Of a DNA stretch of 64,000 nt, positions 1 through 64,000 are shown piece after piece. The position numbers and the translations under genes are program-made. The notes beneath the pieces are model-generated. The model did no database searches. It saw nothing but the letters and a program-made list of their open reading frames with translations, and had not been told where the DNA came from. Positions within the stretch are counted from its first letter, which is position 1. Every line of letters begins with the position of its first letter. The DNA is from Planctomycetota bacterium (GTDB lineage: Bacteria; Planctomycetota; UBA8108; SXIK01), in NCBI GenBank assembly GCA_965223845.1, contig CBDCXR010000004.1:4224001-4288000 (forward strand). Reading direction: 5' to 3'.

Positions 1-88
1 AGCCACTCCCAGGCAGTCGTAGGTCACCGAAATCGCTCGCGTACCGCGCAGCTGGTGCAAGAGACCGGAAGCGTGCTACGCTTCGCCC

Positions 89-301
89 ATGGCACTTAGT
101 GAAACCGACCTCGAGAACATTCGCGCCGTGGTTCGAGACGAAGTTGAAGCTGTTCGGAAGGAATTGAGTCTCGAAATTCAGTCCGTTCGCGACGAACTTG
201 CCGGACACCGGCGGACAATCACACGAAGATTCGACGCGCTTGAGATTCTTATCGCAAGGCACAGCGAGGAACTCGACGAGCTTCACAAAAAGTCCGCGTG
301 A
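89..301 (+). CDS. Small coiled-coil hypothetical protein (70 aa)
   Basis: ATG ORF with heptad-like L/I/V and charged pattern; stop lies 6 bp before the insertion-element end at 308. Confidence 0.65.
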   Translation: MALSETDLENIRAVVRDEVEAVRKELSLEIQSVRDELAGHRRTITRRFDALEILIARHSEELDELHKKSA

Positions 302-307
302 CTGTCG

Positions 308-1069
308 CCGTATGGTCAAAATACTCGAACACCACCGATCGGAAGGACTTAAGGCTCCCGCAGACCGCTTGATTCTATCCTCACTCGTCGATCACGATCG
401 CGGGATTGAGACTGCGATGTCGAGGAAGCGATGGACTGGAAAAAGCTCTTGGCGTACGCGACCGGCTCGGTTGACGAGGAGCTGCTGCTTCGGAACGAGT
501 ACCTGGTGACGGAGAACCGGATTCTCAGAGACCAAATCTCCGGGCGGCCGAAATTGACCGACGGCGAACGTCGCGCGCTCGCCGAAATCGGCAAGAGACT
601 GGGCCGTCGTGCTCTCGAGGAGATCGCGACGATCGTCAAGCCCGACACGATTCTTGCGTGGCACCGGCGTCTGATCGCGAAGAAGTTCGACGGCTCGAAG
701 AAACGACGGTCGCCAGGCCGTCCACCGATCGAGGCTGAGATCGAGAAGCTGATTGTCGATCTCGCCAAGGAGAATCGGAGCTGGGGCTACGACCGAATCG
801 CCGGAACGCTCGCGAACCTCGGACACAACGTCAGCGACCAAACGGTCGGCAACGTTCTGAAGCTGCACGGCCTTCCGCCGGCGCCGACGCGCTCTAAGAC
901 GACGACGTGGAGCGAGTTCGTGCGGCCTCACATGGACGTCCTCACTGCGACTGACTTCTTCACCGCGGAGGTGTGGACGAAGGCCGGCCTCGTTACGTAC
1001 TACGTGCTGTTTTTCGTCCGGTTGTCGACGCGTCGCGTTCACATCGCCGGCATGACTTTTGACCCTACG
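308..1069 (+). mobile_element. Family-1 integrase-core IS, internally deleted copy with both ends
   Basis: Left end CCGTATGGTCAAAATACTC at 308. Near-identical to the 1722-2925 element up to ...GCCGGCATGA, then jumps straight to a right-end sequence TTTTGACCCTACG (1057-1069). Confidence 0.85.
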
Positions 1070-1123
1070 AGCTCTCAGTCCACGACACCCGAACGCCATT
1101 CTTCCGATACTCGGCGTACCTGA
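431..1123 (+). pseudogene. Truncated rve/DDE integrase-core transposase
   Basis: Matches the 353-aa protein at 1846-2907 to ...RVHIAGMT, then diverges; lacks the second Asp and the Glu of the DDE triad. Confidence 0.9.
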
Positions 1124-1198
1124 CGCCCTCGGGTCGACCTCGCTGGTCGCGACCGAACTTGTCCGCGTCCGCTTTTGAGACCAATGCCGACCGAACAA

Positions 1199-1684
1199 TC
1201 ACTCCGACCTACGCCGTTGTATCTCGCTCTTCGCGGCCTCGAGGACGGATCGTGCCTCGATCCACTCAGGATCGATCGACAAAGCCCGCTCAGCATTCTC
1301 AGCCGATCGTTGGGGATCAAAAGAAAGTTGCATATTGGCGAGCATCGTCAGTATCTCTGCATTCGTAGAGATGTCAGCTGACCGCTCGTAGCAGAACGCT
1401 GCTTTCTCAAAAGCTCCCCTGGACTCCATGAGCATTCCAAGTTCGTTCCAAGCGTAAGAGAGACCTTCATCGACGGCTATTGCTTTACGGAGCGATTGCT
1501 CCGCGTCGTCGTACGCACCCAAGCAGCGAAGCACCCGCCCCTGGTAGACGAGAACCAGCGGATCCTCGGGCTTGAACGTCAGCGCTCGTTCAAGAAGATC
1601 TGCCGCTTCCGAATGGAATCCTTTGGAGCTGAGTTCAATCGCTTTCTTCGCCAGCCGCCCCTGTGGTGTCTCACTAAATCTCAT
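1199..1684 (-). CDS. Tetratricopeptide repeat protein (161 aa)
   Basis: Several TPR motifs (e.g. AWNELGMLMESRGAFEKAAFCYERSA). Confidence 0.85.
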   Translation of the reverse strand: MRFSETPQGRLAKKAIELSSKGFHSEAADLLERALTFKPEDPLVLVYQGRVLRCLGAYDDAEQSLRKAIAVDEGLSYAWNELGMLMESRGAFEKAAFCYERSADISTNAEILTMLANMQLSFDPQRSAENAERALSIDPEWIEARSVLEAAKSEIQRRRSE

Positions 1685-1721
1685 CTAACCATATCGTGTT
1701 AGTGTAATTAATATTCCAAAT

Positions 1722-2925
1722 CCCGTATGGTCAAAATACTCGAACGCCATCGACCGGAAGGACTTAGAGCTCCCGCTGACCGCTTGATTCTACCCGCACG
1801 CGTCGATCATGATCGCGGGTTTCAGACGGCGGTGTCGAGGAAGCGATGGACTGGAAAAAGCTCTTGGCGTACGTAGCCGGCTCGGTTGACGAGGAGCTGC
1901 TGCTTCGGAACGAGTACCTCGTAACGGAGAACCGGATCCTCCGAGACCAAATCTCCGGGCGTCCGAAGTTGACCAACGGGGAACGTCGCGCGCTCGCCGA
2001 AATCGGCAAGAGAATGGGCCGTCGTGCTCTCGAGGAGATCGCGACGATCGTCAAGCCGGACACGACTCTTGCGTGGCACCGGCGTCTGATCGCGAAGAAG
2101 TTCGACGGCTCGAAGAAACGACGGTCGCCAGGCCGTCCACCGATCGACGCTGAGATCGAGAAGTTGATTGTCGATCTAGCCAAGGAGAATCGGAGCTGGG
2201 GCTACGACCGAATCGCCGGAACGCTCGCGAACCTCGGACACAACGTCAGCGACCAAACGGTCGGCAACGTTCTGAAGATGCACGGCCATCCGCCGACGCC
2301 GAGGCGCGCTAAGACGACGACGTGGAGCGAGTTCGTGCGCTCTCACATGGACGTCCTCACCGCGACCGACTTTTTCACCGCGGAGGTGTGGACGAAGGCT
2401 GGGCTCGTTACGTACTACGTGCTGTTCTTCGTCCGGTTGTCGACGCGTCGCGTTCACATCGCCGGCATGACGCCGAATCCGCACGAGGACTGGATGGTCC
2501 AGGTCGCTCGGAACGTCAGCATGGTCGAGTTCGGATTCCTTCGGGCCGGCGACTACCTCATCCACGATCGCGACGGGAAGTTCAGCCCGAAGTTCATCGA
2601 GACGCTCAGGGCCGCCGACGTCGAACCGGTCAAGTTACCGGCGCGTAGCCCGAATCTGAACGCGTACGCCGAACGCTGGGTGCGCAGCGTGAAAGAAGAG
2701 TGCCTCTCGAAGCTGATCCTCTTCGGCGAGGCATCGCTTCGTCGAGTTCTGTCCGAGTACCTCGAGCACTATCACGGCGAGCGAAACCACCAGGGAAGGG
2801 ACAACGTCATCTTGTTCCCGGCCGAGGAGTTCGAAGTCGACGGGCCAGTTCGGCGGCGAAAGCGGCTCGGAGGGCTGCTGAACTTCTATCACCGAGAGGC
2901 CGGATGAGTTTTTTGACTATACGGG
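1722..2925 (+). mobile_element. Family-1 integrase-core IS, intact copy (1204 bp) with 20-bp terminal inverted repeats
   Basis: Left CCCGTATGGTCAAAATACTC (1722-1741) versus the reverse complement of 2906-2925, CCCGTATAGTCAAAAAACTC (18/20 match); single ORF inside; no obvious target duplication. Confidence 0.9.
1846..2907 (+). CDS. Integrase core domain (rve, DDE) transposase with N-terminal HTH, 353 aa
   Basis: ATDFF, LIHDRD and [16 protein letters not shown] motifs; [10 protein letters not shown]-terminal motif; stop overlaps the right TIR. Confidence 0.92.
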
Positions 2926-2933
2926 TTACCATT

Positions 2934-4049
2934 CTACGGCTCGGTTGCTTCCGCTCGTACCGCCGCCAGTGCGTCCGCGAGGAGTTGTCGTGCCGTTTCT
3001 TCGTCAACGCCGACGGGCGGCAGCGGGTCCAATGCTCCGGGGGCGACTTTCACCGGCCCCTCGTCTCTGCTCACAAATGAGTCGAGGATTCGCTGGAACA
3101 TTGATACCGGATCGCGCCCAACCAGCCCACTTGTGTGCTTCGTCAGCGCTTGCTCGATGATCTTCAGGCATTCCTCGAACGAACGTGTTTCGTCTTCTGG
3201 GTCTGGGGGCAGAATCGGGATAAGGTCGGACGGAAGCTCGCGTCCCGTGAGATTAAAGTGGCCAGCCAAGCCTTCAATGTGCGGTTCGACTACCCAGCCG
3301 GGCCACTGTTCTCGCAGGTACGGGAGGTCCTCCGGCAAGTCCTCCTGATCGCGCGCGGCGACAGAGAAATGGATTGTCTTGGCCTCGGCGTCGATAACCG
3401 CGCAGTCGTCGAGGTGATCTCCGAGTACGCCCTTTGCGTCCTCGTCGGCCTCCAAGGGACGCTCCGCGTGGCGCGTTCGCGCTTCCTCGAGGGCGGGCAG
3501 GCGATCAAGGGAGTCCAGCAGAGGCGGCCCGTTCATGAGGATGCCGATCAAGTAGAAATCTGATACCCGGTCGTTCCAACCGTCCGTGGCCTTCACCGAC
3601 AGTAGGCCGCCGTAGATGTTCTCCTCGAAGTTGTCTCCGAAGTCGTCCGGACTGATAGCATGAGGTGGAGATGGAGCACTGCACACCGAGTTGGGATCGA
3701 CACCGACCTGTGCGGCGACTTCGGGAAGACCCTCCACCCACTGCACCGTCCAACCGTGGGGTCTCCACAGGTGGTTCATGAGCTTCACGATGACCACACG
3801 AAGGTCCGACTCGTCTAGATCGTCACCCCCGTAGAAGGCAAGCGTGCGGGTGTCCATGTCGAGCGCAGCTCCCCCCTCGGCCCAAACGTCATCGAGCCAA
3901 TCTCCGGTCTCCTCGGTTTGCTCGATAAACGCGCGGGCATACTGAGGACCCCAGAAGAGGTCTTGCGGCACGGTGAGCGCACCCCAGTGCGAGTAGAAGA
4001 CGCGTACCACGCCTTGGTCGCGGATCGCATAGTTCGCTCGGTGTCCCAT
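2934..4049 (-). CDS. Hypothetical protein (MGHRANY...YSHWGA N-terminus)
   Basis: Long acidic ORF with natural composition; likely start ATG 4049 (ORF open to 4169); stop lies 8 bp from the right TIR. Confidence 0.75.
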   Translation of the reverse strand: MGHRANYAIRDQGVVRVFYSHWGALTVPQDLFWGPQYARAFIEQTEETGDWLDDVWAEGGAALDMDTRTLAFYGGDDLDESDLRVVIVKLMNHLWRPHGWTVQWVEGLPEVAAQVGVDPNSVCSAPSPPHAISPDDFGDNFEENIYGGLLSVKATDGWNDRVSDFYLIGILMNGPPLLDSLDRLPALEEARTRHAERPLEADEDAKGVLGDHLDDCAVIDAEAKTIHFSVAARDQEDLPEDLPYLREQWPGWVVEPHIEGLAGHFNLTGRELPSDLIPILPPDPEDETRSFEECLKIIEQALTKHTSGLVGRDPVSMFQRILDSFVSRDEGPVKVAPGALDPLPPVGVDEETARQLLADALAAVRAEATEP

Positions 4050-4171
4050 GTTGATTCCAATAAGTTCGTGCCCGCCTCTCGTCTTGGGAATATTTTCGAA
4101 TCTTGTGTCCTGACGGGAGATGAAAAGGCGGCGTATCCTATCGATTGATTCAAACGCCGACGCCGACATGG

Positions 4172-4422
4172 CGTACGGTCAAAATACTCGAACGCCGCCG
4201 ATCGGAAGGACTTAGAGCTCCCGCTGTCCGCTTGATTCTACCAGCGCGTCGATCAAGATCGCGGGTTTCAGACGGCGGTGTCGAGGGTGCGATGGACTGG
4301 AAGAAGCTGCCAGTGTACGCGACCGGCTCGGTTGACGAGGAGCTGCGGCTTCGGAACGAGTACCTGGTGACGGAGAACCGGATTCTCAGAGACCAAATCT
4401 CCGGGCGGCCGAAATTGACCGA
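4172..4422 (+). mobile_element. Family-1 IS left end plus 5' transposase fragment, interrupted by a family-2 element
   Basis: CGTACGGTCAAAATACTC end and [18 protein letters not shown]...RPKLTD; homology stops exactly where the family-2 TIR begins. Confidence 0.85.
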
Positions 4423-5851
4423 CGTGCTCCGCGTCACGACATTCCGGACTTCATCGCACGGAACACCGTCGCCCGACGGCGTAAGCTGATCGGTGTCCGA
4501 CTATGCGAGGCGATCGAGACAAGTGCCGACGGCCGGCCCGTCAACGGGTCAACGTGCAGGTTCTCCCCGAATGCTGAATGACAGGAAATTCTCTTCGCTG
4601 CTCCGCGGTCCGGACTCCGACGGACCTTCTACTCCCCCACCGCTTTCCGGCACACACGGCACGACCTCGACCGGTTCTCGGCCATCCGGACAACGCGAGC
4701 CGCCGTTCGTTCGGCTTCGAGGCGCTCGGGAACGTGGTCGCCCGTCCCAAAGTACATCTCGTCCGGCGTCTGCCCGCGAAATGCGGAGTGCGGAAGCCGG
4801 GAGTTGTACTCGTTGACGTAGAATTCTACGAGTCGAACGACCGAATCGACTGAGTCGAGAGGGTTCAGGAAGAGCCATTGGTGCTTCAGCGACCTCCACC
4901 ACGATTCGATCATCGTCGGGAGAAGTTGTCGATCACGGCGTAGAGATACGCACGAGTCCCGTCGAGAAGCCGGACGACGCTGGTGTCGACGTGCCAGATC
5001 TCATTTGGTGACGACGCGCGGATTCCAAGTCTCGGTTTCGCGGGATGGATACGCTTCCGAGGTCGCCGCCAGCCGTTTTTCCGTACGAGTCGGTGCCAGG
5101 TCGACGGCGAGGCGAAGACACGTCCGATCCGTTGGGCGAGGATGGCCAGAGCTCCTGTGGAGACGTGGCGATACTCACTGGACGTCACCATGTCCTTCAC
5201 CACCTCGCGTTCCTCTGGCGTGAGCTGCTGAGGATGCGACTGCGGGCAGGACGAAGCATCCTCGAGTTCATACTTCTCCTCGCGCCTCCAGTCACGATAC
5301 CGCGTTTTCGATAGGCCCAAGACCCTAAGGGTCGACCGGAGCGACAGCGCCGTCTTCGATCGATCGACGGCACGCAGGAGGAGGCGCTTTTTTTGTTCTC
5401 CCGGGACACGTCTACCGCGGAGTGTCACCTCGCAGACCTTCACGAGCACGACGAGTAGCCGCAGGATCGCGAGAAGCCTCTCTTGACTCGCTCGGAGATC
5501 GAGCACCTCCTGACGGAGCTCGTGATCGGTCATGGACGTGACGTCGAGCGAGATGACCTTCGGCGACGCGAGGCGTGACCGGTCCCGAGCGGTGGAACGT
5601 GGAACGCCGTTCCTCACGGCGAGTTCGATGTCACGAGATTCACGAATGACTTCACGGAATCGGCGATCGTAGCGGCGGCGCGCTCTTCGCGTTTGCATGC
5701 CCCGATGATCCGAAACGCCGACTCACGACCAAGTGCTTTGCGACGTGTCAAAGTCCCGGCTGGCGACCGTGAGGTTCTGCAACTCCCCGTCACGCGGTAA
5801 GATGACGGCGTTCCGTGCGCTGAAGTTCGGGATGTCGTGACACGGAGCACG
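4423..5851 (-). mobile_element. Family-2 IS with ~48-bp imperfect terminal inverted repeats
   Basis: CGTGCTCCGCGTCACGACATTCCGGACTTCATCGCACGGAACACCGTC at 4423 versus the reverse complement ending at 5851, CGTGCTCCGTGTCACGACATCCCGAACTTCAGCGCACGGAACGCCGTC; encloses a DDE transposase remnant. Confidence 0.85.
4629..5698 (-). pseudogene. rve/DDE transposase, split and internally deleted
   Basis: ORF 4910-5698 ends at WHVDTS...AVIDNFSRR and ORF 4629-4913 resumes at MIESWWRSLK...YNSRLPHSA; the central part of the rve domain is missing. Confidence 0.82.
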
Positions 5852-5950
5852 GGTGGCGACGCGCGGTGCGGCAAGGCCGGACCACCCCACCTCCGAAAAA
5901 CCTTGTCTAACCAGGGACACATGGGCGCTGACCATCTACTGTAGAAGGCC

Positions 5951-7576
5951 ATGTCTGCTCACTCCCCATATCCCGACAACGACCGGCCACGACGCGGATT
6001 GTTCGCCCGCTTCCTCGATATCGTCGAGTGGCTAGGCAATCTCCTACCCCATCCGGTCACGCTGTTCGCAGTGATCTGTGTGGGCATCCTGCTCTTGTCC
6101 GGTGTGGCCGGCTATTTCGAATGGCAGGTGGCCGATCCGCGTCCCGAGGGTGCCAAGGGGCGCGCGCCGGACGGCGTCATTCGAGCCGTCAGTCTCCTGA
6201 ATCCCGAAGGTCTGCGACGCATCGGCATGGGCCTGGTGACGAACTTCACCGGCTTCGCTCCCCTGGGCACGGTACTGGTCGCAATTCTCGGGGTGGGGGT
6301 GGCCGAGCGTTCGGGATTGCTCGGCGCGGTGATTCGCGCTCTCGTGCTCGGCGCCCCGCGCAATTTGCTCACGATGGTCATCGTATTTGCGGCCGTGGTT
6401 TCCAACACCGCGTCCGAAATGGGCTACGTCTTGCTCATTCCACTCGCCGCCGTCATCTTTCAGTCGGTCGGTCGCAACCCGCTCGTCGGCTTGGCCGCCG
6501 CGTTCGCCGGTGTGTCCGGGGGCTACTCGGCGAACATCTTGATCGGGACGGTGGATCCGCTCCTGTCCGGCATCACGACCGAGGCGGCGAGCTTGATCGA
6601 TCCCTCCTACGCGCAGGGTGCGGGAAACGAGGTCCTCCCGACTGCGAACTACTACTTCATGGCCGTCAGTACGATCCTGATCACGATCCTCGGCACTCTG
6701 GTGACGACACGAATCGTCGAGCCCAAGCTCGGCAAGTACGATCCCAGCCGTGCGGAGGAAGGAGCTGGCGATGCGACCAAAGAGATGGGAGCGCTGTCGG
6801 CGAAGGAGAAGCGCGGGCTCAAGTTGGCCGGCTTGACTGTGCTGGTCATGGTGCTCGGCCTCTTAGCGATGACGCTGCCCGAGAACGGCTGGCTCCGGGA
6901 CCCCGGTGAGAACGAGACCGTCGTCCAGGATCTGCGCCCGATGCTGAAGAGCGTCGTAGCCCTGATCTTCGTGCTCTTCGCGGTCCCGGGCGTGATCTAC
7001 GGGCGCATCACCGGTTCGATGAAGACCGATCGGGACGTGATCGACGGCATGGCCAAGTCGATGAGCTCGTTGGGTCTCTACCTCGTCCTAGTCTTCTTCG
7101 CCGCCCAATTTGTCGCCTTTTTCAACTGGACGAACCTCGGCGCCATCACGGCGGTCGTCGGCGCTGACTTCCTCAAGGAGTGGAACCTCACCGGCCCCGC
7201 GGTCTTCATCCCGTTCATCTTGATTTGCTGTTGTGTCAACTTGATGTTGGGCAGCGCCTCGGCTCAATGGGCGGTCACGGCACCGATTTTCGTTCCGATG
7301 CTGATGAGCATCGGCTACAGCCCTCAAGTCATCCAGTCCGCCTATCGCATCGGAGATTCGACGACGAACATCATCACGCCGATGATGAGCTACTTCGGAC
7401 TGATCTTGGCCTTTGCCATGCGCTACGACAAGAAGATCGGGATAGGCACGCTCGTCTCGATGATGATTCCCTACTCGATCGCGTACCTGGTCGGCTGGAT
7501 CATCCTCTTCTACGTCTGGGTCTTCGCGCTCGGTCTCCCGGTGGGTCCCGGTACTCCAACGTACTACACGCCCTGA
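5951..7576 (+). CDS. abgT: AbgT family transporter (p-aminobenzoyl-glutamate transporter / YdaH-MtrF-like)
   Basis: GNLLPHP, NFTGFAPLG, FAGVSGGYSAN and AYRIGDSTTNIITP motifs; many TM helices. Confidence 0.93.
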   Translation: MSAHSPYPDNDRPRRGLFARFLDIVEWLGNLLPHPVTLFAVICVGILLLSGVAGYFEWQVADPRPEGAKGRAPDGVIRAVSLLNPEGLRRIGMGLVTNFTGFAPLGTVLVAILGVGVAERSGLLGAVIRALVLGAPRNLLTMVIVFAAVVSNTASEMGYVLLIPLAAVIFQSVGRNPLVGLAAAFAGVSGGYSANILIGTVDPLLSGITTEAASLIDPSYAQGAGNEVLPTANYYFMAVSTILITILGTLVTTRIVEPKLGKYDPSRAEEGAGDATKEMGALSAKEKRGLKLAGLTVLVMVLGLLAMTLPENGWLRDPGENETVVQDLRPMLKSVVALIFVLFAVPGVIYGRITGSMKTDRDVIDGMAKSMSSLGLYLVLVFFAAQFVAFFNWTNLGAITAVVGADFLKEWNLTGPAVFIPFILICCCVNLMLGSASAQWAVTAPIFVPMLMSIGYSPQVIQSAYRIGDSTTNIITPMMSYFGLILAFAMRYDKKIGIGTLVSMMIPYSIAYLVGWIILFYVWVFALGLPVGPGTPTYYTP

Positions 7577-7613
7577 CGATGGATTGCGGGGCGGCGCCAG
7601 CCCCCGTCTGGTC

Positions 7614-7634
7614 GGATGTCGTGACACGGAGCAC
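7614..7634 (-). repeat. Solo family-2 IS end
   Basis: GGATGTCGTGACACGGAGCAC, identical to 5830-5850 and in the same orientation. Confidence 0.8.
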
Positions 7635-7670
7635 CGCGATGCGCGATCGTTCCGCCGGGAAGAGCTCGTC

Positions 7671-7880
7671 TCAGACGGGATCCAGTTTCGCGAGAGCGGT
7701 CGCGATGTGGCGTTCGTTGAAACGCATCGCTTCAAGGCCCCGTAGCTCGCGTTTCGCTTCCTCGAGACGAACGCGCGAATCGCGATTTCGAACGCGTTGA
7801 AGATTCTCGATCTCGGATTCCACATCCCGAGCTTCTTCGCTGTATTGAGCTCGACTCGATCCAAAAAAACCAAACAGCAT
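7671..7880 (-). CDS. Small hypothetical protein
   Basis: ATG overlaps the TGA of the upstream hydrolase (TGATG coupling); coiled-coil-like charged sequence. Confidence 0.4.
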   Translation of the reverse strand: MLFGFFGSSRAQYSEEARDVESEIENLQRVRNRDSRVRLEEAKRELRGLEAMRFNERHIATALAKLDPV

Positions 7881-9472
7881 CAAACGCCAAGGGAGGACGC
7901 GGACCGACTCGCTGATTCAGACGGCGGCATCGATCTGAATGCACTGGCCAGCAGGTACGTGCGCACCAGCCCCCAGCCGATCGCAAAGGCTCCACTGGCG
8001 ACGGCGAGGCTTCCAGCGTCGGGGACGAAGAGAAAGAGTCCGGTCAGCGTCATATCGAAGATCCGCGGGAGGACCACGAGCAGACCGGTGGCAATACCCA
8101 CGCAGGCAACCGTCGGCAATGCGAGGTGCCATCCCCATCGTTTCCAGCGATTGGCGGGACGCCTCTTCGGCAATCTTTTCCACTTGAGTAGCATATAGAA
8201 TGTTCTTGCCGCCGCCGCCAACTGCGCGACCAAGAGTAAGGTGAGCAGCAGGATCGGCAACGGCATGACGCTCCCCTGAACGGGGGGGGGCTCCTCACCG
8301 AAGAGCAAGTCCACAACGCCACGCGCCAGCTGAGCGGGGCGATGCCCTGACACGTAGTCCTCGGCATTGATCAAGATGGCGACCCCCCAGTTCTCCGAGG
8401 GGACGAGAGCGGCGAAGGCGTGGAACGACTCCACCGCTCCGGAATGTGAGATGAATCTCACCCCATGCACCCGCCGGACGGACCATCCCAACGCATAGCC
8501 CTCCTCACCGTCCTCACTGAATTGAGGACGAAACAGTTCACTGACGATCTCGTCTGACACGGCGTTCTCAGTGCCGTCAGGGCTGCGACCGCGCAATAAG
8601 GCTAACAGGTACTTGCCCATGTCCTCGGCAGTCGAGACGAGCCAACCAGCCGGAACGAGGACCCTTGAGTGTGGAACGTCCTCGACTGCAACGGGCTGCC
8701 CGAACCAGTACCGATGGCCGGTCGCCAAGTCACGCGGTTGAGCCGCCGAGACCGAAGCGAGGCTATTCCTCATTCCGAGCGGGGCAAACAGCTCCCGCTC
8801 CATGAAGTCCTCGTAGCTCCGCCCCGTGACAGCCTCGATTATCGCGCCGAGAATGACGTAGTTCGCGTTCGAGTAGCAGAACGCCTTCCCCGGCTCCGCG
8901 CCAAGAGTCGCACTCGAGAAGCTCTCGACGCCATCGGCCAAGGCCTCCTCGGAAGTGTTCGCCACACCGAAGAACTTTCTTCCCTCGAATAAGGAGAGTC
9001 CGCTTCGATGGGCAAGTAGGTGGCGTACGGTGATCCGTTCCGCGGCTCGTTCGTCGGCAGTCCGAAAGGTCGGAAGGTAGCGTCGAACCGGAGCGTCCAG
9101 CTCAATGTTCCCAGATTCGACCAGTTTCATGACGGCCAATGCCGTCATGGACTTCGACACCGAGCCAATGACAAACGGGGTTTGTGGCGTAACCGCTCGC
9201 CCGCTCGGATCAGTAACTCCGAATCCTCTCGCATGAACAATCCGACTGTTTTGAACGATCGCAATCGCAGCTCCGGGGATGCTGGCGCCCTCAAGTTGGC
9301 TCGTTACGTACGCATCAAGACGCGAGAAAGCTTCGGCGTCGAGCTCCCTGGCGTAGGATCCGGTCGGCGACGCGAGCACGGCCAGCAGAAAAGCCGGCAC
9401 AGGCCAGAGTACTGATCGAGACCACGAGAGTAGTGACGCTACCTGCACGAGCGAAAAATCTCTGACGCCCAT
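7880..9472 (-). CDS. Serine hydrolase (beta-lactamase class C/AmpC-like) with C-terminal TM helices
   Basis: SVSK (SxxK), YSN and HSG motifs; signal peptide; three hydrophobic C-terminal segments; start inferred at 9472. Confidence 0.9.
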   Translation of the reverse strand: MGVRDFSLVQVASLLSWSRSVLWPVPAFLLAVLASPTGSYARELDAEAFSRLDAYVTSQLEGASIPGAAIAIVQNSRIVHARGFGVTDPSGRAVTPQTPFVIGSVSKSMTALAVMKLVESGNIELDAPVRRYLPTFRTADERAAERITVRHLLAHRSGLSLFEGRKFFGVANTSEEALADGVESFSSATLGAEPGKAFCYSNANYVILGAIIEAVTGRSYEDFMERELFAPLGMRNSLASVSAAQPRDLATGHRYWFGQPVAVEDVPHSRVLVPAGWLVSTAEDMGKYLLALLRGRSPDGTENAVSDEIVSELFRPQFSEDGEEGYALGWSVRRVHGVRFISHSGAVESFHAFAALVPSENWGVAILINAEDYVSGHRPAQLARGVVDLLFGEEPPPVQGSVMPLPILLLTLLLVAQLAAAARTFYMLLKWKRLPKRRPANRWKRWGWHLALPTVACVGIATGLLVVLPRIFDMTLTGLFLFVPDAGSLAVASGAFAIGWGLVRTYLLASAFRSMPPSESASRSASSLGV

Positions 9473-9590
9473 CGCATCACCACCGGGCTCAGGACCTCGA
9501 CGGCGTGCGTTGCGTGTGGGGCGCAACGTCAAAGTAGATCCTATGTCCGTGTCGGACGAACAGTCACTCAGGATCGACATCGGCCGTCCC

Positions 9591-10727
9591 TTATCCGGTC
9601 TGTTCCAAATTGAAGACGCGCCGGGCGTTTGCCTCAAAGAACTTGTGACGATCGTCCTGCGACATCGCAATCTCCTCTCCTCGCTTTACAGCGGCGTTCT
9701 GATCCTCGAAAGGATAATCGACGCCGAAAAGGACTCGGTCCGCGCCCAGCACGTCCTGGCAGAACCGAACCGCCGGTGCCCAGTTCTGCCCGCTCGACGT
9801 GACCGAGAAATTGTTCCGGAAGTACTCCCCAGGGTTTCGCTTGAGCCTTCTGGACTCCGCCTTGTATCTCGCTGGCATGTACTCGTAGCGGTTGTCGATG
9901 CGATCCAGGCAGAAAGGAATGCCCTCCCCGAGGTGCCCGAGAACGAACTGCAGCTTCGGGAAATCGTCAAACACACCGGAGAAAATCAAGCGCAGCGCGT
10001 TTAGGCTCGCTTCGGCTTGGAAGCCCCAAATCATGTGGAGCCCTCCCCTTTGAAAGGGGGCGACCATCTGAGGAGACGGGTTCCTCGGATGGATGTAGAT
10101 GGGTACTCCTAGTGACTCGGCAGCTTCGTAGACAGGCCACAAGCTCTCGTCGTCGACGTAGACTCCCTTCGTGTGCGAGTTGACCACCGCGCCCTTCATG
10201 CCGAGCTTACTCACCGCGCGCTCAAGCTCTTCTGTTGCGGCTCTCGGAGCCTGCGGCGGAATCGTCGCCAGATTCGAAAACCTCCCTGGGTACTTTTGTG
10301 CGATCGCGGTGACGCGGTCATTGACCAGCCGGGCGACTTCAACCGCCGTGTCCGGGTCGAAGACCTGGACTCCCGGCTGACAGAGCGACAGCACCTGATG
10401 GTCGATGCCGTCTTTATCCATCTCCGCGACCCGAATCGCGAAATCCTGGATCCGCTCGCCGCAGGACATTCTCTCGAGGGGAGGAAAACCGTTGCGAAGC
10501 CACGGTTCGCTCGGCTCCGCCCCCGGGTTCTCTTTCATGTACCTGGTCACCGCCAAGGTGTACTCCGGAATCACGAAGTGCTCCTCGGTGCCGATTCGCT
10601 TGTATGACTTCTTTCCCTCTTTAGGGGGCTCAACCGTGGAGGACGGACTCACACAGCCCATTGCGGCCAGTCCGGGAATCAGCAAGCCTCCGTTTCGGAG
10701 GAACTCTCTTCGTTTGATCTCGCTCAT
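9591..10727 (-). CDS. Amidohydrolase_2 family metallo-hydrolase/decarboxylase with Tat (lipo)signal
   Basis: IGTEEH, IYIHP, GHLGEGIPF and LFGVDYPF motifs; N-terminus KRREFL...LAAMGC. Confidence 0.88.
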   Translation of the reverse strand: MSEIKRREFLRNGGLLIPGLAAMGCVSPSSTVEPPKEGKKSYKRIGTEEHFVIPEYTLAVTRYMKENPGAEPSEPWLRNGFPPLERMSCGERIQDFAIRVAEMDKDGIDHQVLSLCQPGVQVFDPDTAVEVARLVNDRVTAIAQKYPGRFSNLATIPPQAPRAATEELERAVSKLGMKGAVVNSHTKGVYVDDESLWPVYEAAESLGVPIYIHPRNPSPQMVAPFQRGGLHMIWGFQAEASLNALRLIFSGVFDDFPKLQFVLGHLGEGIPFCLDRIDNRYEYMPARYKAESRRLKRNPGEYFRNNFSVTSSGQNWAPAVRFCQDVLGADRVLFGVDYPFEDQNAAVKRGEEIAMSQDDRHKFFEANARRVFNLEQTG

Positions 10728-10807
10728 GAGGAACTCTTTCGCTCCGGTGAAATCTCGACGAAATGCGCGCCGAAAAGCCTGCTCGGCCTTCCTGCGTGTC
10801 TTCCGAG

Positions 10808-11305
10808 CCCGTGTGGTCAAAAAAACTCACCCGGCCTCGCGGTAGTACCACTTGAGCACGCCTCCGAGCCGTTCGCGGCAGCGAATCGGCCCGTCTCGTA
10901 ACCGGGACGCCGTATCACGAAACAGCACGAGGTTTCGCTTGCCCTGATGCGGCCTCTCGGCCTGATAGTGGTTCTGGAACTCGGTGAGCGCCCGACGAAG
11001 CGATCCCTCGCCGAAAAAGATCATCCTTGAAAGACACTCGTCCTTGACCGTCTTCACCCATCGCTCGGCAAACGCGTTTAGGTTCGATTCTCCGCCGCGA
11101 GGTATTCGTTTCGGAGGAGCAGCTCTTCGTCGACCGACCCGGTCACGTCCGCAAGGAACTGCTTCCATTCCATCTCAATCTCGCCATCAGCCTGCTTGCG
11201 AGCGATGCTGATGGATTGAGGGCCGCTGGTCAAGCGATCCAGAGCAGGGAGGCGACTTCCGAGGCGGGCCGACTGGAGGGAGTTCGAGTATTCGGACCAG
11301 AGGGG
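10808..11305 (-). mobile_element. Family-1 non-autonomous mini element (~500 bp)
   Basis: Right end CCCGTGTGGTCAAAAAAACTC at 10808 and left end (revcomp CCCCTCTGGTCCGAATACTCGAAC) at 11305; transposase N-terminus ([19 protein letters not shown]) fused directly to its C-terminus (NLNAFAERW...YYREAG). Confidence 0.85.
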
Positions 11306-11330
11306 TACGGTTTGGTGCAATGGGGAGATC

Positions 11331-11480
11331 GTGGCCCAGGATGCAGAAGAAGGTGTTTTGCTTCCGCAGGAGCACACCGTACGCTGCAACCTGAAGCAGG
11401 GCTGGAACGAGACTGTTCTCGCCGTTGAGCAGGACGGCGGGGAGTGGGGGGTTTACGTTCGAGCGCTCCCTTTCGAAGCG
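11331..11480 (+). pseudogene. Fragment of a beta-sandwich domain gene
   Basis: LKQGWNETVLAVEQDGGEWG resembles the L-K-x-G-x-N...G-W-G motif of secreted beta-sandwich domains; stranded between IS remnants. Confidence 0.35.
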
Positions 11481-11613
11481 ATGCGGAAAGAGCGACACAA
11501 GCGAGTTTCGGCTCTTCGTCGAGCTCGCGCGAGCGATAACTGGGCAGGTCGGAGGGTGAACAGGTGAGATTGCTGGCCTGACGACGGTTGAGAGTTGAGG
11601 GACGAATCACCTT

Positions 11614-11665
11614 TGCTCCGCGTCACGAATTCGGGACTTCAGGTGGCGGACAACCGTCGTCGTGG
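11614..11665 (+). repeat. Degenerate family-2 IS end
   Basis: TGCTCCGCGTCACGAATTCGGGACTTCA...CCGTCG, similar to the end at 4423. Confidence 0.7.
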
Positions 11666-11924
11666 CCGTGAGGTCAAGAAACTCATCCGGCCTCACGATG
11701 GTAGAACCTGATGATCTTTTTCGACGAGTGATCGATTCGTCGAGCGCTCACCGAGTTCCAGATCCACTATCACGCCGAAAGGCCTCACCAGGGCAAGCGG
11801 AACCTCGTGCTGTTTCCCGAGACGCCGCCCCGGTTACGAGACGGGCCGATTCGCTGCCGCGAACGGCTCGGAGGCGTGCTCAAGTGGTACTACCGCGAGG
11901 CCGGGTGAGTATTTTGACCTCACG
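11666..11924. mobile_element. Family-1 mini element bounded by two right ends in inverted orientation
   Basis: Minus-strand FYHREAG-stop-TIR at 11666-11707, then a plus-strand transposase C-terminus ending YYREAG-stop-GAGTATTTTGACCTCACG; a further end-like motif at 11931-11949. Confidence 0.75.
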
Positions 11925-12005
11925 AGTCTCGAATAAGTTGACCCTACGGCGATGGTCGCGCCGTCCGTGTAGCTGCGCTATAAGGTCTCCTAACAACGTT
12001 GCTCT

Positions 12006-15000
12006 CTACCGCAGAGTAAGGACCACATCGCCGTCCTCCGACGGCCACGAGAGCTCAACCGTTTGCTCTTCGCTGCGACCGTCCATGCTCTTAGTGCTCA
12101 CCTGGTATCTTCCTGGAGGAAGCCATCCGAAGGTGCAGTGCCCCCAATCGTCGGTCCAGCCCCAGGCCCCTCGCGGCGCTCCGGCGTCTACAGCTGTCAA
12201 TACCACCTGCTCCTTGACAAGCCCAACACCTTTACCATCGACGACAGTCACCCCCAGGTCTTTGCCGCGCAGCGAATCCACTTCGACGTTCTCCAGAACG
12301 TCATTAGGAGAAACTCCCAGTAATCTTGAATGAGCGAAGGCAAACCCCGGCCCTTGCGCTACAACCCACAGCTTCCCCGCCCGCGCTCTTTCGAACACGA
12401 ATCTTCCGCGCTTGTCTGTCGTCACGAAGGCGCTACTGGCACTGGGGCTGGCGTATCCCCCCGTTTCTTTGTGGCGCACTACCCGCACCAGTGCCCCTTC
12501 GACCAAAGCTCCGTCGTGGCGCACAATGCCAGAGATCTTCACCGATCCCGGCTCTTCCTGAGGTACGACAACCAGAACTGCCTCTGAATTCCTGGATGAC
12601 AACAAGGGAACTGGCTGGACGAGGTCGTACTGCTCACTTCCTTCAGCGCTGTCAATCGAATACTCAGCCCGAAGTCCGTCTATGATCGCTATCCCGTTTT
12701 CATCGGATTCCGCCACGTAGGACAGCAGCCTGTCCGTCTCGGCGCGGAGCTTCACTTGAACGCCCTGGACGGGCCCACCGCCTTGTTCGAGCACCGTGAT
12801 CCGCATGGTGACAAGATCTTCGAGCAGGACTTCGACGTCCGTGACTTCTCCGACAGTCACATGCAGCGTCTGGACGTAACCACGAATGCGGTCCTCTGCC
12901 AGAGCTTCCAGCCTGTAAGGTCCTGGTCGCAGTTGCAGGGAGAATGACCCGTCCTCTCCGACATCGGTGTCAACAACACGAGGTGTTGACAATGAGATTG
13001 CTCGGATCTGAACTGAGGAGCCAGTTACGCGTCCTCGACTCAGCACTTGACCTTCGACCTGTGCCCACTTCTCGAATTGTAGGGTCAGAGGAGTTGGCGG
13101 ATCAGTGACTCGAAACGAAGCCTGCAGCCACCCCAGCTCCGGCTCGTTGATGTCCACCTCAAGCTTTGAGTGCACCCCGATACGTTGCAGGTAGCAGCGG
13201 CCGTCTTTGTCTGTGCTAGTGCTGACGGCCGTGGCGTGACGACTAAAACCCTTTGTTGCTGTCGCCGCTTTGAAAAACAACGGATAGTCCTCGATTGGCG
13301 AGCCCGAGGCATCCAGAAGAACAATCTCTTGGTCACCCGGAACGTCTAGTATCAGCGACTTCTCTTGCACAGCTATGCTCTCGACGGCCACGAGTTTTCC
13401 TCGAAGCGCAGGAGTTGCGTGTTCATCAAGTCGAACCCAGTACTCGCCTGGCTCGAGGCCGCTAATGCGATAGCGACCGTCGGCATCGCTAACGCATAGG
13501 CGCGAAGAATAGAGATGAGTCCTCTTCGCTTGCCAGCGTAGCTGTGCGTTTGACAGCAAACTACCTTGCTCGCTCATGACGAGCCCTTGCACAACGACGC
13601 CTTCTTCGAAATGCACTGTCAATTCCGGAGAAGGACCGTCTTCTGGCAGCTCCACTTTCTGCGCTGTCGAGAACAAGCCCTCTCTCCACAGAGTCAGCTC
13701 ATGAGAGCCAGGCGCAAGCGTAATCGCGATAACCCCTTCGCTATCAGTCAAGGCTCGTCCCCAGTGTGATCGCGTTCGTCTTGGAAGCACCAGCGCGCCG
13801 AAGTTCACGTCTGTCAGCGTCAACGGAGCCCCGTTCCGAGCTAGCAGACAACGCACTCGCACAAATGGGCTCTGCTCGACTTCAATGACGACATCGTTCT
13901 TGCAAGGTACGGCCACGTTGACCCGTTCCCGCTGGTGCCGCCCGGGTCTTGCTTCGAGTTCGTAGTGGCCAGCAGTTAGGTTCTCGAACACAAAACTACC
14001 ATCATCCTCGGAATACACCTCAAGCTCGCTGTCCGGTGTCCACTCTTTCGCTGGGCAGCCTTTGCAGCGCAGCAGCAACCGTGTGAAAGGCACTCCGGAG
14101 CCATCCAGCGACACCACCTGTCCGCGAATCGCATGATGAATAGTCTGGACCTCGTTCCTTTCAGGTTCCGAGACTTCCGTGATGGCGACGACCTTGGCCG
14201 GTTTTGGCTCTTCGCTGACTGGGGGAGGCTGCTGCTCAGAGGCTGGCTGCACAACAACTTCTGGGCTCGACGCTAACCGATCCTCCTCTCTGTCATTTAG
14301 TTCAATAAATAGGAGAAGTAGGGAACATAGCGCCACAGCAATGACGATACTGAAGCCGAGTTTCTTACTCAAGAATCCCCCTCCTACACTAATCACTCGT
14401 AATATCAGCGCTTCGCTCAGGCCGAGATTCCTCGCCTTCGCCGCGCAACCTGACGCGAAAATCCCACTTGTGGCAGCGGCAAGCAAGGAAAGCCGGCCTG
14501 CGCGTCGGCGCCACTCGCGCGTACTAGGGAACTGCTCCTTGATCTTCGCCTCAAACTCCCGCCAGAGACGATCACGCAGTTCGTCGCGCGCTCGCTTCAA
14601 CCTAGAGCGCACCGCGCTGTGGGACACACCGAGGGCTCGTGCCACTTCGCGGCTTGATTTGCCTTCGTAGTAGTAAAGGAGAACCGTCTCTCTCAACGTC
14701 TCCGAGAGAGACGCCAGAGCACGCTGCAACTCGGCTCGAATATCGTGGAGGTCCTCTGAGCTGGACTCAGACAGCGTCGCCGACGGCGTGTCGGGAGTCA
14801 GGATTGCCCACGCCTCTCGCGGGTACGATAGCAGCCTCTTGCGAGAGAGATTTCGTACTATTGCGAGGAACCAGGGGCCAAACGCCCCAAAGTCCCTGAG
14901 GCTCCTCAGGGAGCGGAGCGCCTGAAGGAAGGCGTCCTGAACGAGGTCTTCTCGCTCGCCCTCCTTCACCCCGACGGCGTGCGCGACCGCGAAGGCCTTC

Positions 15001-15104
15001 TTCTGATACCTGTGTACGAGAACCTCGAAGGCCGGGCTCCCGTCGGAGCTCAGAACCCTGCGAACCAACTTGGCATCTGAGAGCAAGGAGTTGAGTTTGA
15101 CCAT
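12006..15104 (-). CDS. ECF sigma-70 factor fused via a TM helix to repeated carboxypeptidase-regulatory-like (CarboxypepD_reg) domains
   Basis: Sigma2 (EDLVQDAFL...FGPWFLAI) and sigma4 (SSREVARALGVSHSAVRSRLKRAR) regions, a TM segment, then repeated 'IRGQVV...G...SEDDGSF.F..L..G.Y' units; start inferred at 15104. Confidence 0.85.
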   Translation of the reverse strand: MVKLNSLLSDAKLVRRVLSSDGSPAFEVLVHRYQKKAFAVAHAVGVKEGEREDLVQDAFLQALRSLRSLRDFGAFGPWFLAIVRNLSRKRLLSYPREAWAILTPDTPSATLSESSSEDLHDIRAELQRALASLSETLRETVLLYYYEGKSSREVARALGVSHSAVRSRLKRARDELRDRLWREFEAKIKEQFPSTREWRRRAGRLSLLAAATSGIFASGCAAKARNLGLSEALILRVISVGGGFLSKKLGFSIVIAVALCSLLLLFIELNDREEDRLASSPEVVVQPASEQQPPPVSEEPKPAKVVAITEVSEPERNEVQTIHHAIRGQVVSLDGSGVPFTRLLLRCKGCPAKEWTPDSELEVYSEDDGSFVFENLTAGHYELEARPGRHQRERVNVAVPCKNDVVIEVEQSPFVRVRCLLARNGAPLTLTDVNFGALVLPRRTRSHWGRALTDSEGVIAITLAPGSHELTLWREGLFSTAQKVELPEDGPSPELTVHFEEGVVVQGLVMSEQGSLLSNAQLRWQAKRTHLYSSRLCVSDADGRYRISGLEPGEYWVRLDEHATPALRGKLVAVESIAVQEKSLILDVPGDQEIVLLDASGSPIEDYPLFFKAATATKGFSRHATAVSTSTDKDGRCYLQRIGVHSKLEVDINEPELGWLQASFRVTDPPTPLTLQFEKWAQVEGQVLSRGRVTGSSVQIRAISLSTPRVVDTDVGEDGSFSLQLRPGPYRLEALAEDRIRGYVQTLHVTVGEVTDVEVLLEDLVTMRITVLEQGGGPVQGVQVKLRAETDRLLSYVAESDENGIAIIDGLRAEYSIDSAEGSEQYDLVQPVPLLSSRNSEAVLVVVPQEEPGSVKISGIVRHDGALVEGALVRVVRHKETGGYASPSASSAFVTTDKRGRFVFERARAGKLWVVAQGPGFAFAHSRLLGVSPNDVLENVEVDSLRGKDLGVTVVDGKGVGLVKEQVVLTAVDAGAPRGAWGWTDDWGHCTFGWLPPGRYQVSTKSMDGRSEEQTVELSWPSEDGDVVLTLR

Positions 15105-15231
15105 CGTATGCTCCCAGTTCCTGCGCGCGGCCGAATGTTGCAAGGAATCTGCAATCGGACCTTCTTTTCGCCAGCCTTTGATCCGCGCCGCGAAGATTCC
15201 GACGTCCCGCAGAGCAAATAAACTCATCGAG

Positions 15232-15400
15232 CCCGTCGGGTCAAAAAACTCGAACGCGGTTTGTAGACAGGGCTTCTGAGCCGAGTCCCTCACCGGGAGA
15301 ACGTCGGATTCGGGACTGTGAGGAGCTCGCTGCGGTAGGCGAGCAATCGCCCGTAGATCAGAGACGATTTCGAACCGGGTCGCGACCGCTCCACCACTCT
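15232..15400 (+). repeat. Family-1-type left end with a conserved non-coding leader
   Basis: CCCGTCGGGTCAAAAAACTCGAACGCGGTTTG...GAGCTCGCTGCGGTAGGCGAGC...GAGACGATTTCG; homologous to 24305-24454 and partly to 17060-17113 and 45090-45165. Confidence 0.75.
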
Positions 15401-15501
15401 GCGGTAAAACGAACTCTCTCTCGCCGGGACGGGCGTCCGCGCCCTGCTCGGCGGAGGGGGCGGTTCGAGGGGCGTTCTGTGGAAGGACTTGCGCGCTTCG
15501 C

Positions 15502-15696
15502 CGTCGTGTCCAAAAACTCAACGGTGCCGTAAGCCACGTACCTAACCGAGTTTGCTTTCGGGCCGTTCGCCCGATTAGCATCGGAAGTATGAACGGCTGG
15601 ATCAATCGCCACCAGCAAGGCATCATCGGCTACCTCGTGGAGGAGAACCGAGTCCTCAAGCGGCAACTCGGCGGCCGGCGTGTTCGCCCCGAAGAC
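15502..15696 (+). mobile_element. Left end and 5' fragment of a related integrase-core IS subfamily
   Basis: CGTCGTGTCCAAAAACTC end followed by GWINRHQQGIIGYLVEENRVLKRQLGGRR, a typical N-terminus of this transposase group. Confidence 0.75.
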
Positions 15697-15729
15697 GTCC
15701 TTTGTTGAGTTCGCGAGGCAGCGAGCGAT

Positions 15730-16059
15730 TTGGTGTCGGCGTGGAGGCGCGGAGTGGATTTGAAGACGTGCGTTCAGCAGCTGGAGCGGAACCTCGACGC
15801 TGCATTTAGCGTTCTATCTGAACAGGAACTTGAATCGTTTCTTTCAGCATCGGGTTTTGACGACGTTGCGGATTTGCGAAAGGCGTGTCGAGATGCGTCG
15901 CAACTAGGAAGACGGATTCTAAGTGCGCTGACGAGGCCAGAACGGAGGGGCCTCGAGCGTATCGGTAGTGTTCGAGTGTCGGAAATCGCCTCCGAAGCTG
16001 GGTGCGAACGGTCCGAGGTGTTGGAGGCGTTTCGTCTGTGGCAACTGGTATTGGGTTAG
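15730..16059 (+). CDS. Hypothetical protein or gene fragment
   Basis: 109-aa helical-looking ORF between IS remnants; weak start. Confidence 0.4.
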   Translation: MVSAWRRGVDLKTCVQQLERNLDAAFSVLSEQELESFLSASGFDDVADLRKACRDASQLGRRILSALTRPERRGLERIGSVRVSEIASEAGCERSEVLEAFRLWQLVLG

Positions 16060-16251
16060 GAGCGCCTACGATAGGAAGAGTCCGAAGAGTCCCCAAGAGT
16101 CCCGGAACTCGGTGCCCGTCCGAATTGACCGGGTTCATTCGTATAGCCCCCGAACCCCGTCCCTGTCCGAAACGACCGGGACAGTTTGAAACGACTACGC
16201 AGTAAAGTGTATCTCGACGAGCGCGACAACTCCCCGCCGGTACACTGTGGC

Positions 16252-16328
16252 CGTGCTCCGCGTCAAGACACTCCGGATTTGACCTCACGGAACACCGTCG
16301 TCCGACGGCGTGACCGGGTCAGGTGTCC
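16252..16328 (+). repeat. Solo family-2 IS end
   Basis: CGTGCTCCGCGTCAAGACACTCCGG...CACGGAACACCGTCGTCCGACGGCGT aligns with 4423-4498. Confidence 0.8.
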
Positions 16329-16373
16329 TGAATCGAAGCGCTGGGAGATCAGATTCAAGGTCGCGCCCCCTCG

Positions 16374-16694
16374 CTACTCTTCGGCTTCGAAGATCCGCTC
16401 GACGTCGCGAGCGCCGTGGAGGACACGAACAATTTCGACGGCGGCTTCAGTGACGCGGTAGAAAACCAGGTAGTCCTTGTACCCGGGAACAGGCCAGCGC
16501 CTGATACCCTCGAGCTTGTCGCTTCGATAACGTCCTGGCGAACCGGCAGCGGAGTTATCGAGAATGAACTCGAAGGCCCGCTCGGTCGCGTCGAGGAAGC
16601 GAAGTGCGGTTTCGACTCCGGCCTCTGTCGCGTAGTAGCCGGTCGCCTCGTCGATATCCAAGTCCGCGCGAGGAAGGATACGAAGTACTCGCAC
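16374..16694 (-). CDS. parE: Type II toxin, RelE/ParE family
   Basis: ILPRADLDIDE N-terminus and YLVFYR...VEIVRVLHGARD C-terminus. Confidence 0.92.
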   Translation of the reverse strand: MRVLRILPRADLDIDEATGYYATEAGVETALRFLDATERAFEFILDNSAAGSPGRYRSDKLEGIRRWPVPGYKDYLVFYRVTEAAVEIVRVLHGARDVERIFEAEE

Positions 16695-16939
16695 TACGGC
16701 GTCTTCTTGCCTGGGCGCGCGGTTAGCTCCTGGCGTTTGCGCTCCCAGTACTCCTCCGTGACGACGATAGGCTCGCCGGATTCGAGCCCTTCGACCAGCA
16801 GCGTCTCGAGCCTTTCGCGCGCGGCCTCCTTTTGGTCACGTCGGATGAGCTCGCGGATGTACTCGCTTGCCGAGCTGAATCCATGGCTCGCCCGCTCTTC
16901 GGCGAACGCGCGAAGAGAGGCGGGCAGAGACACGTTCAT
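16694..16939 (-). CDS. parD: Type II antitoxin, ParD family (RHH)
   Basis: MNVSLP...GFSSASEYIRELIR...LETLLVEGLESG; stop overlaps the toxin start; may begin at GTG 16966. Confidence 0.92.
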   Translation of the reverse strand: MNVSLPASLRAFAEERASHGFSSASEYIRELIRRDQKEAARERLETLLVEGLESGEPIVVTEEYWERKRQELTARPGKKTP

Positions 16940-17319
16940 CGATGTGAGCTTTTCTTGCTGGTCCACACCGATAGGATAGCCGCATGGCAACCGACTGGCA
17001 AATATTGCCAAGGCCGCTCGCCCCGAATCGGACGGAGCCGTCTCCCACTGAGGCCGGAATCCGTCCCGCGATCAGAGACTATTTCGCTCCGGGTCGCGAC
17101 TGCTCCACCACTCTAACTCATTGCCCAGAAATGCCTTGCAGCCCTTGGCAGGGCGTTCCTGGGACGAAAGAGGAACAGCTCGGCACGTCGGCGGATGCCC
17201 GGCCGAGGCGGGGAACAAACCGAGCCTGTTCCGCAGGTTGGGAACTCCGCTCGGAACCAGTGGGACCCGCCACGGCACGAGCGCTGCACGAAACGGAAAG
17301 GGACTTGGGCCCCCAGTGG

Positions 17320-17391
17320 CGTCGTGTCCAAAAACTCAACGGTGTCGTAAGCCACGTGCCTAACCGAGTCGACGAGTTTTTGGACAGGACG
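17320..17391. mobile_element. 72-bp MITE derived from the 15502 subfamily
   Basis: TIRs CGTCGTGTCCAAAAACTC / revcomp CGTCCTGTCCAAAAACTC (17/18); the first ~50 bp are near-identical to 15502-15551. Confidence 0.8.
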
Positions 17392-17446
17392 GGAGAGCCG
17401 CCACCGTGGACGAGAAGATCTGAGATTCTCGACTGCTCGAAATGAC

Positions 17447-18301
17447 ATGTATTCGAAAGTGGGCCGAGATTTGAGCGTATCGACCGTTCGAGGCGATCGA
17501 GCCATTAGAATAAAGAAGATCTTGTCTGTCCTTCTGGCCGTTTTTTCCGGCGTGGTCGGAGGATTGTTCCTGCACTCGCTATCGCGGCACCAGAACGAGC
17601 GTTTGCCACTTCGAACATTCTATGGAGACACAGTCGCTTCCGGAGAGTCGATCGACATAGAGGCTGTCGCGTCTCTTCCACAGATTTACCGTTCACCGTC
17701 GCGAGAGACGGTCGTACTCTCGGGCTTGGAGGCTCAGGATATTCTCTGGATTCTTGGCGGTGCTCAGGAAGGGGGCGTGATCTGCCTGGACCCAATGCCG
17801 ACGGGTACTTTTCGAGCGAAGGTGGCTCCGCGCGAGTCGGATGGCTTGCCTAACCCCCACGCATACTTAAGGGCCTTGGAGGCGTTCTCGCTCGATGGCA
17901 AATCGCATGTCATGAAAAGAGAGTCAATCGAACTGATCTGCCCAGACCCAAGCTCTGTGTCGTTGGAAGAGCTTCGCGATTCAGAATTTCGTTGGAGTTA
18001 CGACGAAGTGATTTGTTCGCGATACGGCGAAGACATTACTTCGGCTCGATCTGCGATTACCATTTGCGGCAACATGCGGGAAATATGCCTGGTGCTGACC
18101 CTTCTGTTTTCACGGCCTGTGGTCGACAGGTCATCCCTGTTCGGAAGGTATAAGCTGACACTAAAATGGCGTGAGCGACAAGGCGGCCTGAAGGAGGCGC
18201 TCGCTCGTCGGGGGTTTGTCCTTTCACCGGTGTATCAAGAGTTGGAAACACTTGTGTTACAGGGGGCAATCCGTGACAACGACTTCAGATCCAGCCCATG
18301 A
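17447..18301 (+). CDS. Membrane-anchored protein, TIGR03435/DUF3738-like C-terminus
   Basis: N-terminal TM helix; SRPVVDRSSLFGRYKLTLKW resembles the family motif RPVVDxTGLxGxYDxxLxW. Confidence 0.6.
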   Translation: MYSKVGRDLSVSTVRGDRAIRIKKILSVLLAVFSGVVGGLFLHSLSRHQNERLPLRTFYGDTVASGESIDIEAVASLPQIYRSPSRETVVLSGLEAQDILWILGGAQEGGVICLDPMPTGTFRAKVAPRESDGLPNPHAYLRALEAFSLDGKSHVMKRESIELICPDPSSVSLEELRDSEFRWSYDEVICSRYGEDITSARSAITICGNMREICLVLTLLFSRPVVDRSSLFGRYKLTLKWRERQGGLKEALARRGFVLSPVYQELETLVLQGAIRDNDFRSSP

Positions 18302-18506
18302 ACGACGGCAGAGGAATTGGGTGCGATTCGAAGTTCGGAGATCGATCGCCCCGGGACGGGTGGGCGGCCCGTGGACGCCGTTCCAATCGAAGAGCGCGGC
18401 GTATTTTTCGGTGTCTCTTTCAAATCCGGAGCAGGCGAGCCCTCTTCGTCGATTCGGCGGCCGCCGAATTGTATTTAGTTTGAGTCTCGGTGACGGCGTT
18501 TTTCGA

Positions 18507-19253
18507 ATGAGATCGAAGTTCTTTCTGGTAACGGTTCTAGTCGCGCTAGGATCGACTGCGGTCACAACTCTTGTCTCAATAGCTGTTGAAGACAACAGAC
18601 GCAGATCTCGTGGTGAGCGGCGATTTAACTGGAAAGGGTCGAATCAAGTTTCTGTGGCGTCTCGATTTTGCGCGGAGGTGTTAATTACGAATCACGGTCA
18701 TTTCGAGATGCTCGGGGACGCCGAGGACTTGGTTCGTGTGGCAAGCAAGTCGGCCGTGGATGCGATTGAGCTGAGGGCGTGCCTTCCACCGTTCGGATTG
18801 TGGTGTCGTGCAGTAATCGATTCTTCAACTGCAAGTTTGCATGACTTGGTATCTGCCGAACTCGCACACTCCTTCGGCGTGAGTCTTCGGACCGCCCACA
18901 AGGAGCGGGAAGTTCTAGTATTATCGTTCTCGGAAGATAACGAGATTTGCGTGGCTCCATCATTAATAGATTCAGATGCCGCGAAGATTGAAGTGTTCTC
19001 TCTTCGGTCGAAGCGGGAATTGACACAATTATTAAGTTATCATGGTAGTGCTGTATCGTTCTGTCGCCGACTCGAAAAACTGATCGATTTCCCTGTCGTT
19101 TTGGATGATGCGGTGCCGGGCGAAACAGCATTATCCATAGTCTGTTCTTGGTCGCCTGGCCGCGGGGGGCTGCTAGCTTCCCTGCGAGACAAAGGGGTCT
19201 TGCTGCGGCGAGCTGAGATCCGCATTGTGGTTTGCATAGTCGGAAATTTATAG
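18507..19253 (+). CDS. Second divergent TIGR03435/DUF3738-like protein
   Basis: N-terminal hydrophobic helix; FGVSLRTAHKEREVLVL, LEKLIDFPVVLD and LRDKGVLLRRAE parallel the upstream gene. Confidence 0.5.
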   Translation: MRSKFFLVTVLVALGSTAVTTLVSIAVEDNRRRSRGERRFNWKGSNQVSVASRFCAEVLITNHGHFEMLGDAEDLVRVASKSAVDAIELRACLPPFGLWCRAVIDSSTASLHDLVSAELAHSFGVSLRTAHKEREVLVLSFSEDNEICVAPSLIDSDAAKIEVFSLRSKRELTQLLSYHGSAVSFCRRLEKLIDFPVVLDDAVPGETALSIVCSWSPGRGGLLASLRDKGVLLRRAEIRIVVCIVGNL

Positions 19254-19339
19254 AGATCTCTGCGTCCACGTCATTCCGGAGTTTATCGGGGAAGACCATT
19301 GGCCGAGTTGCTGTATCCAGCATGGAGCCCCTCGCGGGA

Positions 19340-19720
19340 CAGAGACGATACTTCATCAGCATGTTTGATCTCGTCGGCTCGGGTGGCGTCTTTTCGACCG
19401 TCGAGGATCTCTTCTACTGGGACCAGGATTTCTATAGCGGAAAAGTCGGAGGAAAGGCCTTTCTTGCGCGTATGCATGAGGTTGGCAAGCTCAACAACGG
19501 CGAGCCTGCGGGTTACGCGGCCGGTTTGATCGCGGGTGAGTACAAGGGGCTTCGAACGGTTCGTCATGGTGGCGCATTCGGCGGCAATCGTGCCGAATTG
19601 CTTCGCTTTCCAGACGAGCGATTTACGGTGATCGTGCTGGCCAATGTCTCTTCCGCTTCATCTGGCTCACTCGCGACGCGAGTCGCCCATCTGTACTTGG
19701 CGGATCGCCACACCGTTTGG
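19340..19720 (+). pseudogene. C-terminal fragment of a beta-lactamase-like serine hydrolase
   Basis: GSGGVFSTVEDL, VRHGG and RFPDERFTVIVLAN motifs; SxxK and YxN region absent. Confidence 0.75.
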
Positions 19721-19890
19721 CCTTGCTCGATCATTTCCCGGCCACGACTTGACAGAGAATGCGCGTGGCGGACTAGTGGACCACTTGGCCGCGAATGCCA
19801 AGAGTGCGGGGCTTGTTCGGTAAAACGTCCGGCTTCCTGGCAGTAGCGAATCGGTCGATTCCTCCCGTGCTAGCAGGACACACAGCCGTA

Positions 19891-22284
19891 ATGAAGACCA
19901 TCGCCTTGGCGTTCTCCAGCGTTCTCTTGTTCGCGTACGGCCAGGTCGATGCGGCTGGGTCGATCGAGAACCGATGGCTGAAGCTGGACGGTTCCTCGAT
20001 CGCCGCCGTCACGCTGACGGACAAGGCGTCGGGCCAGGCTGTTGCCCGGTACTCCGACCTACCGGGAGACAGCGAGTTCAGGTCGTCCGTTGCGAACAGC
20101 CGCGTCTGGGGAACAGGCGCGCGCATCGAGGCGGTCTCCAGGCGACGAACAACGACGTTCACGCTCTATGAGTCGTCGCCGTTCCTGTTCGTTCATTCGA
20201 CGATTCACAACACGACGGACAAGCCGCTGGTCGCGGCGAGTCTGGAACTGTTCGAGGTGAAAGCTCATCTCGGCGCGCCAGTAACACAACTCCGGAGCTT
20301 TGGCACCGGGTTTCTCAAGTCACTGGACGTACCCGCAACGAGCTTCTCGTTCACTGCGCTCGTCGAACCCGAATCTCGTCGCGGGCTGGTCGTTTCTCAG
20401 TTGACTCACCAGCGATCCAGCGGCGTGTTCACGACTCGTGCCGAAGGCGAGGCGGTTTCGATCGGTGGGCGTCTCGATTTCGGGCGGTTTCAGGTCGAGG
20501 CCGGCGAGTCCCGCGACACCGACACGATCTTGGTCGGTCACTTCGACGACGCTCGCGTGGGACTGGAGTCCTATGCCGACGCCATCGCTCGCCATCACGG
20601 CATCCAGTTGAAGACACAGGCGGTTGATTACTGCACCTGGTATCACGCCCGAGCCTCGGATGAGAAGAAGCTCGCCGAGAATACGGAGTTCGCGGCGAAG
20701 CATTTGGCTCCCTTCGGGCTGGATGTCATCCAGATCGACGACGACTGGCAGAAGCTGACGCCCAGTTTCTCGAAACCGGAAACGCGGAAGCGTGGCAAGG
20801 GTCCCGTGAAAACGTTTGTCGAATCGAAGGAGAACTATTCCAGCGGAATGGCTGCAACCGCGACCAATATCACCGGTCACCAGTTCACGGCGGGACTGTG
20901 GTTCATGCCCTTTGCTGGTGGGTATCGAACCTCCTACTTCGCTGACAAGCAGGACCTGTTTGCGCACTGGCCCGACGGGACGCCGATCGAGGACCCACGG
21001 TGGTCGGGAACTCTGCTCGATCTGACGAATCCCAGAACCCAGGCTTTCGTTCATCAGCGAACGAAGCGGATCTACGACTGGGGCTATCGCTACTTCAAGC
21101 TGGACGGCCTTCACACCGGCACTGTGACTTACAACGTCTACGTCAACACGGACTGGCGAACACGGGGGCTGACGAACTCCCGGAACTTCGTCGGCTCCCA
21201 GAGCTCGCCGGCGAAGATCGATTCCAATGAGCCGTCGGCAGCTCTCCATGACGCAACCAAGACGCACATCGAGGCCTATCGCATCGGACTGGACACTCTC
21301 CGGAGAGCGGCACCGGACGCGTTCCTTCTGGGCTGCAACGTCTCGCAAAACATGCGAAGCATGGGGGCGGCCTTCGACAAGATCGACGCCATGCGGATCG
21401 GCCCCGACAACGGCCGAGGCGGCAGCGGCCGGTGGGATCATGTGACCAAGGGAGCGCTGCATGGATCAAACCTCTATTTTCTCAACGCCCGTGTGTGGCA
21501 CAACGACCCGGACCCGGTTTACGTCCGTGCATCCAATCCTCTCGAATCGGCCCGTTGGATGGTCTCCTGGGTCGCCGTCACGGGCAGTATGCTGACGACC
21601 AGCGAGCAGTTTTCGGAGCTCCCGCCAGAACGACTCGATCTTTTGAAGCGTGCGATGCCCAGCGTCTTCCGCAGCTCGCGCAGCAGTGACACTCTCATCG
21701 CACGTCCCGTCGATCTGTTTCGTTCCGAGACTCCACGAATCTGGCTGCTGACGGATACGAGAAAGAGCGTCCGCCGGGACGTCATCGGTCTTTTCAATTG
21801 GAAGGAGAAGGAAGCGGAAACCATCGTCTGTTCAATGAGCCGCATCGGCTTGGACGAGGACCGCAGTTTCGTCGCGTTCGACTACTGGGCGAACGAGTTC
21901 GTCGAGCCCTTCAAGGGAAACCTCCACCAAACCCTCCCGGCAGGAACGTGCCGCGTGCTTGCGGTTCGTCCGGAAGCGAATCACCCGCAGCTGCTCAGCA
22001 CGTCACGCCACATCACCCAGGGAGTCATCGACGTTCTCGAGGAGAGTTGGGACACCGATTCGCGCACACTGTCTGGGCGCAGTGCTGTCGTCGCGGCCGA
22101 TCCGTATGAATTGCGAATCACTTTCCCGCCGGCGGGCACGTGGAAGATAACCGAGTTGTCCGTGAGCGATGGGGCAACCATCAAAGCGGGCGAAGCGAAC
22201 CATCGAGGTGCTCGCGTCATGATCACACCGCGACGCACCGGGGAACTCCGCTGGAAGGTCGTCTTTCGAAACGGCGCACGTTGA
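19891..22284 (+). CDS. Secreted glycoside hydrolase, GH36/alpha-galactosidase-like (clan D)
   Basis: Signal peptide; YCTWY, IQIDDDW, GLWFMPF, YFKLDG, MRIGPD and WHNDPD motifs. Confidence 0.85.
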   Translation: MKTIALAFSSVLLFAYGQVDAAGSIENRWLKLDGSSIAAVTLTDKASGQAVARYSDLPGDSEFRSSVANSRVWGTGARIEAVSRRRTTTFTLYESSPFLFVHSTIHNTTDKPLVAASLELFEVKAHLGAPVTQLRSFGTGFLKSLDVPATSFSFTALVEPESRRGLVVSQLTHQRSSGVFTTRAEGEAVSIGGRLDFGRFQVEAGESRDTDTILVGHFDDARVGLESYADAIARHHGIQLKTQAVDYCTWYHARASDEKKLAENTEFAAKHLAPFGLDVIQIDDDWQKLTPSFSKPETRKRGKGPVKTFVESKENYSSGMAATATNITGHQFTAGLWFMPFAGGYRTSYFADKQDLFAHWPDGTPIEDPRWSGTLLDLTNPRTQAFVHQRTKRIYDWGYRYFKLDGLHTGTVTYNVYVNTDWRTRGLTNSRNFVGSQSSPAKIDSNEPSAALHDATKTHIEAYRIGLDTLRRAAPDAFLLGCNVSQNMRSMGAAFDKIDAMRIGPDNGRGGSGRWDHVTKGALHGSNLYFLNARVWHNDPDPVYVRASNPLESARWMVSWVAVTGSMLTTSEQFSELPPERLDLLKRAMPSVFRSSRSSDTLIARPVDLFRSETPRIWLLTDTRKSVRRDVIGLFNWKEKEAETIVCSMSRIGLDEDRSFVAFDYWANEFVEPFKGNLHQTLPAGTCRVLAVRPEANHPQLLSTSRHITQGVIDVLEESWDTDSRTLSGRSAVVAADPYELRITFPPAGTWKITELSVSDGATIKAGEANHRGARVMITPRRTGELRWKVVFRNGAR

Positions 22285-22393
22285 CTCGCTCTACGGCTGC
22301 TTCCTGAATCAGGCTGGCCCCTTCATCGGTTCTGGGTTTTGAAGGATTCGGTTGAAGCTGGCGGTCATCGTGCATCCGGCGCTGGAGATCTCT

Positions 22394-23236
22394 ATGGAGT
22401 ACCAGGAGTTACGCCCGTCTTCCGATCTTGCGCGTATCGTGCGGTGCTACTGGACACTGCGGCAAGCGGGCGACCGACCGACACAGCCTCGAGAGAAGAT
22501 TCTCCCCGATGGTTGTTGCGAGATCGTTTTCAACCGCGCCGATGTCTTTCGCAAGCGAGCGGCGGATGGTGTCTGGCACGAACAGCCGCGCGTCCTGGTT
22601 GCCGGACAGCTAGAGAAGGTCCTCGAGGTCATGCCGTCCGGCGTGATCGATCTTTTCTCGGTGCGCTTTCAGCCGACTGGTCTCCATTTGCTTACCGGCT
22701 TGGCCGTCGCGGAGATCCGCGGACTGCAGGTAGAACTCAGCGATGTCCTCCGACCGATCGAGCGAGCGATGGGCGACCTCGAGAGTCTCACGCCGCGCCA
22801 GGCCGTGGCTCAGGTCGAGAAAACCCTGAGACGATTCGTCCGTTCGCGCAGCGGCTCGACCGGGGCAGTGGAACACGCCGTAGACCTGATCGAGGCCTCC
22901 AAGGGCGATCTTCCTCTCGAACTCGTAGCGCGGCGCTGCGAGATGAGTCGCAGGCAGCTGGAGCGGCGCTTTCTCGTCGTAGTAGGCCTGCGCCCTAAGC
23001 AATTCGCCCGGATCGTCCGCTTTCAGAGCTTGCTCGACCTGGTCGAGGTCGAAGGACCGAAGCACTGGTCCTCACTCGCACTGCGCGGTGGCTACTTCGA
23101 TCAATCACACATGATTCGTGAGTTTCGAAAGTTTGCCAACGAATCTCCCGCGGCTTACTTCGCCGGAGAGCATCCCCTCGCGACTCATCTTTCGGGAACG
23201 GACATGTCGCATTCATCCAATCCGGCGTCGGACTGA
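22394..23236 (+). CDS. AraC family regulator with DUF6597 N-terminal domain
   Basis: ILPDGCCEIVF; SRRQLERRF...GLRPK...RIVRFQ; GYFDQSHMIREFRKF; GGAG RBS. Confidence 0.9.
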   Translation: MEYQELRPSSDLARIVRCYWTLRQAGDRPTQPREKILPDGCCEIVFNRADVFRKRAADGVWHEQPRVLVAGQLEKVLEVMPSGVIDLFSVRFQPTGLHLLTGLAVAEIRGLQVELSDVLRPIERAMGDLESLTPRQAVAQVEKTLRRFVRSRSGSTGAVEHAVDLIEASKGDLPLELVARRCEMSRRQLERRFLVVVGLRPKQFARIVRFQSLLDLVEVEGPKHWSSLALRGGYFDQSHMIREFRKFANESPAAYFAGEHPLATHLSGTDMSHSSNPASD

Positions 23237-23372
23237 TTCGCTAACCTGACGAGCGCGTCTGTCAGTCGGGAGATGAACAAGCGCGTGCGGGCCGCGACTA
23301 CAAATGTTCGAGCTGACGGACATTGGAAGCGCCGCAATCTTCGTTGATCACGAGTCGAAAGGAAGCTCCGCA

Positions 23373-24266
23373 ATGTCCTTACGCACTTGGCTGGTAACAG
23401 CGCTCGCACTCCTCGCAGTTCGCGGTGCCACGAGGGCCTCGAACGCACGCGCCCCGCAGGACGAGGAACTGCGCAAGTTGGGTGGTACGTGGGTATTCGT
23501 CGAGGACCGCACCGAGGGTCGCGCCGTCGAGAAGCAGGGTGCCCCCATGAGCGTCAGGTTCAAGTTGCGCGTTGAGAAAGACGCGGTCGTTTACCCGCGT
23601 CCTCGAGGCGATGAGCGCATCACGCTCGACGGCTCGATCATCGAGAAGAAGGACAACGGTTCGATCAAGCGCTACCACGGCGAGTGGAAGGATGGCGCAC
23701 TCGAGTACACGCAAGAGACGGTGCGCCTGTCGGACAACAAGCGCGTCTTCGTGTTGCGGAGAGTGTTTCGCGTCACAGACGACGGCCTGCTAGTCGACGT
23801 CATTCTCGATGAGAAGTCGAAACAGGTGGCGCTCTACCGCCATCCGGAGGACATCGCGCTAGCCGAGCCAGCCAAGGCCGCGATTGCCGACATCGCGTGG
23901 TTGGCCGACGCGTGGGTCGGAACGCGGCGCAAGTCGTCGATCGAGGAGCGTTGGAGCCCGCCGAAGGGCGGCGCGATGCTCGGCATCTCACGCACGGTCA
24001 GAGGAGACAAGATGGTCGGATTCGAGTACCTGCGCATCGTCGAGCGCGACGGTGGGCTGGTCTACGTCGCGCAGCCCGGCGGACGTCCGCCGACCGAGTT
24101 CGTGCTCACCGAGCTGGACAAGAAGCGCGCCGTATTCGTGAATCCCCGCCACGACTACCCGCAGCGCATCGTCTACGAAGTTTCGAGAGATGGCGCCCTG
24201 ACGGCATCGATCGGCTTCGCAAAAGGCCGCCTCCAGAGCTACGAGTACAAGCGCGAGGGCGAGTAG
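23373..24266 (+). CDS. Secreted two-domain protein with C-terminal DUF6265
   Basis: Signal peptide; IEERWSPPKGGAMLG, FEYLRI and FVNPRHDYPQRIVY motifs. Confidence 0.8.
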   Translation: MSLRTWLVTALALLAVRGATRASNARAPQDEELRKLGGTWVFVEDRTEGRAVEKQGAPMSVRFKLRVEKDAVVYPRPRGDERITLDGSIIEKKDNGSIKRYHGEWKDGALEYTQETVRLSDNKRVFVLRRVFRVTDDGLLVDVILDEKSKQVALYRHPEDIALAEPAKAAIADIAWLADAWVGTRRKSSIEERWSPPKGGAMLGISRTVRGDKMVGFEYLRIVERDGGLVYVAQPGGRPPTEFVLTELDKKRAVFVNPRHDYPQRIVYEVSRDGALTASIGFAKGRLQSYEYKREGE

Positions 24267-24304
24267 AGGTACCACCGCGGCGCTAGTTCGGCACGTTCGA
24301 ACAC

Positions 24305-24740
24305 CCCGCGTGGATGAAACTCGAACGCGGTTTGCAACGGGACTTGGAATGAAGGCCCCCACCGCGAGACAGTCACGGGGCCATGTTCGGGATTGACGAG
24401 CTCGCTGCGGTAGGCGAGCGAGCGTCCATTGGCCAGAGACGATTTCGCCCCGGCGGCTTCCTCTGACTCGACGACGGGCACTTGAACGACACGCCGATTG
24501 CCGCCGCGTGCCAGCGCTAAGACCTACAGAGATCTCCGACCGCGAGGGCTGCGTCTGCTCGGCGGCGACGTGTTCGTCGTCCCGCAAGACGAGATCGCCC
24601 TCGCGAACCTGATCCGTCACTTTCGCGAGTTCGACCCATCGACCGTTCACCGGAAACTGGGCCTTTTGACGAGCGATTCGTGCTCTCGATCAAGAGCGAG
24701 TGTCTCGACCGGATGATCCGGTTCACCGAGGCGTCGCTAG
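24305..24740 (+). mobile_element. Degenerate family-1-type remnant (left end, leader, transposase fragment)
   Basis: Leader homologous to 15232-15400; ERFVLSIKSECLDRMIRFTEASL at ~24671-24740. Confidence 0.7.
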
Positions 24741-27700
24741 TTCCGCCTCTCGACCTCGATCGCCGCCACTGCAGGCGCTGCGACTCGATGCACGAACTGC
24801 ACGTCGAGCCATCCGTCGCGAACTTCGACGTCGAAAACCTGCTGAGTCGCCGTTGCCAAACCCGCGGCGGCCGGCTCGTATTCGTGCAGGACGACGCGAT
24901 CCTCGAGGCGCACGTCGAACGCTCGCTGCGGCTCCGGTGGACTTTCTCCCTCGTCGAAAATCTCGGCGAAGTGAAGCACGACCCGGTAGCGCCCCGCCGG
25001 TAGCGGAATGCGGTAACCCGGTGGAGACAGCGCTTGCGCTGCGAACCAGCGATGGCTCTGATAGAGGAGGTCCTCATCGGTGCCCAACACTTCTCCGGTG
25101 AACGGCCGCTTGACGCCGGTGAGCCCGTACTCGAAGTAGCGACTGCCCGAGGTGAAGAACCCGTCCGAGAGCCACGTTTTTCCATCCGCGCCGACGTGCC
25201 TCTCTCCCCCGCAGTTGACTCGGACCGCTCCGTCCTGAATCAATCGTTCGAGAGCCTCTCGCAGTCTCGCTCCGCGGCCCGTGTCGTCGGTGGTCTCATC
25301 CACGTGCGGAAACGCCGCCAGCGTTTCCTCGGGCGTGCGATCGAGATCGACGAGGCAGACGCGGAGCCAAGCGCTCCAGAGAGAGCTGCTGTCCTCCACG
25401 CCGCTGCCGAGCGCGACGCGGAGTCGCTTCTCCGCGTCCTCGGCCTTCTCGCTCGCGACCAGGCACTCGGCGAGTCGCTCGAAGGGCTCCGGACGTGACG
25501 CTCCTCCTGTCGCGATGCTCTGCGCGAAACGGAGGGCGGCTCGATCGCTCTCACCGGCGAGCTGAAGACTGCGTCCTTCCAAATAGGCGATGCGACTCTC
25601 CATGTGGTCCGTGCCGACCCGCCCGACGATGTCCTTGATGAAGTTGAAGACGCCGGGCTTCCTTCTCGCCTCGAGGGCAGCGTCGATCGAGGCGAACGAT
25701 GCCAGCCCTGACGGGAACCGCTCCCATTGCTCGTCGAGTTCGCGCCGCGTTTTCTCGGTCGCACCGGGCAAGCGTATCGCGCGCTCGAGACACCTGAGCA
25801 CTTGGCCCTCCGCACCGAGCGTCCGGTGAATCTCGGCGAGCGCGACGAGCTCGAACGCCTTGGCCCGATCCTCGAGCGGCTCCGCGCTCAGGTGGCGACG
25901 CAGCTCCTCGAGCTCCTCGCGCACGCTCTCCTCCGGATGCTTCTTCAGCTCTCGGGCCCACGCTCGCAGGCATGAGGAGTAGTGCGCCCGTGTGCGCCAG
26001 TCCTCCGGCAATCGCCGCCAGGTTCGCCGAGCCACGTCGCAATTCCGCCGATGCAGAATCAGGCGCTGCCTCGTGCGTCGAAGGGCTCTATCCTCAGGCG
26101 TGCCGATCCCATAGCGGTCTCGCTCCTCGGACGTGAGCTCGCGCGGCTTGTTGGCCCGCGCGACCGGCAACGGGTCGAGAGGCCACTTCCGAATGTTCCG
26201 GTCTCCCGACAGCGTGTACAGCGACTCGCCGTCAGCGCTGAAAGCGGCGTAGCGGAACTCGCCCTCCGGTGCCTCGATCGTCAATCGCTCCTCGCCGCTC
26301 GTTTCACTCCAGACGCGCGCCGTGCCGTCGCGGGAGAGCGTGACCACGAGCCCCTTCGCGGCGTGCAGGTCCGCATGAGTGACTCGACCCTCGTGCCCGA
26401 CGAGATGCTGGAGCACACTTCCGGTGAGTGCGTCGACGATCGCGGCCGTGTTGTCGTGAGCACCGGTGACGATTTTCCGATCATCGTCGAAGAAGCCGAC
26501 GAAGGTCACCCAGCCTCGATGGTTCGTCCGTGACCAGATCAGCTTGCCCGTAGACGCCTCCCAGAGCTTGACGGTCCAGTCGTGCGAGCCGGTGACGACC
26601 CTCTCGCCGTCGCTGCTGAACGCGGCCTGATTGACGAAGTTCTTGTGGCCGTCACGTCCGCCGAGGACGACGAGGCGCTCGCCGGTCTCCGCGTCCCAGA
26701 TCTGGGCAGAGCCGTCGGCTGCGGATGTCGCGACCCTTTTGCCATCCGAGGAGAACGTTGCGTGAATCACCGCTTCACGGTGACCTCGCAGAATTGCGAT
26801 CGGCCTTCCGCTCGACGCGTCCCAGATTCGCGCGGTCTTGTCATAAGCGGCAGAGGCGATGCGATTCCCATCGGGGCTGAAGCAGGCGAACCAGACGTGA
26901 CCCGCGTGACCCTCGATCCTCAGCATGGGCTCCCCCCCGCCGTCGCGACCGAGCGGCGCCGTCGTCGTTCGCCACACTAAAAGCTGATCTCGTTTCCGCG
27001 ACAGCGCGCGGTCGCGACTGAGTGGAGAACACGGAAGGACTCGACGGATCTCTCGGCTCGAGTCGGGACTCGACCGCACAGACAGCGCCGGAGCCAAGCG
27101 CCAGATCCGCGCCGTTGTGTCCTCCGAAACCGTAGCGAGATGGCGACCGTCCCGACTGAAAGCACATCCCCGGACGTCGCTGTGATGGGCCCGCAATACG
27201 ACGAGCTCCGCACCAGTGTGGGCGTCCCAGATACGTGTGGTTTGGTCTCGCGAAACCGTGACGACGAGTCGATCATCGGGGGCGAATACGGCGGAGACGA
27301 CGGCGGCTCTGTGCCCCGTGAGAGTCCTGACGACTTCGCCGCTGCCGGCGTCTACGAGGTAGACCGAATTGTGAGCACACGCGGCGATGAGACTCCGATC
27401 GTGACTGAATTGAACGAAACGCCACACCCTGTGCTTCGCGGCGTCCCAGAGCACGGCGACTCCGTCTTTCACGACGAGACGGACGGAGCCTTCAACGCCG
27501 ACGTCGAGATCGTAGGAAGCGCCGTGACGCAGGGTGAAACCCTCACCCGGTTCGAGCGTCTCCGGATCCAGGCGCGTGATGCGGTTGTTGTTGTCACTCA
27601 ACCAGAGCTGACCATCGAGCGATGAGAAGTGGATCTCTCGGAGCCGGACCGAGAATGCCCTCCTCCTGAGCTCGCGGCCCGACTCCGTCTCGAAGATGAA

Positions 27701-29683
27701 AACGTTCGTCCAGCCACAGAAGAAGAGGTGTTTTCCGTCCTCGCTGAATAGGACATCGTTAAGCGGGTCATTCGCCACGAATCGAGACAGCTCCTCGCCG
27801 CTGCCGAGATCCCAGATGCGCGCCGTCCCATCGCGACTGGAGGTGACGACTCTCTTTCCGTCCGGACTGAAGTCGGCGCAGTAGGCCCACAGCTCATGGC
27901 CTCGCAGCGTCCTCACCTCGCGTAACTCTGCGAGGCTAGCGAGAAGCGCGTTGTTCGAGGCACGGCCCGGTTCGAGTGCCGCACCCTCGAGAGCGAGCAG
28001 GAGAGCCAGGGTTGGATCCGTCGGGAGCTCCGCGGCCGAGAGCGCCAGGAGGCGGTGCGCCTCGACCTGAACGAGAGCCGCGCTCTTTTCCGCGGATTCC
28101 CGCTCGAGGCGCCCGAGAGCGACCTGCTTCGCGTCGCTTTCGCTCTGCAAACGGCCGAGCGCCGTTTGCTTCGCCTCGCGTTCGTTCTCGACGTGCCGTA
28201 GAAGGACCAGAGACATCACCAGCGCCGCGACCAGCACGACCACGACTCCCGCCACCGAAGCTGCGACGCCGCGATTCCGAGCGACCCACTTCTTGAACTC
28301 GACGACGGCTCCGGTGCGGTAAGCCCGGACAACTCGATTCTCCTGAAACGCCCGCAAGTCTGCCGCCATCTCCGCCATGTCGGCGTATCGGTCGTCCCTC
28401 GATCGCGCCATCGCCCTCTCGCAGATCGCGACAAGCTCGGGCGGGCTGTCTGGTCTCCACCGAGTGAGTTCCTGAGGAGGCCCGCGCCGGACCGCCGACA
28501 AGATTCGGTCAGGAGTCGTCTGCGAACCGGGATCCGTGTACGGCGCGCGGCCGGCTAGGAGCGTGTACAACATCGCGCCGACCGAGTAGACATCCGAGCG
28601 CGCGTCGAGCTGATCGACGCGTCCTTCGGCCTGCTCGGGTGGCATGAACGAGGGGGTTCCGACGATCGTTCCCTCGAGTGTCTGGAGCCGCGAGTCTTCG
28701 CCGTCGGGTCCCCAGCGAAGAGCGGAGGCGGCGTGGCCTCCCTCGGAACTTTCATTTTGCTGCGTGTCGGCAGAATCGAGGGAGCCGTCGTTCTCCAGCA
28801 ACTTCGCGAGCCCCCAGTCCATAACGTAGGTTTCGCCGAAGTTCCCGACCATGACGTTCGAGGGTTTCAAGTCGCGATGGATGACACCCTTGGAATGGGC
28901 ATAAGCCAACGTCTCGCAAACCCGAGCGATCACGTCGAGGACGCGGGCTTCGGTCCAGCCCTCCGCGCCGGCGAGCGCCAAATCGATCACCTTTCCGAGG
29001 TCGCGGCCGTCGACCAGGCGCATCGTGAAGAACAACTTGCCATCGCGGTCGACGCCGACGTCGTGAAGCGGCACGACGCCGGGATGATCAAGCTGCCCCG
29101 TCAGTCGAGCTTCGTGGATGAAACGGCTCAGAAGACGCGCATCGGTGTGAAGGCCATTCCGTCTTGGCGACGCGACATCCGCTTCGCCGCCCTCCGACGA
29201 TGAGTCCTCTCTCGCCCGCACGACCTTCATCGCCAGCTGGCGACGGAGCGCCTGGTCCCAGATACGAAACACGACGCCCATGCCACCGCGACCGACCTCC
29301 TCGCGTCGCACGAAGCGCTCACCGGGAGAAGTCAGGCGCCTCAGAGCTTCGAGCCAGAGGATCGCGGACTCATCGTCGACCGCGTCGGCACCGAGGGACG
29401 CAGGAGCAAGCTCCTCGAGCGCGCGCGCGAGCTCGGGTCGCGCCGCGAGGAGCTCGGCGAGAGGATCGCTACCGTGCTGCGAGGGATGTGGCGGCGCGAC
29501 ATTGGAGACGGCCTCGAGGAACTCCTCTGCCAGCGGATGCGCACCGAGAAGCGACTCGACCTCCGCACGCAGGTCGACGTCTCCTTGACAAGCGTCGGCG
29601 ACAAACGCCGCGCGCTCGTCGGGTTCGAGATCGAGCGCGTCCTCGAAGATCTCGAGAGCGCTGCGCGACCTCTCAGTCGACAC
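24737..29683 (-). CDS. Hanks-type Ser/Thr kinase - TM - coiled coil - WD40 repeats - TPR-like - malectin (1648 aa)
   Basis: GRGGMGVV, HRDLKPSN, DWG and GTPSFMPPE motifs; TM VAASVAGVVVVLVAALVMSLVLL; many GH...FSPDG...WD repeats; C-terminal VRVNCGG...YRVVLHFAEI malectin motifs. Confidence 0.92.
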   Translation of the reverse strand: MSTERSRSALEIFEDALDLEPDERAAFVADACQGDVDLRAEVESLLGAHPLAEEFLEAVSNVAPPHPSQHGSDPLAELLAARPELARALEELAPASLGADAVDDESAILWLEALRRLTSPGERFVRREEVGRGGMGVVFRIWDQALRRQLAMKVVRAREDSSSEGGEADVASPRRNGLHTDARLLSRFIHEARLTGQLDHPGVVPLHDVGVDRDGKLFFTMRLVDGRDLGKVIDLALAGAEGWTEARVLDVIARVCETLAYAHSKGVIHRDLKPSNVMVGNFGETYVMDWGLAKLLENDGSLDSADTQQNESSEGGHAASALRWGPDGEDSRLQTLEGTIVGTPSFMPPEQAEGRVDQLDARSDVYSVGAMLYTLLAGRAPYTDPGSQTTPDRILSAVRRGPPQELTRWRPDSPPELVAICERAMARSRDDRYADMAEMAADLRAFQENRVVRAYRTGAVVEFKKWVARNRGVAASVAGVVVVLVAALVMSLVLLRHVENEREAKQTALGRLQSESDAKQVALGRLERESAEKSAALVQVEAHRLLALSAAELPTDPTLALLLALEGAALEPGRASNNALLASLAELREVRTLRGHELWAYCADFSPDGKRVVTSSRDGTARIWDLGSGEELSRFVANDPLNDVLFSEDGKHLFFCGWTNVFIFETESGRELRRRAFSVRLREIHFSSLDGQLWLSDNNNRITRLDPETLEPGEGFTLRHGASYDLDVGVEGSVRLVVKDGVAVLWDAAKHRVWRFVQFSHDRSLIAACAHNSVYLVDAGSGEVVRTLTGHRAAVVSAVFAPDDRLVVTVSRDQTTRIWDAHTGAELVVLRAHHSDVRGCAFSRDGRHLATVSEDTTARIWRLAPALSVRSSPDSSREIRRVLPCSPLSRDRALSRKRDQLLVWRTTTAPLGRDGGGEPMLRIEGHAGHVWFACFSPDGNRIASAAYDKTARIWDASSGRPIAILRGHREAVIHATFSSDGKRVATSAADGSAQIWDAETGERLVVLGGRDGHKNFVNQAAFSSDGERVVTGSHDWTVKLWEASTGKLIWSRTNHRGWVTFVGFFDDDRKIVTGAHDNTAAIVDALTGSVLQHLVGHEGRVTHADLHAAKGLVVTLSRDGTARVWSETSGEERLTIEAPEGEFRYAAFSADGESLYTLSGDRNIRKWPLDPLPVARANKPRELTSEERDRYGIGTPEDRALRRTRQRLILHRRNCDVARRTWRRLPEDWRTRAHYSSCLRAWARELKKHPEESVREELEELRRHLSAEPLEDRAKAFELVALAEIHRTLGAEGQVLRCLERAIRLPGATEKTRRELDEQWERFPSGLASFASIDAALEARRKPGVFNFIKDIVGRVGTDHMESRIAYLEGRSLQLAGESDRAALRFAQSIATGGASRPEPFERLAECLVASEKAEDAEKRLRVALGSGVEDSSSLWSAWLRVCLVDLDRTPEETLAAFPHVDETTDDTGRGARLREALERLIQDGAVRVNCGGERHVGADGKTWLSDGFFTSGSRYFEYGLTGVKRPFTGEVLGTDEDLLYQSHRWFAAQALSPPGYRIPLPAGRYRVVLHFAEIFDEGESPPEPQRAFDVRLEDRVVLHEYEPAAAGLATATQQVFDVEVRDGWLDVQFVHRVAAPAVAAIEVERRN

Positions 29684-30266
29684 CCGACCGCCCCCCGTTC
29701 AGGTCATTGAATAACCAGGTCTTGGCGACGCTCCATTCACGCTTGACGGTCGCGGGGGATGTATTCAACGCTGTCGCCACATCCTCCACGCTCATCCCCC
29801 CGAAGTAGCGAAGCTCCACAACACGAGCCTTGCGCGGGCCGATCGCCGCGAGTCGCTCGAGAGATTCGTCGAGAGCCAGAAAGTCGATCGTCGGCTCTTC
29901 GTTCACGATGAGCTCCTCGTCGAGAGGGACTCTTCGTCCCGCGCTGCCGCCTCTCTTGAGACGATTCCGCTCGCGAGCGTGATCGATGAGCAGGTTTCGC
30001 ATGGCTTTGGCGACGAAGGCGCGGAACTGCACGCGGTTCTCACCGGGAATCGCGTCACGACGCAAGAGTCTAAGACACACCTCGTTGACGAGTGCGGTCG
30101 CCTGCAGAGTGTGCCCGGGAGTTCTTCTGTCGCTCAGATACGCGCGCGCCAGCTCTCTCAGCTCGTCGTAGATCGACGTGAGAAGCCGATCCCGCGCAGA
30201 AGAGTCGCCGCGACGGGCGAGTTCGAGCAGTGCCGTGATTTGTGAGGCCGAGGAGAAGTCGTCCAT
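29673..30266 (-). CDS. ECF sigma factor, TIGR02999 (planctomycete kinase-associated) type
   Basis: QITALL, IYDELRELA, HTLQATALVNE, RLKRGG and VVELRYFGG motifs; stop overlaps the kinase start. Confidence 0.9.
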   Translation of the reverse strand: MDDFSSASQITALLELARRGDSSARDRLLTSIYDELRELARAYLSDRRTPGHTLQATALVNEVCLRLLRRDAIPGENRVQFRAFVAKAMRNLLIDHARERNRLKRGGSAGRRVPLDEELIVNEEPTIDFLALDESLERLAAIGPRKARVVELRYFGGMSVEDVATALNTSPATVKREWSVAKTWLFNDLNGGRSGVD

Positions 30267-30591
30267 GCCGCAGGCAACGCGCGCCCAGCCGGGAGGCCGC
30301 CTCAAGCCCGAGAGCTTGAGAACGGTCCACGGCGCTTCTGCGGACCCGAGACCGACGAACGTCGCACGGCGACGAAACCCGCCTGTATCGATGCTCCGCT
30401 GCGGCTCGGACGAAGTCAATGTCTCTCTCGACGTCTGCTCGTCGTTGCGCGATTCGAAATGCCCGTGCCCTCGAGCCGGATTCGCCTACGACGACCAGGT
30501 CTACGACGACCAGAGCATTCGGAGTCGACTCGATCCTATTTGTGCGACTCCTTAGCCCTGGTCGTCGATCGCTACTCCTGGGTACCAGACG

Positions 30592-31239
30592 TCAGTTATC
30601 CGCGGGAACGATTACGGAGTTCACCACGTTCCGGTAGAACCCGGTCTCGGCTTCGTGGTCGATCTCCGAGAGATCGACGTTGAGATCGACATCGAGGTCA
30701 ATACCCAACAGATGTCCCGAGGCTACCGCCTCCCGAGAGCGTACGGTGGAGACATTGCTAGTCAGTTGGTCGGGAGGATCCGACGGCGCCCAGGCTTCGG
30801 TTCGAACCGTGACCGGCCCGTCACCCTCGACAACCAGGTCGGACAAGATCGCCGTCTTAAACAGGAGCTCGCCCGTCGTGGGATCGAACTCGGGGAATAG
30901 TACCTCGACTTCTCCCGGTATGAACACAAGGGAGTCTGTCGCGATGTAGCTTTCCCGATCTAAGAGCAGTGCAAATCCGAAGCCGAAGAACCCCGTCTCA
31001 AAGTCCATGATTTCGACCTGAAGGAATCCGGCGATGAATGTCTCCCCGGTGATGAAGTTGTACACTTCAGTTTCGTCGAAGAACAGTCTCAGGCCATCGG
31101 CCTGAACCTGGGCGTACGCCGAAGAGGACCTGAACTTGAAGACGGTGGCGCCCTCGTCGGGCGCGGAGTGGGAGACCCCAAGCGGGAGTGCTAGCGACAG
31201 GACCGCAGCCAGTGAGTAGATCCATCGTCGTCGTGTCAT
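30592..31239 (-). CDS. Secreted acidic hypothetical protein
   Basis: AAGGAG RBS, signal peptide, beta-rich composition. Confidence 0.75.
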   Translation of the reverse strand: MTRRRWIYSLAAVLSLALPLGVSHSAPDEGATVFKFRSSSAYAQVQADGLRLFFDETEVYNFITGETFIAGFLQVEIMDFETGFFGFGFALLLDRESYIATDSLVFIPGEVEVLFPEFDPTTGELLFKTAILSDLVVEGDGPVTVRTEAWAPSDPPDQLTSNVSTVRSREAVASGHLLGIDLDVDLNVDLSEIDHEAETGFYRNVVNSVIVPADN

Positions 31240-31852
31240 GGTGTTGCTCCTTTTCCATGATCTGAACGGAATGAGACAGTGGGTTTTCCAAACTCCCGAC
31301 AGAGAGTGGGCAGCCGCCCTTCGCGCGGGTGGACCGTTGTGACTGTGGAAACCAAAACCCTAATCCCGCCGCCCGAACCACCGTGATCGCGCGTATGTCG
31401 AGGCGTGTCCTGGCATACGGGAACTCGACGGCCTTCGGATTCTGGCGCACCCGGCCCGTTCACAGGGGGGAAACGACAACTGCGGGGGGACGAGCTCAGT
31501 TTTTTCTGCCGCAGGCTCAGAACCCGGACTGGAGCCGACGCGTGCAGGTCACGGTGCTGCGCGTCGCGGTATTCCATGGCTTGCGTCGCTACTACGACCG
31601 CGAAGCCGCGGAGCCGAACACCTCGCAACCTCTTCCCGCCCTCCCGGACTCGATACCGCCCACGAACCGACTGGCTTCCTTCGTCGACGAGCTGCTCGAC
31701 CCACCCCGACAGTCCTTCGACGTCTGAGCTCGTCGACCGCGTTCAAAACAGCCAGACGAGAAGACTCCGGCGTTCGACGAGAACTTGGCTGCGGCGCGAA
31801 CTCAAAACAGGGCGGGCTTGACCCGCCTCGCTCGACGAGCGAGAATGCGAGC

Positions 31853-32278
31853 ATGGCTGCGCTGTTTTTCTCGACCAAGCCTCAGTCGCAACACTCGCGA
31901 TACCGTCTGATCGCGCTGGTATCCGCTCTCGCGATCTTGGGGCAGGCTGTCTTGCCGCTTCTGCACGAAGTGACGGCGCACAGCCATGTCGAATCGGCGC
32001 TGGCTCACTCGCACGACTGGCCTTGCACTTCTTCCGAATCTCTGACGGAGTCCGTATCGCTTGCGGACACCCCGCCGTCCGAGACACGGATGGAATCCGA
32101 CTGTCAGATTTGCCTGGCGCTCAGCACAGTCCGCCACTCCATTGTTGCTCCGAGTGGCTCGCGAACCCACACCCCCCTCGCCTCTATCTCCGCAAGGAGA
32201 TTGATCACGTCACCAGACCTCTGGGTCTGCAGCTCGATCGATCTAAACCTTGCGGCGCCTCGGGCCCCTCCAGCCTGA
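31853..32278 (+). CDS. DUF2946-like leader protein (signal/TM, His-rich, CxxC, C-terminal RAPP)
   Basis: Hydrophobic N-terminus, LHEVTAHSH...HSH, DCQIC, ends AAPRAPPA-stop: the CruR/CutF architecture. Confidence 0.8.
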   Translation: MAALFFSTKPQSQHSRYRLIALVSALAILGQAVLPLLHEVTAHSHVESALAHSHDWPCTSSESLTESVSLADTPPSETRMESDCQICLALSTVRHSIVAPSGSRTHTPLASISARRLITSPDLWVCSSIDLNLAAPRAPPA

Positions 32279-32387
32279 ATCTGATCGCTTGTAGTTGAGC
32301 TCGACTCGCTGACCGAGCGCGGTTTGCCCGCGTGTCGACGGCGCGAGTTGAAAGCGCATGCGTTCAAGATTCACTGGAGACTTCAAA

Positions 32388-33002
32388 ATGCCCTCGATTC
32401 GCGAACAGCGGACGACGGTGCCATCGCGAGGCACGTCGAGCCGTTCCAGCGGACGGATCCGCGACGACCTAGTCTCGCGAGCCGTACGTGACCACCTAGA
32501 CGTAATGCTCGCAGCCGCACGACGCGTACTTCCTAGCGATGATCTTGCCTGGGACGCAGTGCAAGAATCCCTCCAAGCGCTCTGGAAGGAAGGAGCCATC
32601 AACACGCCTCTACGCGGTTGGCTGCTCCGAGCGGTTCGCCTCCGCGCTTTCCATTTGCTTCGGTCCGAGCGACGACGTCGCCAGCACGAAGCCGCGTGCG
32701 CCTGCCTTTGCTGCCTGGTCGCCTACGATGATCCGGCTCGTCGAATGGAGAACCGCGAGCTTTTGAATCTGGCGGTGAAGGCTATCGAACGATTGCCCCC
32801 AGCATATCGCAGTGTCGTCGAAATGCGTGACTGGCTCGACATGGACTACGCGTCCATTGCATTAGAGCTTGGCGTTCCCGTCGGTACGATCCGCTCGAGA
32901 CTCAGCCGCGCCCGTGATCAGGTGCGCGCGGCACTCCGCCCGGCACTTCGACAAGGCCGGCGTTCGGGCGCAGGAGGGAGACCGGTCGCATGTCTGGCGT
33001 GA
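32388..33002 (+). CDS. ECF sigma-70 factor with a Cys-rich sigma2-sigma4 linker
   Basis: GGAG RBS; AWDAVQESL...LRGWLLRAV (sigma2), HEAACACLCC linker, YASIALELGVPVGTIRSRLSRAR (sigma4). Confidence 0.88.
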   Translation: MPSIREQRTTVPSRGTSSRSSGRIRDDLVSRAVRDHLDVMLAAARRVLPSDDLAWDAVQESLQALWKEGAINTPLRGWLLRAVRLRAFHLLRSERRRRQHEAACACLCCLVAYDDPARRMENRELLNLAVKAIERLPPAYRSVVEMRDWLDMDYASIALELGVPVGTIRSRLSRARDQVRAALRPALRQGRRSGAGGRPVACLA

Positions 33003-35047
33003 AGAAGCTCACCGGAGATGCGCTTGCTACCGGAGTCGCTCTCCTCGTCGCATCGATCTTCCCAGCTCCTTTGCAGGCGCAGGATCCGGGTCAAAGCGTC
33101 GCGAGGTCACTCATCCGCGGCACCTACGAACGAGTTTTTTTTCCCGAAGACGTCACCCGAATCGCGGTAGGTGACAAAGGCCTCCTGTCGTTCGAGCTGT
33201 TGAACACGCGTGAAGCTCTTGTTCTCGGTAAGGGTGTCGGACGAACGAACGTAGTCGTGTGGTACTCGAGCGGCGCGATCTCCGATCATCGATTCTCCAT
33301 CGAAGAAGATCTTTCCGTCTTGAAAGAGGCCTTGCGTGATCTCGACCCTCGGATCGCTGCGGAAATGGCCTCCAATCGTGCCGCAATCGTACTGCGCGGG
33401 GTTGTGCCCAATGCGATCGTCATGGAGCGTGCCGTTCGGGTCGCGGAGGACTACTTGGGCTCACGCTCGGGACGCACCCGCCGTCGAGGGCGCGGCGCGG
33501 GCACGACGGGCCCGGAGGACCTGGCTCAATCGCTGCGACTCATGGCCGATGCGATCGAGACGACCGATCGGCCTGCGGGAGAAACAGAGACCGTCGTAGC
33601 ATCGTCCACTCCCTCGCCGACGGCATCGGGAACTGTAATCAACCTGCTTCGAGTGGAACAGCCCCCAGAGACGACCGAAGAAAAAATACTCCGTGCGATT
33701 CAGCCTATCGCAGGTTCCGACGTCGCCGTCCGACGAGTCCTGAAAGGGGCGGTACCCGACGATGAGCGCGACGTGTTCGTGCTCGAGGGAAAAGTCGCCA
33801 ACCAGGTCGCGCTCGTACGCGTCTTGTCACTCGCAGCGAGAATCATCACCGGAAGATCTCTCCGCGGAGTGCGCGGCGAAAGCCTCATTCGGGTTCTCGC
33901 CGAGGAAGGCGGCGGCCTTTTCGAGGGAGGCGGACAGTCCGGCCAGGGCAATCGAAACCGCCAGAACTCTGGCGGTGCTGGACGAGGTGGTTCGGGATCC
34001 GGAAGGAGTGCTAGTTTTTTTCAGAGCGATATCGAGACGAATATCGCGCGCGCCAAGGCGCTCGATGTCGCCGACGGGCGCATCCTCTCTTTCCTAGAGG
34101 TTTCCGATCTCCCGCTCGTCCGGGTCAATGTTCAGTTCTACGAGGTAAATCGAGCAGAGATCCTCAACTATTCGTCGGACTGGGCCGCGTTCGTCTCGAG
34201 TTTCGAACAACCTGCGCTGTTAGGAGCTGGGTTGGCACCGGGATTTCAGTCGGCGCCGGCGAGTGTGGGGACCTTTGCCGCTACGGATATCCAGAATGTG
34301 CTCTCCTCGATCGGCGGCAACCTCGGCAATCAGTTCCAATTAGTCGACGACCATCTCGCGGTCGATACGGCGTTTTCTCTGCTTGAAGCGAAGGGTCTGG
34401 CACGACGGCTCTCCGCTCCGTCATTGACGGTACTCTCCGGTGAGCAAGCCGCGCTCTCCGTAGGAGGTGAAATTCCGATCCAGGAGATCTTTTCACCGGC
34501 TTTCAGCGGTGATGATTCCCCGGGCGTGTTCGGCTCTGTGCGCTTTCGGAGTTTCGGGATCTCACTCAATATGAGACCCCAGATCGACGAACGGGACATG
34601 ATCACGCTGGAGCTCGCTCCTACCGTGAGTCAACCGGATCAGCAGCTGACTTCGGTGCTTGTTGATACGACTGGAGCCGAGCAACCGACGACCGCCTTTC
34701 AGAGTCGATCGATGGTTACGAGCAGTCGGTTGAGAGACGGGCAGTCCCTGATGCTCGGCGGACTCGTATCGCGAGGCGACGCGCGTGACATTTCCCAGCC
34801 GCCTTTGATCGGTGATATCCCGCTTCTGGGCTGGTTGTTTCGCAACTTCGGCGAAACCGACGACGACCGCGAGCTGGTGATCCTCGTCAACCCGACGATC
34901 GTCAGAGAACCTATCCCCGAAATCGGCCTCTGGTCGTTTGCGAAACCGAGCGAACTTCTCGAATCAGCCGGACTTCGAAGACCCAGAGCCGACGGCGATC
35001 CGTCGGAATCGCCGCCGCACCTCGCTAAAGATCGGAGCGGGTCGTGA
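32990..35047 (+). CDS. cpaC: Tad pilus secretin RcpA/CpaC
   Basis: Signal peptide; N-terminal pilus-formation domain (RIAVGD...GKGVGRTNVVVW); secretin motifs LTVLSGEQAALSVGGEIP, GDIPLLGWLFR and ELVILVNPTIV. Confidence 0.9.
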   Translation: MSGVKKLTGDALATGVALLVASIFPAPLQAQDPGQSVARSLIRGTYERVFFPEDVTRIAVGDKGLLSFELLNTREALVLGKGVGRTNVVVWYSSGAISDHRFSIEEDLSVLKEALRDLDPRIAAEMASNRAAIVLRGVVPNAIVMERAVRVAEDYLGSRSGRTRRRGRGAGTTGPEDLAQSLRLMADAIETTDRPAGETETVVASSTPSPTASGTVINLLRVEQPPETTEEKILRAIQPIAGSDVAVRRVLKGAVPDDERDVFVLEGKVANQVALVRVLSLAARIITGRSLRGVRGESLIRVLAEEGGGLFEGGGQSGQGNRNRQNSGGAGRGGSGSGRSASFFQSDIETNIARAKALDVADGRILSFLEVSDLPLVRVNVQFYEVNRAEILNYSSDWAAFVSSFEQPALLGAGLAPGFQSAPASVGTFAATDIQNVLSSIGGNLGNQFQLVDDHLAVDTAFSLLEAKGLARRLSAPSLTVLSGEQAALSVGGEIPIQEIFSPAFSGDDSPGVFGSVRFRSFGISLNMRPQIDERDMITLELAPTVSQPDQQLTSVLVDTTGAEQPTTAFQSRSMVTSSRLRDGQSLMLGGLVSRGDARDISQPPLIGDIPLLGWLFRNFGETDDDRELVILVNPTIVREPIPEIGLWSFAKPSELLESAGLRRPRADGDPSESPPHLAKDRSGS

Positions 35048-36057
35048 TCCAGCTTCACCGTCGCGGCGCGCGAGAGTCGGGGGCCGCGCTGATCGAGTTT
35101 GCGATCGTCTCTCTCGCTCTGTACCTAATCCTCGCTGCGATCCTTACCTTCGGCTCGGCGATCTGGATCGGCCAGAATCTGCAGCAGGCCGTCGATGTCG
35201 GAGCGCAGGAGCTGGCACGGCTGCCGCTTGATCCGGACATCGATCTGGGCTGGGGCGATCTCCAGCAGGGCTGTGCTGCCCCGGAGGATGTGGAGGACTT
35301 CGCAGCGTGCGACGGTCGCGTCCTGGACGAGATCTACGACAAACAGTACCTCGTCATAACTCGCCAAGATATCTCGAATTCGAATATCGATCCCGACTCC
35401 CCCACCGCGCTTCTCGAGTACGCCGAGACGCTGCCGTTGATCAATCGATTGCTGATCCCGGTAATGATTTTCGATCGCCAGCATAGCGGCGGATCCTGGC
35501 GCTATCCCGGAGCCGTAGTGTTGAATACCGTGACGCCAGAGCCCGAAGAAACCGTGCTCGTTCCGATCGTCAGGAATGGCGAAATCCGTTGGGTCGCGCC
35601 AGTGGAAGAAGTTCGAGTCGATCACGACGGAGATTCGGCTACAGCTCCGGTCGGGCCCTTTTCGGTGCTCCCCCCGGAACCGACTCCTCCTGGCTTCGTC
35701 CCCGGAGTGGTGGCCCTTCGGATCAACTACCCATTCCAAAGCGCGGCGATGTCCGATTTCACGCCGAGCCCGGAAGGTGCCCTCGAGCCGAACCTCGATC
35801 GTGTCGTAACTGCGGACGACGCGTCGCTGACCGCGGGTGCAACAGGAGTCTACGCGCTTCAGGTCGCCGCGAACTCCTACGCGGACGGTGAGCCGAACAT
35901 CCACGGAGGTCGCTATGGTCTTGGCCGCCAGATCGCATTGCCATTCGATCGAGACTCGATTCGCACGTTTGGAGTTCGACCCTACCGGCGGATCCTGTCC
36001 GTGCAGGCGATCTACCGCCGCGAGGTCTTCGATTTCGGCCTCGGATCCACACCATGA
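35044..36057 (+). CDS. tadE: TadE-like pseudopilin, long form
   Basis: ESG/AALIEFAIV prepilin motif plus hydrophobic helix; GTGA overlap with cpaC. Confidence 0.85.
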   Translation: MIQLHRRGARESGAALIEFAIVSLALYLILAAILTFGSAIWIGQNLQQAVDVGAQELARLPLDPDIDLGWGDLQQGCAAPEDVEDFAACDGRVLDEIYDKQYLVITRQDISNSNIDPDSPTALLEYAETLPLINRLLIPVMIFDRQHSGGSWRYPGAVVLNTVTPEPEETVLVPIVRNGEIRWVAPVEEVRVDHDGDSATAPVGPFSVLPPEPTPPGFVPGVVALRINYPFQSAAMSDFTPSPEGALEPNLDRVVTADDASLTAGATGVYALQVAANSYADGEPNIHGGRYGLGRQIALPFDRDSIRTFGVRPYRRILSVQAIYRREVFDFGLGSTP

Positions 36058-37316
36058 TTTCGCTACCGAAACCACTGCGCAGCCGAGAGGCCGGATCCGT
36101 ACTCGCGCTCTTCGCGATTCTTCTCTTCGGGCTCGTTGCGCTCCTGGCTTTGTCTATCGATACCGGATTCGTGCTACTGGCTCGCCGTCAGATGCAAGCG
36201 GCCGTCAACTCCGCCTCGGTCGAGGGTCTGCGCTGGCGCGATCGACTACCGCCTGTCGACGACTTGGTCGCTATCGGTGAGGATCCGAGTAACCCGGCAG
36301 AGCTCGAAACTCGAAAGGACGAGATTCGCCGCAAAATGGCGAGGCAATTCGTCCACGCCAGCTTCGATGTCGACTACGACGTAGGAAGCCCCGATCCGTC
36401 GACGGCCGTTCTCGGGGCCGGCCCGATGATCGGATTCGAAGGCGGGATCGATATCGGTGGCGGACTCAGAGCTTCCAGCTTGATTCGCCAACAGAATCCG
36501 AGGGCGTACAAACCAGCTCTCGCGCTGAATCTCGGTAATTCTGTCTCCGGAGACATGGTTTCCGGCGGCTATCTGGTGGACGGTTCGCGCGACGATTATG
36601 AGGACTTCCTCGACGTGAACGATCCGCCGGATGCCTTTCTCGTACGCCTCCGGCGGACAGACGAAGATCTTTCCTCGGCTCCGGACGCCAGCACGTCGGG
36701 TCCACCGATCCCCTCCCTATTCGGCAGGGCGGCCATCGCGCGCGCCGAGGAAGGCAATCCCCAGGCGCTACTTCAGCGTCGCGCGACTGGGGTTCGCGTT
36801 CGGGCGACGTCCATTGCCGATCTGAAACCCGCGGTCTCCGTCGGGTATTCATCGAACACGGACCGACCTGGAGTTCGCTACTTTGTCGACCGCTCGGTCT
36901 TCGACTGTTCCAATCCGACGATTCTCATCGACGAACTGGAGGTACCCCTCGATCCTCTGGGGCCACCCGTGCTCCCCTGTCCGTCGGGAGCGGGAGGAGC
37001 CGTCGTCCTTGGTGACTCGGTGGCGTCCCTCGTCCCTGCGGCACCTCCACTCCCTTCGGAGTCGTTCGTGGTGGCCATCTACGATTCGAGTGTTTGCCCG
37101 GCGGCGGCGGCAGATGTTGTCGTAGGCTTCGCGAACGTCAGAATCATCGACCAATCTGTCGTCCCCGCCGGCGATCTGGTCCTTGCGAACGGCTCCAGCA
37201 CCTTCGTTCGAAACTGCCAGCTCTCCGCGGACTGTTTCGACTCCTTGATCACGAACTGCTTTCAGCTCCAGGGGGCTGCGGTCAGAGCCCCAGCACGGGT
37301 GAGAGCAACTCGTTGA
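36054..37316 (+). CDS. tadG: TadG-like pilus-associated protein
   Basis: EAGSVLALFA...ALSIDTG...RRQMQAAVNSAS Tad N-terminus; six C-terminal Cys; ATGA overlap. Confidence 0.8.
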   Translation: MISLPKPLRSREAGSVLALFAILLFGLVALLALSIDTGFVLLARRQMQAAVNSASVEGLRWRDRLPPVDDLVAIGEDPSNPAELETRKDEIRRKMARQFVHASFDVDYDVGSPDPSTAVLGAGPMIGFEGGIDIGGGLRASSLIRQQNPRAYKPALALNLGNSVSGDMVSGGYLVDGSRDDYEDFLDVNDPPDAFLVRLRRTDEDLSSAPDASTSGPPIPSLFGRAAIARAEEGNPQALLQRRATGVRVRATSIADLKPAVSVGYSSNTDRPGVRYFVDRSVFDCSNPTILIDELEVPLDPLGPPVLPCPSGAGGAVVLGDSVASLVPAAPPLPSESFVVAIYDSSVCPAAAADVVVGFANVRIIDQSVVPAGDLVLANGSSTFVRNCQLSADCFDSLITNCFQLQGAAVRAPARVRATR

Positions 37317-37382
37317 CGGAGACGTTGGTCTTTTTGTCGAGTCCTTGGGAACTAGAGACGGTCCGGCGGCACTTCGACGCTG

Positions 37383-37904
37383 ATGACCAGCCCGTTTCTC
37401 GTTGACCGCTCGTTTAGTCGCCGACTCGACCGTGTCGGCATCGTCGTCTCGCTCGCCTGCGCGGCTCACTTCATTTCCGCGCCGGTGCTCCTGCTTGCCG
37501 CGCCCCTACTCGGCGGCCTGTGGGTGCACCCGGCTTCGCATGCGGTAATCGCTGCGTTCGCTCTGCCAGTGGCGGCGTTCTCACTACGGCGGGGATACGC
37601 CGTGCACGGCCGACGGTGGATCGCAGCAGCAGGCGCGCTCGGCGTCGCGTGCGTCGTACTCGGTGTGTTGTTGCCCGTGGCGACTGCGGCCGAACGACCG
37701 CCGGACGAAACGAATTTGAGCCGGTGCACGGATTGCTGCCCATCGATAGACATCGGGGCGGGGGCTGATTCCTGGTCACTTCGCATCCCTCCGGCGAGTT
37801 TCGTCAGCTTGATCGGTGGGATCGCCTTGGTCGCCGCGCACTTCGGGAATCTCCGTTGCTGCCGGAACTGCGGAAAAGCACGTGAGCGATCGTGTGAGCA
37901 GTGA
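37383..37904 (+). CDS. MerC-domain membrane protein with extra Cys clusters
   Basis: LDRVGIVVSLACAAH, GYAVHGRR and LVAAHFGNLR match the MerC-domain pattern; additional CTDCCP and CCRNC. Confidence 0.8.
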   Translation: MTSPFLVDRSFSRRLDRVGIVVSLACAAHFISAPVLLLAAPLLGGLWVHPASHAVIAAFALPVAAFSLRRGYAVHGRRWIAAAGALGVACVVLGVLLPVATAAERPPDETNLSRCTDCCPSIDIGAGADSWSLRIPPASFVSLIGGIALVAAHFGNLRCCRNCGKARERSCEQ

Positions 37905-38131
37905 CATCCGTGGGCGCGACAGCGCAGCTTTCGGCCGAGCGGGTCCGTTGGTGAGAGATTCGGTCCCCACCCGCGAGCAGGGTACAGAGGTTTCGACAGC
38001 ACGACGGAAGACTCAAAGAAGGAGAGTCTCGGAAATACCGGGAACTTCCTTCCGGCGAGCGGCACATCACACTCGAAAGGAGTGAAGTGCTCCTAGCCCC
38101 GTCACAACGATCCACAAGGAGGTTTCAAGAC

Positions 38132-38494
38132 ATGCGACAGAACATCCAACAAAGGAGGCGCGGAGCTGCAATGATCGAGTACGCCCTGCTCGTCGCGGGC
38201 GTCGTCCTCGTGGCCGCCGCTGCCACGGCAGTCTTCGGGCACAAGACGAACGACTTGATCTCTGGCGTAGCCGCTGTCCTTCCGGGTGCTCACGCAGACG
38301 ACAACGCCCCGATCGTCAGCGGCAAAATCATCGAGACGGCGCCCCAGGACCACGACGGGGACGCTGGAACGCCTGACGCCATCGCGCTCGATATCGACAC
38401 AATCGTTACCAACTCCGACGGCACGGTCGAGCGTCTCGGGAACCGCCTAGGTACGGCATCGAGCATCACGCAGCTGATCGTCGAGGCCGAATAG
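38132..38494 (+). CDS. flp: Flp (type IVb) pilin with a long C-terminal extension
   Basis: AAGGAGG RBS; RRG/AAMIEYALL Flp motif; hydrophobic helix. Confidence 0.9.
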   Translation: MRQNIQQRRRGAAMIEYALLVAGVVLVAAAATAVFGHKTNDLISGVAAVLPGAHADDNAPIVSGKIIETAPQDHDGDAGTPDAIALDIDTIVTNSDGTVERLGNRLGTASSITQLIVEAE

Positions 38495-38595
38495 CCCCGC
38501 GGCGACCAGTCTTAGACTCGAATTCGAAACGCTCAAGGAGTTGCCCTCAGCCCAGGGCGACTCCTTGGGCATTGTTTGCATCTCGGAGAAAGCAC

Positions 38596-39747
38596 ATGGC
38601 AAGACCGCGCAGAAGCTCGACTCCCTGGGTCGTCGTGACTCTTCTCTTGATCGGCGTGTACGGGCTCGCGGTCTACCTTCAGGTCGAGGGCTATCTGCGA
38701 TTGCCGTTCGAGCTGCCGCTCGTTTCCCAATTTCAGAGGGCTACTTCCGAGGGAGCGGTCGACGCACAGTCGAACGCGCGTGGAAAAATCGCGGTGCCGA
38801 TGTCTGCAGCAGATATTCCTGCCTACACAAAGCTTCGCCGAGAGCACATGTGGGATTCCAAGCGGGGCAGGTTTACCACCATTCTGTTGGACGAAGACGA
38901 CGTCCCGGCGGCCGTACTCCGAGATTTTTCCGAGATCGTGGGGCGTGTTCTCGACCATGACAAACCAGCAGGCTACGTGTTCACCGAGGACGATTTCTAT
39001 CCGAAGGGAACGCGAGAAGGGCTGGTCGCAGGGATCCCGCCGAACAAGATGATGTTGTTGGTCGAGGCGAACAAGGTGAAGGGGCTCTTCGGACTCAGGC
39101 CGGGAGATCGGTTCGACATAGTCCGCACGATCCCCGTCGATTCGAAGGGCGGCGCGGTGTCCCGAGAGACTGCCGGGCCCTACGGGGATCAGATCTCGCT
39201 CGCCATGAAGTTGTCCAACTGGGACAAGCAGGCTGAGGTCCGCGTTGTGGTTCGAGACGGCGTAGTGGTGACTCCGGTGAAGACGAGAGCCAAGCCGACC
39301 TCGAGTCAGAGCCTCACCAGAGGAGCCGTTGCCCGTTCCGTGCCGATCCAAGAGATTTATATCGCGGTTGCTCCCGAGGAAGCGGCGCCGTTGAGCGAGG
39401 CAATGGCGGTTGGTGCCGACGTGAGAGCGGTGATTCGATCGGGTCATGCTACCGTGCCTGCGAACATAGGCGTCTCGGATCTTCAACCACGCAATCCTCT
39501 CAACGACCTGATGTCGGCTTTGATCCCCGCCGACACGGCGTCTTCGAACGGGACGTTTAGGCCAGCGGTCGCAGGTTCGTTCCGACTCGTCGAACGCGTA
39601 GAAGACGGCCGACGTCAGCTCGTGACCGTTCCCGGTTTCGTAGATCGTCAGAACCAGGAACGGTGGGACGGCCAGATTCGCGTCGTCCCTGCTGCGGGTT
39701 CGCTCGACACCACGGAAAGCGGAACGCAAGGTGAGCGGGACGAGTAG
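38596..39747 (+). CDS. cpaB: CpaB/RcpC-like pilus assembly protein (SAF domain)
   Basis: N-terminal TM; DIPAYTKL SAF-like motif, LRPGDRFDI and IAVAPEEA motifs; operon position. Confidence 0.8.
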   Translation: MARPRRSSTPWVVVTLLLIGVYGLAVYLQVEGYLRLPFELPLVSQFQRATSEGAVDAQSNARGKIAVPMSAADIPAYTKLRREHMWDSKRGRFTTILLDEDDVPAAVLRDFSEIVGRVLDHDKPAGYVFTEDDFYPKGTREGLVAGIPPNKMMLLVEANKVKGLFGLRPGDRFDIVRTIPVDSKGGAVSRETAGPYGDQISLAMKLSNWDKQAEVRVVVRDGVVVTPVKTRAKPTSSQSLTRGAVARSVPIQEIYIAVAPEEAAPLSEAMAVGADVRAVIRSGHATVPANIGVSDLQPRNPLNDLMSALIPADTASSNGTFRPAVAGSFRLVERVEDGRRQLVTVPGFVDRQNQERWDGQIRVVPAAGSLDTTESGTQGERDE

Positions 39748-39756
39748 GAATCGCCG

Positions 39757-41052
39757 ATGCAGATTCTGTTGGTTAGCTCTGATCCATCGCTCCGCGAGGA
39801 ATTCGAGGCCGCACTCGAAAACCTAAAGGAATTCAGTCCCTCCGTCCTCACGGCCGACAGCCCACGACAGGGGGTCGAGGTCGCACGGATTCGACGCCCA
39901 AACCTCGTCCTCATCGAAATGGACGCGAACGGAGGACGGCTCGACCGGTTCGCGTCGGAAATCTCGGCCCACGCACCTCGCACTCTCATCGGCGCGGTGT
40001 ATCGCGCAGACGTGCTCGGGTCAGGAAGCTCGGAAACCGCAATCATCTCGGGCGTTCGAGCCGGCGTGAGCGACTTTCTTCGCCGCCCTCTTTCCAGTGT
40101 GGAAATCGAGCAGTTGCTCATTCGCGCGCGGCACCGAAACGCGCGCCAGGCCCCGGTCGCCCGAGGCCTCATCGTGTCGGTTTCCAGCACGAAAGGAGGG
40201 GTTGGAAAGTCGACGCTCGCAGTCAACAGTGCATGCCTTCTCGCGCGCCGCGCGCCCGGGCGAGTGCTGCTTGTCGATGCATCCCTTCAGCTCGGCGTGT
40301 GCGCACGAATGCTCGACCTCGAAACGAAGACGACCATCACCGACGCGACGCAGGAACTCGATCGGCTGGATCCCACGCTACTGCGTGAGTTGGCGCTCCA
40401 CCACGACAGCGGGCTGCATCTCCTTGCGGCGCCCAAGGATCCAGTCGGCTCGACGGAGGTGAACGACGAGGCTATCGCCCGTGTCTTGGCGACTGCGCGT
40501 CAAGCCTACGAGTATGTCGTGGTCGACACCTTCCCACTTCTGGAATCGGTGGTGCTTGCCGTGCTCGATCTCAGCGACCTCGCCTACCTCGTCTTTCAAG
40601 GCACGGTTCCCTGCGTCCTTGGCCATGTCGGATATCTTCGGGCGCTTGAGAACGTCGGAATTGATGTGAATCGACAACGTCTCGTGTTGAGTCGAAACCA
40701 CGCGCGGTTTTCTGGTGATCTGTCGCTCAGCGATATCGTCCGCAAACTCGGTCGCGACATCGATCACGTCATTCCGTACCAACGGCGCATACTGAGCTCC
40801 ATGAACACTGGTGAACCCTACGTGCTGCGACACCGAGGATTATTCGGGTTCGGACGCGCAGTGCGGAATCTTGTTCACGAAATTGTTCAGGAGCGGGAGG
40901 CTCAAAGCATTAACGGAGATCAGAAGAACGCGCACTCATCCGAATCCTCCCCCGCGGATCACGCCGAAGGAGATTCTGTCCGAGTGCGTGAACCAGATTT
41001 CAGAGCTCCACAGCAGCAGGGTTCGACTCGCTCATCGGAGGTTAATCAATGA
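39757..41052 (+). CDS. cpaE: CpaE/TadZ receiver-like plus ParA/MinD ATPase
   Basis: N-terminal receiver-like domain; KGGVGKST deviant Walker A; SGLHLLAAP. Confidence 0.9.
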   Translation: MQILLVSSDPSLREEFEAALENLKEFSPSVLTADSPRQGVEVARIRRPNLVLIEMDANGGRLDRFASEISAHAPRTLIGAVYRADVLGSGSSETAIISGVRAGVSDFLRRPLSSVEIEQLLIRARHRNARQAPVARGLIVSVSSTKGGVGKSTLAVNSACLLARRAPGRVLLVDASLQLGVCARMLDLETKTTITDATQELDRLDPTLLRELALHHDSGLHLLAAPKDPVGSTEVNDEAIARVLATARQAYEYVVVDTFPLLESVVLAVLDLSDLAYLVFQGTVPCVLGHVGYLRALENVGIDVNRQRLVLSRNHARFSGDLSLSDIVRKLGRDIDHVIPYQRRILSSMNTGEPYVLRHRGLFGFGRAVRNLVHEIVQEREAQSINGDQKNAHSSESSPADHAEGDSVRVREPDFRAPQQQGSTRSSEVNQ

Positions 41053-42479
41053 GCGGCGCGAACGACACGAGTGACACGGAGGCGTCGATCCGGGACCGGA
41101 TACGGTCTCAAGGACGAGAAAAGCCGGTTCGGCTTCGAAAGAAAAGATCCGATGAGTCGCTCTCGGATCGCTCCCGAACGAACGTGCGGTCGACAGTGCC
41201 CGCCTCGGCGACGGACTACGTGGCGATCAAAGCCGGACTCCAGCGACGTCTTCTCGAGGAGATCTCCGAGCGCAACGTTCTGAACGAATCCGATGATGCG
41301 CTTGCGGGGGCGGTCGACGAGTTCGTCTCTCGGGTGCTCGAGACAGAGAAAATCCCGCTCAACCGAAGCGAACGGGACCGTCTTGCCGACGAACTGCGCG
41401 AGGAAACGACCGGTGCGGGACCGCTGGCTCCGCTCATGGCAGATCCGGCGGTGACGGACATCCTCGTAAACGGTCCGCGTAAGGTGTACGTCGAGAGATT
41501 CGGGCTCCTCGAGCGAGCCGGTGTGCAGTTTAGAGATGCCGAGCACATCGTTCGGGTGATCGAGCGAATCGCGGCTCGGATCGGGCGGCGTATCGATGCG
41601 AGCGCACCGCTCTTGGATGCGCGCTTGCCCGATGGTAGTCGTGTCAACGCGACGATCCCCCCGATTTCCATCGATAGTCCGACGATCTCGATCCGCCGTT
41701 TCGGTCAGCGTCGCCTCCGCTCGCAGGACCTTCTTCAACTGGGGATGTACTCGGTCGACATGATCGAGTTTCTCGCGCATGCCGTGAGAGCTCGAATGAG
41801 TGTCCTGGTCTCGGGCGGGACCGGCGCCGGAAAGTCCACACTGCTCGGAGCTCTCTGCGAGTCTATTCCGGATCTCGAACGAATCGTAACGATCGAGGAT
41901 ACGGCCGAGTTGCTGCTTGACCAAGAACACGTGGTGCGCATGGAGAGTAGGCCCTCCAACACCGAAGGGCGAGGCCGCATCACGACGCGAGATCTTGTCA
42001 TCAATTCGCTCCGGATGCGTCCGGATCGCATCATCGTCGGAGAGGTCAGGGGCGGCGAAGCTCTAGATATGCTTCAGGCTCTCAACACGGGCCATGACGG
42101 TGGTCTCTCTACGATCCACGCGAACTCCCCGCGGGATGCCTTGTCTCGTCTCGAGACCATGGTGTTGATGTCGGGGCTCGATCTGCCGTCTAGGGCCATC
42201 CGCGAGCAAATTGTCGCGGCCCTGCGATTTGTGGTGCACGTTCGTCGTTTCGAAGACGGAGTGCGACGAGTCGAGAACGTATCTGAGATCGTTGGCTTGG
42301 AGGGCGCAACGCCCCTCCTCAACGAGGTGTTTCGTTTTGAGCGGCGCGGCTTCGAACGCAATCGCGTGATGGGCGCGTACCGACCCACGGGTATCGTTCC
42401 GAGGCTCGTCGACGAGTTGGGCCGCCGCGGCGTCAAGATTCCCGTGGACATGTTCCAACCTCCGCAGGAGAGAACATGA
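41049..42479 (+). CDS. cpaF: CpaF/TadA pilus assembly ATPase
   Basis: GGTGAGKST, TIEDTAEL, LRMRPDRIIVGEVRG and NTGHDG motifs. Confidence 0.95.
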   Translation: MSGANDTSDTEASIRDRIRSQGREKPVRLRKKRSDESLSDRSRTNVRSTVPASATDYVAIKAGLQRRLLEEISERNVLNESDDALAGAVDEFVSRVLETEKIPLNRSERDRLADELREETTGAGPLAPLMADPAVTDILVNGPRKVYVERFGLLERAGVQFRDAEHIVRVIERIAARIGRRIDASAPLLDARLPDGSRVNATIPPISIDSPTISIRRFGQRRLRSQDLLQLGMYSVDMIEFLAHAVRARMSVLVSGGTGAGKSTLLGALCESIPDLERIVTIEDTAELLLDQEHVVRMESRPSNTEGRGRITTRDLVINSLRMRPDRIIVGEVRGGEALDMLQALNTGHDGGLSTIHANSPRDALSRLETMVLMSGLDLPSRAIREQIVAALRFVVHVRRFEDGVRRVENVSEIVGLEGATPLLNEVFRFERRGFERNRVMGAYRPTGIVPRLVDELGRRGVKIPVDMFQPPQERT

Positions 42480-43339
42480 CGCACCCCGCCCTCTGGTTGA
42501 CCGGACTTGCCGGAATCAGCTTGATCGTGGTGGCCGTTCGCCGCCGGAGCACCTACAGAACTGCCCTAACTCAGCTGACGCGGGACGAGGTCGAGGAAGA
42601 CCGGTTTCAAGACGAGCAAGAGACCGCCCCACGACCTGCCCTATCGCCTCCCAAGCACTGGGTGGCAGTCGCCCTGTCGCTTTCGAGCGGAGCGGTGTTG
42701 TATCTCGTCGCTGATTTGCCGATCGTCTTCGCGATTACACTCTCCTTGATCGTCGGCATAAGTGCGTTCGTTGTCGTCGAGTCAGTTCGTGAAAGAAAAC
42801 TACTACGTCTCGAAAGGCAACTGGCGGACACGGTCGATCTGCTCGTCGCATCTCTTCGAGCCGGAGCAGGGATCATGGACGCACTAGAGGATGCCGTGCG
42901 GGAATCGAGAAGACCGCTGCGGGGAGTCCTGGAGGCGACTCTCACACGACTACGCTATGGAGATTCACCGCACCGGGTATTCAGCGAGTTCGCGGAGTCG
43001 ATCTCGCTCGAATCAGTACGACTCTTCTCTCTCTCCTTGTCTGTTCACTGGGAAGTCGGCGGCAGCCTTGCGTCGAGCCTCTCTAGCGTCGGACGCTTCA
43101 TCAGGGACCGCGTCGAGGCTCAACGCAGCGTCTCCACGCAGGGCGCGCAGGTTCGGGCGTCAGTGATCGGCGTGACTCTCGTCGCGTACTTTATTGCCAT
43201 CATCGTTTGGCGGTCACGGCCCGACGCCATGGCTGCGTTTCTTACGACAACCGTGGGGACTTGGCTGACGTCGGTAGCTCTCATGCTTCAAGCATTGGGG
43301 CTGTTCTGGATGTTCAAGCTAAGCCGCATTCGATACTGA
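42476..43339 (+). CDS. tadB: TadB inner-membrane platform protein
   Basis: T2SSF-like LVASLRAG and EVGGSLA motifs; TM helices. Confidence 0.88.
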   Translation: MTHPALWLTGLAGISLIVVAVRRRSTYRTALTQLTRDEVEEDRFQDEQETAPRPALSPPKHWVAVALSLSSGAVLYLVADLPIVFAITLSLIVGISAFVVVESVRERKLLRLERQLADTVDLLVASLRAGAGIMDALEDAVRESRRPLRGVLEATLTRLRYGDSPHRVFSEFAESISLESVRLFSLSLSVHWEVGGSLASSLSSVGRFIRDRVEAQRSVSTQGAQVRASVIGVTLVAYFIAIIVWRSRPDAMAAFLTTTVGTWLTSVALMLQALGLFWMFKLSRIRY

Positions 43340-43353
43340 CAGGAAACGCTCTT

Positions 43354-44271
43354 GTGAACGACGCCGTCGTATGGCTGACAGCCTCCGCGGGCGTAGCGCT
43401 GCTCTTGATCGGGATATGGCGCTCGCGAGGGCGACAACCGATCCGAGCAAGGCTTTTCGAGGACGATTCCGCCCCCTCGCTGCCTCCCCCTGTCGACGTA
43501 GCCTCTTCAGCGCCATTGGATTCGTGGATCAGCCGGTGGCTTTACGTTGCCGGGTTCAGACACAGACGATCGACCACCGTTTTTCTCCTCTGGGCCGCGT
43601 TTGCGGCGTTCGTCGGTGGGATGGCCGGCTACGCGCTACAGAGTTCGGGGTTCCTCGATCTGGGTGCGCAGTGGCTCGCCGAAGTTCCTGGAGGACTTGG
43701 CGAGCTCTTCCTTCCGGCGATCGTTCTGGCGCCTTGGATTGTCTTCGCGATCGTGTCGTCGATCCCATGGCTCCACGTGAGAGCGTCACGCCGGCGAATT
43801 GTGAACGAAATCGAGCAAGATCTGCCCATAACGGCGGAGCTCCTCGCAACCCTCGGCGAGGCGGGGCTCGGGTTCGACTCGGCCGTCGACCGAATCCTCG
43901 CCTCAAAACAGAAGCACCGCGCATTGGCATCCGAGCTCGGTGCGTTTCGGCGAGATCTTTTGGCAGGACTTCCTCGCATCCAAGCTCTTCGCCGGCTTGC
44001 GGTTCGCGTTGATCTTCCGGCTGTATCGACAGTCGTTTCGGCTCTCGTGCAGGCGGAGCAGGTAGGAGCAGGGCTCGCGAGCGTGCTCCGGAACGAAGCT
44101 GACGACTTGAGAAACCGTCGACGCGAGCGGGCTCTTCGCGTTGCGCAGGCGTTGCCGGTCAAGCTCACCGTGCCGCTAGTCCTCTGTTTTTTCCCGGCGA
44201 TCGTCATTGCGGTTCTGGGCCCTACGTTCTTCGAGATCTTTCAGATGCTCGAAACTTATCTGGCTCGCTGA
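43354..44271 (+). CDS. tadC: TadC inner-membrane platform protein
   Basis: EAGLGFDSA, LVQAEQVG and KLTVPLVLCFFPA motifs; start inferred at GTG 43354. Confidence 0.88.
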   Translation: MNDAVVWLTASAGVALLLIGIWRSRGRQPIRARLFEDDSAPSLPPPVDVASSAPLDSWISRWLYVAGFRHRRSTTVFLLWAAFAAFVGGMAGYALQSSGFLDLGAQWLAEVPGGLGELFLPAIVLAPWIVFAIVSSIPWLHVRASRRRIVNEIEQDLPITAELLATLGEAGLGFDSAVDRILASKQKHRALASELGAFRRDLLAGLPRIQALRRLAVRVDLPAVSTVVSALVQAEQVGAGLASVLRNEADDLRNRRRERALRVAQALPVKLTVPLVLCFFPAIVIAVLGPTFFEIFQMLETYLAR

Positions 44272-44282
44272 GCGGGGAACGA

Positions 44283-44975
44283 ATGAACGAATCAGGCTCC
44301 TACTTCAAGTCTCTGCTCTTGCGAGCATGCACGGCGGCCGTTCTCGGGGCGTATAGCGTCGCCTCCGGTTGCGCCACGATGACGCTCGAAGGGCCAGACG
44401 ATCCGGCTAGCGAGCTGAGATCGCTGCTCGACGAGCTCGAGTCCCGCACAGACGAGGGCAACCATGGAGAGGACGCAAGGCGAAGGCTCGCCAGGCTCTC
44501 GGCCAAGTATCCGCGCGACGTCGACATCCATCTAGCGAATGCAGTGTACGCAGCGCAGGACGCGGATCCCGCCGGTGCGAGGTTCCATCTCGACGCGCTC
44601 TTTCGCATCGTTTCCGTTCATCCAGAGGCTGCACTCCTTCGAGCTGAGCTTGCGATGAAGGAAGGAAACCTCCCGCTCGCGTTGCGAGTACTCGACGAAC
44701 AGATTCGTCTCGTCCCCGATCATCCTGGCTTACGCGAGACCCGTGGATCGGTGTACTACTTTCGGGGCGAATACCGAGCCGCTTGGGAGGAACTGCAGCG
44801 GGCTTTGAGCCTCGGCGCGCCTGGTTGGCGAGTGGCTTATCACAAAGGCTTAGTAGCCGAGGCGGAGGGGAGGTCCGAGGACGCTCGGACGCTCTACGAA
44901 AACAGCCTCCGTCTGAATCCTGACTTCCAACCCGCTGCGTCGCGCGCTCGCGCGCTAAGCGAGGCTGGGGAGTAG
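44283..44975 (+). CDS. tadD: TPR lipoprotein, TadD-like pilotin
   Basis: Lipobox VASGC; TPR repeats; last gene of the tad operon. Confidence 0.75.
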   Translation: MNESGSYFKSLLLRACTAAVLGAYSVASGCATMTLEGPDDPASELRSLLDELESRTDEGNHGEDARRRLARLSAKYPRDVDIHLANAVYAAQDADPAGARFHLDALFRIVSVHPEAALLRAELAMKEGNLPLALRVLDEQIRLVPDHPGLRETRGSVYYFRGEYRAAWEELQRALSLGAPGWRVAYHKGLVAEAEGRSEDARTLYENSLRLNPDFQPAASRARALSEAGE

Positions 44976-45089
44976 GCGCATCGACACAAGTAGATCGGCG
45001 GGCCATAGGTCGCGAACACTCGTCCGCATCGTGCCCAAGGATTCATACGAGTCCGTGCCCTCTAAGCGGGATTGCTCTCAGGGCAGCTC

Positions 45090-45345
45090 GCCCGATGGAC
45101 ATCGGGCAGAATGGGCGCGAGTCAACGAGCGACCGTTTCGCCCCGGGTCGCGACCGCTCCCTCACGCTGCGCGCGATCGAACGCCTAGTCGATACCGCCC
45201 GACTGGTGCTGGAGAGCGCGTCGTGCGCTTGCCTGCACGATCGCCGAACCTGAACGCCTCCGCCGAGCGACTCGTGCTCTCGATCGAAAGTGAGCGACTT
45301 TGCCGAATGACCTTCTTCACGGACGGTTCGCTTCGGCGAGCCTCC
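45090..45345 (+). mobile_element. Degenerate family-1-type remnant
   Basis: Leader motif GACCGTTTCGCCCCGGGTCGCGACCGCTCC, then [24 protein letters not shown]...FFTDGSLRRA. Confidence 0.75.
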
Positions 45346-45569
45346 AATCGTTCGAGGTGCAGCGCCGAGGTACGCGACGCGGCTCCGGAGGCACATCGAT
45401 CCATCCTGCAAGCGGCTGTGTTTTTGCCAAAAACGGACCTTCGATCTGCGACAATGGAGCGTTTGTCGGTCAACGGAGCCCGCGGGCTTGCTCCCGCAGG
45501 GCGAGAAGGATTGCTGCATCCCCAAAATGCCAGCCGGTGCGCGGAGAACGAGAAAGAGAACGCGAAGCT

Positions 45570-48077
45570 ATGAGAACGAATTCGATGACCGTTGCCTGCG
45601 GGGCGCTGATCGCCCTGGCGACTGGGATCTCGAGTGTTTGGGCGACCGGGCAAAAGGACACGCCAGAGACCGCGCTCACGAGGGCTCGAAAGCTCGAGGC
45701 CTGGTACACAGATCAACTCGAGAGTCTGCGCACGGAACTCACCGCCGAACTACCTCAGGGCGATCGGGCGAACGCCGACACGCTGAATCAGCTCTTGGCG
45801 AGCGATGTCCGGGACGCCAAGCTCGTCAAGTTCGTCGTCTTGCTCGAGGCCACGCCGCAAGGCCTAGCCGAGTTTGCCCGGCAGGGAAAAGAACAGGAAG
45901 CGCTTATCGAGAGACTGCTGGCGGACACCGGACTCATGAAGCAGATGCTGGTGGCCGACGGCGCGAAGGCCAAACGCGAAGGGCGCGGCTACGGCCCGGC
46001 GCAGTACGGGCAGGCGATGAAAATCTATTCCGACATCCAGAGAGTGAGCGAGAAAGCCTCCGCCGGTGTTCTTCAGCGACTGGCACTCGCCATCGGCCTC
46101 GAGCACGCGGTTCCGATCAGACAAGCGAACCCTGCGGCCCGGACCGACGCGCCCGAAACCATCGACCCGGTTCATCGCTATCTCCACTACGAGAAGGCAT
46201 ACGGGGGCGGAGAACTAGACCCGGCGTTCGAACGCCTGAGCACCTGGGAGCTCCGCATGGTCATCAACGGAGACGAACCGGACGAGACCCTCGCTTGGGG
46301 ACGCGAGATGCTTCGAAACTTCCGACCCGATCACATCTTCGACACGGACGAGGGCTGGCGTTACGTGAGCATCGTCAGGTCCGACGTCAAGTACGGGTCA
46401 GAGAACGTCAAACACGACAGACCCGAGCTTCAGAAGTATCAGAATATCCTCATGAACGGCGGCGTGTGCGGTCGTCGGGCGTTCATCGGGCGTTTCATTC
46501 TGCGCGCCTTCGGAGTCCCGACCATCGCTCGTCCCAGTCGCGGTCACGGAGCCTTGGCGCACTCGACGCCCCGGGGCTGGGTCGTCAATCTCGGCGGAGA
46601 CTGGGGTTGCGGCTGGACCAACACTCCTTACAGGAAGGATCTCGATTTCCTCGCAACCACACAGGCGCGAAACAGCCGAGAGGCCTATCTGACCGTCAAG
46701 CGAGCGCGGTGGATCGGTGACGTCCTCGGAGAGAAGCGAACCTTCGGAGAAGGTGAAGGCACCCCCGCGTTTTGGAACGGCGTGGCGCTCCGAACGCAGC
46801 GCGCAATCATTGACGAGGCCGAGGCCGTTACGCTCGACGCACTCGGCGAGGACCTCGGCGAGGCCAACGAATCCACGGTGGCGGAGGCGGTCCTCGCTTC
46901 ACCGACTTCGGGTGAGGACAGGAAGATCACCTACGGCGAGGACGGCGTCATCTCGATTCCGGCCGCCGCGTACAGCAAGCCGTCGGGGAACACGCGGGAT
47001 GTGTTCGCCATGAAGAGCTTCGGCGGCGGCTTGCAGATCTTCCTCCCACGATTCTTCCCGCAGGGCAAGACGGTTTTACGCGGTGGTACGTGGAAGGGCG
47101 AACCTGACGCATGCACGTCCGGGAAGCGTCTCCTCAGCGGCGGCTACGGCAAATACGAAAACTGGGGCCTCCGAGCAGCCGTGTCATCCACCGGTAGCGA
47201 CACTCCGCGTGAGCTGACGCTCGATTTGGGTGACGGCATGATGATGGAGCTCGTCTACATCAAGCCCGGAACTTTTGTGATGGGTGGCGAAAGCAAGACC
47301 GACGGAAGGTTCCAGTGCGTCGAATTGCCGAAGCACGAGGTGCAGCTCACCAAGGGCTTCTATCTGGGCAAGTACGAGGTAACGCAGGCGCAGTACCAGG
47401 CCATCATGGGCTCGAACCCCAGCCGGTCCACCAAAGGCCCTGACTGTCCGGTGGACAATGTTGGCGAGGCGGACGCCCTCTCATTCTGTGGAAAGCTCGC
47501 CCAGAAGACCGGGCTCGACGTGCGACTCCCGACGGAAGCGGAGTGGGAATACGCCTCTCGCGCGGGCCGCGATACGAAATGGTTCTTTGGTGACGATCCC
47601 TCGCAACTCGGGGAGTACGCCTGGTTCAAGGGCAACGCGGGCGCCAAGTCCCATCCTGTCGGTCAAAAGAAGCCCAATCCTTGGGGGCTCTACGACATCT
47701 ACGGCAACGTCTGCGAGCGGATCTCGGACAAATACTCTCGAAGCTACTACTCGATCAGTCCCAAGGTCGACCCGACCGGGCCGAGCCAAGGGGTGAAGTC
47801 CCGTTTCGAGTACAAGGTCACCGTTCCGCGGACTGGGAAGTACGCGTTGACGGCGGTCGTGGTGACGGCCAACTACGACCAGCGGCTGAACGTGTCCGTC
47901 GGTGATGCCGGTCCTGAAACTACGCTGGAACTACCCTTCACACTCGGAACGTGGCAAAGCTCTGAACCGGTCACGCTCTCCCTCGAGAAGGGCGAGACCG
48001 TCCTGCGGTTTTCGCGCAACAAGCCCCCGCAGTACGGGGTGGCCGTCAAGTCGTTCGCGTTGGAGCCGGTGCGTTGA
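45570..48077 (+). CDS. Secreted multidomain protein: putative Cys-His catalytic domain, FGE-sulfatase (SUMF1-like) domain, CBM-like beta-sandwich
   Basis: Signal peptide; GGVCGRRA...RGHGA; ELVYIKPGTFVMG, YEVTQAQY, RLPTEAEWEYA and PNPWGLYDIYGNV motifs. Confidence 0.85.
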   Translation: MRTNSMTVACGALIALATGISSVWATGQKDTPETALTRARKLEAWYTDQLESLRTELTAELPQGDRANADTLNQLLASDVRDAKLVKFVVLLEATPQGLAEFARQGKEQEALIERLLADTGLMKQMLVADGAKAKREGRGYGPAQYGQAMKIYSDIQRVSEKASAGVLQRLALAIGLEHAVPIRQANPAARTDAPETIDPVHRYLHYEKAYGGGELDPAFERLSTWELRMVINGDEPDETLAWGREMLRNFRPDHIFDTDEGWRYVSIVRSDVKYGSENVKHDRPELQKYQNILMNGGVCGRRAFIGRFILRAFGVPTIARPSRGHGALAHSTPRGWVVNLGGDWGCGWTNTPYRKDLDFLATTQARNSREAYLTVKRARWIGDVLGEKRTFGEGEGTPAFWNGVALRTQRAIIDEAEAVTLDALGEDLGEANESTVAEAVLASPTSGEDRKITYGEDGVISIPAAAYSKPSGNTRDVFAMKSFGGGLQIFLPRFFPQGKTVLRGGTWKGEPDACTSGKRLLSGGYGKYENWGLRAAVSSTGSDTPRELTLDLGDGMMMELVYIKPGTFVMGGESKTDGRFQCVELPKHEVQLTKGFYLGKYEVTQAQYQAIMGSNPSRSTKGPDCPVDNVGEADALSFCGKLAQKTGLDVRLPTEAEWEYASRAGRDTKWFFGDDPSQLGEYAWFKGNAGAKSHPVGQKKPNPWGLYDIYGNVCERISDKYSRSYYSISPKVDPTGPSQGVKSRFEYKVTVPRTGKYALTAVVVTANYDQRLNVSVGDAGPETTLELPFTLGTWQSSEPVTLSLEKGETVLRFSRNKPPQYGVAVKSFALEPVR

Positions 48078-48204
48078 ACGGCGGACCGTCGCCAGGGACA
48101 ACATTCGCGAACTGCTGGCGAACGACGGATGCGAGCGCGGCAGCCCTCACTCCGTCTCGCTGAATCAGAAGCGTCTTGAGTCAACACTACGATAGGACGT
48201 CGCA

Positions 48205-49617
48205 GTGAGAATCAACCAAGTCATTCGAGTAGTTGGCCTCGTCACCAGTCTGTGCATTGGAACGGCCGGCGACGCGCGTGCCGAAGGCAAGCCGATCAAG
48301 GTCTTCATCCTTTCCGGCCAGTCCAACATGGTCGGAGCCGGCAAGGTGACCGGAGGCGGGCGCCGCTGGGGATCGGAGATTTCCGATCCGGTGGTGTCCG
48401 TTTACGAGGGCGACTACGATTCGAAGGTCGACTACGACCAGTTGAAGCCGATCGAGACGCTGAAGCTCGAGAAGTTCGGTGGTGTCCGACCGACGCCCTA
48501 CCCGAAAGGTGGCACGCGAGTGACGCGCGGCTTCGTCACAGTGAAGGAGACCGGGAGCTATCAGTTCCGGCCCGGCTACGGCGGCTCCATGGACAACATC
48601 ATGGAGGTCGACGGCAAGGTGGTGCACCGAAAGAAGCCCGGCGAGGAGGCGGTGCGAGCCGAAGTCCGGTTGACCGGCGGAGAGAGAGTCCCGTTCAAGA
48701 TCACGTACGTGACGAAGAACGCGGATGGTCTCGGTTGGATCGACCGGATGGATGTTCCCGGCGCGCTCTCGACGTTGGTGAATCACAAGGGAATGTATCC
48801 CTACCTGAAGAACGACGAGGGTCAGTGGGTGGCGCGCGATGATGTCTGGTACAAGGGCGTGATCGCGGCCGGCGGAAGCCACTGGCTAGGCGTCCGCTCC
48901 GGCAGGATCGGACCGGAGCTGGGCTTCGGGCACGTTGTCGGCAACGAGATCGACGAGCCGGTGCTCGTTCTGAAGACCTCGCAGGGAAACCGTTCCCTCG
49001 GCTGGGACTTTCTCCCTCCCGGCAGCGAGTCCTACGAATACGGGGACAAGGTCTACGCCGGGTACAAGCAATCGCCGTCGTCATGGGACAAGGGGAGCGA
49101 ACCGAAGCCGATCAATTGGTACGCCGGCAAGCAATACGACGATTGTTTCGGATCCGCCCGCGAAGTGCTCAAGAACTTCGACGAGCAGTTCCCCCACTGG
49201 AAAGGACGTGGCTACGAGATCGTGGGCTTCGGCTGGTGGCAGGGCGACAAGGACCGCTACAACGCGGGACACGCGTCCCGATACGAGAAGAACCTCGTCC
49301 ACCTCATCAAGACGCTCCGCGAGGAGTTCGAAGCTCCGAAGGCCAAGTTCGTCATCGCCACCCTCGGACAAACCGCGAAGGACATCACGCCGGCCAACGA
49401 TCAGCAGAGAAACGAGAAGCTGATCCTCGAGGCCCAGCTCGCGGTGGATGGCGCGGCCGGCAAGTATCCGGAATTCAAGGGCAACGTCGCCACCGTCTAT
49501 ACTCACCCGCTCAGCCAGGGCGGCGCATCGAACAGCCACTACAACGGCAACGCCCAGACCTACATGGACGTCGGGCTCGCGATGGGTGAGGCGATGGCGA
49601 AGTTGCTCGCTGAATGA
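48205..49617 (+). CDS. Secreted SASA/sialate O-acetylesterase family (SGNH) protein with a PA14-like insert
   Basis: VFILSGQSNM, IGPELGFG, WWQGDKD and SHYNGNA motifs. Confidence 0.85.
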   Translation: MRINQVIRVVGLVTSLCIGTAGDARAEGKPIKVFILSGQSNMVGAGKVTGGGRRWGSEISDPVVSVYEGDYDSKVDYDQLKPIETLKLEKFGGVRPTPYPKGGTRVTRGFVTVKETGSYQFRPGYGGSMDNIMEVDGKVVHRKKPGEEAVRAEVRLTGGERVPFKITYVTKNADGLGWIDRMDVPGALSTLVNHKGMYPYLKNDEGQWVARDDVWYKGVIAAGGSHWLGVRSGRIGPELGFGHVVGNEIDEPVLVLKTSQGNRSLGWDFLPPGSESYEYGDKVYAGYKQSPSSWDKGSEPKPINWYAGKQYDDCFGSAREVLKNFDEQFPHWKGRGYEIVGFGWWQGDKDRYNAGHASRYEKNLVHLIKTLREEFEAPKAKFVIATLGQTAKDITPANDQQRNEKLILEAQLAVDGAAGKYPEFKGNVATVYTHPLSQGGASNSHYNGNAQTYMDVGLAMGEAMAKLLAE

Positions 49618-49632
49618 CCATCGCTTCGTTGC

Positions 49633-49660
49633 TCCGGTAGGCGTCTGACCGCCTACCGGA
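49633..49660. repeat. Intergenic perfect hairpin (REP-like or terminator)
   Basis: TCCGGTAGGCG-tctgac-CGCCTACCGGA, 11-bp stem just after the stop codon. Confidence 0.5.
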
Positions 49661-49760
49661 TGGAGGCCGAAGAGCTGGTCGCGGCCCCGATCAAAGCTCA
49701 GCCGAGTGATCGGGGGCGGAGAAGCGGGACGACTCGGAGTGTAAACCAGAGAGTGAAACG

Positions 49761-52292
49761 ATGAGAACGACGAGAAAAAGCTCCCCTGCCTTTGGGAACC
49801 GACTCAAGGGAACGCTGTTGCTTTGCATCTCTCTTGTCAGCGCCGCGAGCGTGGCAGCCGACGTGCCCGCGGTCTTGCCGCGGCCCGACCAGACTCCGCC
49901 CTCGAAGGGTAAGGTCAAGGTCTACGTCCTGGCGGGGCAATCCAACATGGTCGGCTTCGGATATCTCCAGGGAGCCCGCCCCGTCTATCCGAGCATCTAC
50001 CTCTCGGCAGATCCGAACATCAAGATCGGTCGCATGCCGGTTGGCCCATCGGCACTGTTGCGGCACGGGATCTATCAGGCGGCCGACAGCGATGCCATGG
50101 GCGCCAAGGTTGCCATCTATCCGGGGGCGTACAAGGAGGGCGCGGACTACAGCGCGTTGACGCCCGTCAAAGAGACGACCGTTGCCCTCGGCACGGTGGC
50201 CGCTCGGTTACCCGCGATCGATGCGCCTCACACGGTGGTCGCGAGAGCGTTCATCGATGTCCCCATGAGCGGAACTCACGAGCTTCACCCCGGCTTCGAG
50301 GAGAGCACTCAGGCCGTCGTTTCCCTCGAGGGCCGGGAGGTCTACCGCAAGGATCCCGGCAAAGACGCGGTGGTGACGCCGGTCTCCCTGGAACGAGGCA
50401 AGCGATACCCGATCGCCATCACGTACATGAAGGGGGGATCTGCGGCCTTCTGGCTCAAGCAGATCGATCTCAAGGGCAAGGGCGATCTCATCACTCTGAT
50501 CGAGGACGGCAAGTACACCTGGTTCGCCGACGCCGAGGGCAAGTGGACCGTCCGCAACGACGTGACCTACTGGGAGACGCGCATCTCCAAAAAAGAAGGC
50601 GGCAGCGGAGGACCGCTCTCGACGACCTCCAACGGCAGGTTCATCGGTCCCGAAGTTCCCTTCGGCTACGTGATGGGAACCTACCACGACGAGCCGGTGC
50701 TGCTGATCGAATCATCGATGGGCAACCGGGCGCTCAGCTTCGACTTTCGTCCGCCTTCCAGCGGGAAGACCGAGGAAGAAAAAGCCAACGAATATTGCGG
50801 TTACGAGTACGACGCCATGGTTCGGGGCGTACACACCACGCTCGAGAACATCGAGAAGGTGGTGCCGAGCTACGAGGGGCAAGGCTACGAGATCGCCGGC
50901 TTCGTCTGGTTCCAGGGGCACAAGGACAAGAACGTTCCCAAGGCGGTCTACGAGAAACACCTCGTGAATCTCATTCAGGACCTGCGCAAGGAATTCAAGA
51001 CTCCGGAAATGCCGGCGGTAGTGGCCACGGTCGGCTTCGGCGGAATGGACATGGATCCCGGCCACTTCATGACTTGGGAGGCCCAGATGGCGGTCGGCGA
51101 TCCGGAGCAGCATCCCGAGTTCGCCGGCAAAGTGGCCACCGTGGACACCCGTGGATTCTGGAGGTCTCGGGGAGAGTCACCGACGGGCACTGGCTACCAC
51201 TACAACCACAATGCAGAGACCTACGTTCTCATCGGCGACGCGCTCGGGCGCGCCATGGTGCGGTTGCTCGGCGGCACGGCGGAGAAGCTGATCGTTCCGG
51301 CGGAGCCGAAGCAGCACCCGGACGTCGCGACGATCTATTCGGATGCGGTAACGGGTCGCTTCAACAAGAGAGGTCCTCACTACGGCCCCGAGTACTACCG
51401 GGCGATGGGTCAGGCGCTGAAGCCGATCATCATGGACGAGATGGTCCCGGGATTCCTGGAGTCAGCGCTCGGTCCCAAGAGCCGCGGCGCACTCAAGGGG
51501 ATCGTGTCCGGCGAAAAGCCGAAGCGAATGCCGGCCGACATTCGCACCGAGCTCGACACTCTCATCGATTACTACGATATGGCGGGAGTTCCGGGCTACG
51601 GGTGGAAGCCTTTCGGCGAAATGCGCAAGGCTCGCTGGTCGTACTTCAGTTTCGATCCACCGGAAAAGCAGGAACTTACCAAGAGCGATCGCTACCGCGA
51701 GATCACCTTCCCGAAGGGAACGGAGAGCTGGTTCGAGAAGAACTTCGATCCGGACAAGGCCGGTTGGAAGACCGGCAGAGCTCCTTTCGGGCAGATGGGC
51801 GGCAAGCTCGACAGACGGCGTCCCCGGTGCAACGGATCTCTCTGCGGTTGCAGTGAGATGCCGGTCACGCTCTGGGAAAAGGAGGTCCTGCTCATGCGGA
51901 AAACCTTCGACCTCCCGCCGATCAAGAAAGGACACGTCTATCGTTTGATCCTGGGCGGGGCGGGATGCGATCGCTCGGGTGAGGGCTTTGCCATCTACGT
52001 CAACGGGAAGTTGCTAACCCAGGTGAACGGCGGCTTCTTTCGCTATTCCGGCATTCGAGGTGCATATCTCTTCGAAGACATCCGGCCGGAATTCGAGAGC
52101 GGCAGGGTGACGATCTCGATCATCAACTTCCTGCGCTATACGCACTTCAGAAACAAGACCACCTACTTCGGGCCCCATCCCGATTACTACGCCAAGCCCG
52201 TGCCTCCCAATGGCCACGTCGACCTGTGGATGGAGGAGGCGAGACTTTCCCCCGCTGTTCTCGAGGCGGCGGAAGCCGCTAGAGGCGACTGA
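49761..52292 (+). CDS. Secreted SASA/sialate O-acetylesterase family protein with a PA14-like insert and C-terminal beta-sandwich
   Basis: VYVLAGQSNM, IGPEVPFG, WFQGHKD and YHYNHNA motifs; paralogous to the upstream gene. Confidence 0.85.
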   Translation: MRTTRKSSPAFGNRLKGTLLLCISLVSAASVAADVPAVLPRPDQTPPSKGKVKVYVLAGQSNMVGFGYLQGARPVYPSIYLSADPNIKIGRMPVGPSALLRHGIYQAADSDAMGAKVAIYPGAYKEGADYSALTPVKETTVALGTVAARLPAIDAPHTVVARAFIDVPMSGTHELHPGFEESTQAVVSLEGREVYRKDPGKDAVVTPVSLERGKRYPIAITYMKGGSAAFWLKQIDLKGKGDLITLIEDGKYTWFADAEGKWTVRNDVTYWETRISKKEGGSGGPLSTTSNGRFIGPEVPFGYVMGTYHDEPVLLIESSMGNRALSFDFRPPSSGKTEEEKANEYCGYEYDAMVRGVHTTLENIEKVVPSYEGQGYEIAGFVWFQGHKDKNVPKAVYEKHLVNLIQDLRKEFKTPEMPAVVATVGFGGMDMDPGHFMTWEAQMAVGDPEQHPEFAGKVATVDTRGFWRSRGESPTGTGYHYNHNAETYVLIGDALGRAMVRLLGGTAEKLIVPAEPKQHPDVATIYSDAVTGRFNKRGPHYGPEYYRAMGQALKPIIMDEMVPGFLESALGPKSRGALKGIVSGEKPKRMPADIRTELDTLIDYYDMAGVPGYGWKPFGEMRKARWSYFSFDPPEKQELTKSDRYREITFPKGTESWFEKNFDPDKAGWKTGRAPFGQMGGKLDRRRPRCNGSLCGCSEMPVTLWEKEVLLMRKTFDLPPIKKGHVYRLILGGAGCDRSGEGFAIYVNGKLLTQVNGGFFRYSGIRGAYLFEDIRPEFESGRVTISIINFLRYTHFRNKTTYFGPHPDYYAKPVPPNGHVDLWMEEARLSPAVLEAAEAARGD

Positions 52293-52342
52293 GTAGGACT
52301 TCCCGATTCGATCATCTTCGGTCGGAACGGGACGAGCGGACG

Positions 52343-53578
52343 ATGGACAAGATCAACAAACGCGAGTTCCTCAAGCGGGCGACGCTGCTCGGGGCGGGAG
52401 CAGTCGTCCCAGCGTCCGCGGCCGAGGACGCGCCTGCTCCGGCGAGCAGTCCGCCCTCGACGGACATCGTTGACGAGCGATTCGCATCCACCACGGGTCG
52501 TCAGTTCGGATCTCAGGTGATCCATCACGGCGAGGCGGACGGTTACCAAGTCACACCGATCAGCCAGGACAAGGCGTCCCCGAGCTACCAACGGCCCGGC
52601 AATCTGCACAATCCGACCGTTGCCGCCTTGTTGCGCAAAGTACTGGAAACGGAGGGTTCCGAAGCGGCAGTGGGAGGAGCCTGCGGCATGAGCGTCATCT
52701 CGCAGACCTACACGGCGCTGCTGAGGCCAGGGGATCGCGTGGTGGTTCACCGCTGCAACTACGACTGGGTGATGACCCTGTTCCGCGATTTCTTACCGGC
52801 TTGGAACGTCGACGTTCAGTTCGTGGATCTGACCGATCCCGAGAACCTGGTGAGGTCTCTGAAGGCCAAGCCCGCCGAGTTCGTCCACTGGGAACCCTAC
52901 GTGAACCCGACGATGGAGGTGTTGGACACGCCCTCCCTGATCAAGATCGCCAAGGCGGCTGGCGCTACGGTGATCGTAGACAACACCTGGCTGACTCCCT
53001 ACCTGCTGCAGCCCTTTCGCATGGGCGCCGACCTGGTGATTCACAGCCTAACGAAGTACATGGGCGGTCACGGCAATGCCATGGGCGGCGTGGTCTCCGG
53101 CCGGAGCGCTCTCGTGAAAAGGATCGAAGCGGCGCAAAACTGGATGGGCGGCTTGTTGAGGCCCATGGACGCCTTTCTCGTCACGCAGGGAGTGAAAACG
53201 CTTCCCTTGCGGATGCGCCAGCATTCCCGTTCCGCACAAATGGTTGCCGAGTTTCTCCAGTCGCATCCGGCGGTTGCCCGCGTGCGCTATGGCGGCCTGC
53301 CGGCTTGGAACCCGCGTGCTGAGTCCGGCTCTCCGAAGGCGTTCGGCGGCATGCTGGGCGTCGAATGGAAAAAGGACGTCGTCCATCGAGACTTGGGCAA
53401 GCACGTCGAGCTGATCCTCAATGCCACGAGCTTGGGCGACCCGGTCACCAGGATCACGCGGCGCGACGAGGAGACGTCCCGCGGGATACCCGCGCGATTC
53501 ACACGCGTTTCGATCGGATTGGAAGAAACGGCAGACTTGATCGCCGACTTCGATCAAGCGATCGCGCGGTGTGGGTAG
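52343..53578 (+). CDS. PLP-dependent Cys/Met metabolism (trans-sulfuration) enzyme with Tat-like leader
   Basis: ACGMSVI, VDNTWLTP, HSLTKYMGGH (PLP lysine), TSLGD and RVSIGLE motifs; N-terminal NKREFLK plus hydrophobic ASA. Confidence 0.88.
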   Translation: MDKINKREFLKRATLLGAGAVVPASAAEDAPAPASSPPSTDIVDERFASTTGRQFGSQVIHHGEADGYQVTPISQDKASPSYQRPGNLHNPTVAALLRKVLETEGSEAAVGGACGMSVISQTYTALLRPGDRVVVHRCNYDWVMTLFRDFLPAWNVDVQFVDLTDPENLVRSLKAKPAEFVHWEPYVNPTMEVLDTPSLIKIAKAAGATVIVDNTWLTPYLLQPFRMGADLVIHSLTKYMGGHGNAMGGVVSGRSALVKRIEAAQNWMGGLLRPMDAFLVTQGVKTLPLRMRQHSRSAQMVAEFLQSHPAVARVRYGGLPAWNPRAESGSPKAFGGMLGVEWKKDVVHRDLGKHVELILNATSLGDPVTRITRRDEETSRGIPARFTRVSIGLEETADLIADFDQAIARCG

Positions 53579-53686
53579 GATCGGCGGGGGCGCTGGGCGC
53601 GGGGCGGGATCGCCGCGACGTCAGAATCTGCTTCGCGCCCCCAAAAAAAACCCGGCGCGATCCACTTTTTCTTGTGGCGCGCATTG

Positions 53687-53701
53687 GTTTAGCTGCTAAA
53701 C
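53687..53701. promoter_or_regulatory. Palindromic operator 1, GTTTAG-N3-CTAAAC (putative MarR site)
   Basis: GTTTAGctgCTAAAC, 7 bp before the marR ATG; recurs before both SDR genes. Confidence 0.85.
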
Positions 53702-53708
53702 TTTTGGC

Positions 53709-54176
53709 ATGTCGCTCACACCGAGAACTCGCCCAGTCGTGATGCAGCTCACCCGGCTCGTAAATGTCTGGAAAGCCTACGACCGCCTCGGACACGAGGT
53801 GGCGGGCGAACACCTGACGGCCGGCGAGATGCAAACGATCAAGGTAGCGGCGGAATTCCCCGAGCTGAACACCACCGAGCTCGCCGAAGAGCTCGGTGTC
53901 ACGAAAGGGGCGATCTCTCAGGCCATCAGCAAGCTCGTCGACCGAGGCCTGCTCGAGCGCTACCGAGAATCTGACGACGAGCGCAACACCTTCACGCGAC
54001 TGACCAAAAAAGGCGCGCGGATTTACGACAAGCATTCCCAGAGTTACGAGAAGGACATTCGCGCGTTCGATGCCCTGCTCAAGGAGGCAGACCCGAGTCA
54101 CGTGGACTTCATGCTCGAGTTCGTGAGCAAGGTCGAGGGGTTCTTTCGCCAGCAGTTGACGGGAACCGACCGGTAG
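53709..54176 (+). CDS. MarR family transcriptional regulator
   Basis: TTELAEELGVTKGAISQAISKLVDRGLL...DERNTFTRLTKKG winged HTH. Confidence 0.92.
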   Translation: MSLTPRTRPVVMQLTRLVNVWKAYDRLGHEVAGEHLTAGEMQTIKVAAEFPELNTTELAEELGVTKGAISQAISKLVDRGLLERYRESDDERNTFTRLTKKGARIYDKHSQSYEKDIRAFDALLKEADPSHVDFMLEFVSKVEGFFRQQLTGTDR

Positions 54177-54195
54177 ATTTTTTTTTGGACCATTT

Positions 54196-54210
54196 GTTTA
54201 GTAGCTAAAC
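54196..54210. promoter_or_regulatory. Palindromic operator 2
   Basis: GTTTAGtagCTAAAC upstream of the SDR1 RBS. Confidence 0.85.
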
Positions 54211-54229
54211 CTAAGAGAGGAACGACCAC

Positions 54230-55087
54230 ATGCAGAAGGCCAACAAGACCGTCCTGATCACGGGCTGCTCGAGCGGCTTCGGGAAGCTTGCTGCGAGGAC
54301 GTTTTGGGACAGGGGCTGGAATGTCGTGGCGACCATGCGGAACCCGGGGAAGGAAACGGAACTCACGCGACTTGAAGGGCTGCTCGTCACCAGACTCGAC
54401 GTGACGGACGTCGAGAGCATCCGCGAAGCCGTCGACGCTGTGATCGAACGCTTCGGCTCGATCGACGTTTTGGTCAATAACGCAGGATACGGCGGTCACG
54501 CTCTCTTCGAGCAAATGAGCGACGACGCGATTCGCCGAATGTACGACACGAACGTCCTCGGCGTGATGAACGTGACCCGGGCGGTGCTGCCCGCCATGCG
54601 ACGGCAGAACGAAGGAACCGTCATCAACGTCACATCGATGGTCGGGCTGATGGGCGCGCCCACAATTTCCGTCTACACCTCGACGAAATTCGCCGTCGAA
54701 GGGCTGTCGGAAGCGATGGCTCTCGAATACCAGCCTCTGAACATCTCGGTGAAGACGGTTGCACCGGGCGCCTACCCAACGACTCGATTCACCGTGAACA
54801 CTGACGACGACCTGAACGCTGGCGGTGAAGAACTCGCCTCCTACGCGAAGAGTCTCTACGCCCATTTGCAGGGCGTTGTGCAGGGCATGTCGGCTCAAGG
54901 CGGAAAGGAAGCGGATCCGCAGGAGGTTGCCGACAAGATCTACGAATGCGCGACGACGGAAACGCCCGTGCATAACCCGGTCGGTGCCGACGCGGAGATG
55001 CTCGCCGAGATGATGGGCCATGGATCGCGTCACGACTTCTTGAACCACTTGGCAGGTATGGTGCTGCCAGCCCAGAAGACGAGCTGA
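54230..55087 (+). CDS. Short-chain dehydrogenase/reductase
   Basis: TGCSSGFG, NNAG and YTSTK motifs. Confidence 0.95.
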   Translation: MQKANKTVLITGCSSGFGKLAARTFWDRGWNVVATMRNPGKETELTRLEGLLVTRLDVTDVESIREAVDAVIERFGSIDVLVNNAGYGGHALFEQMSDDAIRRMYDTNVLGVMNVTRAVLPAMRRQNEGTVINVTSMVGLMGAPTISVYTSTKFAVEGLSEAMALEYQPLNISVKTVAPGAYPTTRFTVNTDDDLNAGGEELASYAKSLYAHLQGVVQGMSAQGGKEADPQEVADKIYECATTETPVHNPVGADAEMLAEMMGHGSRHDFLNHLAGMVLPAQKTS

Positions 55088-55116
55088 GAGCCGCTCTCTC
55101 TTTTTTTCGAGTCATA

Positions 55117-55131
55117 GTTTAGCAACTAAAC
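55117..55131. promoter_or_regulatory. Palindromic operator 3
   Basis: GTTTAGcaaCTAAAC upstream of the SDR2 RBS. Confidence 0.85.
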
Positions 55132-55146
55132 CGTAGGAGCAGCGCG

Positions 55147-55974
55147 ATGTCAGTCAGGAACAATAAGGTCGTCCTTGTCACCGGAGCTTCGTCGGGTATC
55201 GGAAAAGAAATCGCGAAACAGCTGCTGGGCGAGGGATACACCGTCTACGCTGCGGCGCGGCGACTCGAGCGAATGCAGGACATCGAGGAGCTGGGCGCCA
55301 TCCCGATTCGGATGGACATCAGCAAGGACGAGGACATCGTCGCTGCTGTTGATCGGATCGCGTCCGGTCACGGCGGAGTGGATGTCCTCGTCAACAACGC
55401 GGGATTCGCCACCTACGGGGCGATGGAGGATACGTCCACGAAAGACGCCCGTTATCAGTTTGAGGTGAATCTGTTCGGTCTATCGCGCCTGACGCAGCTC
55501 CTTCTCCCCCACATGCGCGAGCAACGCTCTGGCACGATCATCAACATCTCGTCGGTCGGCGGAAAGATCTACACGCCGTTGGGCTCCTGGTACCACGCCA
55601 CCAAGCACGCGCTCGAAGGCTGGAGCGATTGCCTGCGCCTCGAGCTGAAGCGGTTCGGGATTCACGTCGTGATCGTGGAGCCTGGAGCCGTCATTACCGA
55701 GTTCGGGGACGTCATGACCGCTCCCATGCTCGAGCGCTCCGGCGACACCGTCTATGCACCACTCGCGAAGCGCGTGGCCGAAATGACCAAGAAAGCGTAC
55801 GAGGGCAGAAGAGGCTCGCCGCCATCCGTCATCGCCGAGGTCATCTCGAAAGCGGTTCGGGCTCCTCGGCCCAAGACACGCTACGCGGCGGGCAAGTACA
55901 GCTTCATGACCCTGTTTCTGCGGCGCTGGCTCAGCGACCGGCTGTTCGACCGTGTCATCATGTCGATGTTGTGA
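55147..55974 (+). CDS. Short-chain dehydrogenase/reductase
   Basis: TGASSGIG, NNAG and YHATK motifs. Confidence 0.95.
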   Translation: MSVRNNKVVLVTGASSGIGKEIAKQLLGEGYTVYAAARRLERMQDIEELGAIPIRMDISKDEDIVAAVDRIASGHGGVDVLVNNAGFATYGAMEDTSTKDARYQFEVNLFGLSRLTQLLLPHMREQRSGTIINISSVGGKIYTPLGSWYHATKHALEGWSDCLRLELKRFGIHVVIVEPGAVITEFGDVMTAPMLERSGDTVYAPLAKRVAEMTKKAYEGRRGSPPSVIAEVISKAVRAPRPKTRYAAGKYSFMTLFLRRWLSDRLFDRVIMSML

Positions 55975-56235
55975 TCGGATTGCGGCGTTTCGAAGCGACG
56001 TCCTCGCGCCGGGCACCAGATCTACGACCAACCGCTCGCGAGCGATCGCGTAGCCGAAAGCGCACGACCGCCGCGGAGCCCGAGCCGCAAAGCTAGCCCC
56101 TCGCGCCTTTTCCGAAGCGCGAGGTGGGCCGCGGACTTGTTATCATCCGGCGTGGAAGATTGAGTCCGCCCGTTGTTCCGGTGCGCGGACTCCTGAGGGA
56201 TCGTTCCCAATCGCGAGCCTTCTCAGTCGAGAGTC

Positions 56236-58947
56236 ATGAATCGAACACCCCGTACTCTTCTATCCGGGCTCATCGCCTCGTTGCTTGCTGGCGGCTTCGG
56301 CTCGTACGCCGCGGAGCCCGAGCCGGGAGCGGCCGAGGAGCAGGTACGCTTCGACGGCGACACCTGGCTCGAAATCGCCGAGTCGGATGACCTCAATCTC
56401 CACGACGAAGACTTCACGATCTACGCGAGGATCCGCACGGATGATGGCGGGGCCATCTTCTCGAAGGCGAGACGTCGTGGAGACTGGTCGCCGAACAGCA
56501 AGTGCTTCTTTCTTCAGAATGGGCACCTCGCCTACGACGTCGGCTGGGTGGGCATGACCGCCACTGCGCGGCCCGTCGCGGAGGAGGAAGGCTGGCACGA
56601 TGTCGCGCTCACGTGGCGCAGCGAGGACGGGCGCGTGCGCTTCTGGATCGACGGAGACTGGGCGCATATCGAGAACTTCGAAGAGGACGAGGAGCCGAGC
56701 GAAGAAGACGAAGACGAAGACGAAGAAGAGGAAGAGGAAGAGGAAGAGCGACCCGGCTATCTTCGGCCGCGACGCGAGGTCCGCGGTCACGTTGTTCGCA
56801 TCGGGTACGCGCGTCCCGACTTCCCGGAGGAGGTCGGCGCGTTTGCCGGCGACATCGAGGTCGTGCGTTTCTATCAGCGTTCGCTGTCGAACGCCGAGCT
56901 CGATGCCGTTCGGAGCGGCCGGCCGCCGAAGCGCGGCTTGCGGGGCGAGTGGAAGACGCAGAGCTCGATCGACGGAGAGGTCGCCGACTCGGCGGGACGG
57001 GGCCATTTCGCAAGCGTCAAGCGAGCGGAGCCGGAGCCGGTGCTCGAGATCATCCCGAAGGTCGAGCGAAAGAAGCCGGAGCCGGTCGAGCTGCCGAAAG
57101 ACGTCTATACGCTCGACGAGGTCCACCCTCTTCTCAAAGAGCACTGCATCCGCTGTCACGGGAAGCGCCGATCCCGCGGCGAGCTCGACGTCGAGAGCGC
57201 GCTCGAGCAGCAGCCCCTCGTCCGCAACCTCGACCTCTGGAAGAACGTGCTCCATCGGATCGAGCACGGTGAGATGCCGCCCGAGGACGAAGATCAGCCG
57301 TCCCGCATCGAGCGCGCGATGCTCGTTCGCTGGCTCGACCGAGAGATCAACGAGTTCGACTACAGTCAGATCGACAACCCGGGTTTCGAGCCCGCTCGTC
57401 GCCTCACGCATGCGGAGTACTCGAATACGCTAGGCGATCTCTTCGGTGTCGACGTCGACGTCGAACACCTCTTCCCGGAAGATCTCAGCGGTACGAGCGG
57501 ATTCGACAACAGCGCCAACACGCTCTTCATTCAACCTCTCTTGATGGAGCGGTACATGAGTGCCGCGGATCTCGCGGTCGCGCGCGCGTTGCCGTCGGAG
57601 GCGAAAACGGACGTCGAGAAGCGAGTCCGGAAGAGGATCCTCATCGCGGAGCCCGGCCTCGGGAAGGGTGCCGAGAGGAGTGACGTCGAGGCCGCCGCCG
57701 AGATCATCGACCGCTTTCTACCGCGGGCGTACCGGCGACCGGTCGACTCGGCCGAGATCGAGGAGATACGGGCACTCTTCTCGAAGATCCGAACCGGAGG
57801 CGACGACTTCGACACTTCGATCCGGAAGACGCTCGCAGCGATCCTGGTGTCACCGAAGTTTTTGCTTCGGCTCGAGGACTCGAAGGACGGTGCCGAGCCG
57901 TACGCGGTCGGCGAGTACGAGATGGCGAATCGTCTCGCCTACTTCCTTTGGGCGTCCATGCCGGACGACGAGCTCTTCGAGCTCGCCCGAGCGCGGAAGC
58001 TACGCGATCCCGAGGTCATCGAGAAGCAGGTCGCGCGCTTGCTCGCCGATCCTCGTGCGGAGACACTTGGCAGCATCTTTGCCGCGCAGTGGCTCGGCTT
58101 TGGCATTCTCGGGACTCGCGTGCGGATGGATCCGATCGACAATCCCTGGTGCACCGACACCCTGATGGCGTCGATGCGCCATGAGACCGAAATGCTCGTC
58201 GCTTCGCTGATCCACGACAACGCGCCGATCACACGCTTGATCGATGCGAACTACACATTTCTCAATGAGGAGTTGGCGAAACACTACCGGTTGGACGGCA
58301 TCGAAGGCGAAACGATGCGGCGCGTTCAACTGGAGGACTCGAGGCGCCACGGCGTGCTCGGCCACGGCAGCATTCTCGCGATCACAGCCTTTCCGGGGCG
58401 TACCAGTCCCGTCGTCCGCGGGCGCTGGATCCTCGATGATCTGCTCGGAACGCCGCCACCACCGCCTCCGCCGAACGCGGACGAAATCTCCGAAGAGATC
58501 CGCGAGAACCGACGCCTGACGCAGCGGCAGAAGTTGGCGCTCCATCGCCAGAACCCGAAGTGCGCGTCCTGCCACGACGAGATGGACCCGCTCGGTCTGA
58601 GCCTAGAGAACTTCGACTGGTTCGGTCGCTGGCGGGAACGCTCTCGCGGTCGGAAGGTCGACGCGACCGGACAGCTTTCGGACGGTACGGAATTCGTCGG
58701 GCCGGACGGCCTGCGCCGTGTCATCCTCGAGAAGAAGCGCGGCGACCTCGTTCGACAGGTCACGCGCAAGATGCTGTCCTACGCGCTCGGGCGTCAGCTC
58801 GAGTACTACGACGAACCGGCGGTGCGAAAGATCATCGCCGCGCTCGAGGAGGACGGGTATCGTTTTCAGACGCTGATTCGTGAAGTCGTCATGAGCTACC
58901 CATTCCGGTACCGCAAGAATCCCGGAGCGCCCGACTCAGGAGAATGA
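56236..58947 (+). CDS. DUF1592/1588/1587/1595/1585 planctomycete cytochrome-c protein with N-terminal LamG-like domain
   Basis: Signal peptide; LamG-like WHDVALTW...RFWIDG; CIRCH and CASCH heme motifs; RRLTHAEYSNT, RLAYFLWASMPD and TSPVVRG motifs. Confidence 0.9.
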   Translation: MNRTPRTLLSGLIASLLAGGFGSYAAEPEPGAAEEQVRFDGDTWLEIAESDDLNLHDEDFTIYARIRTDDGGAIFSKARRRGDWSPNSKCFFLQNGHLAYDVGWVGMTATARPVAEEEGWHDVALTWRSEDGRVRFWIDGDWAHIENFEEDEEPSEEDEDEDEEEEEEEEERPGYLRPRREVRGHVVRIGYARPDFPEEVGAFAGDIEVVRFYQRSLSNAELDAVRSGRPPKRGLRGEWKTQSSIDGEVADSAGRGHFASVKRAEPEPVLEIIPKVERKKPEPVELPKDVYTLDEVHPLLKEHCIRCHGKRRSRGELDVESALEQQPLVRNLDLWKNVLHRIEHGEMPPEDEDQPSRIERAMLVRWLDREINEFDYSQIDNPGFEPARRLTHAEYSNTLGDLFGVDVDVEHLFPEDLSGTSGFDNSANTLFIQPLLMERYMSAADLAVARALPSEAKTDVEKRVRKRILIAEPGLGKGAERSDVEAAAEIIDRFLPRAYRRPVDSAEIEEIRALFSKIRTGGDDFDTSIRKTLAAILVSPKFLLRLEDSKDGAEPYAVGEYEMANRLAYFLWASMPDDELFELARARKLRDPEVIEKQVARLLADPRAETLGSIFAAQWLGFGILGTRVRMDPIDNPWCTDTLMASMRHETEMLVASLIHDNAPITRLIDANYTFLNEELAKHYRLDGIEGETMRRVQLEDSRRHGVLGHGSILAITAFPGRTSPVVRGRWILDDLLGTPPPPPPPNADEISEEIRENRRLTQRQKLALHRQNPKCASCHDEMDPLGLSLENFDWFGRWRERSRGRKVDATGQLSDGTEFVGPDGLRRVILEKKRGDLVRQVTRKMLSYALGRQLEYYDEPAVRKIIAALEEDGYRFQTLIREVVMSYPFRYRKNPGAPDSGE

Positions 58948-60332
58948 CCGTGGAGTCACGAACCCAGGTTCAGCCGCCCGGCATCCTTTCGGATCAGTGG
59001 AAGATCTCGCGACGCACGATGCTTCGCGGGCTCGGCGCCGCCATCGCGCTGCCCCTCCTCGACGTGATGGGGCCAGTGAGCGCAGCCCGAGCGAAAGCCG
59101 CGCCACCCGCGGTTCGCGTGGGCTATCTCTACTTTCCGAACGGGGTTTCGGAGGGTGCGTGGAAACCGAAGCGGACGGGCGAGGCGGGCGAGTTGCTCGA
59201 GCTCAACGAATGGATGGCGCCGCTCGAGGCCCACAAGAATGACATCATCATCACGGAGCGCGTCTGGACTCCGCGCGGCAACGGTCACGGACCCGGCACG
59301 GCGACCTGGCTCACCGGCGGAGGCTACGATCGCCGCCGTTACGATGCCGGCGGTGTCTCCGTCGATCAGATCGCGGCAAAGGAGATCGGCAAGAACACGC
59401 TGCTTCCGTCGCTCGAGCTCTCACTCCGTGGCGAGGGCTTTTTCTCGAACGATTTGACGCGCAATACGATCTCGTGGACGACGAGCCGTACACCGGCGCC
59501 GCGGGAGACGATCCCCCGCGCGATCTACGACCGCATGTTCCGCAAAGCCGACGAAGGTGCGACGGACCGCAACGTGCTCGATCTTGTCCTCGCCCACGCC
59601 AAATCGCTGCGCGGCAAGGTCAGCGACGCCGACCGGCGCAAGATCGACGAGTACCTCGAGTCGCTGCGATCCGTGGAGCGACGATTGGAGTTTGCCGAGA
59701 AGCAATCGAAGAAGTTCGCCGAAGACAAGGCGCTCACCGATTCACTCCGCCGGCCGGAACCGGGCATTCCAGCGGATCACCGCGAGTACGTCCGGCTGAT
59801 GCTCGACTTGATGCTCCACGCGTTTTGGGCCGACGCGACGCGCGTCTCTACCTTCATGCTCGATCACGGCCAAAGCAATCGCTACTTCAACTTCATCGAT
59901 GGCGTTCAAGGTACGTGGCACGCTCTCTCCCATTGGAAAGACGCCAGCGGCAAGACCGAGGATGACGATGGCGTCACATCCTGGGGCTCCGTCGACGAAA
60001 AACGCGACATGTACCGGATGGTCACCCGCTGGCACCACGAACAGCTCGACTATCTGCTCGGTCGCATGAAGGAGATCCGCGATGGCGACGCGACGCTGCT
60101 GGACAATTCCATGATCCTCTACGGGTCGAACCTCGCGGACGGTCACGAACACGGAGCCAAGGATCTTCCCGTTCTTCTCGCGGGCCGCGGTGGAGGCACG
60201 ATCAAAAGCGGCCGACTGCTCAAGTTCGAGCGCGACACTTCGTTGTCGCGACTCCACTTGAGCATGCTGCAGCGCCTCGGGGTGAAAGCAAAGCACTTCG
60301 CGGAAACCGACGAGCCGATCGATCTCGGTTGA
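58944..60332 (+). CDS. DUF1552 family protein (Tat signal)
   Basis: ISRRTMLRGLG, YFPNG, SVDQIAA and TLLDNSMILYGS motifs; ATGA-coupled to the DUF1592 gene. Confidence 0.92.
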   Translation: MTVESRTQVQPPGILSDQWKISRRTMLRGLGAAIALPLLDVMGPVSAARAKAAPPAVRVGYLYFPNGVSEGAWKPKRTGEAGELLELNEWMAPLEAHKNDIIITERVWTPRGNGHGPGTATWLTGGGYDRRRYDAGGVSVDQIAAKEIGKNTLLPSLELSLRGEGFFSNDLTRNTISWTTSRTPAPRETIPRAIYDRMFRKADEGATDRNVLDLVLAHAKSLRGKVSDADRRKIDEYLESLRSVERRLEFAEKQSKKFAEDKALTDSLRRPEPGIPADHREYVRLMLDLMLHAFWADATRVSTFMLDHGQSNRYFNFIDGVQGTWHALSHWKDASGKTEDDDGVTSWGSVDEKRDMYRMVTRWHHEQLDYLLGRMKEIRDGDATLLDNSMILYGSNLADGHEHGAKDLPVLLAGRGGGTIKSGRLLKFERDTSLSRLHLSMLQRLGVKAKHFAETDEPIDLG

Positions 60333-60356
60333 GCGGTTCGGTCATGGCCCGTGGCC

Positions 60357-62243
60357 TTACTTCGGAGTCGTTTCCGACTTCGACTCGATCTCTCGATTGT
60401 CGCGCACGACTCCGTTCTCCCCGGCGCCCGCGGCCCCGCGGATGTCGACACCGGTGTGGCCCTCCGGGCTCTCGAAAACGTTACGCAGGACGATCGGCGC
60501 AGGCGATGCGTTTGCTATGCGTAGCGCTGCCTCCCAGTAGTTCGAGACTCGATTGTCGATCGCGATCACGCTCGCTCCGTCCGCCGAGATCGCGTGCCGC
60601 CAGCCACTGATCGCATTTGACTCGAGCGTCACCTCGGAACCGGGAAGCGCCCACACCGCGAAATTGGGTGGCCCGCCCTTTCGGGGCCCCTTCCCCTCGA
60701 ATCGATTGCCGACGGCCCGCACGACTCCGCCCGCCCGCACACCGGCGACTCCGCTCCCGCGGATCAAGTTGTCGCGGAGATCAGCCTCGGCCCCTTCGAA
60801 GACCATCACGATCGGCGGCAGGCCACCGTCACGCGCCAGCTCGTTCTGCGAAAACTCGACGCGCCATCCGCTCTGCACACCAGCGGCGACGAGCCCGTTG
60901 TCGATCACACGATTGCGCAAAGCGGTAGAACGACCGGACTCGCACGCTTCGAAGCCTAAGCCCGCGGCCTTGTTGCTACGACAATCGTTGTCGACGAGAA
61001 GAGTCTCGGCATCCTCGCGCTGGCCGATCCCCGTCCGCTCGTTCTCCACACACGAATTGCCGACGATCACCGGCCGTGATTTTCCTCGCGAGCCGATTCC
61101 CGCGAGCCGGTTCCGGTCGCAGCGATTGTCCACCACGAGTGGGCTCGAGCCATCGCGTACACCGATCCCCGCCATACCGTTTTCGTAGCACTCGTTCGAC
61201 TGGACGATCGGACGATGTCCCGGACCGCTGCGGATTCCGATCCCCGCCCGTCGATTGCGATAGCACTTGTTCCCGCGGACGATCGGCTCGGCGCCCGAAC
61301 CGATGCCGATTCCGGCCCGGATGTTCTCGTAGCACGAATTGCCGATGACGATCGGCGATGCTCGCTCCTGCCCGATGCCGGCGTAGAAGTTCTCGAAGCA
61401 AGTGTTCCCCTCGATGACTGCCGCAGCTCCGTGTGTGGAACCGATACCACCGCCCATGTTGCGATAGCAGAAGTTTCGAAACACGCGCGGCGAGCAGCGC
61501 TTTCCTTCAACGCCCCGAATCGCGATTCCGTTGTCGCCGACGTGGTGGACGATGTTGTCTCGAACGACACAGGTCACGCCGACGATGGCGATTCCCGGCG
61601 TACGGGGATCTCCAATGCGCTCATGCGACTGCTCCTCTCCGCGAGTGTCACGGTGGCGATTCCATTCTTCGTCGTCGTATCGACCGATCCCGGTGATGGT
61701 GAAGCCATCGAGAACGGCTCCCTCGGCCATGACGACCCCGGGTTGGTCGACGCGTCCGCCGCCGTCGAGCACCGTCGCCTCCGCGCGCGCGAGTCCGAGC
61801 TCGCCCTTCCGGTCGTCGCCGGAGCTCTTGACCACGATTCCTTCTCGCAGACGGAGCCGCTCGCGGTAGACACCCGGATCTACAAGGACGGTGTCACCCG
61901 GCGTACCGGCGTCGATCGCGGCCTGGACGGTCGCGTAGTCTCGAGGCACTCGCAGCGTCGCGGCGAAGCAAGCGGTCGAGCTCGCGATTGCGATCAACGA
62001 ACCGATCGATAGCAAGCTCCAACGTGGGAAAGAACGGCGAGCATGAACGGCGGAGCGCGCGCTCTCGGTGGCGTTTTCGATCCGTTTCGCCAAGCGGAGC
62101 GTACTGAGCCGTACGCGAGCATTCGCGGAGCGGGTCAAAATCCGCCGCGGGTGGGATACTCGCCGAGCGAGAGCGTGCTTTGCCGCTGGGTCTTCGCAAC
62201 GCTCGGACGAAGTCCCGGTTAAGAAGGTCATCGATCGAAACAT
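60357..62243 (-). CDS. Secreted right-handed parallel beta-helix repeat protein (true start probably ~62050)
   Basis: VPRDYATVQAAID...PGVYRE cap; 22-aa repeats 'NxCYxNxxAGIG'. Confidence 0.85.
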   Translation of the reverse strand: MFRSMTFLTGTSSERCEDPAAKHALARRVSHPRRILTRSANARVRLSTLRLAKRIENATESARSAVHARRSFPRWSLLSIGSLIAIASSTACFAATLRVPRDYATVQAAIDAGTPGDTVLVDPGVYRERLRLREGIVVKSSGDDRKGELGLARAEATVLDGGGRVDQPGVVMAEGAVLDGFTITGIGRYDDEEWNRHRDTRGEEQSHERIGDPRTPGIAIVGVTCVVRDNIVHHVGDNGIAIRGVEGKRCSPRVFRNFCYRNMGGGIGSTHGAAAVIEGNTCFENFYAGIGQERASPIVIGNSCYENIRAGIGIGSGAEPIVRGNKCYRNRRAGIGIRSGPGHRPIVQSNECYENGMAGIGVRDGSSPLVVDNRCDRNRLAGIGSRGKSRPVIVGNSCVENERTGIGQREDAETLLVDNDCRSNKAAGLGFEACESGRSTALRNRVIDNGLVAAGVQSGWRVEFSQNELARDGGLPPIVMVFEGAEADLRDNLIRGSGVAGVRAGGVVRAVGNRFEGKGPRKGGPPNFAVWALPGSEVTLESNAISGWRHAISADGASVIAIDNRVSNYWEAALRIANASPAPIVLRNVFESPEGHTGVDIRGAAGAGENGVVRDNREIESKSETTPK

Positions 62244-62603
62244 GCTGGACTCTTTCTAACGAAGAGAGACGCTATCGTTTCATCCGGGCGCTCGAGCCGA
62301 GCGAACGATTCGACATTTTAGCCTATCCACGACGCGGAGGGCCGACTCGACGTGAAACCGGCGCGATCTGTGTCGTCGTCGCCGGCACGAGCTGCTGCTC
62401 TCGCTAGTCGATGTCACGCGTGTGCACTGGGATGACAATCGCGGCTCTGATTCTCGCCTGCGCCTCCTCCCTTGGTGCTCCCACCGAGAGCAACGACGCG
62501 GAGTTGCGGAATCGCCTCGCTGAGGGTCGGTGTTCTCAACCTGACCGGGTCGAAGACTCGTCCCGTGGTGGAAGTTCAACCACGTCTTGCGGAACCCGGC
62601 GCC

Positions 62604-63920
62604 TCACCCGAGCTCGTTGATCTTCCATCCAGGTCGGTACGAGGCTTTGATCCAGCGGTCCGCCTCGGGTGCGCCGTCGAAACGGAGCGATTCGCTGTCC
62701 CAGCGGAGTTCACGCCCTGGATAACGGACGGCGATGTTTCCGAGAAGAACGGTCTCGGTGAGAGGCGCTGAATAGGCGAACGGCGTCGATGTTTCCCCCT
62801 TGCCGCGGACGGCGTCCGTCCATTCGAGGTAGTGGCTCGTCGTCTGGCGCCGCGGAATCTTACCCTCCAAACCGAGGAGACGCGCGCGCGACTTGTAGCC
62901 CATGAGGAGCGATCCGTGCTCCCCCACGAGGACGGATCCGTTGTCCGGAACATCACTCTCCTGGGCAAATCCAAGACGTTCGAAGGGAGGCTTCACCGCG
63001 TTGTCGAGCCAGCGAAGAGAAAGTCGCTCTCCGGCCGTGTGGACGTTTTTCGCGAAGACGTACTCGACGTCCGCATGGAGCGGGTAGGTCTCGCCGTTCG
63101 GGCGCTCCGAGCCGTGCGATCGTACGGCGATCGGAGGGTCGAGCTCGAGAGCCTGAAACACCGGGTCGAACATGTGGCAACCCATGTCGCCGATGGACCC
63201 CGTACCGAAGTCTTCCCAGCCCCGCCAGCGAAACGGGTGGTAGATGTCTTTGACCCAGGGCCGTCCGGGCGCAACCCCGAGCCAGAGATCCCACGCGACG
63301 TGCGCCGGCGCCGCCCCGTTGCTCGAAGGCCGAGGAATCCCCTGCTCCCAACGGCCGCGCGGACGATCCGTCCAGCACCAGATCTCTTTGACCTTGCCGA
63401 TGACGCCGCTCCGGAAGAGCTCCACCGCCGCCTTTTGCGAACCGTAGTTCCGTACTTGTATGCCCATCTGAGTGACGAGCTTCTTCTCCGCGGCGAGCCT
63501 CTGGAGTGCTCGCGCTTCAGCGATCGTTCGCGTCAGTGGCTTTTGGCAGTAGATGTGCACGCCTCGCTGCATCGCGGAAAACGCGATCGGCGCGTGCATG
63601 TGATCCGGGGTCGTGACGGTGGCGATGTCGATGGCCTCGCGGTCGAGCAGCTTCCGCCAATCGGAATACGCTCTCGCGTGCGGGTGGAGCGCCTGCGCCT
63701 TCGCGAGCGACTTCCCGTCAACGTCGCAGAGTGCGGCGACCTCGACGAGCGGGTCCTTAGCCGTCTCGGCGAGATCGACAGCGCCCTTCCCACCGACACC
63801 GAATGCCGCGTAACGGAGGCGCTCGGCGCTCCCGCGCGCGCGGAGGATGCCAGGGCAGGAAATGCAGGCCAGGGCGTGCGCAGCGGCACGGAGTACGGAG
63901 CGTCGGGTGCGCCGGGCCAT
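62604..63920 (-). CDS. Gfo/Idh/MocA family oxidoreductase (Tat signal)
   Basis: TRRSVL leader; GVGGKG, TPDHMH, YCQKPL and GDMGCH motifs. Confidence 0.92.
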   Translation of the reverse strand: MARRTRRSVLRAAAHALACISCPGILRARGSAERLRYAAFGVGGKGAVDLAETAKDPLVEVAALCDVDGKSLAKAQALHPHARAYSDWRKLLDREAIDIATVTTPDHMHAPIAFSAMQRGVHIYCQKPLTRTIAEARALQRLAAEKKLVTQMGIQVRNYGSQKAAVELFRSGVIGKVKEIWCWTDRPRGRWEQGIPRPSSNGAAPAHVAWDLWLGVAPGRPWVKDIYHPFRWRGWEDFGTGSIGDMGCHMFDPVFQALELDPPIAVRSHGSERPNGETYPLHADVEYVFAKNVHTAGERLSLRWLDNAVKPPFERLGFAQESDVPDNGSVLVGEHGSLLMGYKSRARLLGLEGKIPRRQTTSHYLEWTDAVRGKGETSTPFAYSAPLTETVLLGNIAVRYPGRELRWDSESLRFDGAPEADRWIKASYRPGWKINELG

Positions 63921-64000
63921 GTGGGCTGTCCTCTTCTCGGAGAGAATACGTGGATGAAGAGTTTGGAGCTGTGAGCGGAGGACGTCCAGAGTCGAAAACG

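Follow-up and report, generated by a model that had tools for sequence, protein, structure and literature searches.

The gene that opens the locus described here most resembles the DUF2946-type leader peptides CruR (Bp2923) of Bordetella pertussis and CutF of Rhodobacter capsulatus, the two characterised members of the family, both of which sense copper rather than zinc. Four features define CruR, namely a CXXC motif, a RAPP motif three residues from the C-terminal end, 45 ± 2 residues between the two, and a signal for export; for Planctomycetes the paper mentions just "a few" members of the family, and neither sigma nor pilus genes are among the downstream genes named there (PMC9426467). RAPP and RGPP are reported as the strongest arrest cores, and ordinary proteins strongly avoid RAPP (PMC12992588). 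The same source describes two arrest peptides of Streptomyces lividans with a C-terminal RAPP or RGPP, SLIV_33595 and SLIV_33605, each encoded immediately 5' of a gene for an ECF sigma factor; experiments in vitro demonstrated arrest for this set, and both are four-TM proteins of another family for which it gives no known signal or regulon. Among ECF sigma factors, the nearest models are CorE and CorE2 of Myxococcus xanthus (ECF44/ECF238), which have no anti-sigma partner and carry a CXC (CAC) in the sigma2-sigma4 linker; this linker CXC is essential for CorE activity and is the mark of CorE-like factors (review PMC8999054). The Cpa system of Caulobacter and the Tad/Flp system of Aggregatibacter share a core of flp, cpaB/rcpC, cpaC/rcpA, cpaE/tadZ, cpaF/tadA, tadB, tadC, tadD, tadE and tadG, while the MerC proteins of mer operons are small polytopic membrane proteins whose first helix contains Cys and whose C-terminus is rich in it.

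Counterparts of all of these lie together in the window (the whole 64-kb stretch of planctomycete DNA that was analysed). As an earlier note on this DNA had claimed, 13 genes run along the + strand between 31853 and 44975 in the order leader, ECF sigma, cpaC, tadE, tadG, MerC-family gene, flp, cpaB, cpaE, cpaF, tadB, tadC and tadD. The cpaC/rcpA secretin gene (32990-35047) overlaps the end of the ECF gene by 13 nt, and its product matches Secretin and T2SS-T3SS_pil_N at 6.9e-37; it is followed by the genes for a TadE-like pseudopilin of 337 aa (35044-36057; TadE, 3.8e-7) and a TadG-like pseudopilin of 420 aa (36054-37316; Tad/TadG, 3e-5). Beyond the MerC-like gene, the flp pilin gene most likely starts at ATG 38132 (38132-38494, 120 aa; the ORF opens at GTG 38087), and a terminator- or attenuator-like hairpin of 17 bp lies 3' of it (38531-38570, z = -3.08). 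The start of cpaB/rcpC is most likely ATG 38596 (38596-39747; the ORF opens at TTG 38572). There follow cpaE/tadZ, encoding a ParA/MinD-like ATPase with a weakly receiver-like N-terminus (39757-41052), the secretion ATPase gene cpaF/tadA (41049-42479; T2SSE, 1.1e-61), the two T2SSF genes tadB (42476-43339) and tadC (43207-44271, with an ambiguous start, the ORF opening at 43207 and an ATG lying at 43371), and tadD, encoding a TPR lipoprotein-like product (44283-44975). The core set (CpaF/TadA, TadB/C, CpaC, CpaE/TadZ, TadE/TadG) exceeds the Pfam cut-offs throughout, and Sigma70 r2 and r4 and the TPR of TadD are also detected; the matches to Flp_Fap (13.8 bits) and RcpC are sub-threshold, and that to NCBIfam pilus_cpaB (E 1.5e-12) falls under its cut-off.

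In contrast to the Caulobacter and Aggregatibacter systems, the pilin here belongs to a long subtype (105-135 aa) with a conserved core FGHKTNDLI...VLPGAHxDDN (FGHKTNDLI...VLPGAHADDN in the window), the TadE-like and TadG-like proteins are also long, the former serving as marker of this Tad subtype, and a dedicated ECF sigma factor and metal-linked accessory genes are present. The pilin of the window, RRRGAAMIEYALL, has the class III motif G/AAMIEY, which fits the prepilin processing motif G/xxxxEY, and G11, E16 and Y17 are invariant in an alignment of 13 members. Again in contrast to those systems, no prepilin peptidase gene (CpaA/TadV) was found in the locus; the sole A24 match of the genome lies 2.7 Mb off, at position 1,537,184 of contig 4, and in most relatives an A24 gene stands directly 3' of flp. 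The TadE-like and TadG-like proteins of the window each contain several Cys residues.

The leader ORF (31853-32278, 141 aa) is, like cruR and cutF, the small first gene of the operon. Its N-terminus reads as an export anchor (K9, R16 and R18, then about 19 hydrophobic residues, LIALVSALAILGQAVLPLL), and the His-rich stretch and CQIC that the earlier note had reported are both there, as HSHVESALAHSH and as residues 84-87. The C-terminus is ...AAPRAPPA-stop, with RAPP at residues 137-140; its codons CGG GCC CCU CCA (32261-32272) are where the ribosome is predicted to arrest, Pro139 occupying the P site and Pro140 the A site, after the geometry given in PMC12992588. As in CruR and CutF, CxxC and His are combined with a RAPP one to a few residues from the stop, and a long gap precedes the next gene, here 79 nt to ATG 32358 or 109 nt to ATG 32388. 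Unlike those of CruR and CutF, the DUF2946 (PF11162) match of this leader is below the cut-off (16.1 bits, E 0.02, against 23.7), though it spans profile positions 2-117 of 117, and its spacing of 49, though near the roughly 45 aa of those leaders, falls outside the 45 ± 2 of CruR. The only promoter match 5' of the leader is a weak sigma-70-like one, TTGACC-17-GAGAAT (31818-31846), a match to consensus alone, the -35 of which overlaps the palindrome GGCGGGCTTGACCCGCC (31811-31827).

The arrangement of TM anchor, CxxC and R[AG]PP 1-5 residues from the stop, 5' of an ECF gene, is found in the window, G131, G278, G217, G201, L135, L192 and L208. The spacing of 44-49 aa between CxxC and R[AG]PP applies to the first five of these (49 in the window, 48 in G131, 44-45 in G278, G217 and G201), and G371 also has 44-45; homologues show CTLC, CATC, CGAC, CGLC, CVLC and CRVC in place of CQIC. 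DUF2946 is matched by 7 of 14 leaders and exceeds the cut-off in one (G371, 24.0 bits). The 7.9-Mb genome has 72,182 stop-to-stop frames that are 60 aa or longer, and when these were scanned for a CxxC followed after 40-54 aa by an R[AG]PP at most 6 aa from the stop, only 2 matched, the leader and an Arg/Ser/Pro-rich frame with no anchor; the leader signature thus exceeds chance. Leader and ECF gene stand in this order in 10 of 13 ECF-bearing loci of a first set (see below); the leader is absent in the other three (G072, G385, G379) and in most of the 29 ECF loci of a second set, and five leaders end in APK[TN]SP[PT], which is no known arrest motif.

Between the leader and the ECF gene a long-range helix is predicted (32268-32379), in which CUCCAG, taken from the Pro-Pro codons, and the stop-codon region form the 5' arm and the ECF Shine-Dalgarno sequence, CUGGAG (32374-32379), forms the 3' arm. 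For CutF, a stem-loop has been described that covers the ribosome-binding site of the next gene until stalling melts it (preprint 10.1101/2025.02.05.636593). Minimum-free-energy folding pairs the Shine-Dalgarno region of the ECF gene with the leader 3' end in 10 of 10 loci, with a summed pairing of 81 nt against a control mean of 21.8, a value reached in none of 20,000 resamples. The helix is explicit, as CCUCCAG/CUGGAG, in the window and in G131, where it has 7 bp more, and only in these two is a simple duplex test clearly above shuffles (0.10-0.34 in the eight other loci); the z of the RNA fold in the window is only -1.0. Three new loci have 9, 6 and 1 of 13 Shine-Dalgarno nt paired to the tail, and L135, the closest relative, fails when the pairing interval is drawn strictly.

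The ECF sigma gene encodes 204 aa (32388-33002) and most likely starts at ATG 32388 rather than at the alternative 32358, since GGAG lies 8 nt upstream of the former and is conserved in G131. Like CorE and CorE2, it has no adjoining anti-sigma gene, as judged from the ORF list and Pfam matches of the window, and it contains a CXC motif (HEAACACLCC) in the sigma2-sigma4 linker, common to G131, G264 and G202. The earlier note had described it as Cys-rich, with a metal-ligand signature. That motif is present, but the C-terminal Cys-rich domain of CorE is absent, region 4 being followed by about 20 residues with one Cys, and the linker Cys cluster is found in only 6 of 13 orthologues. The 13 aligned tad-linked ECFs (the window and 12 relatives) have DLAWDAVQE and RRR..HE in common.

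For this ECF a regulon can be proposed, where none is known for the S. lividans examples, from a motif of ECF type, GGAAC-N11-GAGCGGCA. It stands before flp as GGAACTTCCTTCCGGCGAGCGGCA (38041-38064, 13/13), 67 nt 5' of the ATG, and before the MerC-like gene as GGAAC-N11-CGGCGGCA (37348-37371, 11/13), 11 nt 5' of the ATG. In the first set, a flp motif of at least 12/13 was found in 9 of 13 genomes with the ECF and in 0 of 11 that lack it (random 330-nt windows reach this score in 0.6% of cases); in the second, it was found in 19 of 29 loci with the ECF and 3 of 44 that lack it, these three being either contigs that are short or truncated or, in G131, a second flp that is an orphan. The motif before the MerC-like gene is perfect in 7 of 8 ECF-bearing loci, the window having the 11/13 version. 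Of 19 perfect sites in 2.43 Mb, eight precede flp, seven merC and one cpaC. Five further 11/13 sites occur elsewhere in the window, and genome-wide the loose pattern is at chance level (28 matches against 23 in the control). None of the 29 ECFs is preceded by a motif that scores 11/13 or better, and therefore control of the ECF itself must lie elsewhere.

The gene between tadG and flp (37383-37904, 173 aa) encodes a membrane protein whose assignment to the MerC family, proposed in the earlier note, is secure (PF03203, 69.1 bits, E 5.9e-19, cut-off 27.6), and all of the reported motifs CAAH, CTDCC and CCRNC were found. It is single-copy in the genome and, unlike the MerC of mer operons, belongs to a planctomycete subfamily with motifs of its own, CA[IV]HC (CAAHF in the window), W.HP..H (WVHPASH), C..CCP (CTDCCP) and AH..N (AHFGN), in addition to the C-terminal CCRNC. 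No mer operon genes (merR, merT, merP, merA) appeared in Pfam scans of the window and related loci, nor does any protein of the genome exceed the MerA cut-off (best 387.7 bits against 454.45). The family is present in only 51 of 401 genomes; in 5 of 53 MerC regions a member and this Tad subtype are no more than 10 kb apart, and the placement of the MerC-like gene varies (tadG-flp interval, after tadD, or beside cpaC). Elsewhere in the phylum the typical partner of the MerC-like gene, again unlike that of mer operons, is a Fur-family repressor, with a Fur homologue within 1.3 kb in 12 of the 53 regions.

Two sets of loci were compared, one from a 400-genome sample of the phylum with the TadE-like protein as marker and one of 76 loci found by way of the pilin alignment; many of the loci are interrelated and at least 8 contigs are common to both sets, which makes the counts look more independent than they are. 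An orthologous ECF lies beside or inside 12 of 28 other loci of this Tad subtype in the sampled Planctomycetota, and among the 76 pilin-found loci the ECF, MerC and leader genes occur in 29, 11 and 7, none of them being universal. The earlier note held that homologous tad loci lacking the metal-motif genes would speak against a link; on comparison, ECF, MerC-like and DUF2946-type leader genes recur in several families and phyla. Related loci further contain genes of the Fur and ArsR families, COG0523, FolE2, DUF1826, ZIP and a NicO-like protein. Fur genes, which cannot be typed as Zur, lie inside the tad loci of G217, G278, G201, G379, G187 and four Nitrospira loci, with no Fur-family match in G000 or G131, both about 91% complete. 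In L192 the order is ECF, perfect motif, FolE2 (4e-59), perfect motif, MerC, DUF1826, COG0523, and the tad locus of G046 contains ZIP, FUR, COG0523 and two MerC genes. Of the 48 loci that span 15 kb or more, 22 contain one or more metal markers, against 0.8% of 20-kb windows of the window's own genome. With the accessory metal genes, the tracking of the ECF by the motif and this enrichment, the comparison indicates that the juxtaposition of ECF, MerC and leader genes with Tad is not chance. The note's suggestion of a role in Cu, Zn, Ni or Hg handling is supported on comparative grounds as regards metal, but the accessory genes favour zinc scarcity over copper or mercury detoxification, and in this the leaders' surroundings also differ from those of CruR and CutF.

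These data are best accommodated by a cascade, which we consider somewhat more probable than all other readings together, running from a metal-sensing leader through the ECF to flp and the MerC-like gene, on a distinct Tad subtype; the target would thus be an ECF sigma, and through it a Tad pilus and MerC-like gene, instead of the TonB-dependent transporter or copper oxidase of CruR and CutF. In the nascent chain of the exported leader, the His-rich and CxxC region would detect a transition metal as the ribosome reaches RAPP. A ribosome arrested there would keep the helix open, the Pro-Pro codons and stop-codon region being held away from the Shine-Dalgarno arm, and the ECF would be translated; a ribosome that runs through and departs would let the helix close. 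The ECF, having no anti-sigma partner, would then read the promoters before flp and before the MerC-like gene, a putative Cys/His-rich inner-membrane protein of metal binding or transport, and cpaB-tadD, lying behind the flp attenuator, would be read from the ECF-driven flp promoter. The sequences themselves show which genes are present, how they are conserved, how the motif is distributed and what pairing is predicted; from these we infer the arrest, the identity of the metal, the polarity and the role of the pilus for the cell. A CruR-like logic, in which scarce metal leads to arrest, ECF and pilus and bound metal to shut-off, seems most likely because related loci carry zinc-starvation genes, and the trigger is probably scarcity of metal, perhaps of zinc.

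The opposite, CutF-like polarity, in which the metal-bound leader arrests and ECF, pilus and MerC-like protein are made under metal excess, is a possible but unlikely reading, and it is just as doubtful that pilus and MerC-like protein would then serve detoxification, sequestration, or escape and attachment. MerC owes its name to mercury handling, and in one clade the ECF is adjoined by regulators of the ArsR/SmtB type, which usually de-repress under metal excess. CutF, with an RNA design like that seen here, stalls when copper-bound and turns on a detoxifying oxidase through its shielding stem-loop (preprint 10.1101/2025.02.05.636593), and the czrCBA efflux operon of Caulobacter is headed by a DUF2946 gene (PMC4176598). 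The accessory genes are nevertheless of the scarcity type (COG0523, FolE2, DUF1826, ZIP, Fur-family repressors), Pfam scans of the tad-locus ORFs turned up neither efflux pumps nor multicopper oxidases nor mer genes, and the genome itself has no MerA above the cut-off. It is rather improbable that what the leader monitors is secretion, or the thiol-disulfide state of the periplasm, instead of metal, with an output that answers to the state of the envelope or its redox balance, and equally so that the arrest is released by Sec pulling or oxidative folding of the Cys residues. Most known RAPP arrest peptides do monitor Sec or YidC, RAPP/RGPP uORFs precede disulfide-bond and thioredoxin genes as well as the ECF genes of S. 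lividans (PMC12992588), and disulfide formation in the leader contributes to release in the CutF model (preprint 10.1101/2025.02.05.636593); the Cys residues of the TadE-like and TadG-like proteins would also fit. Such monitoring leaves unexplained the recurrent Fur, ArsR, COG0523, FolE2, ZIP and MerC-like genes and the His-rich tracts beside the leader CxxC, and Pfam scans of the loci found no Sec, YidC or Dsb gene except a NicO/DsbD_2-like one in G358.

Since an ECF gene usually has the gene for a single-pass anti-sigma factor as its neighbour and the locus offers no other candidate, the small upstream protein could be a membrane anti-sigma or other ECF partner with an incidental RAPP end; several leaders have His near CxxC, loosely like the motif of zinc-binding anti-sigma factors. 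This is very unlikely. The anchor begins after only some 16 residues, with the Cys/His part behind it, and in the usual N-in orientation that part would be outside the cytoplasm and therefore could not hold a sigma factor; the gene is upstream of the sigma gene, across a 79-109-nt gap, rather than downstream; and R[AG]PP at the end of the ORF, with its fixed CxxC spacing, is conserved across families, in a sequence that ordinary proteins avoid (PMC12992588). Least credible of all is a conventional Tad operon for adhesion that has picked up passenger genes with no relation to it. Each of the three genes is missing from some loci of this subtype and the position of the MerC-like gene varies, but the association is seen again in several families and phyla, metal markers are far more frequent than in the genomic baseline, and the shared motif accompanies the ECF, both before flp and before merC; chance juxtaposition is already contradicted by these results.

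No published description of this leader-ECF-Tad-MerC arrangement was found, the parts being individually known. Together with its relatives in three phyla, the locus suggests a pilus that is made in response to metal, probably zinc.

The window comes from a 7.9-Mb planctomycete genome, and planctomycete-specific PSD/PSCyt domains are encoded nearby. On the plus strand from 31853 to 44975 there is a tight gene run, with several overlaps of 4 or 13 nt, that encodes in order a 141-aa leader, an ECF sigma factor, the secretin CpaC, long TadE-like and TadG-like proteins, a MerC-family protein, the pilin Flp, CpaB, CpaE, CpaF, TadB, TadC and TadD. The earlier note had read this succession from the sequence and quoted a number of Cys/His motifs from it; the full run and all of the motifs are indeed present. 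Every core Tad protein passes its Pfam cut-off apart from the pilin, which is recognisable by a G/AAMIEY motif, and CpaB, which is recognisable by a sub-threshold match to NCBIfam pilus_cpaB. The MerC match is strong (69 bits, cut-off 27.6); that of the leader to DUF2946 is weak (16.1 bits, cut-off 23.7). No prepilin peptidase was found in the Tad locus, the genome's single A24 match being 2.7 Mb distant; the MerC-like protein as a substitute for it has been ruled out, since the clade of G385, one of the sampled planctomycetes, has both A24 and MerC, and locus L135 has neither. Directly 3' of flp, at 38531-38570 (+), lies a GC-rich, 17-bp terminator-like hairpin followed by ATTGTTTGC (z = -3.08). 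This is likely an attenuator or terminator between the pilin gene and cpaB with the genes behind it, as is expected where a pilin gene is expressed above the machinery genes.

Two further sigma-type genes have been identified in the window. Divergent from the Tad unit, the segment 24737-30419 (-) carries a PF07638-type ECF sigma gene (29673-30419) and then one for a 1648-aa Ser/Thr kinase-WD40-malectin protein; this pair was not found beside the Tad locus of the sampled planctomycete G131. The gene at 12006-15626 (-) encodes a 1206-aa protein in which residues 203-351 hold sigma-70 regions 2 and 4, and CarboxypepD_reg and Ig-like repeats come after them; it resembles a sigma factor that has been greatly lengthened at its C-terminus.

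A first set of loci was drawn from a sample of 400 other Planctomycetota genomes. The long TadE-like protein that marks this Tad subtype occurs in 28 of the 400, and the MerC family exceeds its cut-off in 51 of 401 genomes, the window's own included; a MerC match is present in 14 of the 28 long-TadE genomes as against 47 of the 372 others. When about 10 kb on each side of the MerC matches was fetched (53 regions), a homologous Tad locus was found to adjoin MerC in five, from four families (G131, G187, G379, G385 and G046). The MerC gene has no fixed position among Tad loci; it may follow tadD, precede flp, lie beside cpaC or stand between two copies of flp. An ECF gene orthologous to that of the window lies directly before cpaC or within the locus in 12 of the 28 long-TadE genomes. 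A second set came from searching a pilin alignment against one genome per species, which gave 211 relatives; the 76 of their loci that were examined include 29 with the ECF, 11 with MerC, eight with a Fur-family gene and six with COG0523. At least eight contigs are common to both sets and many of the loci are closely related, which makes all of these counts descriptive and not independent trials. The long-pilin Tad subtype also extends beyond the Planctomycetota, to Nitrospirota and Acidobacteriota (L139, L142, L143, L144, L172, L174 and L136), and the Nitrospira arrangements include Fur-flp-flp-cpaC (four loci) and COG0523-flp-cpaC. Cultured relatives with parts of the module are among the pilin-alignment matches, and the predictions can therefore be tested at the bench.

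The flp gene and the MerC-like gene (37383-37904, +) are tied together by a predicted ECF promoter motif, GGAAC-N11-GAGCGGCA, which was first derived by comparing the sequences ahead of flp in the window and in G131 and is common to both. Scored over 13 positions, the best match within 300 nt upstream of flp reaches at least 12/13 in nine of the 13 first-set genomes with the ECF and in none of the 11 without it; 0.6% of random 330-nt windows do as well. At the same threshold the second set gives 19 of 29 loci with the ECF and three of 44 without, these three exceptions being cut contigs or the orphan second flp of G131. A perfect 13/13 site stands upstream of the MerC-like gene in seven of eight loci with the ECF, six of the seven forming one clade, and in none of three loci lacking it. 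Altogether 19 perfect sites were found in the 2.43 Mb searched, and for 16 of them flp, merC or cpaC follows downstream at a distance of no more than about 200 nt. The sole perfect site in the window (38041-38064, +) lies 67 nt before the flp ATG, and an 11/13 site (37348-37371, +) lies 11 nt before that of the MerC-like gene; five other 11/13 sites occur in the window, counting both strands (128 kb). A looser form of the promoter pattern is not informative genome-wide (28 matches against 23 in the reversed control), and the genome's one additional strict match (contig 4, position 1,776,670) falls inside or before ordinary ORFs.

In G131 a perfect GGAAC-N11-GAGCGGCA site also lies 55 nt ahead of a gene just upstream of the leader-ECF-tad unit (L131 2347-4206, -). 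Its product is a secreted protein of 619 aa with three repeats that each open HGHGHEDD, a run DHDHD in the C-terminal part and an end that resembles a dockerin, and it may belong to the ECF regulon as a metal-binding member; no homologue of its repeat part was found in the window's genome.

The 13 aligned Tad-linked ECF proteins, one from the window and 12 from first-set genomes, fall into a single group. Cysteines are present in the sigma2-sigma4 linker of six of the 13, as a CXC-containing cluster in the window, G131, G264 and G202 and in other forms in G108 and G385; the ECFs of G278, G217 and G201 have instead an N-terminal PCxECR motif. CorE-like sigma factors are defined (PMC8999054) by a linker CXC together with a C-terminal Cys-rich domain. 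The window's ECF has the former but not the latter, and is not a CorE family member under that definition; given the linker CXC, it may nonetheless have a second, direct metal or redox input. No motif scoring at least 11/13 was found within 900 nt upstream of any ECF gene (0/29), which rules out autoregulation through GGAAC-N11-GAGCGGCA, so control of the ECF must come by another route.

The leader gene (31853-32278) would provide such a route. Small proteins of the same design are encoded upstream of the ECF in the window, G131, G278, G217 and G201, and in L135, L192 and L208 of the second set: each has a short basic N-terminus, then a single hydrophobic anchor, tracts rich in His and a CxxC, and carries R-A/G-P-P between one and five residues ahead of the stop, with 44-49 residues separating the CxxC from R-A/G-P-P in the five first-set loci. 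This largely matches the design of the CruR/DUF2946 family as defined in PMC9426467, in which a CXXC is followed at a distance of 45 residues, give or take one or two, by a RAPP that stands three residues from the end, and > 95% of members have an export signal; in the window the distance is 49. The strongest arrest cores known are RAPP and RGPP, according to PMC12992588, and the ribosome arrested there has the first of the two Pro codons in its P site and the other in its A site. The combined CxxC/R[AG]PP signature occurs in just two of the 72,182 frames of the window's genome, and as the second looks spurious it is unique to the leader. Counting a second class of leader as well, 10 of the 13 ECF-bearing first-set loci have one. 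Members of this second class, found upstream of the ECF in five loci (L101, L104, L109, L114 and L116), are His/Cys-rich with weak DUF2946 matches and end in LAPK(T/N)SP(P/T) two to four residues before the stop, which may be an undescribed arrest motif. Locus L100 of G371, a Tad locus without the ECF, contains two DUF2946-type leaders with RAPP/RGPP ends (7713-8243, +, and 1735-2241, -), of which one scores above the Pfam cut-off and is found some 400 nt upstream of flp. In the window the palindrome GGCGGGCTTGACCCGCC, a short way before the leader ATG in the region 31811-31846 (+), overlaps the -35 element of the sole sigma-70-like promoter match. This palindrome may serve as an operator, and the leader mRNA could itself be leaderless.

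The leader's 3' end is also where a link to the ECF gene is predicted. In the window the Pro-Pro codons and the bases that follow (CCU CCA GCC UGA AUC...) are predicted to pair with the Shine-Dalgarno stretch CUGGAG at 32374-32379, which sits 8 nt before the ECF ATG at 32388, and the same pairing design is seen in G131 with different flanking bases (CCUCCAG...AAUCGUG with CACGAUU...CUGGAGA). Minimum-free-energy folds of the 10 first-set loci, with two congener pairs among them, all join the leader 3' end to the 13-nt Shine-Dalgarno region, over 3-12 nt each; the paired nucleotides sum to 81, as against a mean of 21.8 for same-length segments of the same loci, and none of 20,000 resamples reaches 81. 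The whole leader-ECF segment of the window folds no better than its shuffles (z = -1.0, not significant alone), and a plain duplex test clearly beats shuffles only in the window and G131. Three new loci gave paired counts of 9, 6 and 1, and the helix of L135 does not close on the start but 19-27 nt upstream of it. One mechanism consistent with these folds is that ribosome arrest at the leader's Pro-Pro codons would control ECF translation through the helix holding the ECF Shine-Dalgarno. For CutF, stalling is described as melting a stem-loop masking the ribosome-binding site of the next gene (preprint 10.1101/2025.02.05.636593), a design like that predicted here. There is a precedent in Streptomyces lividans for an ECF gene preceded by an arrest peptide (PMC12992588), though the peptides in that species are four-TM proteins unrelated to the present leaders.

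As to the signal, the MerC-like subfamily is characterised by the motifs CA[IV]HC, W.HP..H, C..CCP and AH..N and a Cys-rich tail, the window's copy having CAAHF, with one Cys fewer, in place of the first. A role in mercury resistance is rejected, with no MerA in the genome over the cut-off and no mer context in the Pfam scans of the loci. In 12 of the 53 regions the MerC-like gene has a Fur-family gene within 1.3 kb, an arrangement that suggests a metal-uptake module under a repressor. Fur-family genes are also found inside the Tad loci of G217, G278, G201, G379 and G187, and in a leaderless clade the close upstream neighbour of the ECF (L149, L155, L158, L160 and L202), or of cpaC (L163), is a divergent gene of the ArsR/SmtB family. 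At L090 11663-12466 (-) and in L089 (G217 and G278) no stop separates the Fur-family ORF from flp, the two sharing a single open frame; in G201 their frames differ, so this is probably not a conserved fusion. The classic zinc-starvation set consists of COG0523, FolE2, DUF1826 and ZIP. The most telling locus for the signal is L192, where positions 1-7100 (-) read ECF, perfect motif, FolE2 (E 4e-59), perfect motif, MerC-like gene, phosphoesterase-like gene, DUF1826 and COG0523, the ECF-FolE2-MerC-like unit being divergent from cpaC-flp-tad. The G046 Tad locus holds ZIP, FUR, COG0523 and two MerC genes, and G160 has COG0523 and DUF1826. At least one metal marker is present in 26 of the 76 loci, and in 22 of the 48 that are at least 15 kb long, against a baseline, taken from the window's own genome alone, of 0.8% of 20-kb windows. 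The association of COG0523 with Zur is stated in PMC4176598.

These accessory genes favour a response to scarcity, and zinc as the metal. Against this reading, both characterised DUF2946 leaders sense copper, CutF has the opposite polarity, and the Fur-family genes cannot be typed, all of their matches to the NCBIfam Zur, Fur and PerR models being far below the equivalog cut-offs; the case for zinc scarcity is thus not closed. No Fur-family match (PF01475) at E <= 0.001 was found in the window's genome or in G131, which belong to the same order and are both about 91% complete, so that absence is not proven; four other ECF-Tad genomes do have one.

The metal-linked interpretation offered in the earlier note is supported by this comparative evidence and can be sharpened to a specific, testable cascade, for which we infer which metal acts, with what polarity, and what the pilus does. 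Four database records contain window positions 31700-39700, all of them contigs from a single study, and none is registered as RNA. Taken as a whole, our joint reading is tentative and should be considered rather doubtful: a widespread, unrecognised class of Tad/Flp systems in Planctomycetota, Nitrospirota and Acidobacteriota would be part of a trace-metal (zinc) starvation response, in which scarcity would induce a long-pilin fibre and a MerC-like importer, for attaching to metal-bearing particles or prey or for harvesting their metal. In the window's lineage, for which the search gave no Fur-family regulator, control of the entire response would fall to a metal-sensing arrest peptide in the membrane that gates the translation of a dedicated sigma factor, a three-step relay undescribed for any pilus.

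Tad pili have been studied as organelles of adhesion, biofilm formation and predation, with their regulation known mostly from a few proteobacteria. The parts described here (Tad pilus, ECF sigma, DUF2946 arrest leader and MerC-family protein) are each of a known kind; what is new is their proposed wiring, in which the leader acts on the sigma factor and this on the genes for the pilin and the MerC-like protein, the regulon-defining promoter motif, and the cross-phylum embedding of the pilus subtype in metal-starvation neighbourhoods. An index-level search of the literature on Tad/Flp pili with Zur or ECF sigma factors, planctomycete Tad pili, MerC with Zur or zinc, and DUF2946 found no published description of such a leader-sigma-Tad/MerC system, the nearest work on a Flp pilus and an ECF sigma being a Pseudomonas SigX transcriptome. 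If the reading is true, it would extend the CruR/CutF arrest-leader mechanism from transporters to the control of a sigma factor, possibly for a metal other than copper, and would give an orphan ECF group a concrete, testable regulon and promoter. It also provides a working hypothesis for a large set of MerC-like proteins unconnected with mercury, and the conserved link to metal homeostasis would be a new physiological role for Tad pili.

Follow-up and report, generated by a model that had tools for sequence, protein, structure and literature searches.

A reading frame of 141 residues that ends in Arg-Ala-Pro-Pro-Ala lies directly 5' of an ECF sigma factor gene in the window, i.e. the whole 64,000-nt stretch of DNA analysed here. 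It raises the question of whether this frame is a metal-sensing arrest leader for the sigma gene and, if so, how far its control extends. The preliminary description of the locus had proposed that translation arrest, coupled to secretion and metal binding, gates the sigma factor and the whole operon. What is said below of published systems refers to the available parts of the cited articles.

The putative arrest leader and its relatives

The hydrophobic segment, the HxH clusters, the CxxC and the RAPP-Ala-stop ending described for this frame were confirmed from the sequence and its hydropathy. The features of this region are the following:

31818..31846, + strand: sigma-70-type promoter TTGACC-17-GAGAAT, ending 6 nt 5' of the leader ATG; the sole promoter-like site in 31200-33100
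31853..32278, + strand: DUF2946/CruR-like leader of 141 aa, a putative metal-sensing arrest peptide (PF11162, 16.1 bits)
31907..31963, + strand: hydrophobic signal/TM segment, residues 19-37 (from hydropathy only), present in both protein homologs
31979..32014, + strand: His cluster H43xH45 ... H52xH54, with H43, H52 and H54 invariant in 3/3 close homologs
32102..32113, + strand: CxxC (C84-Q-I-C87), 49 residues ahead of the RAPP Arg
32261..32272, + strand: RAPP codons, residues 137-140

No in-frame start other than the ATG at 31853 lies 40 codons or fewer from the hydrophobic stretch. Two database homologs of the leader (69% and 53% identity) share this start position, or nearly so, and retain both Cys of the CxxC and the final 12 residues, DLNLAAPRAPPA. 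Residues 19-37 are the best 19-residue hydrophobic stretch (mean Kyte-Doolittle 2.36), Cys residues are found at positions 58, 84, 87 and 126, and the C-terminus reads APRAPPA-stop, with one Ala between RAPP and the stop. By analogy with the toeprints of CruR, ApdA and ApdP (PMC12992588), the predicted arrest would place Pro139 in the P site and Pro140 in the A site.

The search against PF11162 that had been suggested as a check gave a divided answer, since the window leader matched over profile positions 2-117 with 16.1 bits, under the gathering cut-off of 23.7, while PF11162 was the top match in 19 of its 26 RAPP-class relatives and above the cut-off in 4 of them. In the Atlas clusters nearest to the leader, PF11162 is annotated on 13-15% of the members. 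The leader thus misses two formal features of the DUF2946/CruR group, the PF11162 cut-off and a CxxC-RAPP spacing of 45 ± 1-2, and it has the others, i.e. the N-terminal TM segment (by hydropathy only), the conserved CxxC and the C-terminal RAPP. As a small protein of the exported or membrane kind with R-[AG]-P-P close to its end, it agrees with the RAPP class, and it is the first gene of a metal-homeostasis operon followed by a long gap, the metal link being indirect, via the predicted sigma regulon. We regard it as probably a divergent DUF2946 member that behaves like a DUF2946 leader.

Direct searching with the leader yielded only the two homologs, among 77 candidates, and the leader family was therefore reached via the sigma factor. 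Scanning a genome collection with the sigma sequence gave 219 relatives, the best 80 of which were taken as loci, nearly all Planctomycetota; additionally, 58 of 82 database sigma homologs were aligned. A leader stands immediately 5' of the ECF sigma gene in 50 of these best 80 loci, 26 of them with the R[AG]PP type and 24 with a second, xSPP type. The arrangement claimed for the window, a RAPP leader of DUF2946 type directly 5' of an ECF sigma gene, is thus positionally conserved in 26 loci.

The RAPP class was recovered with a filter (hydrophobic segment, CxxC and C-terminal R[AGSD]P[PG]) applied to all stop-to-stop ORFs on both strands, i.e. 12,033 ORFs in 1.03 Mb comprising the 80 loci and 19 kb of the window. 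It retained 28 ORFs; 27 (26 loci and the window) lie directly 5' of the sigma gene on the same strand, and 1 lies elsewhere. The 27 motifs, 25 RAPP and 2 RGPP, stand 1-14 residues ahead of the stop, and the 26 loci have the form CxxC-(43-48 aa)-R[AG]PP. From the second Cys to the Arg the spacing is 45 in 17/27 and 43-45 in 25/27; it is 48 in L001, the closest relative, and 49 in the window. The 26 aligned leaders have a mean column identity of 27%, and conservation is almost confined to the TM segment, the Cys and the terminal motif, C84, C87, R137, P139 and P140 being invariant in 26/26, as a functional motif had been expected to be.

The xSPP class was exposed by a profile built from the RAPP-class leaders. 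A second filter, [AS]Pxx[SAG]PP, gave 27 matches, all immediately 5' of the sigma gene and 24 of them in new loci. These leaders are His-rich, with an invariant His, a single Cys and AP..SPP, and their terminal motif is LAPx[HQNR]SPP, in which His, Gln or Asn occupies the position of the RAPP Arg in 23/24. The Cys lies 47-50 residues before the motif in 24/24, matching the first Cys of the CxxC, and the profile-profile alignment with the RAPP class (probability 87%, E 4e-6) reaches up to that Cys. PF11162 matched 4/24 weakly, and no Pfam model exceeded its cut-off among the 38 xSPP sequences scanned. With the xSPP profile, 3,779 clusters (50% identity) were obtained at E 0.001 or better, known as protein clusters only; among the best 150 of these, which were chosen by that same profile and include its training sequences, 148 terminate in xSPP and, in 124, a Cys precedes that motif by 48 or 49 residues. 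No published description of LAPx[HQNR]SPP was found in a literature search that had most subscription papers outside its scope, and the xSPP class, in the same slot as the RAPP class, is apparently undescribed. The RAPP Arg is reported, in the source text available, to be irreplaceable in ApcA, ApdA and ApdP, and the motif variants listed for monitoring substrates in the available text of PMC10987492 include HAPP, QAPP, HGPP, RSPP and TGPP and not HSPP, QSPP or NSPP. The xSPP leaders would therefore be a natural test of the arrest chemistry.

The remaining loci comprise L032, with a decayed leader (RASS), and 29 of the best 80 loci with no leader, among which L060 has 169 nt of upstream sequence only and L076, L077 and L080 are distant outgroups. 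On a quick sigma tree with many open forks the leader labels need 13 changes, and leaderless loci are nested within leader-bearing clades, so that repeated loss of the leader is likely. In one leaderless clade of 7 loci an ArsR/SmtB metalloregulator adjoins the sigma gene, which as a single event is suggestive of replacement of the leader.

Transcription and the leader-sigma gap RNA

The position of the promoter indicates that the leader mRNA is probably leaderless or nearly so. The same promoter geometry occurs in 17/50 leader loci, compared to 0.81 expected (19/665 called genes). That the sigma gene has no promoter of its own behind the leader, as the earlier proposal required, agrees with the data: neither a promoter nor an intrinsic terminator was found on the + strand of the window gap, and the strict motif occurs in 0/45 leader-sigma gaps. 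Directly 5' of the sigma gene, the same promoter type was present in 5/30 loci without a scored leader vs 2/51 with one.

The sigma gene starts at ATG 32388, 109 nt after the leader stop. In favour of this start are a database entry of 204 aa, relatives of the same length that align from M1, and a GGAG Shine-Dalgarno (SD) sequence; the alternative ATG at 32358 was rejected, its SD score being -2.5 vs -6.4 for 32388, and homolog lengths disagree with it. The gap region contains:

32268..32292, + strand: anti-SD arm, running from the Pro-Pro-Ala codons, which supply CTCCAG, through the stop into the first part of the gap; pairs with 32356-32379
32298..32351, + strand: apical hairpin of the predicted fold, holding the stems of the preliminary description
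32374..32379, + strand: sigma SD sequence CTGGAG, 8 nt 5' of the ATG, identical in L001

Both stems noted earlier can form, the inner CGCGG/CCGCG with p about 0.99; for the outer one, 32301-32309 with 32343-32351, p is about 0.3 in free RNA and rises to about 0.9 in a model with a stalled ribosome. Neither is retained column-for-column in L001, and both leave the SD sequence untouched, and this hairpin was rejected as the switch. In the minimum-energy fold it sits at the end of a long helix whose base pairs CTCCAG (32268-32273) with the SD sequence CTGGAG (32374-32379), with p 0.98-1.0 in the window. The likely regulatory helix is thus this outer one, joining the Pro-Pro codons of RAPP to the sigma SD sequence, i.e. 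a stem that hides a downstream SD and is within reach of a stalled ribosome, as in CutF-type leaders; it is predicted in both the window and L001. Modelling a ribosome footprint reduces the energy needed to open -15..+3 from 10.8-11.2 to 2.4-5.0 kcal/mol across four folding windows. A terminating ribosome frees the SD sequence just as well in the model, so dwell time would be what matters.

The covariance check covered two sequences only. L001 retains eleven pairs of the SD helix column for column, one of them through a compensatory change and the other 10 without change, while the mid-gap has diverged. The stability of the 171-nt region is not unusual (z -1.53; 15/200 shuffles as good), and upon synonymous randomisation an SD helix as strong was obtained in 7/120 cases for the window, a borderline result, and in 24/120 for L001, a negative one. 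No Rfam family matched up to E 1 in 31200-32600.

Across the family, SD unmasking is weak. A gain of at least 3 kcal/mol was found in 8/44 leader loci vs 6/60 control pairs taken from 91 (median 0.9 vs 0.0; p 0.035), and at least 5 pairs between the arrest region and -30..-1 in 13/44 leader loci vs 10/91 controls (p 0.012), in tests with non-independent loci and rule-based starts, from which 6 loci with gaps above 330 nt were left out. In 21 RAPP loci including the window, the distance from the P-site codon to the sigma ATG has an interquartile range of 116-126 nt, vs 80-98 nt for stop-to-ATG, and this tight distance agrees with the arrest site dictating the geometry.

The sigma factor and its candidate regulon

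The sigma factor and the genes downstream are arranged as follows:

32388..33002, + strand: ECF sigma factor, 204 aa, of a planctomycete subfamily with the signature [DE][DH]LAxDAVQE (Pfam r2 and r4_2 and TIGR02937 above cut-off)
32685..32714, + strand: Cys-rich sigma2-sigma4 linker HEAACACLCC (linker Cys counted across 81 sequences)
32990..37316, + strand: Tad secretin, TadE-like and TadG-like proteins; the secretin gene overlaps the end of the sigma gene, stop included, by 13 nt
37348..37372, + strand: candidate sigma target promoter GGAACT-N13-CGGCAC, 10 nt 5' of the merC-like ATG
37383..37904, + strand: MerC-domain membrane protein (PF03203, 69 bits); the MerC gene of L054 follows the same motif
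38041..38065, + strand: second candidate target promoter GGAACT-N13-CGGCAC, 5' of the Flp pilin gene; same in 13 related loci
38132..44975, + strand: Flp pilin, CpaB, CpaE, CpaF ATPase, TadB, TadC and a TPR protein (Flp and CpaB matches below curated cut-offs)

With sigma2 and sigma4 only and TIGR02937 above its cut-off, the protein is an ECF sigma factor; no NCBIfam subfamily exceeded its cut-off. No anti-sigma gene recurs beside it across the best 80 of the 219 relatives, and a ZAS-type anti-sigma downstream was rejected, HxxxCxxC occurring in 0/81 loci within 500 nt.

The bipartite motif GGAACY-N13-SGGCA was found in 50 of the best 80 of the 219 loci, having first been noticed by eye in the same upstream regions of recurrent neighbours that were later counted. 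When the spacing was varied from 8 to 25, 70 sites were obtained at 13 vs 2-12 at each other spacing, and the window contains 2 sites vs a mean of 0.205 in 200 shuffles. GGAAC is a consensus element of ECF-type promoters and, together with the co-location, it leads us to infer that this sigma reads the motif. The nearest gene 3' of the motif encodes an outer-membrane protein heading a ZnuABC-type operon in 19 cases (one site being inside a gene), Flp pilin in 13, an unannotated secreted family in 6 and the leader or sigma in 4, with none within the locus in 8. The motif is kept in 19 of the 29 leaderless loci. Sigma autoregulation in the window was rejected, as no ECF motif lies 5' of the leader; 6 related loci were flagged with one there, and L009 has one at a greater distance upstream.

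The transporter genes linked to the motif encode ZnuA (PF01297) and an ABC-3 permease, with AztC as best NCBIfam match, and look-alikes of the receptor in the Atlas bear the automatic name 'Zinc-regulated TonB-dependent outer membrane receptor'. A ZigA-like GTPase (552 bits vs a cut-off of 600) and an all3515-like protein of a Zur-repressed family (62 vs 75 bits) were matched below their cut-offs, as was an SO_0444-like permease annotated for Cu/Zn efflux (210 vs 300 bits), which in 13 of the best 80 loci follows the sigma gene as the next one called. By heuristic gene calls, metal-related genes lie within 8 kb in 16/26 RAPP, 3/24 xSPP and 16/29 leaderless loci, and Tad genes in 4/26, 6/24 and 12/29, respectively. 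The window's own motif targets, MerC-like and Tad, are not clear zinc-uptake genes.

Both the merC-like gene and flp-cpaBEF-tadBC carry ECF-type motifs of their own, so that direct gating by the leader cannot extend to the whole operon in the way that had been supposed; the circuit would be a feed-forward one.

Direction of control and comparison with known systems

On balance, we favour a circuit in which metal scarcity leads to arrest, arrest to translation of the sigma factor, and the sigma factor to a zinc-starvation-like regulon that includes the Tad pili. Stalling, direction of control, metal and motif reading, which we infer from the conservation, position, spacing, predicted folds and motif enrichment computed here, would combine as follows. 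The housekeeping-type promoter would give one mRNA beginning at or near the leader ATG, and residues 19-37 would target the nascent leader to the membrane, the geometry suggesting that the His/Cys region emerges ~45-50 residues from the ribosome active site. Under scarcity of the sensed metal, the ribosome would remain arrested on the Pro-Pro codons of RAPP and, because the arrest codons are themselves the anti-Shine-Dalgarno, would keep the sigma ribosome-binding site open, allowing translation of sigma and of the coupled secretin-TadE-TadG. Metal bound to the nascent CxxC/His region would release the arrest, the hairpin would re-form and sigma synthesis would end. The sigma factor would read GGAACY-N13-SGGCA promoters, here those of merC-like and flp-cpaBEF-tadBC and in relatives those of the Zn-type outer-membrane receptor with its ZnuABC-type transporter, the ZigA-like GTPase and the all3515-like protein, and the leader would take the place of an anti-sigma factor or metalloregulator. 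Since the targets are starvation-type genes, arrest is expected to signify metal scarcity. For the sensed metal the case for zinc is evenly balanced; copper and nickel/cobalt each have a modest chance, and any other metal a slight one. A broader reading is offered tentatively: that in this planctomycete lineage a DUF2946-like arrest leader may be the master switch of the zinc-starvation response via an anti-sigma-less ECF sigma, with a regulon of ZnuABC-type uptake, a COG0523 chaperone and a metal-scavenging Tad pilus/secretin, half of the leaders using an undescribed Arg-less motif, LAPK[HQNT]SPP, equally far from the sensing Cys.

The closest published parallel is CruR (Bordetella pertussis BP2923, DUF2946/PF11162; PMC9426467), likewise a first gene of about 140 aa with an export signal, CxxC, C-terminal RAPP and a long gap. 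Its spacing of 45, found in most relatives here, tolerates ±2 and loses most Cu control at +5; the spacing of 49 in the window (48 in L001) is outside that tolerance and near the damaging value, which speaks against our reading. In both systems arrest under metal scarcity, predicted in our case, switches the downstream genes on. Unlike CruR, whose downstream gene is a TonB transporter, the leader here precedes an ECF sigma with a regulon, and no sigma factor is named among the neighbours of CruR leaders in the available text and supplements of that article. The output also looks translational instead of Rho termination, the mRNA probably lacks the 45-nt 5' region of CruR, and the context points to Zn instead of Cu. 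CutF of Rhodobacter capsulatus (PMC9973294; 10.1101/2025.02.05.636593) is also a DUF2946-like exported leader whose stalled ribosome melts an SD-hiding stem, but it has CxxxC and PPP, depends on EF-P and stalls with Cu excess to express a detoxifying oxidase, whereas here CxxC, RAPP, an anti-SD within the arrest codons and starvation-type targets are found. Characterised metal-sensing arrest leaders such as these govern one operon; the device proposed here would sit atop a transcription factor and hence a regulon.

Arrest peptides of the RAPP kind have already been reported ahead of ECF sigma genes. In Streptomyces lividans, SLIV_33595 and SLIV_33605 are RAPP-type arrest peptides encoded 5' of ECF sigma genes, with arrest demonstrated in vitro and in B. 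subtilis (PMC12992588). These are not of the CxxC/DUF2946 type, having four predicted TM segments and no metal motif described in the available text, and they belong to another phylum and architecture. What differs here is a DUF2946-like CxxC leader over an orphan planctomycete ECF sigma. A DUF2946 gene 5' of a GntR regulator and another heading a Zur-linked czr operon have been described (PMC4176598). Arrest-leader control of ECF sigma factors is absent from the available parts of an ECF review and the classification literature (PMC7826278, PMC8999054), the planctomycete group descriptions of the 2021 classification available to us (PMC7826278) mention no such leader, and our literature search, with most subscription papers outside its scope, found neither a DUF2946/CruR-type leader before an ECF sigma nor a zinc-starvation ECF sigma with ribosome stalling. 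If the favoured circuit is true, an orphan planctomycete ECF subfamily gains a signal, a target promoter and a regulon, and Tad pili are tied to metal limitation.

Four other explanations were weighed. In a CutF-like circuit of opposite sign, which we consider unlikely, periplasmic metal binding would induce arrest and sigma would be made under metal excess. The SO_0444-like permease, so often 3' of the sigma gene (next called gene in 13 of the best 80 loci), would fit this sign and counts against ours, and so does the presence of MerC in the window and of ArsR/SmtB in one clade, both being frequently linked to metal excess; nevertheless, none of the ECF motif sites found was 5' of the SO_0444-like gene, and uptake or starvation genes make up most of the predicted sigma targets. 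SD unmasking with an essential signal peptide is employed by CutF as here (PMC9973294; 10.1101/2025.02.05.636593), and the Cys-rich sigma linker resembles that of metal-activated CorE (PMC8999054), but the stall in CutF occurs on PPP and is sensitive to EF-P, while RAPP arrest is described as intrinsic and EF-P refractory (PMC12992588). It is rather improbable that arrest controls Rho-dependent termination in the gap, the exact mechanism of CruR (PMC9426467), with the hairpin incidental. Long gaps, the weak family-wide SD pairing and an excess of C over G, a C>G bubble, within the leader's 3' half (for windows that start at 32109-32161, C is 0.40-0.44 and G 0.19-0.21) would agree with it, but this bubble is no stronger than the amino-acid sequence predicts (skew 0.22 in the window vs 0.18 expected from coding; p 0.05 or below in 1/51 loci), and the SD helix is retained in L001; both mechanisms could coexist.

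A monitor of secretion, membrane insertion or periplasmic redox of the SecM/ApdA/MifM kind, its His and Cys being structural, is improbable too. The leader does share with the ApdA, ApdP, SecM and RQH substrates (PMC10987492) a localisation signal or hydrophobic N-terminus, a RAPP-like motif at the C-terminus and an SD-hiding stem opened by the stalled ribosome, its output includes an envelope machine (the pilus/secretin operon) and a CxxC can form disulfides. Those substrates control sec/yidC genes and are without conserved metal ligands, whereas no sec or yidC family was found among the 45 neighbour proteins scanned here, the fixed Cys-to-arrest spacing equals that of CruR, the periplasmic part is His-rich and the targets are of zinc type. 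Least probable by far is that the frame encodes nothing more than a small, exported metal-binding protein, or an anti-sigma factor, co-transcribed with sigma and ending in a RAPP that does not stall: conservation hardly extends beyond the TM segment, the Cys and the terminal motif, the prediction places the His/Cys part outside the cytoplasm, and the N-terminal cytoplasmic part of fewer than 20 residues is presumably too short for the usual anti-sigma domain. Moreover, Planctomycetota proteomes show strong avoidance of RAPP (mean bias 0.19; PMC12992588).

The sigma factor itself may add to the control proposed in the favoured circuit. Like CorE and CorE2 of Myxococcus xanthus (former ECF44/ECF238; PMC8999054, PMC7826278), it is an ECF sigma without an anti-sigma, with linker Cys and a regulon related to metals, a predicted one in our case. 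CorE requires a Cys-rich C-terminal domain, and no arrest leader is described for it in the available text; the window sigma has a linker CxC and lacks such a domain, with one Cys in its tail, and 0/27 RAPP-class sigmas have 2 or more there. A linker with 2 or more Cys is found in 54/81 sigmas (20/27 RAPP, 12/24 SPP, 22/29 leaderless and 0/1 degenerate), and these residues could possibly form a second metal-binding or sensor layer.

A second leader class and the tails of its sigma factors

Among the loci of the ECF sigma subfamily (L001-L080, the best 80 of 219 relatives), 24 within L004-L078 carry, in the slot occupied elsewhere by the RAPP leaders, a leader of a second class, xSPP, which is His-rich, presents a TM segment and one Cys, and terminates in LAP[KGH][HQNR]SPP. 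Two examples are:
L024:7441-7851, xSPP leader
L045:7391-7801, xSPP leader
The Pfam scan of 38 sequences of this large family gave no matches above the cut-off.

A CxxC is present in the C-terminal tail of 10 of the 24 sigma factors of xSPP-class loci (e.g. L005, L025 and L045), and such a tail was not found in the RAPP-class sigmas. This tail resembles the sensory tail of CorE, the Myxococcus xanthus ECF sigma with a Cys-rich C-terminal domain.

Motifs, neighbour genes and atypical loci

In L050, an extra RAPP/CxxC leader (6380-6772, minus strand), preceded by its own ECF-type motif, is the first gene of a divergent MoxR-type operon. In L001, the locus closest to the window, the ECF motif precedes the first of two related genes:
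L001:3679-5538, minus strand, His-rich repeat protein, weakly similar to all3515 (Zur-repressed)
L001:5832-6737, plus strand, dockerin-containing protein

A permease of about 640 aa (L070:8718-10664 and 15 other loci) exhibits an SO_0444/DUF318 C-terminal part and a membrane N-terminal part without annotation; a TAnnnT-like element, spotted by eye, usually lies a few bases 5' of its start. In a leaderless clade (L039, L051, L054, L062, L065, L066 and L069), an ArsR/SmtB gene is found near the sigma gene, often together with a SlyD-like PPIase. The contig of L048 is labelled Luminiphilus, yet the locus is of typical planctomycete type and is nested among Planctomycetota in the tree; the label is possibly a binning error.

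Leader promoter, Tad cluster and flanks of the window

A 7-bp inverted repeat (31811-31827), a minus-strand terminator by score, overlaps the leader promoter at its -35 element; it may act as an operator or halt antisense transcription.

No prepilin peptidase gene was found among the scanned ORFs of the Tad cluster of the window (32990-44975); in 15 related loci a Peptidase_A24 gene adjoins the pilin gene.

At 24737-30419 (minus strand), a TIGR02999-type ECF sigma adjoins a protein of 1648 aa whose translation reads as a Ser/Thr kinase carrying WD40-like repeats; such pairs are ordinary in planctomycetes. Short ORF stretches in the flanks (24680-25003 and 45031-45573) resemble remnants of an integrase core.
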